From: Trichoplax sp. H2
Taxonomy: Eukaryota
Assembly (NCBI GenBank): GCA_003344405.1
Contig: NOWV01000144.1
Span: forward strand, 1-64,000
Length of the DNA: 64,000 nucleotides
Direction: 5' to 3'
Part shown: one piece after another, positions 1 to 64,000 of the stretch
Numbering within the stretch: the stretch's first letter is position 1
How the letters are laid out: each line of letters opens with the position of its first letter
Notes under the pieces: generated by a model
Database searches by the model: none
What the model was told of the DNA's origin: nothing
What the model saw: the letters and a program-made list of their open reading frames with translations, nothing else
Program-made: the position numbers and the translations under genes

Positions 1-527
1 TACGCTTCCAGTCTTGCGATATAGCGAAATGATCTGCAAAATAGTCAACCTGCGTATTTCAATGAAAATCATGGACAATCCATCTCTCTTTCTTTTCAGC
101 AGTTCCTGCTAAAAGAAAGAGTTCTGAGGTCCCTGTAGTGACTGCTTTTACATTTACTTGCTGTTACGATTTCTTTTATTTAAGATTTAGTATAACACAC
201 AGTAGGAAGAGTTTAGCAGAGCTTGTGTACTAAACTAAACTTTATTATCCATATTATTACCGTTATAAGCAGAGAACAATGAAAATAACGTTCTATAACG
301 GGCATTGTATCACATCCATCAAATAGACAGCTAATTTCTGACGTCCATCCTAAAATAGAAAGGTGTTCTTGTGATTGTGTTATCTAAATCCTAATCTTAA
401 AGATTGCAGTTTATTTTTAAGTGAAAATAGGAGAGTGTATGGTGGTTTACAAACAATCCTATACATGACACAAATCAGTCATCCCATTAAGCATATTAAA
501 TCAAGTACGAAAAAGTACAGTACTGGC

Positions 528-695
528 TAACACCTGCATGCTTAGTCAGAAAGATTGTGCATATTGATTGACTAAAAACTCCAGTCTAGGAACCATTTGG
601 AGGTCCCTTAATCTCTTAACACCTGCATACTTATTCAGAAAGATTATGCATATTGATTGACTAAAAACTCCAGTCTAGGAATCATTTGGAGGTCC
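528..695. repeat. Direct duplication, period 89 bp (two ~79-bp copies: 528-606 and 617-695) upstream of the SH3BGRL3-like gene
   Basis: taacacctgcat...gaaagatt(g/a)tgcatattgattgactaaaaactccagtctagga(ac/at)catttggaggtcc occurs twice with a few substitutions. Confidence 0.9.
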
Positions 696-1065
696 GTTGT
701 TGATAAAGGAAAATCGATTGGAGAATGATCGCGCAAGACATGATCAAGGTCCGGACGCACAGCGCATGTCCGCAATTCAGTCCCTGGGGAGCTGGAGTCA
801 CAAGACCAAGGGTGTAGTCCCGTTGGTGAGTCTAGTCACAGTGGTGTTTCGGACAGTAAAGCAAATACAGCTTCAAGTTGAAAGGGTGTTGCTGATACGT
901 ATCATTTCGGCTAGTCATTCACTATGCAAAATGGATTGTTTATCCTCTGCAACTTGGGCCAGGAAAAAGCAAACTATTGCCCTACTAGATATGCAGTTGG
1001 GCAGCCGGTAAAGTTTATTTGGTGTTGATTCTCCAAGAGGTAAACTGCGGCATAGAAGATCCAAA

Positions 1066-2834
1066 ATGACAGTTACTTACTACTGTTCATCTGTTTCCAG
1101 TAATTTGCAGGTAAGGATGAGCTATCAACAGCTTTAGCTAGCTGATTGTATATGTTGATTGAGTGTATGGTCATAATCTATCCAATTGGGCTAGATTCTA
1201 ATTCATCAATGATCGATGGATAAGCCCTTTTCCATGTCCAGCTGCTAAAATGGGGCCTGGTCTCCACTCAATCTCTTTTTTTGAATATCATCCGGTGACA
1301 ATTACAATTAGGAATGATATAGATCACTTACTGGCTACGATAGTGTTAACATCAATCAGTTGAAGAGAACTACAAATAGAAATAATATCATTTGTTGTTG
1401 GTGTACAACGGGATCGGCTGATTGCCCTTAATTTAGATCATTTTCATAATGAACTATCAGTCCAACGACAAGACTATTTTAGGATGAACTACCAAGCTCA
1501 TCAAGAAACTTTCTCTACAATGGCGTATACGCTAGCTGTATTTTAAAGAGTCTGATAGTGGATCTCACTTCCCTTATCCTATCGGTAAGAAGAAGAGTCC
1601 CCCCCCAAAAACTTGTTCCATTAAACGAGTGGACAGCATTTCTTTTCTATGGCTTATGGTTCACTTTCGATAGTGCATCGGACTAACCACAACAGATTTG
1701 ACTCACCTTTCAGTCCAGCAGTCTAACATCACTGTCTATTTGTCGACAAATCTGAATTGATATTACAATCTCACAACGAAGTACAACTTAGAACCATAGC
1801 ATTCAAGATGAAAGGACAGTATAAGTATACAGTACGTATTCCTAGAAGAATATCGACAATGCTTGCTGCCAACCAACAATCTTTTGAAGTTAGAGGATAG
1901 AGCACGGTAGTGTCAATTGTTTTCAACGAGCGAAATGGATACTGACTAATTATTGGCTAACCACAATCGAGTTAAATGCCCTGGATGCATAATCCTCATA
2001 CTGTATACCGACTAGATACATAATGCATGCAAAACTCTCGTGCAAAGTATTTAATTTTTTACACATGGATTAAACGGTATCTTTATAGCATTCGCTATGA
2101 TTGGGGAGTTGTGATCGAGTCGTAGTTTACTAGACAAGTTAGTGTTAATACTGTATACGAGAAGAATTGATCATCATTGATGGTAATAAACAAGTATTGA
2201 AATTTGAGACTTTCTATCCTTTTTCTCCTTGAATTTGGAAGGCTGAATTGCTCAAAAAATTGATCTTTATGCAACAATATCTATCTAACCCTATTAGATG
2301 AAAAAGGCACAGCAGCAAATTGAAATGATACTAGATTCTAAAAAGATCCAGTATGAAAAAATTGATATTGCAACCAGTGAAGACATGAAGAAAAAAATGC
2401 GCGAAATGAGCGGCGACCCTAAAGCGCTACCCCCTCAACTTTTCAATAATAGCACCTACTGTGGGGTAAGAAAGTGAACTAGAATTGAAGAAATGCTCAT
2501 CTTAATTGTACGAGTATCTCTACACTATAAAAATAGTGATGATGTCCAAGTAGAATGATATTCTATTTTACAAATGGTATAACTAGAATTGAGTGGACCT
2601 TTGATCTCTGCAGTAGTTTAGAGTAACAGACTATACTGTGCGAAGGAGAAGCATGCTACTAAAATATCGCTCGTTTAATTAGTTTAGATCAATCTTACTG
2701 ATAGAATTCATGATAATATAACTTCAGTTTAGAGTGATTCGTACTCATTGCATCATTGTTACTTTTCTTAGGGCTATACAGAATTTATGGAGGCCGTTGA
2801 AGACGAGAATTTAAACGGCTTTCTTAAATTATAA
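1066..2834 (+). CDS. SH3BGRL3: SH3 domain-binding glutamic acid-rich-like protein (SH3BGR family, glutaredoxin/thioredoxin-like fold), 91 aa, 3 exons
   Basis: Exons 1066-1110, 2298-2465, 2772-2834 joined by GT-AG phase-0 introns give MTVTYYCSSVSSNLQMKKAQQQIEMILDSKKIQYEKIDIATSEDMKKKMREMSGDPKALPPQLFNNSTYCGGYTEFMEAVEDENLNGFLKL*. This matches the family signature (ILD-K-IQY--DI...MR...G-PKA-PPQ-FN---YCG-Y--F-EAVE...FLKL). AATAAA at 3031-3036. The exact paralog within the family is uncertain. Confidence 0.92.
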
Positions 2835-5800
2835 CTTTGGAAACTGTCATTGCGTGGACCTGTAACCAGTGAAAAAGAACTTTTCCCAATTATTCGTCTA
2901 CTAAAGCAATGATTGGCTTATGAGCAAATCTTAGAAACAAGTTGTTATACTTTTTATTACGTAGTTCTGTCTGCTTGTCTTTTCTACTTGTCTCTCTGCT
3001 TGTGTTCTAGCACCGTAAAATGTTGACGTTAATAAAAATTTTTTAGTTTTGTTAAAATCGCTTATGACTACTTTCCAAAACTATTCAACACCAATGTACT
3101 CAACAATATCTACAGATATTTTTAAGGATATGAACATGTCAACAGTATAACAAGATATGGCATTCATGTGCTAGTAGCAAAATCTACTATCTAGCTAAGA
3201 TATTTCAAATAGCTCATATTCTTTACTAGATATTGCATTGGAAGCATACAGCGAATCAAAAGAAATCTTCAATCAACCTATTCCATTTCATTTTTAGCCT
3301 TGTATATCGCACTCGACATAATCATATCTACTTAGCGTTAATATTTTCCTGTTGCTATGAAGTTAGAAACGTAATATCTATAGACTATAGAACTTGCAAT
3401 GCAACAAAGGCAAACTGTACTGCTACTTCAACTTGAGTAACAAACAGTGCAACATCAGTAAAAGACAGACACGGGAGTCTTCTCCAAAACTCTCTTAATT
3501 GTGAACAGTTACCAGCTTATCTATCTTTCACTTTAGTCGCGGCCAACTACAAGAGTGCATACTTGCAATTGAACATTAAACAGCTGTGTCAGTATTTGTA
3601 TAATCTTAGATTCAAAGAGTTACAACTTGATACTTTTAAAGCATGTAACATAAGGTTAATTACAATAGAATCACGATCTGACCTTCCTGCTCTCTTACAG
3701 TTAAGTCCCGAATCAGTTCACTTGCCCTTCTCCCTATAATGAATAGTTTTATAATTTTAAATTTTATTAGTAACCTAACTCACCCCATATATATATATAT
3801 TCATTATTATTATATACGGTAGTACGATTACACATAACACATATCCATCGACTATTTTCTAGAATTTTGCTGGATTCTACAGTTAAGGCATTGAACTAAT
3901 AACTAGAAAAACACAAACAGTGCAATAATAGTAAATAACGCCCCATCACAATATAGCTTTGGTGATCGGACTTAAACTAGTCTATCCATTCGACTTAATC
4001 TCCAACTAACTTCGGAGATATTCTCTATAAGGAAATTAACCTATTCCAATATAGAGAATTCAGTCAAATGATAGATTATTTTCTAAGCATCTATCATTTC
4101 ACCTAATGTCTAGAAACAATCCTCCTCAGAAGCTTGTAAAGTTCGATTTATACTACACAAAGTTGACGATAGCATGCTAAAACATAATTATCTGAAAATG
4201 ATTCTTACGACATTTGCATCAACATATGGCCGCAATCTGGATGAAAATGTTCGCGACAAAAAACAAAAACTAGACATTTGCCAGGCTGCAGTGATGCAGT
4301 CTACAAACGTTACTTATAAAATTGCAGCACGTCTATTTATTACGCTTAAAGGCGCTATCACTACTATTTTACCATGGATAAATTTCATCGAGATAGTAAG
4401 ATAGGAAGCATAGCTTATTGAGGAGATGATATGAATAACAAGTTCTATGGTATGCTCTTATCATTATGTAAAGTCTTTCTATTTATTATATATATTGAAT
4501 ACTATGTCAGTTTATCGTCATAAATACATAAACTTTCCAAAAGCATTCATATAAGAATCTTATTTTAGCCCTTTTCTCTCCTTCCGGCTCTTTTCCATTC
4601 CATCAATAATATCTTACTAAATCCTTTATTGCCTCAAGATATTACTTCGATTCCCTTGTTAATCGAGGATATATCATTTTCAACAGCATGCTAGTATAAA
4701 ATTTGTAAATTAGCTCCAATGTTCATTCGCAAAGTAGGACCATACCATTCATTATACGACATTTTTAAAAGCTAATCTTAAACTCGTAAGAAGCCCAAAG
4801 TAGTGCTGATGCAAGTAACTTTATACATAAAACCACACTGCGCGTTGGCTTCAGAACATTAAACTACGAAGGAGTTTTAGACGCACTAGCAAAAATACTC
4901 CTTACCCTAACGGATCTGGCTCACGGTAATAATAAGACTGTAATATACTCGTATACGACAGAATTCATCACTACTCTGGTAGCAATTATAATTTTGATTT
5001 AATTACAACTGATAGTCTTGGATAACGCATAGGCATGATACTGTATGAAGTATCACGGCACTTCACTGAAAATTTTTGACATGACCATATTCATATCGGA
5101 AGATGTATTTCAAGTATTTTAAAGGTGGAGTTATGCCAAGTTTTCCCTTCATTCCAAGCTGAGCAGTGTTTCTTCGTTGTTTTCGACACCAAGTATTTTG
5201 CTGCCTACATTTTCCATGAATCTCCAATGCGGGTGGGTGGGATCAGCCAAAAATATTGTCAACTTTTTTACAGCATGCATAATAAGGAAACCAGTCGGGT
5301 TGCAATTGTAAACTACCTTTATTACTTAAAGTGACTACTAGTCTATCTTCATAATTTACTGCTTCATTTTTATATTACATACATCGTACCTCTAGCATTT
5401 GGATCAATTTTTCAATGTTAAAAGCATTTTAAGTTACATATAGCCCACAATGAAGTAATAAAGGAAGTTTATGGTAGTCAAGAATCTGGTAAACTATTAC
5501 GAGGCATATGGAAAAATAACAGAATTCCTTCGACTTTATAATGTTTTACCACCAAAGAGCTTTATTTCCTCAATTTTTCTCTATCACTCAAACTCCTGAA
5601 TATACAGTAATAGACTAATTCAGTAATCGCAAAATAGAATATAAAATTTGTTATACTCCTCTAGGTTTATAGCTTTAATTATTAATAATTAATCAAATCT
5701 TATTTCACAACATTTATATTTTAAAGGCGTATCCGTTTACTCCAAGTGCTCTTCTCTTATTCATAGTTTAGCACCGTTGCTATTTGATCACTAGTGGATA

Positions 5801-8800
5801 AACCCGACCGCCAAGATAGAAACTTGTTTACTTAAAAAGCAGTCGTCTTTGAAAATTAACAGCAAGCCATCAGCAATTAGCGTCGCTAAGGAGGTGCAAA
5901 AGCTTCCCTTAAACTGATAAAGACGTCATATCCTGTGTATATGAAAAGAAACAACATGTGAATAATTAGCCCGCTGATAAGTAAAAAAATTAATGCTGCG
6001 TTCGCAAATAAAGGCTGATCCATTGAATCCGCCGCAAGTTACGTCTTTCCTAACAGAAAGTAAACTTGAATGCTTGCCCTATTGTTTTCTATTCCTTTAA
6101 TAAAAAAAGAATGAAATGATTATAAGATAATTAATTGAACGGATCTACGGCATATCTTAGCTTCGTTATGCTATCATATAACGATAACTCGCGCTTCTTT
6201 GACTGGAAAGAAAGCCGGTCCCCACGTTAGCAGAACTTAAGATCCTTCCAAATATCGCAATTTTTATTTACTTTAACTAAACATTAGAAATTGTATTAAA
6301 GTAAATATGCATAGCGAGGGATAGTATGATTATTTTACGCTATTTTCTAAGAGCCAAATTAAGAAAAGTAGCACTATACATAGGACAGTAATAATTATTC
6401 TCGATTTATTTATAGTAGCCCTCTGATGAATAATCTTATTCGAAGCTTGCAATAAGCTAATTTCCTACGCGAAATAGCAGTATAATCTTTGTGTCATTGT
6501 TGTAATTTGGCATTATTTATAGTATAGTTTGTATACTCTAACTTAGTACCTTTACGAATATGCAAGGATATCATCCTGCTGTACAACATAAGATAGGATA
6601 ACTGCATTGGTACTTGTTATCATATGAGAACTACAGTATATCCAGTCAGGTTATCTGACTTATCTGTAACCAACCAGTAGCCGAAAGACATCATACTTAT
6701 AAGTGTGCACATCGTGCAATCAGTCATTCAAGGATTCTAGTGTCAAGAGATACTCTCTAAGTAGCTAAGTTCTTAAGATATCGATTGTAGAGAACATCAG
6801 CGGTATATAACCTCTTACATTGCTAAGAGTAATTCTAATTCTATTTGGATAGAAGTTAATAAACGTAATTTGTAAAGATTACACAAGTAGTACTCCATCG
6901 CTGAGTCTTCATCAGAGTACCTCGAAGTCAAGTTACATACACATAGATTCATCAAAGGCTACATTTACAACAGTCATTATGATTTTTATTAGATTTAATA
7001 TCAACTCATTGCATGTATACGAGTAAATGCTACTTAAAGAGAACAATTATAGAATTAATTTGACCATGAAAATGTTATGCAAATTAAGAAAAGGAAAATC
7101 ATTCTTAAATATGAAAGTGATAATAACAGCGATGATATCTGTTGGTATCAAAAGTAGACATGAAGAGTTTCAATAAGTAATTGTAAAAACCCCATCATGA
7201 CATTTTGATCGTAAAGCAAACCATACAATAATATATTAAACATTAAATGTATTGGTGAGAAAGTTAGTAACAACAGTGGTAACAAAGAATGGCAAGTATG
7301 TTGAAAAAGATACTAAAATTAATATTAGATTGAAATCAATGTCATTCATAGATGATAGATTGATATTACATGCGAGTATATATATATTTATATACACATA
7401 AGAAGAAAGATAGACGATTGATCGAAATCAACCCTTTGCATTTGCGTTTGCAATTAAATGAGAAGTTTCCACCCACATCAAATTTTACTCTTAGTTTCGT
7501 AAGCAGTTATTTATTGATTAGCCTACTGTATATATACCTAGATATTATCATACTTTTATGAAAAAAATTATTTGTTGTATTTTATCTGAACATGAATATA
7601 CAAATCCAGTTCTTCTGTTGAAGAAATTATACAACAAGTCACAATTTCATTATCTTTCAATCTTAGATAGTTATTGTAGTAGCTGTAACAGTATATAGAA
7701 ACAGTAGCAATGATGGGTTGAGTAATATTTCAATTACAAGTTAGAGTTTTATTCATTAATTAATATTACTATCGTTAATAACTTTCATTATTGATATAGA
7801 AATATTACGGTAATATCACTGTTAAGTCTGAAGACTTGTTACTGTAAAAATATTGCTTTTCGTCAAGTTAATGACACCAAATCTAATTAAAAGTTAAATA
7901 TTTATTGAATATTGATAACGATGTAAAACAATTACAGCCCTGGTTCATCATCTGGCACATACGTATAGTTAAAAATATATATAGATATATATACATTACA
8001 GTAATTGAAACTGACAGAACCATTCAATTAAATGGTCGTATCTTTATTATAAGGCTTGCTAATAGTACTCAAATAAACGCTATTTATTTAGCTGTAGGAC
8101 AGTTTGTTTTTTTTGTCATTATGTTTACATATACCTTATATTGATCAAGCGTTGATTCCATATGAGCATTAATCGTAGTAAAATCAATTACGTTCGAAAG
8201 GTTTAAAATCAAGGAATTGCTATTCATCGACAATTGTAATGATCACAGCATTTTCGGTTACTGGATTTGCCAAAGTTGCAATGTAAGGCTTCAGTTGGAG
8301 ACCAGAGAATTCATATAATAGTATAATCGTTGTTTTTTCACTCTTGCTCTTTGGTTTATCAGCACACTTTCAAAGACAAATTTGACGAATGCTAATTATT
8401 AGCAATTAGTCAATTAAGCATTTAATGAGACCATCTAAAAGTACTCTTAAACACGATATCATCTGGTTCTTGCGGTACTCTTCTTGAATCGTAATAATCT
8501 TATGAAAGCTTGCAATTATGTGTGCTGTTGAAGGTAAGATTGACAATTTTTTTCTTCGTTAATTCGCCCAATTTAAATTTCCAATTATAATTCAAGTTCA
8601 GCAACCAGCTAGCCGTCATGACAGTGACAAACATTCCTTGGCATTGCCTCAAATACCAGTCGTACTGCTTGTTACATGATAACAACTACGCTTTTCAATA
8701 CATCGATGAATACAATATCGATGAAATGCAAATATAGTTAATTATACTATAATAGAATTTATAAGGTAATTTCAGAGCCAGCAGTTTATGAATCCGAATA

Positions 8801-9545
8801 CCAACTTCAATTAAAATTGATTAATTTAAAACCCCAATAAAAGCGTATTTTGATATATAGTACAGAGAAAAGCATAAAAAAATTAACCGGTAGATATAAA
8901 TCGAAAGAATAAAAAAATAAGTAAAAATATGAAATGGTAGATTTTATCTTTGGAAAATATTATTAATGACTGAACGGATGGAATTAAGTAATAAATGAAC
9001 AATAGCAACGCAACGGATTACAGCAAGCATAAAAATCTAGACGTTATCAGTGACTAGTAATTATTATTTTAAAATTTATAATATATCCAAAATTATTTTA
9101 CATAGCGATTAATAAAGTTGGCGTAGTTAATCAATTATTAAAGTTAATTGTAGGCGGTCAATTGGTACGATGATTAAGTTTTCCTTTGAAGTAATCATTT
9201 GGATATCATGAAATAGTAGCAAGAAGTTGGTTCAACGCATCTTGATAAATACTAATCATTATCATCATTAACATTATCAATCTACGTCTACATAAATGTT
9301 TTTACTGGTAATCCTTTTTTTCAAGAAATATCCAATCTACCATAAAATGACCGGCACTAGGTGAGTAACAATAATCCTTTTTCTAGTGTATTATTTGAAA
9401 AAACCATATCAACTGCAAATTATATCTAATATACACTGAACGCGTGTTAACCGTGTTACTATTCTCGTTAGAATGTGTAAAGATTTAGCGATGCAGTAGC
9501 GTTACTACTTTTACTTCCTTATCGACCATTTACAATTAGTTGCAA

Positions 9546-9670
9546 TATTATTATAATAATATTATTAATATTCTTATTATAATTATTATTATTATTATTA
9601 TTATCATTGCTAATAATATTATTATTATTAATAATGATGTTCATTAGTAATATTAGAATTATTTATTGAT
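9546..9670. repeat. Low-complexity (ATT/AAT)n tract just downstream of the LRR gene stop codon (probable 3' UTR)
   Basis: Nearly pure A/T run: attattattataataatattattaata...attattattattatta. Confidence 0.85.
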
Positions 9671-9695
9671 TGCTTCTATAATTATAAATGGCATT

Positions 9696-12600
9696 TTAGA
9701 CCACAGTATCTGAATTTTCACTTAACCTGTCACGACTAGCTGTTAAATTTGTTTTACTCCTTGAATGGTTATGCTGGCGATTATGCTTATCTACTCGTAG
9801 AAGAGTTAATTTTTTCATTTCAGTATCATTTGATGTTTGACTTAGTCTGTCATGGCTAGCGGTTAGGCTTGTCCTACTTGTACTCATATTATGACGACCT
9901 TGTGATGCCAAATGTGAGTAATTTGGAATTGCTTCATGACTATCATCATCATCATCGGCAAATGTTGCATTCTTCTTTGCTCTCGCTCTGATTAAACGAT
10001 CATGGGTTTGGGTTGATGGAGGATTATGTTTACAATTTTTTCTATCAATATAACGACTATCGTCATCGTCCGATACCTCCTTATAGTTTCCTCTTGTTCT
10101 GGCAACATAACTACCGTCATCATCTGAAACGGAATCACGTTTTCCCCTTATCCTATCCATGCTCATATGCCCATAATCCAAGTTGGGATTATACTTTCCT
10201 CTTGCTCTATTGATGCGATTACCTTCATCGTCCGATAAAAACTTGCCATTTTCTCGTCGATTATCGTCATAATCGTAGTCATCATCCAAGTTACGATTGT
10301 GCCTTCCTTTACTTCGATTGTTACGCGGGTTACTATCATCTGCAATATAGCGACGCTCTCCTCTCGCAGGTCTTCCAATATGCTTACTTTTATCGTCTGA
10401 TGTAGGACTGCGCTTTCCTTTCGTTCTCTCATTATAACCGCTATTAATATCTGCATTACGTTTACCGTTTTGAGTCTCAGCATGGCCATTACCGCTACTA
10501 GACGGCCTTGCTTCACTAACACGATCATTTTCATCATCGGATGTTGGATTATACTTTCCCCTTCTCAAAGTGTAGTTTTCAACGTCTACGGTTAGATTGC
10601 GGTTTCCTTTTTTTCTATCGGCATTTCCCTTAGGCTCACTATTACTGTTTGACCCATTCTTATGGTTGTGTGCGTTTTGTGACCTTGCAGCCTTGTCGCC
10701 GTGGTGATAATTATGATTGCCGTTCATCAATCTGACATTACTGCGAGATGAAATGCTACCATCGACAGATGTCGTGGTGAACCCTGAATCTATACTGTCA
10801 TGCAATGGTTTCTTGTTAGCATTATGAGTTAGTCCAGCCGATGAACCGGTCGAAACAGTTAAATGTCCACCACCTCCTAGCTCAGTATCGCTACTAAGGT
10901 GGCCTTCTTCCGGATTGCGAGTCTCTTGTCCTTTTTGAAGATTCCTCCTATTATATTTTTAAATTCGATCAGTAAAACAATCACTTTCTTTACTATTATA
11001 ATATTCATCATCAAATAGTAATATTCTTCATTAATATTTTTTCTTTTAACAGTTCAAATTACAGTAACACACGTATCATAGGAATAACAGAAGCACATGC
11101 TTCTAAGGTGGCATTATTGATGATTGTTTAATAAATCTGTTACCCAATTACCTCTTATATATGTAGTAGATGATTATGCAAACCAAGCATATCAGTATAA
11201 CTCCTCCAGCTGCCGATCCAGCGGCGATTTTGGGAAGATCGTCTATTAGAAAGAAATAATAACGTAAATTGATACATTGGCTTTACTAATCTCATTCTCT
11301 TACTTTCATTCGATCTGTTTTAACTCTTATACTCTACCTTGCTGTCTTCCAGGTGTCATACTTCCTGTCCTTGATGGTAGAGTAGTTGCTCTGCTAGTTT
11401 GTGTTGCCTTTGTAGCTGCAAGCGTTGATCTTGTTTCAACTGGTGGTCTAGATGTAATTTTATTGCCGGCAGTAGACGGAGCAGCTGAACTTGTTGCTGG
11501 GGGAGTTCCAGAAGACGATATCTGACCGTTAGGTGTCGTCGAGGCTATTGTTACTCTAGTTGTCGGAGGCTGCGTCGATGTTATTGGCATCGGTGGAGTG
11601 GTTGTAGATTGTTCTAAAATTTTAATTGATAATTTTACTTCAAACTTAGTTACAATTTCGATGATAAATAGACAAGTCAAAATATCATAGGATGCAGTCA
11701 AATTTTGAACAAGTTATGTATTTAGGAGGCAGACATGTGCTTCCAGGAATACGCAAATATTGTTACTATTCGTAGTTAACATCAGTAAAATTGAAATAAT
11801 TCTCATGGCAATAATGTATTTATGCTCTTCAATGACTGAATTAATAAGCTTGATGGATATAGTGCTCGAGTTCACTTTAACATACCACAAATCATATTAT
11901 TCGATGCAATTCCTAGTAAGCTTCGACCAGCCAACAAGCTTGGTCTCGTACACTGGATTTGCTTCTGATGATAGACAGCAATGTTTCTTTGTGACGCTGA
12001 AGCTAGCCATATTTTCAACCAAATTAAATTGCAATCACAATAGAAGGGATTATTGTTAATTTTCCTGGTAAAGAAATATTAGTAATGGATGATTAAAATT
12101 AACCAAATTTTGTCTCTTATCTATTTCGGAGCTAATCTCTCGGTAAGAGTGCAGTTCAATATCTATTTTAATTTGATTCATAACTCTTATACTTACAGAA
12201 AGTTCAAACTCGTCATATTGCTAAAAATATTATCTTTGAGTGATCCAATTTTATTATGCGAAAAGTCCCTATCCAAAAATCACAGAAATTTACAATGTCC
12301 ATTAACGTTACGTTTTCATGATAATTATATAATTAAATTAAATGACTCTAAAAACTAAACTAAACAAGAGATAAACAAAAATATTATGGAGTCAAAAATT
12401 AACTTACAGAGAGCTGACTCTGGATAAATTGCCAAAGATTCCATAAGGCAATTCGCTAATTTCATTGCTGAAGATATCACTAAAGAAATACATATTTTAA
12501 TATTTCGAATTTTTAGTACTAATTCATTTTATATCTTATACGGTGTTCCAAGAATTGAACTGTAGGCAATTGCAGGCGATACTTACAGCTGAAATAAACT

Positions 12601-15600
12601 GATCAGATTTTGAAATAAATCAGCTGGTAGTTTACCAGTTATGTTGGAGTTAGATAGTTTTCTAACGTTAATAAAAACAAAAAATATAATTAATGCTTGT
12701 ATACAGCAGTTTTATTATTACGACTATAGATTTGGACGTAAGAATAAAGTAGCTAGTTATTTAACGATGTCATCATTAGCTATTAATAATTTCAAATTAT
12801 ATTTCCTACTGATCAGCAATAGTTACTACTGGCTTAGAATAATTATTCATTCTTTATTTACTTTTTATATTAAAAATGTTGACATGTATAAATGTTTATA
12901 TCAGTTGTAACTATCAACCGTGGCTGAAAATAATAGGCTTGCTTTTTATGTAGTTAACTTTTATCCTTCAAGGTTACTTACAAAACTAATAATCCCGTCA
13001 GATCCCTAAATAAGGTTGATTCTAATTTCTTCAGTGGATTATTGCTGAGAGTTCTAGCAAGTATTCAAATAGGGATAATGTGAATAATATAGACTTAAAT
13101 CGTGATGAATATATTTTAAGTCGGAAATACCATATTATTTTGATTAGACTAAGCTTAATCTAAATATACGATCTAGATCAACTAGAAATGCACATCTTTA
13201 CTAGTTCAAGAAGTAATAAGATTGCTTACAAAGTACTTAGTGACTTCAAATTTTTAAAGACATTTCCGGGCAAGTTTGTCAACGTGTTGGACTTGAAGTT
13301 TCTATTTATTAATAAAATGATATTTGCGTTTTTAATTAAAGAAAAATACTTCAAGGTTTATAGTTTTGACTAATAGCTAAATGCATCGTATAATCTATAT
13401 TAATAAACTTACAATGTTTCCAATAAGGAGTTTTTAGCAAATATCTGAGCAGGTAAATTAGATATTTGATTATCGTTGATAGTTCTATAAATCATAACGT
13501 AAAAATTATATATTAAAACGGATCATATTTACGTATTCTCTAGTCTGTTAATATTTATCAGCATTATATTAACTTACATTCTTCTTAAATCAGGTAACTC
13601 TTGGAATAAGTTGACATTAAGGTTTGATAATTTGTTTTTTTCCAAATATCTGTGAGTATAAATAGTATCATTTGGTTGATATAATTGAACAACTTACGGT
13701 TCTAGCAATATTACTGTTGTACCAAATTTTTCACTTATCAAATAGGGATTACTTAAATTCACTATAGTTCAATCTTAGCAAATTATTGCGCTATACTTCT
13801 AAAAATTACATTCAGTCTCGATCAGACTTACAAGTATCTCAGCTTTTTCAATCTGTTAAAAGCTCTAGGCGAGATATAATTGATAATGTTGTCGGACAGA
13901 TCCCTATAATTGAAATTTTAATTCGATTGAGAAGAGAGATATTGTTATTAGTAACATGCAAGGTGCTATATAATTAGATAAGATATTTGATATTACTATA
14001 CAGTTATATTGATCTGATTTTCATTATTGCCAATCTAAATACGAAATATTATTATCATAAATTAACTGTAATTATATAATTGACTAGCCTTATTTATTCG
14101 GTATTTTAATCTTTTTAGCAATTTAAATATAAGTAATGGTATGTTTCTCAATTTAATAGTCTATCATACTGAAATAGCGGTAAACTATTAACATAGTATT
14201 TATTTGAATATTACTTACAAGCTTGTCAAATTGGTTAGATAGTAAAATGTACTATCGCCAATGGCAGCGATCTTATTGCCGGATAAAGTCCTATAAATAA
14301 AGTTGATGTATTGAATAGTTAGATTCTAACGCAAAATTTTCTAACGCGCAGTAATATTATTTGCTTAACAGTTTATTTACGCATTTATTGTACTCCTACA
14401 CTATTTCCACTCCAATTATAACTACGGTACTAATACAGAAGGAAAAGGTAAGGTAATAGCATACTATAGTTGGTAATTTATATTATCGACACATTTTTCC
14501 TTTTTTACAATTAGGTAGTTATTTCATACATGTTATTAATGAATAATTAATGAATTTATCATGTTATATTATAAACAATACTATTGAAGGTGATCATAGC
14601 TAAGAAAATAATCAACATTCTTGCACTCTTTGTTGTTCAACTATCAAATGGAATGACAATGGCGTTACATGATGAAAAGATAGAAAGGATTAAAAAGTTG
14701 AAGGTTAACCAATAGCGAGTTGAATTAATGTATTAGTCATAACATTTTCCACTAAACTATGCGGTCACCTTAAGTAAATAAACAATATTTCTCTTGACTC
14801 TTTTGGTTGATGATAGAATTTAAATTGTAGTCTATTTTCGTATTATTTTATTCGGTAAATAAGAAGAAATGCTAGCGTAAATCAATCTAATTAAATCACT
14901 TATATCGCTTCCAAATCCAAAACCATCTAAATCTATCGCATCAATAACAATGCCGCAACAAAGTACATGTAATGCTCATTAATATTATGATAACGCGGTG
15001 TTGTCTTGAAAGATCAGATTCTATTGCCGTATGTTATGAACAAGTCAATGCCAGTTGATTAGGATTAAATTATAAAAGTTTACCTGTTACCGATCAAGAT
15101 ATAGCTACTTTGCAGTAGAAACTGTAGCCATTATCGATAACTTATATCGTTAATACTGATTCTCTTTAAGTGAAAGTCTAATACAATTAATTTTATTGCT
15201 TGGATAGAAGGAATGACAATTGTACGTGTTTAAATGTAGGCCATGTGTATAATTAATTAGTAGCTACGCTAGCAATATATTTATTGCTGCAGGCGGTAAT
15301 ACTGTATTACGGTTACAAGGTGTTGGTGTAGCCTGTTGACGTTAATCATGCATAGCCAGATTTGCCTGTTCTTTCAATTATAATTATATAGAATAACAGC
15401 AAATAGAGAAGCATTATTGATTATTTTATCATTTATTTGTTCTATTTGTGTTACCTCGGTATAATGTACACATTGGGTGCTATACGGTCAAGGCATTACA
15501 ATTTTATTATTCCGGAATGCGTAATTAATGGGGGGGGCTATCAACTAAGTCAATGTCAAACAGTCGGAACATTTGATTTGTGTTTTTTAACTTTATACAT

Positions 15601-18600
15601 ATATCCGCAGTGATGACAATCGCATCCCATCAAATACAGCTTGATATTATTCTAGACATGTGTTCTTTTGCGATCAAATGGTACTTATAGACATGTACTA
15701 GTTAGTATAGGCTAAGATGGGAAAGAGATTGTGTTCTATAAGCGCTTCTGCTACTGTAGTGGTTAATCGATCAATTTGTAGTATAAAGTATGGTAATTAA
15801 GGGTTAAGGTTTAAGCGATTTATTTCTAGAAGACTGCTGGTAAATTTAGATTGACGCTGTTCAATTTTACCGAATGATTTTATGATTCATTAATTCAGTA
15901 CAAACTCATTTCTCATGGAATATAAATACCATCACGAGAAAGTTATTCTTGCTTTGTTGTATCATTACGCCGTGATTGATTGATATTCAACTTACTGTAC
16001 CTGCATACTGCATAGCCTATCATTGCAGTATATTGTAAACGGGGTAAAAAAAGCTTTTACGTAATGCAGCTAAAACGACTTCAAATGTTCAATCAATCTT
16101 GACTTCAAGTAGTTTCAATCTCGGTAGTAATAGGTGTAACAGTGTTTGATTGACTTGATTATTGTGTGCAACAAAAGTAGAAAGGTTTGAATATAGTAGA
16201 AAAGAAGTACGGTTGAAATTTGGAAACGTCTTAAAACGCTCAACCACGATCCTATGTGCCCTAACGATCAGTTGTCTTGATTAATTCATTATTGTTGGCA
16301 GGAAATCAGCTTTTACTATACTACAGTATTAAATTACTACTGTACTGAAACGACTTACACATGTGCGAAAACATTTATCCTCTGTCAATGTACGCATACG
16401 TGATCCATCGGTTTGATTCATTATTGGAGGCGGAAAAACGCTTTTTCAATTTAACTTTGAATATCCATGACTACAAAAGTAACCGAATTGAATTCCATCG
16501 TACATGTGGGATTTTGGCTACAATGTAAGCCCTAAATTTTGAATTGCTTTCGTTTGTATGAAGGAAGGGTGATAAAAGCGTAAAATTCAAAATCAACCCA
16601 TTTGACCGCTGGACATGGGGTAAACCAGAGATTAGCAATCGTAGCACGAAACCGATACAATGTCCATTTTGTCAAAATCTTTTTTTCACTGTTATACGCT
16701 TTGAAGAATCAATGATTGATTCACTGGAGAGAACGGCATATAGTGAATGGGTTCCCTACTTTATGAACCCTTTCGGTTGACAATCACTGACTGGAACAAT
16801 TTCCAGTCAGTAGTTGAAATTGATCCTATCTCTTCGGTCATGCAATTTTCTACTGAGAAAAGTAGTTACGCCGTTCTCTCCAATTGATTGCACCTTCAAA
16901 ACCGATTTGCTTTTTGATTCACTGCAGAGAACGGCATATAGTGAATGGGTTCTCTACTTTATGAACCCTTTCGGTTGACTGGAACTATTTCCAGTTAGTG
17001 ATTCAAATTGATCCTATCTCTTCTGTCATGCAATTTTCCACTGAGAAAAGTAGTTGCGCCGTTCTCTCCAATTGATTGCACTTCAAAACCGATTTGCTTT
17101 ATTTTTTGCCTTCTTCAGCTTAAGTGGGCAACTTGACATGAACATAAAGAAAAATTGACGGTATAAGACCATCATGATATCCCCTTCGCCTGCAAGATGG
17201 AAGATGGCCTTCCTCTCCTGTAGCTTCTTCACACTACAGTAAGAACGCCATACTCAAATCATAACCATCAATCCTTCTGCAATGGTTGGCCGTGCTGGAT
17301 CGGAACCGAGGCGGTGTGAAATACGCGCCTGGCTCGCTACAGTACACTACGATTGCGTCCGTAAGGTTCTATACTGTAGACTACTATCCGAGAGTGATCT
17401 GGAGTGTCTAATACAGTACTGCCTAGTGCCTACTGACAGTATTAGTGTACACTTGGAGTTGAGAAAAAACAGTTTTTTCTTCACTCTCTCTCCTCGTACA
17501 GTACTGTACACTGTAGAGTCTATCGCTGACCTTGAACCACCTGCAGCGTAAATCAGCCGACTGGGTCGTTTGTTGCCAAAAGTCAACAGTGTTGATGACG
17601 CCTAGGCAGGTGAAGTGGCCACATTGACTCTCCATGGTACGTGTCCAAGACTGACTTCAGTCTTCGATCACTCTACAACACTACTGCCTAGTGGGTAAAT
17701 CATCTGCTAAGGTAATTCAACTGAACAGTATACAAAATGGCAGTCAAGCCTTGAAGAATAGTTGCCGTTTCCTACAGGCATTGCAAGCTATCGACAGTAG
17801 TCATGATGGTAGTTGAAATAGGACTCCCATTAGAACAGTATATAAAATGGCAATCAAGCCTTGAAGAATAGTTGCCGTTTCCTACAGGCATTGCAAGCTT
17901 GTCGACAGTAGTCATGACTCATGATGGTAGTTGAAATAGGACTCCCATTAGAACAGCATATAAAATGGCAATCAAGCCTTGAAGAATAGTTGCCGTTTCC
18001 TACAGGCATTGCAAGCTTGTCGACAGTAGTCATGACTCATGATGGTAGTTGAAATAGGACTCCCATTAGAACAGCATATAAAATGGCAATCAAGCCTTGA
18101 AGAATAGTTGCCGTTTCCTACAGGCATTGCAAGCTTGTCGACAGTAGTCATGACTCATGATGGTAGTTGAAATAGGACTCCCATTAGAACAGCATATAAA
18201 ATGGCAATCAAGCCTTGCAGAATAGTTGCCGTTTCCTACAGGCATTGCAAGCTTGTCGACAGTAGTCATGACTCATGATGGTAGTTGAAATAGGACTCCC
18301 ATTAGAACAGCATATAAAATGGCAATCAAGCCTTGCAAAATAGTTGCCGTTTCCTACACGCATTGCAAGCTATCGACAGTAGTCATGATGGCAGTTGAAA
18401 TAGGACTCCCATTAGAACAGTATATAAAATGGCAATCAAGCCTTGAAGAATAGTTGCCGTTTCCTACAGGCATTGCAAGCTTGTCGACAGTAGTCATGAC
18501 TCATGATGGTAGTTGAAATAGGACTCCCATTAGAACAGCATATAAAATGGCAATCAAGCCTTGCAGAATAGTTGCCGTTTCCTACACGCATTGCAAGCTG

Positions 18601-21600
18601 TCGACAGTAGTCATGATGGTAGTTGAAATGGGACTTCCATTAGTCCAATAGAGATTTCAACAGTTTCCATTCTAATTTGTAGTCGTCTTCATACATATCA
18701 CGTCGTCTACGGTAAGCTCTTGTCGGCGACAAGATGTCAAAAGTATCAAAATTCATTGGATTGCCATCGATTTGTGAATGGATACGGACTATATGCAACA
18801 CAAGTTGATCTATGGCATCTCTACACCATCATCGAAATGGTGGAGAAATAGTCTATCACTAAACGACAGCATTGTCCACTGTTATGAAATAGTCGAGAAA
18901 AGACTAGNNNNNNNNNNNNNNNNNNNNATTATTCTAGACATGTGTTCTTTTGCGATCAAATGGTACTTATAGACATGTACTAGTTAGTATAGGCTAATAT
19001 GGGAAAGAGATTGTGTTCTATAAGCGCTTCTGCTACTGTAGTGGTTAATCGATCAATTTGTAGTATAAAGTATGGTAATTAAGCGATTTATTTCTAGAAG
19101 ACTGCTGGTAAATTTAGATTGACGCTGTTCAATTTACCGAACGATTTTATGATTCATTAATTCAATACAAACTCATTTCTCATGGAATATAAATACCGTC
19201 ACGATAAAGTTATTCTTGCTTTGTTGTATCATTCGCCGTGATTGATTGATATTCAACTTACTCTACCTGCATACTGCATAGCCTATCATTGCAGTATATT
19301 GTAAACGGGGTAAAAAAAAGCTTTTATGTAATGTAGCTAAAACGACTTCAAATGTTCAATCAATCTTGACTTCAAGTAATTTCAATCTCGTTAGTAATAG
19401 GTGTAACAGTGTTTGATTGACTTGATTATTGTGTGCAACAAGAGTAGAAAGGTTTGAGTATAGTAGAAAAGAAGTACGGTTAAAATTTGAAAACGTCTTA
19501 AACCGCTCAACCACGATCCTATGTGCCCTAATGATCAGTTGGCTTGATCAATTCATTATTGTAGGCAGGAAATCAGCTTTACTATACTACAGTATTAAAT
19601 TACTACTGTACTGAAATGACTTGCACATGTGCGAAAACATTTATCCTCTGTCAATGTACGCATACGTGATCCATCGGTTTGATTCATTATTGGATGCGGA
19701 AAAACGCTTTTTCAATTTAACTTTGAATATCCATGACTACAAAAGTAAACGAATTGAATTCCATCGTACATGTGGGATTTTGACTACAATGTAAGCCCCA
19801 AATTTTAAATTGCTTTCGTTTGTATGAAGGAAGGGTGATAAAAGCGTCAAATTTAAAATCAACCCATTTGACCTCCGGACATGGTGTACTGTAGACCAGA
19901 GATTAGCGATCGTAGCACGAAACCGATACAATGTCCATTTTGTCAAAATCATTTTTCACTGTTATACGCTTTGAAGAATCAATGATTGATTGACTAGAGA
20001 GAACGGCATATAGTGAATGGGTTCTCTACTTTATGAACCCTTTCGGTTGACAATCACTGACTGGAAATATTTCCAGTCAGTAGTTCAAATGGATCCTATC
20101 TCTTCTGTCATGCAATTTTCCACTGAGAAAAGTAGTTACGCCGTTCTCTCCAATTGATTGCACTTCAAAACCTATTTGCTTTTTTTTTTGCCTACTTCAG
20201 CTTAAGTAGACAACTTGACATGAACATCAAGGAAAATTAACTGTATAAGACCATCATGATATCCCCTTCGCCTCCAAGATGGAAGATGGCCTTCCTCTCC
20301 TGTAGCTCCTTCCCTACAGTAGGAACGCCATACTAAAATCATAGCCGTCAATCCTCCTGCAATCGTTGGCCGTGCTGGATCGGAACCGAAGCGGTGTGAA
20401 ATGCGCGCCTGGCTCGCTACAGTACATACAGTACACTACGATTGCGTCCGTAAGGTTATACTACTGTACACTACAGTCTACAGTACAGTACTGTACTGTA
20501 GACTACTATCCGAGAGTGATCTGGAGTGTCTAATACAGTACTGCCTAGTGCCTACTGACAGTAGTAGTGTACTGTACAGTAAACTTGGAGTTGAGAAAAA
20601 ACAGTTTTTTCTTCACTCTCTCCTCGTACAGTACTGTACACTGTACAGTGTACAGTCTATCGCTGACCTTGAACCACCTGCAGCGTAAATCAGCCGACTG
20701 GGTCGTTTGTTGCCAAAAGTCAACAGTGTTGATGACGCCTAGAGAGGTGAAGTGGCCACATTGACTCTCCATAGTACGTGTCCAAGACTGACTTCAGTCT
20801 TGCTTTGCTCGATCACTCTACAACGCTACGGCCTAGTGGTTGAGTCAATCACTAAGGTAATTCAACTGAACAGTACAGTATATAAAATGGCAGTCAAGCC
20901 TTGAAGAAATAGTTGCCGTTTCCTACAGGCATTGCAAGCTGTCGACAGTAGTCATGATGGTAGTTGAAATGGGACTCCCATTAGCCCAATCGAGATTTCA
21001 ACAGTTTTTATTCTAATTTGTAGTCGTCTACGATAAGCTCTCGTCGGCGACAAGATGTCAAAAGTATCAAAATTCATTGGATTGCCATCGATTTGTGAAT
21101 GGATACTGACTATATGCAACACAAGTTGATCTATGGCGTCTCTACACCATCATCGAAATGGTGGAGAAATAGTCTATCACTAAACGACAGCATTGTCCAC
21201 TGTTATGAAATAGTCGAGAAAAGACTAGGATAATAAACGATCCAAGAAACGAATACGAGTCACTAGCGCTGATTATCTTTTACCGATTCGCATTTACTTT
21301 ATCAATAACTCTTACTGCACACCGATATCCGCTAACTACAGTCTAGTAAGATCGACTGGTGGCTAGACTACTCTTCGACTACGTCGTCGCATAATTCTTA
21401 AATAAGCTCGCTTACGACCAGTCTGCTAAATCATGATAACACTTCTTCATCCATGGATTACAATTTTATCCAATAGTCAAAATGAGCCTATGGAAAACTC
21501 TTTTAGTCTTCCCAGTTTGTCCCAGTTGACGGTTCCCCCAAAAATGTCAATCTAGGATTTCAATTTTACCGTGGTAATACAGCTTGATGCAAAATGACCA

Positions 21601-24600
21601 AATTGAATCATATCCATTTACGGTAGACAAGAATAGAACTTACAGCATACTAGATAATAATTGCAATATATAATAGTATAGTATGCAAGTATTGGTCATA
21701 GATGATTTACACTTATATGTGGATAAAGAAGGCATGTGAAATGGGGTAAAAGAGCGTATTTCTTTCCTTACAAAATACTCCTAAATGTAATAAGCTAAAA
21801 GTAAGAATTAATTTTCAAGGTTACAATCACAATCATGTTTTCGTAAATGCCTGGTCTGCTAAGATTGCGCTATACCGTCCAAATTTGTATACGTATACCG
21901 ATAAGTATCGTCAAGGATAAATTGGGTACTAACTACTCCTATGTAGCGATCAAAAGTCGCCAAAAAATACAAAGTATCCACTCGTCTATATAGAATATGT
22001 ATCGCTGTTGCAAAACTAATAATAATCATAATGGACTACTATTGGATCCTACAATATTAATCATAACAGTATCAATAGAAGGAAGTGAAAGATGTCATCG
22101 ACGAAGAAGCAGTCAATCTGTTACTTTGTTCATAGTTAAAATAATAAATCAGAATAATTCCAGTACCGACAATCACCAGGCAATGGCGAGAATATACTCG
22201 TCAATAACCTCGGTAAACTACAACCAGCTATTATTGTGTATCAATTGAGAGCTGATCAGAGCAAAAGAAACAGTCTGCTCTTTCTTCTCTCTGTATTTTC
22301 TACCGTATCTTCTGCCTCTATACCCTTAATAGAAAATTATTAATTGCTCAGCATGTGGAAAACCCCATCATTCAAAGGCAGATTAATGAAGATAATAGCC
22401 ATTGGTGACCCCTACGTTGCCTCTTTATTTACTATTTTAAACTATTGTCCGTAGTGCATTTACTTTGGTTATATTAGGGCGAAGTTTAAATTTGAAATCT
22501 TTCTAACCTTCAATTCATTAACTTTTACTATGGTACATACTGGCATAATTTTGATATCCAATAAACGAAATTATTTTACTTACTTACAGTCATAGTCAAG
22601 CAATCTGTAACAAAGCTGCTTCAAATCGATAAGGTGGTTATCAACAAAATTGATTTGAAATGGATGCAGAATGTGTAGCCAAGGTTACGATATCCAAAAC
22701 TATATACGCGTAAATCTATTCTTATCAGCAGTACCGTTTGCGTTTATTTCAAGATTAACTCTAATCCTTGCCCATAGTATTAAGCCCTAAACATATTACT
22801 AATGACTCAATCACAATCACCTAAAATAGAGTATAGGAAACGATGGACTTCGCCATGCTTTGACGATGAGGACATGTTCCTTTTACCGTACTACGATAGT
22901 TTCTTGTTACGATAGCATTTGTTTTAAAGTTGCATTTTATGGATATTCGTTGTTTTTATGACTGGGAGAATATCGGAACGGTCAATAATGGAACATTTCA
23001 GTATCAAATAACTAATAACGAAAAATTCATGTCCCAAAATGATGATATATTAGTAGTCCTTTATTGCTCTTACTCTGTCACTTAGCAATTGTCATTACGA
23101 CAATGCGTAACATTAAGCGATCACAGTTATGGCGGTAACTGTACAGAAGCTCAACTTTTAAGTGTATTTTGGCAAGTCGTTGATATTAAATGGACGATAT
23201 ATCCCACTGTCAAGAGCCAGACAGAAAAAACTGTTCGATTAATGCTTGTATGGAATTGAAAAAATAAGGCGGTTAGTTTTGTCTGTGGCTGACTATTCAA
23301 GCTCTAATTCTATCTTGGATGACCACATTGTGGGCTATTACTTTGGAATGTAGCAAGTACTGTTAGTTTACCCTACCAAACAATAGTCTATACAAGAACA
23401 AAGGAGCAATTTAGCTAGACATTAATGTCCTTCTTGAACGGATAGGCAAGTAAATTTACATCTTGGATAATAATATGGATAATGTACAATATTATTTTTA
23501 ATCTATCATACTGTGCCTAGTTAACGAGGTGCAACAAAGCTCTCAGAAACAAATCAGTAGGGACTAATATAACTTGCATAATATTTTTATTGAATAGAAC
23601 ATAAGGATGAATCACCTGTCTAACTTGTTTTTCATATGAAGAAAACCAAGATAGAGTAAGAATAAGTTATTGGCGACAGTGGAACAGTAGTCTGATATTC
23701 TTGGTCTCCTTAAGGATGCCGTGTTTACGATACAAAATTAAAACAACCAGACAGCCATTGAACAACTTTTCCGCTATTTAATAAAGTCTAGTCGGAAACA
23801 TTGTTCACAATGATAAGAATGTTTTTAGGCCAATGCATGACTTGATCAACTTAGATACCGGTAAGAAATCTCCTTAAATTAAAACTGAATATTTCAAATC
23901 ATGAATCATGGACGACTTCTATTTCACTCCTTTAACGTGTGTATCTGAAGTTGAAATGATAAGGTGCTATTTCATGGCCACGTAGGTAGATCATGATAGG
24001 CTATAAAAGCATTCTATTATAGTATCGCCGATCCTGTATACAATCCCAACGTTACTAGTAAGGCTTAACTGCATTGAAGATAGTATGGATTAATCATGGT
24101 AGACAATGACATTTTCAATCTTATTGCCTTAAGCATCACTCTAAGATGACATTTATACCCTTTTGAACTATAAAGGTTCCGATATTTTTATATTGTTACA
24201 ATAGGATAGAATTAAATGATAGTATAAAAAAGGAAGGAATAACAAAATCGACATGGCGTTGTCAGCCTTTTGCACCTTAACAGTATCTACTCTCAAACAA
24301 TAATTCCCCGTCTATTATTATCCTTAGGCTGCCATGGTTAAGACACTACGATTAAAAGTAGTACAATAACGATCACCTATTGAAATGATGGTGTAAAAAA
24401 AGAAAATAGCCAAAAAATGAGAACAATTTATCGTATATTCTTTTTCTCTATCACACTTATATCCTCATACTCTTTCCCCTTTTACAAACTCTCTTGAATT
24501 TTTATTTGCAAAAGATTCTACTCTATATCTACTCTTTCTCATTAGATGAACAATATCGATAATAACCTATTCATAGGTAGCAATGCAGTTGCCTTATTTA

Positions 24601-26616
24601 ATAGGATAAGATATATCTATCGCCTTTTAACTTTCAACCATGACGATGTCATAATGTCGATAGGATTAAATTATTACTATCGTTATCAATAAATTACTAA
24701 ACTATTAAATAGATATATATCTTGTAAATCATAATAAGCACTATACAGTATTCCTATGTTAAGATTTTCAATTTAACAATCTTAATTGAATGATGACATA
24801 TCAGAGATTAGGAATCATCCAATTAGATTGAAAATTAAATTAATGTATAAATTTACTACCAAGAAAGTAGCTAATGTATTAGGTCATGCCTATTAAATTA
24901 TATCAATTAGTCATTATTTTCTCCGCTATTCATGTTAATAACATGTTCAATCGCCAAATTGCCCTTGATGCATTTTTTGCCCACGGTTATAGTGGAGAAG
25001 TAAAATAGGTTACTTTTCATTGTATTCTACTGTACTAGAACTTGGGCCATTTCTAATAACTAATAATGTAGATAATAATTGTCATAGAATCATTAATGTT
25101 GTATTTTTGTCCTCATTTCCGTTATATGTATCATCTCACTATCATGACGAAAAAATATGATCCTAGAATGAAATGATAGGGGTCAAAAATTAAAGAAACC
25201 CGCAAAAAATTGTGGATAAGGAATAAAACTTAGATAATCTGTGTCAAAAATTTGATATTTACTCTATCGTGATTGTACCTATCAATGACTTCCATTTAAT
25301 CGATCGTCGAATGTACCTCTACTGTCAATACGTTATAAAGAGCAAAATTCTTCGAATTATATGGTCGTCATATCGAAAATGTTTGTTCTTCTTTATACTC
25401 ATTAGCCTCATGGAATGTCAATATATATACTATAGCTAGGAGTAAAAAGTCGGAGATAATAGATAGATTTATTACTATCGAAATTTTTTTATGCCATTTC
25501 CTTCGGAAAGAAATAAATTCTATCTTGATTTATCTGTAACAAACTCGAATTCATTTGAAGGTATGCTTATTCGATATAGCTACAAATAAGAAGTAAGGTT
25601 AAAAAAATGGCTTAAATCCCTTAAGGACCAAGACGAGAAAGGGGAAAAAATCAATTTATAATTGTGACGTGAACGTGGACTACTTGAGTTGTTTCTTTCT
25701 TTGTTATGTCTAGTAACATGAACTTATCCCTTAATTTACCGTTGTAGGTAAAGACAAGTATAGAAGGATTGAAATAGATTGCATCACCTCATGCGAAAAG
25801 TAGAATGTACCCCACTCCTATTTTTGTTGTGCTTTATTATTAGAAAAATGAATTCGGTCTATGTAATCTTAAAAAATTAATAAAGTTATAGATAACTAGA
25901 AGAGACGGGAAAATTAGAACAAGCTTTTTCAAAGTGATGTATAAGTGTGACTTGTACGTTAGAAGTATATCTTAATTGAATTATTTTCTCTTAAAGGGCT
26001 TAGAGTTTAAAAAGAGGAAATTAGTTTCGATCTAAACTAGACGATGATGAAAGTAAAACTATTGACCCAGTATTAAATATCATTCAGGTGCTATAGTTGC
26101 TTGATATCTACTTTTATTCTATTTTCCTCTTCAACTAAAAATTAAAGTCAGGGTAACGGAACAATCTTCTCAAAAAAGATTCCCGTAAACATTTTTACAT
26201 ATCTTCTTAAATGATTCTTAATTTATGGCGATGCCGACTATGGCTTACAATCAAGATCTTTCCCGATAGTATCGAATCCCAAATAGGATTCAGTTTTAAT
26301 TTAAAAATGAACATAAGTGAAGATCGTAAGAACGTTGTGGTTAAAAATCAGCGATAAATTGAAAAGAAATAAAATTGTGGTTACAATATTTCAATTCTAA
26401 TAGCACTGTTAAAATAAAAAAATATCAAATAGGTACTCACAATGTGGCAATACTGGATTGAATATCTGTTGGTACTGAAGTTAAATCAGCATTTTTACAA
26501 TCATATTGATTTGTGCCGCAAGTACAACCAGGCAAGCAAGCAGCAGTAACTTGGTGACGATAGTCCATTACAGTAAAAGCCACTGTTAACACCAATATCC
26601 AATACTTGTAAATCAT
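9696..26616 (-). CDS. Type I single-pass leucine-rich-repeat membrane protein (~874 aa): signal peptide, LRRNT, ~9-10 LRRs, LRRCT, S/T/P mucin-like stalk, TM helix, ~415-aa low-complexity cytoplasmic tail ending in DTVV
   Basis: 14 coding exons with canonical splice sites and consistent phases: 26441-26616 (MIYKYWILVLTVAFTV...CLPGCTC...DC..ADLTSVP, signal + LRRNT); nine phase-2 LRR exons 14219-14290, 13832-13903, 13578-13649, 13413-13484, 13230-13301, 12982-13053, 12587-12661 (75 bp), 12408-12479, 12197-12268 (72 bp each otherwise, e.g. DLSDNIINYISPRAFNRLKKLRYL); 11886-12064 (NNPFYCDCNLIWLKIW...CTRP...MIC, LRRCT); 11338-11613 (Thr/Ser/Pro-rich); 11152-11242 (IAAGSAAGGVILICLVCIIIYYIYKR, TM); 9696-10947 (tail). 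Confidence 0.9.
16725..17070. repeat. Two tandem copies (16725-16882, 16923-17070) of a ~150-158-bp unit with 13-bp terminal inverted repeats and internal hairpins
   Basis: TGGAGAGAACGGC (16725-16737) ... GCCGTTCTCTCCA (16870-16882); internal stems GAATGGGTTC/GAACCCTTTC and CTGACTGGAA/TTCCAGTCAG; the unit is duplicated with a period of ~198 bp. Confidence 0.8.
17723..18642. repeat. Minisatellite array of 8 units (110,118,118,118,118,110,118,110 bp)
   Basis: Units start at 17723, 17833, 17951, 18069, 18187, 18305, 18415 and 18533. Consensus: gaacag(c/t)atataaaatggcaatcaagccttgaagaatagttgccgtttcctacaggcattgcaagcttgtcgacagtagtcatga(ctcatga)tggtagttgaaataggactcccatta. The second element copy has only one unit (~20868-20983). 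Confidence 0.95.
18908..18927. other. Assembly gap (20 N) between the two element copies
   Basis: Run of n characters; copy 2 begins at the first base after the gap. Confidence 0.99.
19995..20152. repeat. Third copy of the 158-bp fold-back unit (single in element copy 2)
   Basis: tagagagaacggc...gccgttctctcca with the same internal hairpins, followed by a T-run at ~20180-20189. Confidence 0.8.
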
Positions 26617-28739
26617 GGCGCTTATATGATGCACATCGGCAACGATAGCGTGCCCAAGGTATGTTGAAAAAGAATATTCAAAGATTGTTTAAGTGAAGTA
26701 GTGGGATAAGAATCAAGATAAAGATTCTTATAGCAATCACCAAAGGCCAATCAATGAATTGAATTGAATTTGTTTTTGTAAGCTCAAGATCCAAATGCTG
26801 TAGGCAAAAAAAGGAGGATCGCAGATGAGCCACTGACGCAAGAAGAATCGATTCAAGTAAAATGATGAAAAGCGGACAAACCAGTTAAAAAAAGGTGGTA
26901 GGTATACTTGTTGCCTTCTGTCGTTGGTAACTGCATAATCATCATGCACAATGTTGCTCACGTGGTTTAATAGCATTGCAATAACGCTAGAATAAGGTTT
27001 ACAACTAAAAAGCAGTAGGAACATTACGATAAAGATCAAGGACAATAATTGACTAGCGAATAATTACCATATCTATTCATGAACAACATCATTAACATAA
27101 GAATAGTTCTTAAAAGCAAACTCTCCATTTACTTGCATTTACAATCATCATGTATTCCTATACAACAGTAAATTTTAATCCTCCTCCCTCCTTCTCTCTA
27201 TTTCTCTTTTCACTGTTTTAGACTCTATCCAAATCAAATAAAATAAAAAGAAATAATTATTCAATCATATTATAAGACTAATGATTGATAGGAAGAGTAA
27301 AAGATTTACAGCAAATCGTGACAGCTGACCTTCACCTTACTAGCACTTGATCAACCCATCAAAATAATATTGACTTTATACATTTTAGCTTAATGGATAC
27401 ACACATTTTAATACGATGTTCTCGATCAAATACGATAATGCCATAAGTTAACACGGATTAAATAGCTTTATGGTTATGTTCCAACAATTTCTTTCAAATA
27501 GGCTTTAAAACTATCCATTATGCATTCGACTTTATTAAATATGCGGTAAATTAAGTAGGTAATCGATCAATATTCTATGCCGTCATTATTATAGAATTTT
27601 AAAATATCTTGCGCTACTTTTTTCAACTGGATAGTTTAAAAGTGTTAGAAGAATCCATACGCTATCGCCAAAGTTAATATCTATCCACAACTGCATGTAG
27701 CGAGTGTCGTAGATAATGAACTAAATTCAAGTCTGTTACAATTTAATTCCTTCAAAACTTATTATCCTCGGCCTTCCTCAAACATATACGTACGAATGAC
27801 GCAAGTCTCACGAAAAACATGCAATATAAAGACTTGGATTTATTTGCATATAATGCAGACCAATTCAATATACACGAATAATTCCTAATTACTTTCAAAA
27901 TGGCGGGTAATTCTCTTACTTTCTGAAAGTAAATCCGCTCTTGTACCTCAAGATGTTCATTAACGCACAAAGTAAGTTCATATAAGATACATGATACTTA
28001 AACCGACAATTAATGACAACTTATATTCTAAAGTTTGGAGACTTTTTGCGCATTAAGGTAGAAACCTACTACACATAAATCCTAGATAGACTAGCTACAC
28101 TTATTTTCTTAACAAAACATAACTAAACTTCTTTTTTATTGAGATAATTAATAAGTTCTTCGAAATAAAATTACTTCTACCTATGACATATCATGCAGAA
28201 ATTCGTATGTACTATAAACACACTGATACTGTAGCAACAGCGTGCATGGATCCTAAAAGTAATAAGATACATATGTGACATTTTTTATCCCTTACATAAC
28301 TTTATCCCCTTCCACTAAATAAGATAAAATTATGGAAACTATCTTCATGTAAAACACGTGATATATAAGATAGTTTAATAGTATTTGGATTTATTCATGT
28401 TAACTGTTCTTAGGCAGTAATTGAAATATAGTAAATGATATATTACTATCGAAATTGCTACAATATTTGATAATATTTAGACAATAATTCTAGCTAATTT
28501 CTTATGATATGAATTCGTAAAACACAATACATACATATAGAAATATTCATATACTGTTCTAATTTATACTCTTTATTTCAAGATGTCGATTCGATAAGAA
28601 ATTTCTACATTCGTAAAAATGTATGTGTACACCAAATACTACTATAAAATTGAGATTCTACACTTCACTATCGCGTAAAAATACAGACTAGATAAGGAAT
28701 TCTTTTTGCTTGTATTCGTAAATATAAATATAGATTAAC

Positions 28740-28744
<5 letters not shown>

Positions 28745-28773
<29 letters not shown>
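28745..28773. repeat. (AT)n microsatellite
   Basis: ~14 AT units, followed directly by CTGTA. Confidence 0.95.
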
Positions 28774-31700
28774 CTGTATGTACATTATCTTTTGCATTTA
28801 TGTAACTGTATAAAAATTTTCATAAATCTGTCGAAGAAATTCAATAAACTGTGACTGCTTGACGACCTAGTAATTCCTCAATATTATCATCCGGCTCATA
28901 TTTTAAGCTAATCAGAACAATTTAATTTTTTATTTGAACATTGCCAACATTAGAGACCAGTTTCAGTATTTTATGGACATAAACCACTGCTATGCACCGA
29001 TCAGGGTATATTCACTTACGAACTTACCTGAAAATAATCATGATTGCCTATAAAGTAATACATTACCAATGACTAATCAGAAAAAAATTTTAAAGTATTC
29101 AATTCCATTTACCGTTAATTACTACAAATTACAATCATATAGATTAAGCTGTCCTCAGTATGAAAATACTTTAGCTATAGCCTTCGAGAGTAAGCATTAC
29201 CTTTAACGAATATTACAACGTGGATATCATTCTAATTTACTTCAAATTTTTAATATTATGTGATACATTTTGTACATGAAAGAGTACAAATTATAATACG
29301 AGTGAGCACATTATCATTTTCTAAATATTAACACACCAAAACATAGTTAATTTTCTTTTTGATAGTGGTATCCTGCACATTTTTAATTTAATTTTGGTTA
29401 CTCCATTGAGTAACTTGAAATTGCGTTATTTACTATAGTAAAATCACAGATATCTTATCTATAGTTTGTTAAAAATATACTATTAGTCATCAAAATAGTT
29501 TAATCAAGCGGCAATGACGTTTTGTCGCTACAGGCACAGACGGTCGTCGTCTGAACTAGCGGCACAATAGGATTGCCTATATAACCAAAATTGATGATCC
29601 GTTGGAGGTCCTTTAGGGTGTAGCAAAGCAGAAAGGAAAGATTAATTTAAATTAATCGGATATGGTAACATGAATAGAATTAAAATGTATTAGATTAGAA
29701 CCGATAGGTGTTTTAGCTCTGCATTACACCTTACTGGTCAGTATTTATCAAAAGATTAAAAATTGAAAGATAAAAAATCTCATAATGACATTCTATACAC
29801 TTAGAAAAAACGTTTTATTCAACTTATTTTATAGTTTCAATAAGGTTTGCATACTGTCGGAGACCCCAAATAAGTAAAATCTCATGGTGTTAAGGGTTGG
29901 TTGTATTAAGAAAAGCTATTGTAACACCTTATCTTAACAATGTTATAGGGTGGCAAAAGTCTAATTTTCTTAACGATGCTAGCAACAGTAAAAGAAAATC
30001 TAGTACAGATTAAAAACTTTCTGTATCTCTACTTATCGATAGTACTAAGAATGCAGGGATAGATGCAAGTAACTCTTAAATTTTAAGTTTATGGGCAACA
30101 TCGAACAGACCCCATGCTTGGCTTTCTGACATAATAATGCTAACATTTGGTTGGCAGGCTAAGAACAAAAAGAATGATTCAGAAGGCACCAATACTCTAG
30201 GCTTTCTTAACTAGTCATATCGATAATAATTCAAGTACTTATGCAGAAGCAAATTAGAATGAACTTTAAATTCAAAACTATTGTTAATATCAAATATAGC
30301 ATGATTATTATGGCGTAACTGAACAACATTTTCTATCAATCATCACCGTTAAATTTAATTCACACAATTATAAAGCTATTCAAATAAAACATGTTATTAG
30401 CTAATCGTCACAATATTTAAACAAGTTTTCATACCATTTAAATGACTGCATACTCTAATTAACTACAGCTTTCGCATATCATTCTTAAATCTTATTGCTA
30501 GAATAAATTCGTTATCATTTTATACTACGTTATTTTTCATTTAACGAAGGAACAATACTGACAAATGAACGAATTTAAGTATACAGTATACCCGCCATAT
30601 GCCGAAATAATCGAATTATTAGTTATGCCGTATTTGCTTCTTACCACTAATAAATAAAATAATACCATCAAGAATTTAATATCATCTTTACTTACATGTC
30701 ATATTAAATATAGAATACAAAAAATAACGCCATTCATATGGTTTTACCGGATATCCGAATTAACTACTACAATAATTCTTGTAATAACACTATCATAATT
30801 AGACAGAATAAATTATGAATTAATTGGCTAAAGCTCTAAACTATACAGAAAGTAAAGGACGTAAAATAATATAGGGAACGAATAAAATGTTAGGATGGAG
30901 CTAATTTAATGCTAACAAGTCAATAATTCAATTTTTAACTGAATGTCTAGGTGTTACAGATTATTCTAACCATAGGTCATAAAATAATGTAAGTCGTATT
31001 CAAGCATATCTTAGGAATGATCATGGCATGGCAGTCATACTTTTCATCTCATTTAAACTATTGTTTTATTTTACTACATTATTTCATAAGAATAACGAAG
31101 ATGGAGATTTTTAATGGGGTTATTAGGTAAAGTTACAAAATATAAATCGATATGTGACCTTTCAGAAATTAACAATAACTCCTAAGCGAAGAATAGCAAC
31201 TGCAATGACATGCTAATGATTTCACTTCGAGCTGTGTTATTAATAATGCATCATATTGTTTACTATAAGGAAGGTCACCAAGTAACTCAGAGATATCACG
31301 CAAAGATAACATAGGCTTACTTTGTAAACTGCCTTTTCTACGTAGAACAGATTATTAAAAAAATTTCCATTACTGAAACAAAGAAGCTAACTGAATTACT
31401 GAAATCGAACTGCTCCAGATAATCACAACTCTTCTATCATTTTTGAAGGTTGTTCAATTTTTTGGATTTATATTATGGTATGCAGTATAGCATATTGAAA
31501 TTGAATAATATTACAGCATTTTATTAGCATACGAGATGACTTGTGTTGTTAAAATATCTTAGTATATTATTACAATTAGTAAAAGTAATCGAATAACTCG
31601 GGATACAAACTATTAAAAAAGCAAAGGCTAAAGGATTCCTTTATGACTTTAGTGCGGGACGACTTCAATGCATTAGTGAATGCCATCTTAATTCAAAGAC

Positions 31701-34700
31701 AAACATTCCTATCTATACGTCCTTGCATTAAATAGAGACAAGTTATTTTATTTGCTTAACTATTTAATTAAAACCATTAAATGTAAAGGGTAATTAAATC
31801 TTTCTTTTTAATTTATGCTTATGAGATATTTAGTCATTATTGCGAAACAAGTCCTTAATGAACATAAATGTGATGAAGCTTATTGCGATTCAATAACTAA
31901 GTGTTCGTATAGTAGTATGTTGGCAAACAGCAAACTTCAAACATTTTGCTACAGTTATTCATTTTTATACCGACATCAATTAACTCTACTTGTGGTCGCT
32001 TTACAGCTTACAACATGTAGGGAAAATAATGCATTTTTGAAAAAAGAATAAAAAACGAAGTACCAACTTCTACTTGTGACCTTGTATACTATCGAGGCTT
32101 TATTCCCAATCTTCTTACGCAGTATCAACGATGCTGTGAATTTTACTCACGGTAACATTGACAGAATATTATTCTATTAGTGCATTAAAATGATTAAAGA
32201 AAGAACAAGCGAACAATAACAATTCGATAATACATACTGTGTATGATTCAACACGAAGCACTGCGTATAACTCTTGGTGAACCCGTTATTATTTCATAAT
32301 TCTTCACTATAATTCACTACCTATGCATGTAGAACACAAGCAGAATAGCTTGTTGAGTGAATTTTACGAATACATTAGGAAAAGTTGAGCTAAATAATCA
32401 AAGCGTCGATTATGCCCATGCATTTAGGTATTTCTGAGCAACTTCTTCGATTTTAAATCAATTTAAGGTATGGTAGAATGTGATTTTGTAAAATACGAAT
32501 GATCTAAAAATGCGGATCTATAGCAAAATTCATATATATCTGACTACTAAAAAAGTAATAATTAGTTAATCTCTGTATAAAAAATCGGGCTTCTGTAACT
32601 ACTACCTTTAATAAGCGCTGCATATTACACAGTTACTAATTTCACTTACGCATTTTTTTTAAATTCTGCCCAGGTGTTGCGCTAATGCGGCGTTTAATAA
32701 CTACAAAAGATTGGAGTAGATAATTTACTACTGTATATTCGATCCTTTTACTGCACTAAATCGTCTCGGTATGTGTATTTAGTACAGTAAAGGGTGGTTT
32801 ATGAGCATAGATTGATTCGATATGTGTGAGAAAGATACGTGTATTCGTACTTCTCTCACATCAACAGTGAAGGTATATTTTGAATAAATATTTTGTTTAT
32901 TTCAATCTATACGAATCGTATGCGTATATAGAAGGGGATGTATCTATGCTACAGTTAATCTATTAAGCATCTATAGCATAAAATTTGTAAAGAATTAAAA
33001 GAATTGTGCTTCACTATAAGCACATGCTACAGATTCAGTGTGCACTGGCTATCGAGAACGGCCACTCTAGTGCAAGTAAATAGTAATTTAGTATTCATTT
33101 ACAGACTATATTATCATATACGCTTTAATTTTCAAATTAACTGAAGATGTAACGTATTCCCACACGATGGTCAGTAATGAATTATTCATTAATTATTTTC
33201 TTGTTTTACGTATTGATGACGATCGCGTACACTTATAAAATTTAATGGAGGCTTTAATAAACTAATATTGAGTATTAATGTAAAGAGATACCCTGCCACA
33301 ACCGAAAGATAAACTTGCACCCACGCTACTTTTGGCAAGACATCTAAAGGTAGTGATATATATATATACATTTGTTCCATTACCCAACGATTTCTGAAGA
33401 CTGTATTCACTTTCGTGCGCATTTTATTTGCTATTGCTACAGTAGCCTATCTAACCATATACATGCAAATAGAATTCATATCTCTCAGGTCTAGTTATAC
33501 TCATATGTTGTCAATCATTTAGTTATAAACTTTATTATATATTTCAACTACATACCACATCTAGTTGACTCAAGCTCAGGCGAGATCATATGCGGCACTC
33601 GAGAAAAATAGTTTGCAGCTGTTTCTATACATAACAACGTGTTTCCCAATAATTTGCAGCTATTACGCTAACCGAAAGAGTTATCAGAGTTGTAATAAAT
33701 TCGTATACTATATAGCTAAGACATATTTCAAATTATAGTCATAATCTAATGTATCAAAGGATATATGACGGCGAAAAAATTGAATACTGCTTTCGTATGC
33801 TTATAGGACATATCATGCATGATCAGTAAATCTAACATGAGAAGAGTCAATTAACTTCGCCTCATTTCCTATAATGTTAAACTTTAATATGATACTGTAA
33901 GTAAAAGACCACAAACCGAAAAATTAAATACTTCTAAAATATATATTATCTGGAGAATACGTAAAATGCTCGTATTAAACTCAGTTATGACGAAGAAATT
34001 ACTTAAGTAAGGTAATAGGAAGAAAAATGGATATCTTAGCCGATACGACATGCATGAATAAGTCGCAAAAGTACATTGTAATACTTAAGCTAAACTGATT
34101 TGAATTGTCTATGGCAGTCATACTAGAATTAAAACCATATAGCAGTTAGGAAATGATTTGTTCAATTAGCATTTATGAAACTAAATTGCTGTTTAGAAAT
34201 GATAAAGCATGACTAAGTACGGCTTTAAACTCAACGTGGAAATAATTTTAAGTTTAAGACTGCATGTATTATTTGTATACACGTTCATGAATTAGTAGAA
34301 GTGCACATGCCGTATGCATCACCAATAGTATAACTTTATTTTCGATAGTTTTCTTTCTATACCGAACTTATTGAAAAAAAGCTGTAAGGGGTAAATCTGC
34401 ATTTATACAATTATCTATCTATTTTACGTACAGCTAACTGGACTTTACACTTTATGCTTACACATTAAATTAGCTCCAATCTCATGATAAATGGATTGTG
34501 CAACAAAGAGAAGAATATAGCTTAAGTTCCCCTCTAAGAAAGGCATTAGAAAGTCTAAGATGAACGCTCATAGAATAATAGTAATAGTTTCTGTCTGGGT
34601 TTAAGTATTACTCGCTATACAACAAATAAATAAGTTCAGCGTGCTTATCATTTATCAATTTGATTGAAATAACCCTTATTGATACCTACGAATTTTTTTT

Positions 34701-37700
34701 TTGTAATGCCTTATAATATAAGGCTATGGTCTAAAATGGGTAATTTAGCCACATAATATTAAAATCTTAATAGATAATACATGAATAGGTAGACTATCCT
34801 AAACGTTGGTACAAAATGATTTTTATTTTTAAAACTAAAATCGATAATCAAAATGCGATGACTAAAGAAAATATATCTTTATTTATTGGCATAAAGTAGA
34901 CGTTCGGTAATTCTATAGAAATAGTGACATAATGTTTGCTTAAATAAAAGCCACCAAATACAGTCGATATGGATGAATACAATACATGACCATTACAGAT
35001 AATGATGCATGGCATGAACTTAATTGCCTAAAATCCTTGATCATATATGTTTCTAGTATGTAAGTCAAATATTTTTGAGATAACTATTAATTTAATACGA
35101 AATAAAACAATCAGAGATAAATTTTTTATCCATTGCTATAGTATTGTAATAGTTTACATAGAATAAAGTACTGTGCGTTAGCGGGCCTTGGCTGATTATG
35201 AAATGATGAACAACGGTATTCACTTTTATACTAAGTACCGAGAGCCATATTCTTGATGCTTAGGCGTTTCAAGGCTATTACAGAATCTAAGCTGGTCTAA
35301 GACCGCCAGATCACTAAGCTACGAACCTAACGTAGTAGTAATAAGCCTATTACAAGTATGTACCATTATTTCCATTTGATCAGCGAGTCTCTCATTATCA
35401 TTTTTATGCCAATTGCAGCCTCGACAATTACTTATCATCTATGCTATATGTTTTTATAGAATAGCAAATACGGTAAAACCCCACACAAAGTTCATTGAAT
35501 AATTCGCAATAAATAATAACAGTCGCAAGAGCTAGATTAACTTGACTAGTAGTCTTGATTCTAAATTTAAGCATGCCTATTTTTAAAGCAGTTATTCTGT
35601 GATTTTTTAATTTCAGAACACCAGCAAAGGGCCGATTTTGAATGCAATGTTCACATCTGAAAGCAATATATAGGCTTAATAATTTCTTAATTTTAATCTT
35701 TCATCAAAATATTGATTGCTGTGTTTCAGTTACTTTGATGAAATAACAAATCTGACCAATAGCCGAGTGAATACAACAGTGCATTATTTAAAAATTATAA
35801 CAGACGATAGACCACCCTCTATTTAACTAACGTTCATAATAGGCTTACTTCTATTTGACGTACATGTTACCGCCTTTGATATATGACAGTTAAAGATGTC
35901 CAAGCGTGCCTTATTGATATTTCACTGCAAATTAATAATGCTTTCCACCCAATATAAACACATTTACCCTTATATGTGCTGTTTGCGCGTCTACTCGTAC
36001 ACTATAAGCGCATAACTAGAATTATAAATTATTAAAATGGACATAAATTTATGTAGACAGACACGATTGACAAGATGGGGATAAAAAGAAATGTATTAGT
36101 TTCGGAAATATAGGAGACATTAGTTAACGTAGCATTCTTGTCGGATTATTTCCATATCATTCTACGTGGTAAATAATGCAACGATACACTGTCTTCTTGA
36201 ATCCTTCTAGCTATTATGTTGAAAAATGTAGTTCTACTGTACACCGTGCTAGATAACAAGATGAATATTATTTTTCTTATATAAGCAATTAAAGTTAAAT
36301 AATCAATCATAGTGACTAAAATCAATATGGCAAGTAAAGTTCATTACCAATCGTAACTTTGTCACACATATACGCGTATAGATAAATGTATAATTTACTA
36401 TAATGTATCAATGGATTCATATATCTCTCTACTAGTAGAAGAAAGAATGCAACCGGACATATAAATTAGCATGTGCAGATAACGGGCACTAAAGGTTAGT
36501 TCAACGATGAACTAATAAATAATTATCCGTAATTTACTCATTTAATTCAATATCATTCTTTCATAATGATGTTTATTTAGATGACAATATGATTAAGGAT
36601 TCCTCTCATGATAAACCATAATCGGGTCAAGTCAATAAATATTTGGCCACTCCTATAATTAATATCGTATCAAATCGATTTCATCATCTTCGCTTCTCTT
36701 TTGTTACTATCATGCTGTTGATAACAGTTAGTTCTATGGCTTGTTATACAGAAATTATTAATGATTAATTCAATTTACAACAGCGGCTATGGAATGATAA
36801 AGTATAATTTTAAATCGTGTAAATTTTAATTAATTCGTTTTTTGTTTTTTTTTATATAATAATTGTAGCTTGATATAATCTGTTTTGTAGACGATCAGAC
36901 AAGTCATCGTTATCCCACAATCGAATCAAATTATGTTATTGGCCTTAATTTACGTTTTAGAAACTTTACAGGACTGTACACTTTGTTAATTATTAATAGT
37001 ATTTTACAAATTTCTCAAAATGAAGCATGATGATAGATTTTACGCTAGGAAAAGGTAAATGCAAATAATTGTTCTAATGAATAAACAAGCCAATTAGGTG
37101 GATAATTATTATTTCAAGAAAAGCATACGATTCATTATGATACATACAGTCACGTCGAGGATTATAGCACAAATAATATAAAATTCAATAAACCCTTTGC
37201 CAAAACACCATGAAATCAGCATATCATTTATAATTAAGGTATATACTTACCGTCATCAGTTAATAAATAGCTGATTAGAAACCTTATTTAGGGTTATTTT
37301 TAAGCAATTTAATGTTGTAGATAGCTGTTTTATATTTCTAATATTACAATATATTTCTACTTTGAATATGAGTAAGCTGCACGATAACTTTATAAATTTG
37401 TAGTAAACTTAACCAATATTCAGTCTGCTTTTTACTAAATCCGTTGTTTTATATTTGCATTTATGCATGCTATATCATAACTATGCTCGTTGAATATAAT
37501 TTATGTTTATCTATCTAGAAACATCGTTTGTATTGAACTAGTGAATCTCGCCTTATATATATAGTAAGGATACCTTTAGTAATTAATCCTTAATCTATTT
37601 GATGGAACTCGGATTGCATACTTTATATTCACTTGTTGATAACATAAGGATATCTATCGACCTTCAGAACCATAATTTAAAGCTGTCGTGATAGGTCAAT

Positions 37701-40700
37701 ATAATAACTTTGTCGTATTTCATAATATATTATACCTTTCGATATTACAGTAATGGTAAAAAAGTTATAAATGTCCTAAGAGCATCGTGAGCACGAAAGG
37801 CCCAATTGTACGACCAAATATTAATGATATCTGCTCTGATTAAGTCTATAACTTTAGATCGGTCATACTAGCTCATCTAGCTTGCTCCGATACTTTAAGA
37901 TACGATTACAGTATACGCGTAATATTGCATGGTAATACGCCAATATGAGCAATTTATTAAGAAGCTTTCAGATAGGCAGTAAACAATTTTATCTGACCTA
38001 GAATATTTAAATAGTAGATTAATCCTAAAAGCTCAAGAAATTTCACCGTAAAATCACAACGAATCTAAATCAAATACTGCATGAATCTCGTAATTGAATC
38101 TCGTTAATAGTTTATATATCGGAATTTGACATACTTAAATGCCAACATTCTCGTAAATTAGACAATAAAGAAGCGGTATAAAGAGTTAATTACCCATAAT
38201 ATCTGTAGTTCGGGTCTACTCATATACACTGGTGCTATACTTGTGTTCCAAAACAAAACATAAATTTTTCATACTTTGACAATTTAATTTTATTTTTCTT
38301 TATCAAATATATAACTGAAAAAAAAGAAATATTACAGAAATTACTTTTATACTATGGCTATGGAAAAGCAACAGAACGTAACATCGTACATCAATATGAA
38401 AAATTTGATTAGCAATTTTCGTAAATATAGCGTCCAATAATTCTTTAGCATGTTTCTCGGGTATTAATTAAGGCAGATCTTTTTTATAGTTCTTCTATAC
38501 TGACAGCTGTATAATATTCAGTAGGTTTCTTTAGATATGTTTTTGCATCTTGATAGATTTTTTCTAGTAGGCCTAAGTATGGCAAATTGGCATTAGGCAA
38601 TAACGTACGGCCAAGTGCAGGAAAACTTTACTGATAATTATTTTGTTACGAAAAGAAGCAAGGAAGAGAAAACTATATAAACCTACAGCAATAAGATAGC
38701 CCTACTTTAAGTTAGCTTCGGCCGCTATATATATTCTTTATAATTTCTTAGATTGACCTAATACTAACTGTCTAGTGACGAAGATTCTTATTTATACTAA
38801 CAATGTGAAATGATGTCATTGCATCAGGTTAGTGAACAAAATGAACGACATCCCTAAAGCGGAGGCAAATTTACTCATACTGAAACATTGTATATTTTTT
38901 ATCATATGTAAAGGGCATTTAAGCTATGAAATGTGGTTTATTAATTTAATGAAATATGTACGCGTAAACAAGCCAAAATAATTAAGCTAGCATGAGATGA
39001 TCTCGTGGCAGATAATTTAAGACAAAGCTACTGATATTTGCTGATAACCAATTTTTCTTTAATACAATAATTATTTATCTAATCGTACGATAAATATTAT
39101 GCACTGCTATTTAATCAAATATATGATATCGCTCTTTATGAAGCTGCATATATTTTCTAAAGTAATTGAAGAGTATTTTTCTGAACCTTATTACCTAATC
39201 ATATAGTTGTGATTAGCAGGAATTTATGATAACCATATGAATATTTCATTAATGCTCAAAGTAAAACTTGGATTTATTCAATAATTTAGCTTCTGGTAGC
39301 AGTTATGATTAACCCAAGAATTTCTAAAATTTTAGGAGCTCAATTCTTAACTGCCACGGCAAGTCTGAAAGCTAATTCAACTAGTTTATAAAATGTTAAT
39401 TCGGATATCAATGAGTTCAAAGTTCATAACTTTTCGATCATCTAACTCAAGACTTAACCTATACTGACATAGCTTTACGTACTGATTATCCAATAGTTAG
39501 TAAGTTTGGTGATATGGGAATTAAATAAGGTCAATATGTATAAAGTTGTTGTAAACCGAAATTTGTATTAGGGAAAATATAGAACTAATATAGAAAACGA
39601 TATTATGAGTCTTTTCTCATGGTTGTCCTCCTTGATATTTACCTACAGTCTGATTCTAAGTACTGACGATCGCCTATCGTCAGGAGGAACAGTAAACACC
39701 ACTAGTCTCTCTTAGATATATAACTGGACCCAAACTTTATTAAAAAGCCAGTTAATTTATAGAAAATCTACATAAACATTAATTATCAGTTTATAGATAA
39801 TACTATACAAGTATGCAATTATCTATTAAGAGCATGTAAAATATTATGGATCAATTGGTGTAAATACTGTCCTAGATAAGCTATCTTATGGAATCTGTGT
39901 TAAGACAGCTACGCAAAAGTTACTCCGTAACAAAAGTATAGTAGCATATAGAGCTAATTTTAAATATGAATGCGTCGATAAATTAAAATGTAACTAATAT
40001 TCATAGGGAATTAAGAATTTGACCTTAATTCAAGATTTGAGAATACTATATGCGAGTGTTTAATGCCAAAGAAATTTATTTTTAAGCCAGCAATTAACCG
40101 TAGATCTTAGATCATGAGCTGTATTGGTTTTTCAGTATTTTTGCATTACTTTTTGGTACAATGTATGGATTTAATAGGCTATATTCATTTCATTCTGCTA
40201 TTTCGCAAGGATCTTTCGCAAGACAAAAGTTTTACAAAACGCACTTAGCTTAGTGCTCATATTAAACTACTCGTTATAGAAACTACAATTAAAAAAATAA
40301 ATCTTAGCATCTTGCTTTTCAATGGAAGAGTAGTTAGCTTTCTTATACTACCTACGAATAAAGTGCTTATTAACAAAATTCAAAATGATTTTGGCGTGTA
40401 TTAACGTTGATAATGATGTTGATTTGACACATGGAAATGCTGTTTCTGTCTGCAAATTTTTTGTTTAATGAAACTAGGTCTATAATATTTTGCAATTATT
40501 TCATTTGAAATTCAGAATTCTTCATGACGGCAGAATTTTACGACAGATGAGCGCTGACTAGTTATTGATTTTCTACTAGTTTACGAGCTTTGCGCTCGTG
40601 TATTTGCACTGAAGCAAAGTTCTGTCCAACATTGAGAAATTATATTAAAGTCAATCTCAGATGAATTGTCTTGAATAGTAGCCAACTAAAAGTATAATAT

Positions 40701-40977
40701 TTAACAGCTAAAAGAACATTTGCTAGGAAAATTGTAAAATTCATTGACATCTTGGTCATTGATAAGAGAGCTGAAAGGTCACATCGTGATGTGTGTGCTC
40801 TAACGCAGTTTAAAGTATAGTATAACATAAATTGATATTGGTTTCAATCTGAGAATAAACACAGCTAATGTGTTTTTATGTCAGTGTCTTCACTTCCACG
40901 CCTGTACGAGTAAAATGCTCTATCGACTGTAGTCGCGCTTTTTGATCGGCTAGTCCTCCAAGAGAAGCGTTATGCGA

Positions 40978-40996
40978 AGAGAGAGAGAGAGAGAGA
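40978..40996. repeat. (AG)n microsatellite
   Basis: agagagagagagagagaga, about 700 bp upstream of the SMS ATG. Confidence 0.9.
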
Positions 40997-41339
40997 AGGT
41001 TTTCTAGCTACAAAATAAGTAATAAATTCCTGACTAAAACTAAAGCCTAAACCTTCCCCGATATGCCCTCGAATTCATCACCCTGGAGCACTAGAAGTCA
41101 AGTTAGATAATGGACGAAATGAATTGGTATTTCTCAGCATTGACGGTAACCTATCGATTGCGGTTAATCACGCAGTTGCTGATTATTCATAATGTAGAAT
41201 AAGAGTGTCATTTCCGGTTTCAATTCAAGGCACCCTGTTGTAGAATTCAATATCTTCATAGAACTCCAACCTTCAACTTTGTTTGTGGGCCTAGACTTGT
41301 CCGTAAAAGAAAATCAATTTCAAGCCATCGTTAGAGCAA

Positions 41340-41709
41340 AGAGTGGCCATGGTCCTGCGTCAGGCTGTCCAATGTCCATCCGGTCGCAGTGTAAGTCTTC
41401 CGATGGACTGCAGTACAGACGGTTGCCTTGTTTCACCCAGACTCTAGAGCGTGGCGAAAGAAGGTCTTGAAGGTCTGGCCCAGGTCCGGACCGGACCGGA
41501 CCATCAAGACCTCTAGTTCCACCGTGTACAGTACTATACACTGTACACTGTACAGTACTGTACCGCACAGTGCAATGTATGCTCATCCACAGTACAATGT
41601 ATTGCAAATAGCTACAGTGGAAAAATCAAGACTGTAGACTGGACCAGCCTAGCAAAACCATCAAGTGGTAGAACCGCACTAGGCAACTTTCCATCTGTCA
41701 GACAGCAGC
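41340..41709 (+). promoter_or_regulatory. Probable promoter/5' UTR island of the spermine synthase gene
   Basis: Locally GC/CpG-enriched stretch directly upstream of the ATG at 41710; contains GGTCCGGACCGGACCGGACC (41483-41502) and a TA-CWG-TA chain (41527-41562). Confidence 0.6.
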
Positions 41710-44700
41710 ATGGCCGACGACAAAGTCTTGCATTATATGTTTGATTTTCGATCCATTCAAACTTCATTAACACCCGAAGCATTCATTGCTGATGCTAGTC
41801 AGTTTATGAAGCAGAAAGATTTCAATTTAGTATGTTCATCGCCATTACCCCATGGTCAACTCTTGGTGTGGACTGGTCCTGATCGTAGGTGAGCTAAACT
41901 AGGAATAAGACATTGAGTCGATGATAATTTGTTTTATCACAACGATCATAGCTAAAACAACGTTATGGCAGTTGAAGAAATGGCTTGGACATAAACTACC
42001 GCCGGTGCGCTCGTCTAATTCTATGATTGCCCTTCCAAATTGATCCCTATACTGTATTGTAGTTATAAATCTGCTGACGGACGTATACATGTTATGGTTA
42101 AAACTGCAACATATATACTAAACGCCAACAGCTATTCAAATGAGCGCCAGACAAAATGACAAGAACAATATGACAATAAAATAAGTCAACAGGAATAGTA
42201 GTCCAATCGCTTAATAGGAAAGTGATGTCAATATTGTAGGGATACGAGTAAAAGCAGCAATGTCCACTGGATAAACTAGTTGATTCACTCCTGTGTACAA
42301 CACATTGCACACCAATGAGCTGATTGGCCATGGCAACAAGTGGTCATTCCATTCAGGATGGAAATAGCCTCAACATGGGCTCGAATGGCGTTTATTTCGT
42401 CCCCATCACCTTGTATTCTCGTGTATATGCAATATTGTATAGTACGGTAGTTCGCGATTTGGGAGTCGTCAACACTTGTACATGAAAAGCACGTTAGACC
42501 TACTGCTGATGCAATATGTTCAAAGTAGTTTATTGTGTTGAATGGATGCAATGAATATCATTATTCACAACTTGACACCTTCACGTGCAAGCTAGACTCA
42601 ACTGATGCAATCTATCAAAACCATGAACTGGCCTGGCCATACTACTGGATAATATATCACTCTAGTCAAAACTTTTCTCAATCGTTATCGATTATAATTA
42701 TTCAAATAGCGTATTTTGGATATCATCGACCAAATAATAATAATTCAAATTAGAAGTACAGTAGTATAGCTACAAAGTAGTGCATGGGATGATAACAACT
42801 ACGTACTGGCTAGATACAGTACAGTAAACCAACTATTCTACTACTTCTTCTTTATATTTGGAGATCAATATAACAGTCAAGACACGTCTAGGAGAAAAGA
42901 TGATGATTATTGCTAACAATCGACGGAAATATCATTGTACGATACTCCAACCGACACACTGAAGGATTCGTATTACCGTAAAAACATCGTCATGACGAGA
43001 CGATAAAATTACTTGCGGTCATAGAAGCTAATCTTAGCTTCATGACCTCTTCCTACTGTCGACAATAATGATAGTCGATGCAAAATACTAACACGTTTTA
43101 TAAAATAGTCGTTACATGAGCATGTGTACGTGCATGTTTTTAGCTATCCTCGCCTACGTCCTATTACTAAGATATGCTCGCTTAAGATTGACTGCTAATA
43201 CGTCAAAAATGCAATCGAATTTTATCGATCTTATTATTGTGTACAAACTTACAATTTGCTCTGTCTAAACAAACATTGCATCACCAAATCCGTCTTCTTA
43301 CTTTATACTTACTCTTATTCCTTGATAGCCATGCGGTCATTCGACTCTACCAGGATATCAACCGAATTACTGTGGATATAACAAAACCGCTACCTGACGG
43401 GAAAACAATCATTTTTAGCGAAGACGTAAGATTGTAATGATATTACAATGGAAGAGCTACTCTTTTTTTAAACCCATTTCTGATGCTAAAATAATTTGTA
43501 ATAAAAGCAGTGATAAATAGTAATAAAATTAAACGGGAAGAATGTTACTGTGAGTAAATCGTTACAGTAATATCGAAAATAGATGTATCCATTAGTGAAC
43601 TTATCAAATAGTTCGCATTTACAGTACCTGTATGCGGTATGATGCATCTTAGTTGTGGTAGTGTTATAGCTATATAGAAGCTCTCTAATAGGTGTACAAT
43701 AGTCAGTCATTTGCTTACATAGTACGAAGAATATACTCTTCAATTGATATCCTAAAATGATAGAATTTGTAATACATTTGACCAGTGTTAATACAAGCGA
43801 TCCATATGATATAGTCCATCTCGAAAGGACTAGAAGAATTCCAGTGGCTAGTAACAAATCAGCTTACAGTAGAGATTTATATACCTCAGATTACACGTGT
43901 CCTATCTCCATTGATATACAGTAGTACGATAAACAAAACTACATATGCGTAAACAATACTTGTCCTAGAACTAATTAGTGATTACATTGCGCTATACATG
44001 GTTAAAATTATTATGAATTACGTAATTGTGGAGCGATTGTCCAATGTAACTATATTATATCTATGTTATTACCATGCTAGGATGAACGTGAAATCAAATC
44101 TTTGTTTCAAGGAAACAGTAAAAGGTAGATTACTTACGCATAAGTTCTTGTTGACTCAACAATAGGATTAGGGTTAATATTATTTATTTTTATTGATTAA
44201 AATAGCTACCCTGCAATTCAACGATGCCGAGATTTGGATATTTATGTTCCTACTTGTGATAATAGACTCGTCGAATATGACTTTGACAAGTTCGTTTATT
44301 CTTATAAATTGTAGTTAGTTGCGTATAAAAACAGAAAAAATGCATCAGTCACCATACGAACTAGTTTTGAAGTAATTACGCGTATTTATACGGCATTACG
44401 GTATAGGATTAAATTTTGTAATTACCTAGGGAGTTTATAGACCTCGTGTGTAATACTAATTCTGCTATAATTATGTTTCACTACCACGTTATTATATACT
44501 TTGTATCTTCATACAATTATAGAGTAGTGGTAAATGTAGATACCCAATTCCAAAATGTTAAAATTTGTCATTCACCACAATATGGAAATATGCTTCTACT
44601 GGACGACGACCCAAGTAGGTTCACTGTAGCTATATACTCATATCGAAATTGAAGTTCAATGTCAAATTCATCCTGTAGCTCCAAATTGATAATGGCTCTT

Positions 44701-46091
44701 AAAGTTCATGTTTTTCAATTGTGCTGTATATACTATATTTTCAGATTTAGCAGAGAGCGACATTGCCTATACTAAGGCTATAACTGGAAATGATACCCAA
44801 GATTATACTGATAAAACTGTCCTCATTCTTGGTAAAACAGACTTGTTCAACTAATTAATTAATTACAGATTAATTGCCATTGCCAAGATATTTTTCTTGC
44901 TGTTAATATGTATACTTATTACTGTACTTAGGTGGAGGCGATGGAGGTATTCTCAATGAGTTGCTGAAACAATCGCCAAAATATGTGACGATGGTGGAAA
45001 TATCTTTCATTATTTTTTTTTACTTTTAAAGAGTATTTAAAATACAGCTTATCGTAAGAAATAACGTTAGCTCGCGTACGTCGCAGTTAAATAGAACACA
45101 AATGCCTCGGAAACTACGCCCCTTAACGTTTCTTAAATTGATCAGGTAGTTATTGATGCTGCTATTAAACATTTACGTGGTATATGTGAAAATGCTATGG
45201 ATTCACTGGAAGGGCCAAATTACAAGGTAGGTATCACAATAGAATAAAAATTAGATATTCACACCTATCAATCAGTATTATGAAACTTTACAGATTAGGT
45301 TAAACATGAAAATGTGCGCATTAGCCACTTTCGTAGCTTTTTCCTTAAGGATGGCGACTTTCTTGATAGGTTATTGTTGAAGATTGTGTTCCGATACTGA
45401 AAAAGTATGCAAGTGAAGGAAAGGTGTTTGATTATGTCATCAATGATCTGACTGCTATCCCTGTTTCAACTACTCCTCAAGGTTTTATTTTTCAATTTCT
45501 AAATATCGCTGTTGTCTCCATGTTGAGCAGGTAGCTGTACTAACCTAGATATGTATATCATGAGTTAGGATCTCAATGGGATTTTCTACGTCTAATACTA
45601 CAATTATCAATGGATGTCCTCTCGGAAACTGGACGCTATTTTACTCAGGTACCGTATATCGATGTATACATCGTCGTATCAGTACGACTTCAACCAGGTT
45701 TTATTGTTAACTCGTATTTAATTTTTAGGGAAATGGTGCAAATAATGTCCATGCTCTTAAACTTTACGAAGAACAGCTGCAAAAATTAAGTAGAAAAGTC
45801 GATTTCAGAAAAGAAACCGTTTGCGTTCCTTCTTACCTTGAATTGTATCCAAAAATAAATAAAAAGCGTTATCATTTTTTTATTGCTGCAGTAGATATCT
45901 AGTAATTTAAGGTTGATGCTTTAATAAGTATCATATAAGTGATCAATAGTATTATAGGAATTCAGTTCATACACAATGGTTATCGTTCATAATTCTGCAG
46001 TCATTAGAAGGATAGCATTTTTTACTTTCTGTTTTTCCTCAACTTCATATTTCTTACTAGTTGGATCTTTTATGAAATTTGGAAGGTTTAA
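41710..46091 (+). CDS. SMS: Spermine synthase (aminopropyltransferase), ~359 aa, 12 exons
   Basis: Exons 41710-41888, 43329-43425, 44081-44124, 44206-44289, 44523-44614, 44745-44831, 44932-44999, 45137-45226, 45370-45481, 45569-45648, 45729-45844, 46061-46091. Motifs: [122 protein letters not shown]. Confidence 0.96.
45000..45136 (+). other. U12-type (minor spliceosome) intron with AT-AA termini in SMS
   Basis: The coding frame requires ...ATG GTG GAA | ATT GAT CAG.... The intron starts ATATCTTT, has branch site CCCCTTAAC at 45119-45127 and ends ...TTCTTAA at 45136. Confidence 0.85.
45845..46060 (+). other. Probable U12-type GT-AG last intron of SMS
   Basis: 5' end GTATCCAA (U12 consensus GTATCCTT); branch-like TTTCCTCAAC at 46034-46043; ends in AG at 46060. 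Confidence 0.65.
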
Positions 46092-47434
46092 ACAGAAATA
46101 ACATTGCGATTGGAGAGGTGATGGATCATTCTAAACTGGCTCATTTTATTCTCGTAATCATTATAATTATCAATTGTAGAAACTGGCTTATTATATCTTC
46201 GTAACTGTAATAATACACCAGAAAGTTATATTTCTTTCTGTACTGAAATTCATGACACTTTCCTGCGTATTATGTATTCACCATTGCCCTTAGTATTGAA
46301 TAGCACAGTCAACGATCCAATTTTTTCAGTGTTTTATACTCATATTACAGTTAAGCGCAAATTCGATAACAACCAAGTATTAAACTTACAGGTATTTTTT
46401 ATTTTTCGCATTTTTGGTCGTTACTTTTAATTAACATACACCCATGTTTATATATTCGTTTACCTGTACGTGCATAGACTTAGCTATGCAAAAACCAAGG
46501 TTTTTTAAAACATAATTGCTTCCTTTTCATATGTTAAAAAACTAACAATCTCTATCACCTGTAGATGCACAATTGCTTCTCAATTGAAAGCAATTATTAA
46601 CACTTATGACCGGAATAGCGATGACAATCCTTTTTGTAATAAAGTCTTTAGCAAACACCGATCACCGAATTGGCCGTAACTATTATGCAAGATCTCAAGT
46701 CTTGCATAGTTAATTAATTATGCGCTTTTTCCAAAACTAAATACTGTGATTGACGCTTAGCAATATAACGTTAATCATAAATGCTACCTAGGTCGCAAAT
46801 GTAAAGATTAAAAAATAATTCAGCAGTTCACAATAATGTCAAGAGCGTCCCATCAGTGGACTCTATATAGCATTTAGATATCCATTAACTATGTACTTAT
46901 TATTTATCAACAGATAGTAAGGACAAATTTGTTCACTATCAGAAAATTACTTGCAAAGTGCGATCTCGTACTACAATTGCAATCTACAACAGAAATTATA
47001 ATTTCATAATGTGTTATTATCTAACTTAATCAATGCAGTATGCCAAACGAGCAAAAGCATTTACAAGGAGTCCGAATATTAGCAGATAAATAACGACATC
47101 AAAAAATTTTACTATTGCTGAACGCATGTCTTAAACAGTAATTATAGCAGATCAAAACTGTAAAAAAAAGTTCGATATTAAATTATATCGGCAAGCATGA
47201 CCACTTGTGTGTTATGTTAGTTCTGTTATAATTTGCGTTAATAAAAAAGTCATTTAAAACTACGTTACGCTTGTTTTGCTATTACAAATAAAATTAATTT
47301 TAAAATAACACTTCAATTTCCTATTCAAAATTCCATCATCATCCATTGTCTGAGAATTTATATCTCGAAAACATATATAACAATTACACTCAACGAAATA
47401 AATAAAACCTCCGTAGATATTTTGATATAACATG

Positions 47435-56916
<9,482 letters not shown>

Positions 56917-57500
56917 ACTATCAATTCAATTCGTCTTGAAAAATGGACTGAAAAAATGGCAAAAGGAAAGCGCCAATGGAACTGATTTTTTTTTCCTCTC
57001 TTTGGACTTGTCTTTTAGCCAACAGTGGTTGGCTCGTTCGCTGGATGCTTCAACCGTGGGCTGAATGACGTGAGGGGGATGGGATGACCTGTACCGACCG
57101 ACGTGCTCGAGTGCAACCAATCAGTCTGAGTGTGTGACGGACTGAAGCGAACTGATTGACAACAAGGCTACAGTACGGTTTCACATGCACCGGAGTGAAA
57201 GATGGACAGTATGTACTGTACACTGTACGGACTTGCAGTACAGAACACTACTGATTGGTAGAAATCCATGGGTAGGACAATAAGGACATGTACCAGACTA
57301 CCAGACTCTGGACATACAGTACTGGACAGTGTACAGTTGGAGGTATTGTGGTCTGGACTGGTCCGGACCTTGGTCTACTGTACAGTACATACTGTACACT
57401 GTAGACTCTACAGTGCAACGTTTCAAGTACTGTAGTCCTTCAAGCCAATCTCGATACGACTAAACTGGTACGCTATGTCATCCAACTCCAATACTGTACA
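56917..57500 (-). promoter_or_regulatory. Probable promoter/5' UTR island of the RSK gene
   Basis: GC/CpG-enriched region upstream of the ATG at 56916; contains GGTCCGGACC (57360-57369) and TA-CWG-TA chains (57214-57227, 57376-57403). Confidence 0.6.
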
Positions 57501-58158
57501 ACACTGTCAAGCCAGTACTTCGCAAAGATTAATCCATAAACTCTTTCTATCCCTTTGATCGAGGATCTGGAAAGGGGAAGGGATCACGATTTCTACAGTT
57601 GAAAACTTGAAATGCATGATTTCAAGCTGGGACCTCTTGAATAAATGCACTTTTCACAGGTTACTGATTCGACTAGACACAGGAATGAAATTATTAATGA
57701 CTACTGCAAGTACAGGGTCCTGGACATTGTACAACAGTGCATGTTCGAGAACTTACTGCAGCATTGACTGTACAACACTGCTGCACATACTGTACAAATA
57801 CCCTACACATCACAGTGGCATATCACTAATTCAGTAAACCATAACTGAACAGCAAACATGTATTGCCAAGCAACATATCCTACAAACAAATAATAAATAA
57901 ATACAATAATACATCGATAGTCGCATATTTTTATTAGTAGACAATGGTAAGAATACATAATCTTGTTATATTCTTAATCCTCATGGTATGGATTGAATTA
58001 AAATCGTTCAATTTAGCTCACATTTGTACATAAGGACATACGTACACATAATAGCAATCTCAATAAACCTTTTAGGAGTCATTATCACATAAACTTCGAG
58101 TATTAATAAAACAGGATAACTTATCGACTGCTAATTCAAATATAAATTAACAAAGTCA

Positions 58159-61100
58159 CTACTTGCGATCTTTTTCAATATGGCCTGTAACACCAGACGG
58201 ATATCGATTTGAATCGTGAGTATTCGATTGCAATGAATCAACCATCATAGGACGATGATGGCCAATAAAATGCGGACTCGCTGTAACTATCGGCGAAATT
58301 TCGGTCGATCCAAAATTGGTGACACCATTGGATGGTTGCAGTATACTACCTACTGCCATTAATTCAACCATCTCTGCTCTCAGTGCCGTAATTTCTTTAT
58401 CACGCTTCTGCAATTGGGCTTCAATGAGTTCTTTTTCATGCTTTGCGATTCCCATATGCTCAAACATATCCATTTTTATTCGAGTTTCAGATTTTAAATC
58501 ATTTTCTAATTTAATATTCTTTTCTTGCTGTGATGAAATGTTACATTTTAACGATTCTATTTCTTTTTTCATTCTTGATATTTCCGTCTGATTTTGATGC
58601 CTATAGACTTCAAATTCCTGTCGGGCATTTCTAAGCTGATCTTGTCGCTCATGAAGTTGCGTCAATAGCATACCCTTCTCCTTTTCCAACGTAGCTTGAG
58701 TCAAGCGGCAACTATCATGAGATATATTAATTGCTAAATTTGGCTCCATTTTCTTTTGCCAACTACTTTCAACTTTAGACTTTTTATCATTCTTTTTAGA
58801 TTGACTATCTTTGTTGGCGCTTGATATACTCCTATTTCTATACAAAATTTCAAGTAGAGCAATAAATTAATTATAGCATGCTCCAATTTCTAAAGCCATT
58901 GTAATCAATTAAAAAATGTTGTTCGCCGTAATTACTTGTACGCGCATATATACTGTAGAAAGAGATAGTTGCACACTGTATCAACGCATTATAACATAAT
59001 GTGGTATACGTTTATTAGAATGATTTATACTGTAGGCAAAAAAAATCGAAATTGATGGTAAGAATTTCATTTCTGTTGTACCGATTGCCACTTGAGTTCT
59101 TCAAATCTTCTTTAACAGCCTCTGTACGCCTGGACTCTTCTACTAATTTTAGTTGCTGACGAAGCTCTTGTTCGACATAGTCTTTTTGCTAAATAGGTTG
59201 ACATCGAAGCAGAAATAATCAACAATACAACCATACTGATTGATAGTAAATAGTATTTCGCTCTAACATAATTACGCCAATGATTCGTAACATACATCTA
59301 CTACAACTACTAGGAATGATGAAAGCAAGATCGAAATAACACAATTTTAAATTCTAATTTAAGGCATATAATATCGGTTTTGCACGTATAATACCTTTAG
59401 GTCATCTTTGACTTTTTTTATTTCAATTTCAAGATTTGTTATGATGGACGAGGCCTTTAGCCTGCAAGTATAATACAAATAAAAATGATAAAATAATGAC
59501 ATGGATAATTACTTTATGGACCATGTTTACATTAATCATACCTGGCAGCTTTCTCCTCTTGATACTGAATTACTAAAGAATCTAGTTCGATTTGCTCAGG
59601 TTTACACTCTCTACTCTCATAATTTATCTCAGTTTTATTATTCTTTTCTGATAAGGCTGCAGAACTTTGATCACATCTCGGATTTGTAGGCAATACGTAA
59701 TCGTCGTCTACCTCATCTTTCGATAAATTCTTTGAGGATACAATAGCCGGAGAAGTCTCCATGACTTTTCCTGCAAAATTCTTAGCACTGGAACTACGAT
59801 TTGTATGATTAATTGTCTTTATTATGACATTACTATCACTGTCGGAGACACTTTTTTTATCTACAGTTTTGTTAATTTTATCAGTCAAGTCTTCATTTCT
59901 TCTAGCATTAATCACGTTATTATCTGGATTAGATTTGACTTTTGATTTATGTATACTTTGTACAGTCGTCGTCTTATGTTTTATCATATTCGAAAATCTT
60001 AGCGCCCAATCTTGCAATTTTTCGGCCACTGCGGCTGTATTATTAAAAATTTTAAGTTAGCATGACAGTAAGGTTATTGCCATAGTTATCAAACAGTAGA
60101 CTAACAGCATACCACTTAATGATGGATCGCTAGCTGCTGTTCCCGCAATCCGATTAAGAGCTTCTTTTGTATGCTCGTTTGAAGTCGTAGGTATTAATTG
60201 ATTGATAGATGATATGATAGCTTTATCTCTGTGAATTTGCAACTGTTTATTCTACATATATAAAAGCAATATTGTAACAGGAAATAAATAATATCGCTAT
60301 AGAAAAAACGCGACCTCGTACTCAACTTTTCTATCTAACCGTAATTATAGCATAGTGTAGATAGCAAATCTCATCCACTTACTCTTATCATTTGATATTT
60401 TAAATAATTTATTATTCCACGCCCTATCGTCACCAACGAATGCCCAATGCTAACATATAAAAATATTTATATTTCTTAATTTTTGATGTTACTCGATGTG
60501 ATAGGAACATAAATAAATTATAATTACTTAGTTCACCATATCCTTACCTATGTGCAGCTAATGGGAGACATAATTCTAAATAAATTGGTAAATGGATAGC
60601 TCTCACCGTTGCTTCATTATATACAAATACCATCCAAATAAATAAGGTCGCTGAATTCAACCGTTCTAAAAGGTAAAGTTCAGTTAATTGATAAGTATAA
60701 TAATAAAATTTAAATTGGTTACGTCTTTTAAGAAATAAATATATTAAGAATCAATCCGATTATGTTGGAATGTTAAAACTATCATACCAGAATGACACGC
60801 TATCTGCATACAATTATACGTGCTAGCAGTGAATAAGAGCCACCGTGTAGGAAACATGATTAGTAATAGGAAATCCGCTATTACAGTCAGTCCAGTCAGT
60901 AATATTGTAGCCTCCTAGAACGGTATGCAAAACACAAAAGATTTTAAGACATAATCTGTACATTTTTGATCGATGACTACTGATTAGTTGAAATTATTAA
61001 TAAAATGCCTAATACAACTACGATATACAATACAACAACTAGAAATAATTGTGATTATAATATAGTAGAAGCTCCATTATTATTCAGAACTCTCGCTATA

Positions 61101-63319
61101 GTAATTTGTACGGTTTAGTAGAGCGAAAGCTATGATTGCAATCTCCATCAATATCCCATCCGATATCAGTATCTTGAGGTAGTGGCCATCGATATACTAC
61201 ACTATTAATATTAAATTATTTTCTCGAGCGTTGGTTATCTCAATTCTCATATTCTACCAGATAGCATAGTGTTACTTGTGCAATAGAGAGGCTAAGAGAG
61301 CCTATTATTTATTATTGTTGTTAGACTGACTATGATAGTATCGTAGCCTTCAGCATTGGTTTTGCCCGTGCATCAAGTGAAAAACCTTCAATTTAAAACT
61401 TTTTGGTGTTAATCATCAATGTACTACATAATCAGTACCGCTTCAAACTTCGTAATCGATACAATGTATAAAACATTGATAGTAAATAAAAGCGTATTTA
61501 ATGGCTATTAAAATGCTAGATCATCCATCAGTACTTTTATTTAGTCATTATCGTTTAATATCGTAACTTAAGCGGCTTCTTTAACTGTTACCACTAAGTC
61601 GAAGTACTGAGAATTTCAAGATCTTTATGTACAGTATATACATTGAAAGTAAAAATTTTTGTTATTGAAGGTTTTTGAAATGGCCATTATTTTATATTTG
61701 TATGTGGTATCGATCAAGAATTAAACTACAGTAGTAATGAAGGATTAAGCTTACAATCATAATCAGTTTGACAGCTTATTTCCACTGTATCTGCTATTAG
61801 ATACTTTCTACAAAAGAGATTAACTTACCAATCCTTGATACTTTAAAATTTCGTAAGTATCTTTCATTAATAGCCATACGGGCCAAAGAAACTCAAAACG
61901 AAAATTTATTAAAGTATCCAGTGCTAGCACTGAAACCCAAGTGACAAGAAAACGGCCAATTAAAGTTAACCTATGAATAAATTTCAAAGTCAAAAATGTC
62001 AAAAGTGAAAGAAAAGATTGCAATTTTGAATAGATTTTAGTCAATTAAGAAATAATCATACGATATTAGTGGTTATAAATTAAAATTTTGTACGTTTGTG
62101 ATATCTTTACCTGCAGATAGTGTAATGTAAACGTAATACTACAATGGTAGAATTTTAGCTGAACTAAACAATTTAAATACGATACTGCAGAAAGTAAACG
62201 CGATATTACCAACACTAGTAATTGCTAGTGTAAATTAAAGTTGACAACAAATTATAATTTGTTGCGAAAAATAGCTTTTCCTTCCTATTTTTATTAACAT
62301 TTATATTTAACTAGTAACACCAGCTTTTGTGTTATATTATTCAATGAATAAAGACTAATTAATAATGTACATTTGGCTATTAACAATTTAAGACATATCA
62401 AATTTTGAGACTGAATTATGGTGATTTTTATATTTTAAAAATGTCACTGTTTCATTACTACAGTTATAGACTTCTATATTACCCCCTAACATATATTTTT
62501 ACCAGCCGATACTCGTTGTTAACTTATTCGATCCATACGCACTATAAGAAATCTAATAACTCACTCATTCTATTACTAAAGAACCATAATAGAATGCAAC
62601 CGATATTGGCTAATTAATTAACTATCGACTTATACGTCTACGTTTAAATAAACATTACGTGGTAGCAAAAATCTCACTCTATTACAAAGCTACGTATGAT
62701 ATTTAAGAAGCAAGAAAGACGAAAAATGGTCGTATACTCCATACTATAATTCCTAACTGATTGCATTTCTAGTAATTCAGTTATACTTATCATAGCTGTA
62801 CTTCAATAGTATTCTAATAGAAGTCTCACTACAGTACAGTATAGTACAGTACATCAATATCAGCGTATAGAATAGAGTAAACAATAAATACAGTTTCATA
62901 CTTATTTTCTCTCTAAAATATCGTCTTACCGAGTATGCAACAACAAGAAAGTTATTGTTAGCTTGTATTATAGCAATTACACTTTCCTTCCGGTTTTATA
63001 CATTCGCATAGATATACTACATTTACAGCGTACATAGACCTTTTACAAATATTATATACTGTACGGTAGAAGAGTTGGCGTTTACGAAATATTCATATGC
63101 AAGCAGTAATAACAGCGGCTGATAGTAATTGGTCATGTTAAACTGATGGTTAGTCATCTATTTATTCACTATTTCAGAATTACAATACAATCCGTCTGTA
63201 TAATTACAAACATCAATCCAATCTACTCACCTCGAAACCCTTCCATATATTGTATCGGTAATGCGTGTCTTCTTCACTGAACGGCGAACTTTACTTACCT
63301 CCGCAGTTCGCCGCTTCAT
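58159..63319 (-). CDS. MACO1: Macoilin (TMEM57): N-terminal multi-pass TM region plus C-terminal coiled coil, ~675 aa, 10 exons
   Basis: Exons 63231-63319 (MKRRTAEVSKVRRSVKKTRITDTIYG), 61829-61970 (FRFEFLWPVWL...YQGL), 60788-60914 (WLLFTASTY), 60548-60665 (IWMVFVYNEA...LCLPLAAH), 60383-60449, 60113-60251, 59542-60034, 59395-59461, 59082-59188, 58159-58837 (LENDLKSETRIKMDMF...AKHE); phases are consistent. Confidence 0.93.
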
Positions 63320-64000
63320 GGATGAAAAACTGGAGTACAACTTTTATACAGTAAATTAAAGTCTATAAAAGAAATTAAAGAATGCACATATGAGAAGATT
63401 AAATTAGTAAAGGAATTATATTGGCCATCTTGCACGTATAGAAAAATTACTAATTGATTGTAGGCAAGTATCCTATTCTATATTACATTTATACATCTGT
63501 ACGTAGTGTCATGTGAAATGAAAAAGTGATGATCAAGGAATAATTTATGTCATCTCTGGCATCGTATGGTTCTAAATTTTTAATATGAATGCGCTATGTT
63601 TACATTATACATACTTAATATATAATCAGATACCTAGAGATGCAACTGTTTACATGTTACTGCATTATCAATATTGCAGTACACTGGTATACAGTAAAAC
63701 AATCATTCAGTTACTGTACAGTATAATAAAAAAAATAAAGGCATAGAAATGAAAAGATATAAAATTACATTGTTATTACGAAAAGCTAATATTAAGTAAG
63801 ATGCTATACCATTTAAATCATGCCATTTATATGACTATATAAATTTTGAGTGAAGATAAATTAGCATGCCAAATAAAAGGAAAATTAGGTGAATTTTAAA
63901 GTCGTAATCTATGTAGATTACCCGAATGTGCTACGTACAACACTAATTATGCCGTACAGTTTTCAAATAAAGAGAAAAAGGAACCAATTGATCAATCTTT

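Follow-up and report, generated by a model that had tools for sequence, protein, structure and literature searches.

An allele pair in Trichoplax sp. H2 points to a probable, apparently unpublished link between the ACAGT repeat and Tc1/mariner scars

Two similar sequences follow each other in a 64,000-nucleotide stretch of the Trichoplax sp. H2 genome (95 Mb, AT-rich), hereafter called the window, and differ by six short indels reminiscent of the footprints that Tc1/mariner transposons leave at TA sites. Do these indels record successive rounds of transposition, and where does the motif that they share come from? We find nothing more unusual at the locus than a pair of alleles, which taken alone is a weak witness, yet it points to a connection, apparently unpublished, between the ACAGT repeat of Trichoplax and Tc1/mariner scars.

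The allele pair and its six indels

The two sequences are haplotypes of a single non-coding placozoan locus, separated by a scaffold gap (Table 1). When positions 17100-17720 are searched against the genome itself, two matches are obtained, both at the gap. For contigs of run X1 that align to copy 2, depth sums to 65.7 in the first bin and 74.2 in the second, similar to the 52-94 of the single-copy DNA downstream of the pair, although contig depth is a weak measure of copy number and X1 may be the source sample and hence non-independent. Half-depth bubbles are present in X1 on copy 2 (37.6 of 69 at 19442 and 30.1 of 53.7 at 19848), copy-1 letters occur at 21107 and 21138 in a single X1 contig that continues through unique DNA to 22469, and the same two sequence types are found in run X3. 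Because there are only two genome matches, both at the gap, and because summed depth is that of single-copy DNA with half-depth bubbles, we regard the pair as alleles. On the same grounds, with no double depth, we reject two insertions of a dispersed element, which is how the earlier note had read the two copies. Uncollapsed haplotypes can appear as a false duplication at scaffold gaps, and the present pair, abutting an N gap at single-copy depth, does not differ from that situation. A second gap within 200 kb of contig C1 (C1:117186) is likewise flanked by a 94% duplicate, with two indels, one of them a 25-bp indel with TACAGTA inside.

Table 1. Features of the allele pair (window positions) and loci of the dispersed families
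Feature	Position	Strand	Remarks
Allele A (copy 1)	15646..18907	.	last base abuts the scaffold gap
Scaffold gap, 20 N	18908..18927	.	between the alleles (false tandem duplication)
Allele B (copy 2)	18928..21228	.	first base abuts the gap; 3.7% substitutions vs. allele A
Tandem duplication, ~190 bp	16716..17100	.	allele A only; non-footprint type
Minisatellite, 110-118-bp unit	17723..18643	.	~8 units in allele A, one in allele B; non-footprint type
GC-rich island, allele A	17180..17720	.	48% GC; 11 TACWGTA per kb
GC-rich island, allele B	20260..20870	.	47% GC; 21 TACWGTA per kb
Indel 1 (+5)	19885..19893	.	TA-CTG-TA; no exact adjacent template; 1-2 flanking substitutions required
Indel 2 (+9)	20418..20435	.	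9-mer with older TACAGTA, exact tandem duplication
Indel 3 (+33)	20458..20504	.	perfect 30-bp palindrome 20475-20504, including inverted copy of unique right flank
Indel 4 (+10)	20570..20582	.	TA-CTG-TA-CAG-TA, 12-bp palindrome; C/A change required
Indel 5 (+7)	20633..20656	.	perfect 24-bp palindrome; absorbs neighbouring G/C difference
Indel 6 (+5)	20870..20880	.	ACAGT exact tandem duplication; slippage and footprint predict identical product
Family F	G000 L083-L107, L128-L152, L160		e.g. L088:1413-1600 = C663:193155-193342; mostly inside ACWGT arrays
F-long	L078-L082, L084, L086, L087, L089		
Family G	L034:5808-6107, L052, L053, L066-L073, L108-L127		4-14% from consensus

In a global alignment, the copies differ by 73 substitutions in 1973 columns (3.7%) and by 19 indels. 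The alignment bears out the sizes (+5, +9, +33, +10, +7 and +5) and places that had been reported for the six indels, with the extra bases always in copy 2; a two-sided sign test on six out of six gives 0.03, for a class that was picked after seeing the data. The array expansion and the duplication first described as ~198 bp long, which had been set apart from the six, are indeed both of another type, corresponding to the minisatellite and the ~190-bp duplication (16716..17100). Five of the six indels lie inside or at the edge of the GC-rich island of allele B; downstream of the pair (21230-30000), the density of TACWGTA is 0.6 per kb.

All six indels can be written as TA-spacer-TA, as had been proposed, with the qualification that this spelling idealises indels 1, 3, 4 and 5; indel 3, for instance, includes letters outside the TA-CWG-TA grammar. 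Adjacent sequence provides a direct template for indels 2 and 6 and an inverted one for indels 3 and 5. Slippage, which had been named as the alternative to footprints, can thus explain indels 2 and 6 as exact duplications, while indel 1, where GG-GG-TA-AACC in copy 1 faces GG-TG-TA-CTG-TA-GACC in copy 2, lacks an exact template. Indel 4 is ambiguous, as it can be read either as two stacked units or as a duplication plus fold-back. Excision does not copy a flank in inverted form, and template switching does. For this reason, indels 3 and 5 are assigned to template switching, and a single fold-back or template-switch step would explain each of them. Judged by its letters, indel 1 is the best candidate for a single footprint and likely represents one fresh footprint at this locus, as perhaps does part of indel 4.

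The earlier view of the pair as a before-and-after record of six insertion-excision cycles is not supported by this comparison: two alleles are compared, so that neither can stand as the 'before' state for the other, indels 2 and 6 are exact duplications, and the palindromes of indels 3 and 5 copy their flank. A third haplotype was recovered from runs X12 and X9, which differ from copy 2 at 17 and 19 positions, respectively, while copy 1 and copy 2 differ at 61 and 63 sites over the same stretches. X12 and X9 are therefore sisters of copy 2 and unusable as an outgroup for polarity. Over 19153-20652, the net length of X12 falls short of that of copy 2 by only 6 bp, so that X12 must have kept at least the 33-bp insertion; cover of both runs is missing over much of 20926-32000, where no inference is possible.

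Long open reading frames over the GC-rich island gave no match in a Pfam search. Weak hints of LRRNT and LRRCT domains, which stay under the Pfam cut-offs, flank the allele pair at 26437-26688 and 11872-12078 (minus strand) and in the ORFs 11327-11713 and 9696-10958. With respect to a gene start the island is possibly intronic, given exon hints below the Pfam cut-offs, and a putative minus-strand receptor gene may have the pair within one of its introns. Elsewhere in the window, a Macoilin-family exon is found at 58159-58866 (minus strand; PF09726, E 5e-19) near an ACWGT cluster at 57170-57800, and a dispersed repeat at 39557-39932 is 79% identical to L035:9628-9999. Runs of GGACC/GGTCC, a second quasi-palindromic pentamer, adjoin ACWGT clusters at 41480-41510 and 57330-57375. 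Run X3 has almost no cover at 28918-31581, with both sides covered, possibly reflecting a structural difference between lineages.

Gains at TA and the abundance of TACWGTA

As a substitute for an outgroup, the consensus sequences of three dispersed families were used, namely F (24 copies), F-long (9) and G (31), together comprising 64 copies and ~15.4 kb. The alignments contain 59 insertion rows of at least 2 bp. After 29 had been dropped (28 in F and one in G, none of 5 bp; the F rows because of a length-variable centre, two misaligned copies and one near-duplicate), 30 rows were scored, of which 13 are 5 bp long. A script sorted these 13 into eight footprints, three near forms and two others; by hand, one was moved to the one-mismatch forms and one was relabelled as probable. 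The final classes are six clean TA to TA-CWG-TA gains (at five distinct sites), one probable, four one-mismatch and two other. A random 5-mer yields a TA-CWG-TA product with a probability of 0.00076. Exact slippage could do so at 7 of 275 positions of family G, a family in which none of the four clean events is an exact duplication. Only one of 32 deletions in the same alignments is 5 bp long, and that one lacks the footprint form, although the family consensuses hold few motifs that could be lost.

Near templates exist at two of the clean sites, a four-of-five neighbour at L118@105 and a short quasi-palindrome at site 42 of family F. Gains at a plain TA without a template are seen in family G (L114@92 and L120@219), in unit 6 of L160 and between the paralogs L056 and L057, which differ cleanly by TA versus TA-CAG-TA. 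Stacks also arise from a single consensus TA, with seven units in L080 and two in L078. One F copy is composed of eight internal ~92-bp tandem units, in which one TA is plain in six units, TA-CAG-TA in one and an altered form in one; another TA of this copy carries two stacked units in one unit and none in the other seven. The prediction that 5-bp CAGTA/CTGTA differences at TA would polarise as gains is thereby upheld, by family consensus as well as by sister tandem units, and a genome-wide process of TA to TA-CWG-TA gain looks real at the level of sequence. Among 13 indels between L106 and L107 (2.6% apart), five are 5-bp indels of footprint type, counting one one-mismatch form, and are split three to two, so that the uniform direction in the allele pair does not hold generally; a small-scaffold pair, L043/L054, has five indels, none of footprint type.

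The motif itself is far more abundant than expected. The window contains 92 TACWGTA, compared with 14.0 ± 3.5 in 100 shuffles, none of which reaches 92. This excess extends beyond the allele pair: in ~261 kb from which copy 1 was left out, 469 are found where ~60 are expected, and in 264 kb the most strongly over-represented words of 5 to 12 letters all belong to the ACAGT family. With clusters masked, the observed-to-expected ratio is still 4.9. One-mismatch neighbours, the middle base excepted, reach only 1.1-2.1-fold. Isolated occurrences account for 161 of the 469, with flanks that are almost unconstrained. Complementary bases at ±1 occur in 54 of these 161, against about 27% expected, and per-position ratios range from 0.7 to 1.3, so the target-site symmetry is weak. 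A GTAC-specific 4-bp target duplication, which we take to be Ginger-like, was rejected, as the isolated 7-mers show no G/C flank bias.

In 271 kb, 429 runs were counted, with run lengths distributed as 377/31/12/8/0/1; a third unit is present in 21 of the 52 runs that have two units together. Scaled to the genome, this corresponds to ~150,000 runs, a rough figure of the order of 10^5 from a non-random sample. Adjacent units have the same orientation in 53 pairs and opposite orientations in 31 (n = 84). A plain slippage microsatellite was rejected given these 31 opposite pairs and given that only indels 2 and 6 are exact tandem copies. Larger fold-back growth is exemplified by an ACWGT cluster at C1:15280-16110 (L009), in which unique 30-100-bp segments recur inverted.

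TACATA/TATGTA and TACATGTA are common Tc1/Tc3 and non-canonical Sleeping Beauty footprints. They are absent among the enriched words of the window and the C1 sample; TACTA/TAGTA and TACGTA are mildly enriched (1.2-fold and 1.5-fold), and TA-CAGTG-TA is enriched as well. Among other TA-flanked words in C1:1-200000 plus the window, clusters masked, TA-CGCG-TA is 8-fold enriched (18 sites), TA-CGAG/CTCG-TA 4.6-fold, TA-CCG/CGG-TA 3.2-fold and TA-CGA/TCG-TA 1.8-fold. These are possibly scars of other Tc1/mariner families, for which no donor was found.

A CAG-ended MITE and its candidate partners

If Tc1/mariner elements wrote TACWGTA, the genome was predicted to contain an element that has CAG...CTG ends and is flanked by TA, and family F matches this description. 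It is a non-coding element of ~170-190 bp with 23-bp inverted repeats that start with CAG and end with CTG, present at about 35 candidate places. A 17-base pattern of its end gives 20 matches compared with one for a reversed control, and both ends are paired in 13 of 30 loci, at 158-229 bp. Among the 43 ends that were scored, with one near-duplicate locus counted in, 24 stand directly next to TA, and 21 of these continue with C, against a background of 0.197. TACWGTA occurs within 60 bp of 38 of the 43 ends, compared with 7.7% of 5000 random TA sites and 25 of 56 family G ends; a preference for open DNA common to arrays and family F could contribute to this co-location. By eye, no target duplications of 8-9 bp or longer were seen at family F. 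Taken together, these features (short, multicopy, terminal inverted repeats, TA flanks) are those by which family F is classed as a Tc1/mariner-type MITE.

The predicted element had also been expected to be young, which was not borne out. Copies of family F diverge by 3.2-16.7% from their consensus and are thus old, older than the split of the allele pair, although old copies may still be mobilised; no young family was found. Wang et al. describe transposons of Trichoplax as scarce and inactive, and mention five Repbase elements and a single family of MITEs with ~20 copies (PMC2871265). Family F may be this MITE or one of these five elements; its end has no match in the openly searchable literature, and a term search of the supplements of PMC2871265 returned no sequence for the MITE.

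Two further families were noted. F-long is a ~240-bp variant that combines the left end of family F with a different right part, in which a second inverted repeat was not found. Family G, a dispersed element of ~295 bp with 177 first-look candidates, has short imperfect inverted ends and TA flanks. As its ends are not CAG, it was rejected as the donor.

No transposase with matching ends was found near 11 transposase-like loci, these searches giving lower bounds. Allowing up to seven mismatches, ends of family F are absent near L003-L007, L161-L162 and L165-L170, save for one chance match with seven mismatches, and nine single-ended copies have no second end within ~9 kb. A de novo scan of 264 kb plus five transposase loci for TA|C...G|TA inverted-repeat elements returned only fold-backs of clusters, and a Pfam PF01359 search had no match, its control being likewise silent. 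Tc1/mariner- and pogo-like transposase ORFs do exist (L003-L007, L166-L170), without inverted repeats, and several are broken. Those of L004-L007 and L166 have long, open frames and possibly represent domesticated genes; those of L167 and L169 are 73% identical and broken. An occupied, an empty and a footprint-bearing version of one and the same site were not seen together.

Origin of the ACAGT repeat

By sequence, the motif of the indels is that of the ACAGT microsatellite of Trichoplax, which has been published but not explained. Wang et al. (2010; PMC2871265) described it as the dominant microsatellite, placed it mostly close to the starts of genes (54% at no more than 1 kb) and read it there as a possible site for a transcription factor; the accessible text of that paper offers no origin for it. 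In a preprint on Hi-C modelling, ACAGT appears as a repeating motif for Trichoplax (10.1101/2024.11.14.623548). Placozoan promoter hubs have been tied to a Mutator inverted-repeat motif, CAGTA and Tc1 being absent from the main text (PMC12221973), and the available part of PMC6067683 has no ACAGT-type motif beyond a primer. In the openly searchable literature, we found no paper tying the repeat to excision footprints. The link between the ACAGT repeat and Tc1/mariner scars thus appears to be new, while the repeat and the footprint 7-mers themselves were already known.

We propose that footprints of Tc1/mariner elements seed the repeat and that slippage and fold-back subsequently grow it, a two-stage model that we hold to be moderately probable; that the seeds are of transposon origin we consider rather likely. 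The model builds on three observations: 5-bp gains at TA that lack a template, an element with CAG ends next to TA, and growth in both orientations. In stage 1, a Tc1/mariner-type element with CAG...CTG ends would insert at a TA and later excise, and repair by end-joining would leave TA-CAG-TA or TA-CTG-TA; the product is seen, and from it we infer the insertion-excision event. In stage 2, this seed, a quasi-palindromic pentamer, would expand in the same orientation by slippage (indels 2 and 6) and in the opposite orientation by fold-back or template switching, which copies unique flank (indels 3 and 5). The products of stage 2 are again visible, and its enzymes are presumed. Under this model, the indels other than indel 1, and perhaps part of indel 4, would with the same moderate probability be secondary growth. 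New insertions into TAs that belong to older scars probably contribute as well, re-targeting being conjectural, and clonal growth would preserve somatic scars; Trichoplax cultures divide clonally (PMC6057997). Several findings count against the two-stage model: scars, of the order of 10^5 by extrapolation, far outnumber the rare and old family F, TACATA-type footprints are not enriched, the target-site signature is weak, neither a young family nor a transposase with matching ends was found, no site was seen in the occupied, empty and footprint states, and transposons of Trichoplax have been published as scarce and inactive (PMC2871265).

Other origins have to be weighed against this model. A stricter version, in which each of the six indels stands for at least one separate insertion-excision cycle since the split, every new TA being the next target, seems quite improbable. 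The TA-spacer-TA grammar accommodates all six, and the MITE ends at scar TAs, with C following in 21 of 24 TA-flanked ends (background 0.197), fit re-targeting; the exact tandem duplications of indels 2 and 6, the inverted copies of unique flank in indels 3 and 5 and the failure to find a young family speak against it. A transposon might not be involved at all if chance ACWGT seeds grew by slippage and hairpin fold-back and were kept near gene starts as a promoter or insulator motif. Such growth accounts directly for indels 2, 3, 5 and 6 and agrees with the excess of same-orientation pairs (53 versus 31), with the location of ACAGT near gene starts (PMC2871265) and with its link to chromatin maps (bioRxiv 10.1101/2024.11.14.623548). 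It is strained, however, by the template-free gains at plain TA (L114@92, L120@219, L160 unit 6, L056/L057), and exact TA anchoring and the excess of isolated 7-mers are left unexplained, making it, in our judgement, an unlikely origin.

Alternatively, a host enzyme, either a domesticated transposase or a fixed-template repair polymerase, could write CWGTA at TA-centred breaks with no mobile donor. This would suit the vast excess of scars over elements, the several long, open and end-less Tc1/pogo-like ORFs and the persistence of gains into closely related pairs (L106/L107). We know of no precedent for such an enzyme and, given that the product is accounted for by an existing element with CAG ends and TA flanks, give it little credence. 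At the allele-pair locus itself, the differences could also be contractions in allele A, by deletion between short repeats, and no gains in allele B. Repeats and palindromes are prone to deletion, and X12, with its net shortfall of 6 bp against copy 2, keeps at least the 33-bp insertion. Being a sister of copy 2 (17 versus 61 differing sites), X12 cannot polarise the change, however, and the families show 13 five-bp insertions against a single five-bp deletion in 32, from consensuses that hold few motifs to lose; contraction is therefore a highly improbable account.

The abundance of the ACAGT repeat and its association with genes have lacked an explanation since 2010. The two-stage model offers an origin that can be tested, with the CAG-ended MITE as candidate donor class, and a route from transposon footprint to microsatellite to, possibly, regulatory DNA. 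Traces of the order of 10^5, in a genome described as having almost no active transposons, suggest that counts of elements may badly underestimate past cut-and-paste activity. A bolder extension would be that the most common short repeat of placozoans, marking gene starts and tracking chromatin insulation, is a self-feeding system, in which scars are the preferred targets of a CAG-ended Tc1/mariner element and are inherited clonally, arrays are co-opted by the host as a regulatory signal, and other TA-flanked words are scars of vanished families. We regard this extension as possible but doubtful; if true, the k-mer spectrum would be a fossil record of transposition.

Mutation clusters due to template switching or fold-back combine an insertion with an adjacent substitution, both derived from one inverted copy of the flank. 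Indels 3 and 5 resemble them, with the difference that here the process is focused on one quasi-palindromic pentamer. With the ACAGT microsatellite as described (PMC2871265), the present repeat shares an identical motif and the rank of dominant short repeat, yet it was presented there as a plain microsatellite, whereas here it is TA-anchored, occurs in both orientations and arises de novo at plain TA. Family F resembles Tc1/mariner MITEs, including microsatellite-associated ones (PMC8449440), in being short and non-coding, with inverted repeats and TA flanks, and in lying within simple repeats; unlike in those, the host repeat here appears to be built of the element class's own scars. A further parallel is the excision footprint of Sleeping Beauty/Tc1, whose canonical forms, TACAGTA and TACTGTA, are identical to the 7-mers found here, with TACTA/TAGTA and TACGTA as non-canonical forms (bioRxiv 10.1101/659086). 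TA-CAGTG-TA, enriched here, is absent from the footprints given in the consulted text of that work, and TACATA/TATGTA is not enriched here. Moreover, the Sleeping Beauty footprints are known as single experimental scars (bioRxiv 10.1101/659086), whereas the 7-mers of Trichoplax are genome-wide, stacked and polymorphic.

Follow-up and report, generated by a model that had tools for sequence, protein, structure and literature searches.

The chain of TA-separated CAG, CTG and CACTG units that precedes a spermine synthase gene of Trichoplax is, with near certainty, one small array of the known ACAGT motif that is associated with promoters throughout this genome. As to its origin, our judgement leans slightly towards growth in place, by which the array would have been built through local duplication and deletion from palindromic seeds, with orientation flips arising by quasi-palindrome repair, and would probably have been kept as a protein-binding or chromatin element. 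The DNA analysed (the window) is 64,000 nucleotides long, and its host was recognized as the placozoan genus Trichoplax from the exon that begins at the ATG at 41710, which shows 100% identity over 98% of a 60-aa query to 'Spermine synthase [Trichoplax sp. H2]'; the full protein carries the Pfam domains PF17284 and PF01564. Read directly, the chain is TACAGTACTATACACTGTACACTGTACAGTACTGTA (36 bases), and it ends 148 bp and begins 183 bp upstream of the ATG, to which its position was measured, the RNA contigs having no power to show the transcription start. The original prediction had placed TA dinucleotides separated by CAG, CTG or CACTG about 150-180 bp upstream of this gene, in a promoter-proximal position, and its parse, its placement and the identity of the gene are all borne out. 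The features of this promoter are the following.

41527..41562, no strand assigned: ACAGT-motif chain in which four units are 5 bp long (G>A at 41536 in one of them) and two are 7 bp long
41534..41554, plus strand: 7-mer in three head-to-tail copies, the first copy with one substitution
41462..41512, no strand assigned: imperfect inverted repeat around a TA-free GGACC/GGTCC pentamer array of mixed orientation (array at 41483-41502)
41710..41888, plus strand: first coding exon of spermine synthase, with a GT donor at 41889 and further exons matching at 43327-44999

The internal structure of the chain can be read as an expanded palindrome. Over 41526-41563, 34 of the 38 positions are palindromic, which makes the chain near-palindromic, and when two copies of the 7-mer are removed and the substitution is discounted, a perfect 22-bp palindrome is left. 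Run the other way, a 22-bp palindrome with its central 7-mer present three times and a single G>A at 41536 gives the exact chain, and a two-unit seed, three duplications and one substitution rebuild the whole of it; the stretch 'c-TA-TA' makes more sense as a CTG unit carrying this G>A at 41536. With five chained units the chain is the longest in the window, and none of the shuffles (400 in all) contained a chain of more than two. The density of the heptamer TACWGTA, for which a comparison with shuffled controls had been proposed, is above chance, the window having 92 copies where shuffles that preserve di-, tri-, tetra- and pentanucleotides (100 per order) average 14.6, 21.0, 38.3 and 56.3 and reach 69 at most. 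The chain is not unique, since 12 chains of at least five units occur in a genome sample of 462,340 bases, which is made up of the window, the remainder of its contig and 270 kb from a second contig. Its longest perfect ACAGT-period run is 9 bp (by inspection), and the CCGGA array holds the longest run of period 5 in its vicinity. The read depth at the chain is swamped by about 2,100- to 2,600-fold matches from other loci; one X12 contig spans 40600-43534 with 49 gap letters at unlisted places, a joint in the X2 run that 'goes back 36' near the chain may come from other loci, and the near lack of cover at 40600-41263 in the X2 run proves nothing.

Two further array fields of the window are important for the argument below.

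57169..57795, no strand assigned: second array field with the same vocabulary, about 250-880 bp upstream of a likely kinase ATG at 56916 (minus strand)
20418..20660, no strand assigned: a third field of arrays, located in the B copy of a tandem near-duplicate whose A copy (about 17330-17525) has shorter arrays

The field at 57169..57795 is polymorphic, with 5-bp and 33-bp motif indels, and the minus-strand gene that it precedes has kinase domains in the Pfam scan, its ATG at 56916 being likely by reading. This kinase gene, which lies downstream of spermine synthase, may be RSK. A small array field is also found upstream of the presumed start of the macoilin gene. The protein kinase and macoilin genes occupy the minus strand downstream of spermine synthase (window 46000-57000 and 58000-63320), and CT..AC joints of RNA contigs at 51002-52320 fit introns of the kinase gene. 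The tandem near-duplicate comprises 15646-18907 and 18928-21228, which are 87-95% identical with a 20-N gap between them; the whole of 15646-21228 may represent two haplotypes assembled in series, and copy A (15646-18907) contains about seven copies of a 118-bp unit and has a stretch of about 200 bp duplicated internally. The window also holds a multi-exon gene on the minus strand at 10000-15400, which by eye has leucine-rich-like repeats and a long low-complexity tail, as well as ordinary repeats of the (AG)n, (AT)n and (TAT)n kinds and a tandem pair of 89 bp (40978-40996, 28745-28773, 9546-9630 and 528-695). GGACC/GGTCC pentamer arrays stand beside ACAGT arrays in two promoters (41462-41512 and 57349-57369).

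The vocabulary of the chain pervades the genome. A 17-mer taken from it has 2,053 copies, and its reversed control none. In the 462-kb sample, TACWGTA is the top 7-mer (918 observed, 194 expected) and the top word of the form TA-NNN-TA, 4.7-fold enriched, and forms 44 clusters; TACASTGTA is 9-fold enriched (80 vs 8.8 expected). A second palindromic word, TACGCGTA, is 6-fold enriched in the same sample (62 vs 9.8). All 64 non-self matches to the promoter at 41300-41710, of which only the best candidates were scored, are short (at most 92 query bases) and confined to the motif part, without shared flanks, and an origin of the chain from a dispersed repeat or MITE was rejected, as the genome matches to the promoter cover motif words only. 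In the parts of their work available to us, Wang et al. describe ACAGT as the dominant microsatellite of T. adhaerens, accounting for 78% of its pentanucleotide repeats, place 54% of ACAGT repeats within 1 kb upstream of genes, propose for it a role as a binding site, which matches the alternative of a clustered transcription-factor site in the original prediction, and find transposons to be scarce, with no active elements (Wang et al., 2010; PMC2871265). The genome-wide enrichment of ACAGT at promoters is taken here from that study. The chain shares with their motif the 5-bp unit, the high abundance and a location at most 1 kb in front of housekeeping and kinase genes, and it is an instance of the broad ACAGT promoter motif, with a Trichoplax host, repeated and over-represented ACAGT/ACTGT units and a gene less than 1 kb downstream. 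However, Wang et al. counted perfect repeats of more than 12 bp, whereas the chain is interrupted, of mixed orientation and contains 7-bp units, and with no perfect period-5 run above 12 bp it falls outside their narrow class; spermine synthase is absent from their gene table, and orientation mixing, the 7-bp unit and the origin of the motif receive no mention in the text available from that paper. A neural-network model of Hi-C data, Chimaera, names repeating ACAGT and ACGG as chromatin-folding motifs of T. adhaerens (PMC12817080); the repeating ACAGT word is the same as here and is tied there to chromatin folding in silico, and the sections of that paper at hand give neither an origin nor a binding protein for it. 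The motif is not mentioned in the accessible text of Eitel (2018) and Najle (2023), and within an incomplete coverage of the literature we found no paper on a footprint origin or on orientation mixing of ACAGT.

Genome-wide, adjacent 5-bp units occur as CAG-CAG 9,677 times, CTG-CTG 9,740 times, CAG-CTG 7,619 times and CTG-CAG 6,616 times, so that 14,235 of 33,652 adjacent pairs (42.3%) are inverted, and pairs of the same orientation (19,417; 58%) are in excess. The original prediction had held that this is not an ordinary microsatellite, and the share of inverted pairs supports that view. The 7-bp unit follows a rule of its own, CACTG coming after CTG 4,752 times and after CAG 829 times; the 462-kb sample repeats the bias (31 vs 4; p=3.5e-6), and simulated independent footprints give 774:765 for the orientation of its neighbour, i.e., 1:1. 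The same test on the downstream side points in the same direction without reaching significance (15 vs 6, p=0.08). Arrays with such a coupling cannot be counted as stacks of independent scars, whereas duplication of a 7-mer across a CTG-TA-CAG junction yields exactly the bias of CTG before CACTG that is observed. Slippage with random point mutation alone was rejected as well, since flips of the central base far exceed other substitutions: the two centre-flipped dimers number 40 and 27 in the sample, and none of the 34 remaining words one substitution away from the same-orientation dimer exceeds 14 copies, most having at most 5. The neighbouring pentamer GGWCC has 170 dimers genome-wide (control 70), and by hand count the first 50 of these listed sites include 16 inverted ones, so that orientation is mixed in a word that lacks TA as well. 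These inversions are one-sided (15 vs 1), those of ACAGT near-even (7,619 vs 6,616), and given this one-sidedness the two may not share a mechanism.

Comparison of alleles and copies shows what kinds of change the arrays undergo. Motif indels were drawn from the tandem near-duplicates of the window and from three DNA runs over 40600-60500 (12 of 32 indel rows), and at least ten were seen, with classes assigned by eye: four tandem duplications (5, 5, 7 and 9 bp), one near-tandem 5-bp event, three multi-unit blocks (10, 33 and 33 bp, one with 5-bp microhomology) and, as 2 of 10, clean 5-bp events at TA (57492 and 57788). Most motif indels between haplotypes or copies are thus duplications or block deletions. 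The event at 57788 lies inside a 22-bp tandem repeat whose other copy retains the unit, and it therefore looks like a deletion. At 57492, a non-repeat TA, the 5-bp unit occurs only in the window and is absent from all three DNA runs; being private to the window, the long allele looks like a gain, as a footprint would give. However, a 14-mer of this long allele recurs at a site some 275 bp away, a kind of sharing found in 8 of 188 core pairs, six of them in apparent tandem repeats, and this hints that the long allele is ancestral, so that the signs of polarity conflict. No orientation flip was caught as a polymorphism among the indels compared, and a search of the 462-kb sample for further allelic duplicates returned only the window's own pair and otherwise tandem arrays. 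A metagenome scan gave two distant relatives (39% and 55% identity) without heptamers, which are uninformative for a cross-species comparison of the promoter.

The history that we infer for the spermine synthase chain, including how its units flip and what they may do, would begin with a palindromic seed of two opposed TACWGTA words, whatever the source of that seed. Tandem duplications of 5, 7, 9 or 10 bp would then lengthen the array and deletions between short repeats would shorten it; these event sizes, except the 10-bp duplication, are seen at other arrays of the window and are carried over to this chain. The 7-bp units (CACTG/CAGTG) would be by-products of duplicating a 7-mer over a CTG-TA-CAG junction, a step that the neighbour coupling strongly supports. 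Flips of orientation would come from template switching or from the repair of fold-back mismatches: (CAGTA)n is a quasi-palindrome, the central A/T being the one position at which it departs from its reverse complement, and units could therefore flip without any transposon; that templates are switched between short inverted repeats is documented in the available portion of PMC8604942. The arrays would persist at housekeeping promoters probably through a protein that binds the symmetric TACWGTA or through an open or insulated promoter, a step for which we draw on the literature.

Slippage and flipping fail to explain the isolated copies of the heptamer. In the 462-kb sample, 323 of the 918 heptamers stand alone, with no other inside 100 bp, and their flanks are near background. 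Outside clusters TACWGTA is enriched 1.7-2.8-fold (order-2 Markov model, three masks) and TACSGTA about equally, 2.1-2.2-fold, in a comparison that cluster masking biases against W and in which old decay could give a similar result. A general enrichment of odd palindromes is ruled out as the cause by their median O/E of 1.01 over 128 such 7-mers. The transition neighbour of the heptamer has the largest excess at five of the six non-central positions. Short non-canonical footprints are not enriched under the order-2 model (O/E 0.84-1.01), and under order 1 their O/E spans 0.84-1.53, with two enriched (1.22 and 1.53). Few nonamers are found outside clusters (17, where 5-10 are expected). Both an old, decayed rain of footprints and a tolerant binding site fit the isolated copies.

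Any transposon origin calls for an element that could have written the word, and the candidates found in the genome are listed here.

L050:1378-2541 (G000:C323), minus strand: single-copy Tc1-like transposase gene with a DD34E-type triad
L051:886-1971 (G000:C183): intact 361-codon frame with helix-turn-helix and DDE_3 domains
L092, L093 and L094: three intact pogo/CENP-B-like DDE_1 frames of 419-549 codons, without terminal repeats

Profile searches of the genome gave two DDE_3, three DDE_1 and no Transposase_1 matches, the control for the Transposase_1 search (PF01359) having matched nowhere either. L050 has an apparent GT-AG intron, one in-frame stop and no terminal repeats within 1.5 kb. 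L051, by reading, is without the first catalytic aspartate, has no terminal repeats and has one relative (P0004; 54% identical); its frame and domains make it a candidate domesticated transposase and a possible DNA binder. No terminal repeats were found in the 1.5-kb flanks of the DDE_3 and DDE_1 genes, TA-flanked CAG ends are absent from L050, L051 and the three pogo-like genes, and none of the 25 candidate pairs listed out of 48 was a convincing TA-CAG-ended MITE. No Tc1-type element with TA-flanked CAG ends was found in the genome by these searches, which are lower bounds and would miss an extinct element.

Against growth from seeds of whatever source stands, as a tentative and rather unlikely possibility, the view that the seeds themselves were excision footprints: an extinct or undetected CAG-ended Tc1-type transposon would have left TACAGTA and TACTGTA scars, densest in open promoters, from which slippage and duplication built arrays that may have been co-opted. 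Its appeal lies in the word itself, the top TA-NNN-TA word at 4.7-fold, which in both orientations is exactly the pair of canonical Sleeping Beauty excision footprints, differing at the centre, that are given in the part of bioRxiv 10.1101/659086 available to us; the original prediction was therefore right in calling the core word footprint-like. The excess of centre-flipped dimers (40 and 27, against at most 14), the 42% of inverted neighbours, the isolated copies in near-background TA flanks, the transition neighbours in excess as neutral decay predicts, the clean 5-bp indel at 57492 and the survival of a single-copy Tc1-like DD34E gene, L050, all agree with it. However, no writer is at hand, as L050 is single-copy, with an apparent intron and a stop and without terminal repeats within 1.5 kb, and neither L051 nor the pogo-like genes have such ends; nor were active elements reported in the available text of Wang et al. 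(2010; PMC2871265). Short non-canonical footprints, which according to the same Sleeping Beauty source make up more than half of the events in cultured cells, are not enriched under the order-2 model. TACSGTA is about as enriched as TACWGTA outside clusters, with the masking bias against W and the chance of old decay already noted, and the 14-mer shared by the long allele at 57492 hints at an ancestral long form. The neighbour-coupled 7-bp units and the duplication-type indels are likewise unlike Sleeping Beauty footprints.

The stronger version, put forward in the original prediction, in which every unit of the chain, whether of 5 or of 7 bp, is an excision footprint of its own at an insertion hotspot, we find very hard to credit. 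The chain does parse fully into TA-separated CAG, CTG and CACTG, and the share of inverted neighbours would suit it, but the orientation of CACTG depends on its neighbour (4,752 vs 829) where independent events would give 1:1, and the list of eight Sleeping Beauty footprints in the consulted part of bioRxiv 10.1101/659086 contains neither CACTG nor CAGTG. Few nonamers lie away from clusters, the chain can be derived from a seed of two units by three duplications and one substitution, and no CAG-ended element turned up in genome searches that give lower bounds; a stack of independent scars is thus largely contradicted, even if context-dependent repair of the excision break could in principle also couple units. 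Little more credence goes to the chain as a remnant of a Mutator terminal inverted repeat (TIR), or as the loop-anchor motif that Kim et al., in the portion of their paper available to us, report inside annotated Mutator TIRs at placozoan housekeeping promoters, which serve as promoter hubs (Kim et al., 2025; PMC12221973). The type of location is the same, a link to transposons is proposed in both cases, and arrays of ACAGT vocabulary mimic pairs of TIRs, which an automatic annotator could call as such. Unlike those TIRs, which we compared by description only, the chain has neither an element body nor shared flanks, the scored matches to 41300-41710 being short and limited to the motif. Identity with the loop-anchor motif was our first reading, and it was lowered to its present improbable standing once PMC12817080, as far as its accessible text goes, assigned the motif of Kim et al. 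to ACGG, with ACAGT as a separate one.

As a single locus the chain in the spermine synthase promoter is ordinary, one of thousands of similar patches. Its interest lies in the question that these patches raise together, namely what writes and what reads one symmetric 7-letter word that serves as the main promoter repeat of an early-branching animal with almost no transposons. What is added here is a cheap discriminating statistic, the tie between the 7-bp unit and the orientation of its neighbour. The widest conjecture, which we regard as unlikely, is that the dominant Trichoplax promoter motif goes back to the excision scars of an extinct Tc1-type transposon with CAG ends and a preference for open chromatin, and that these scars seeded arrays which local duplication enlarged and which were then co-opted for promoter function or insulation; their reader could be a catalytically dead domesticated transposase such as the conserved single gene L051. 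Were footprint seeds the true beginning, the scars of transposons, and not their bodies, would have become the regulatory vocabulary of this genome.
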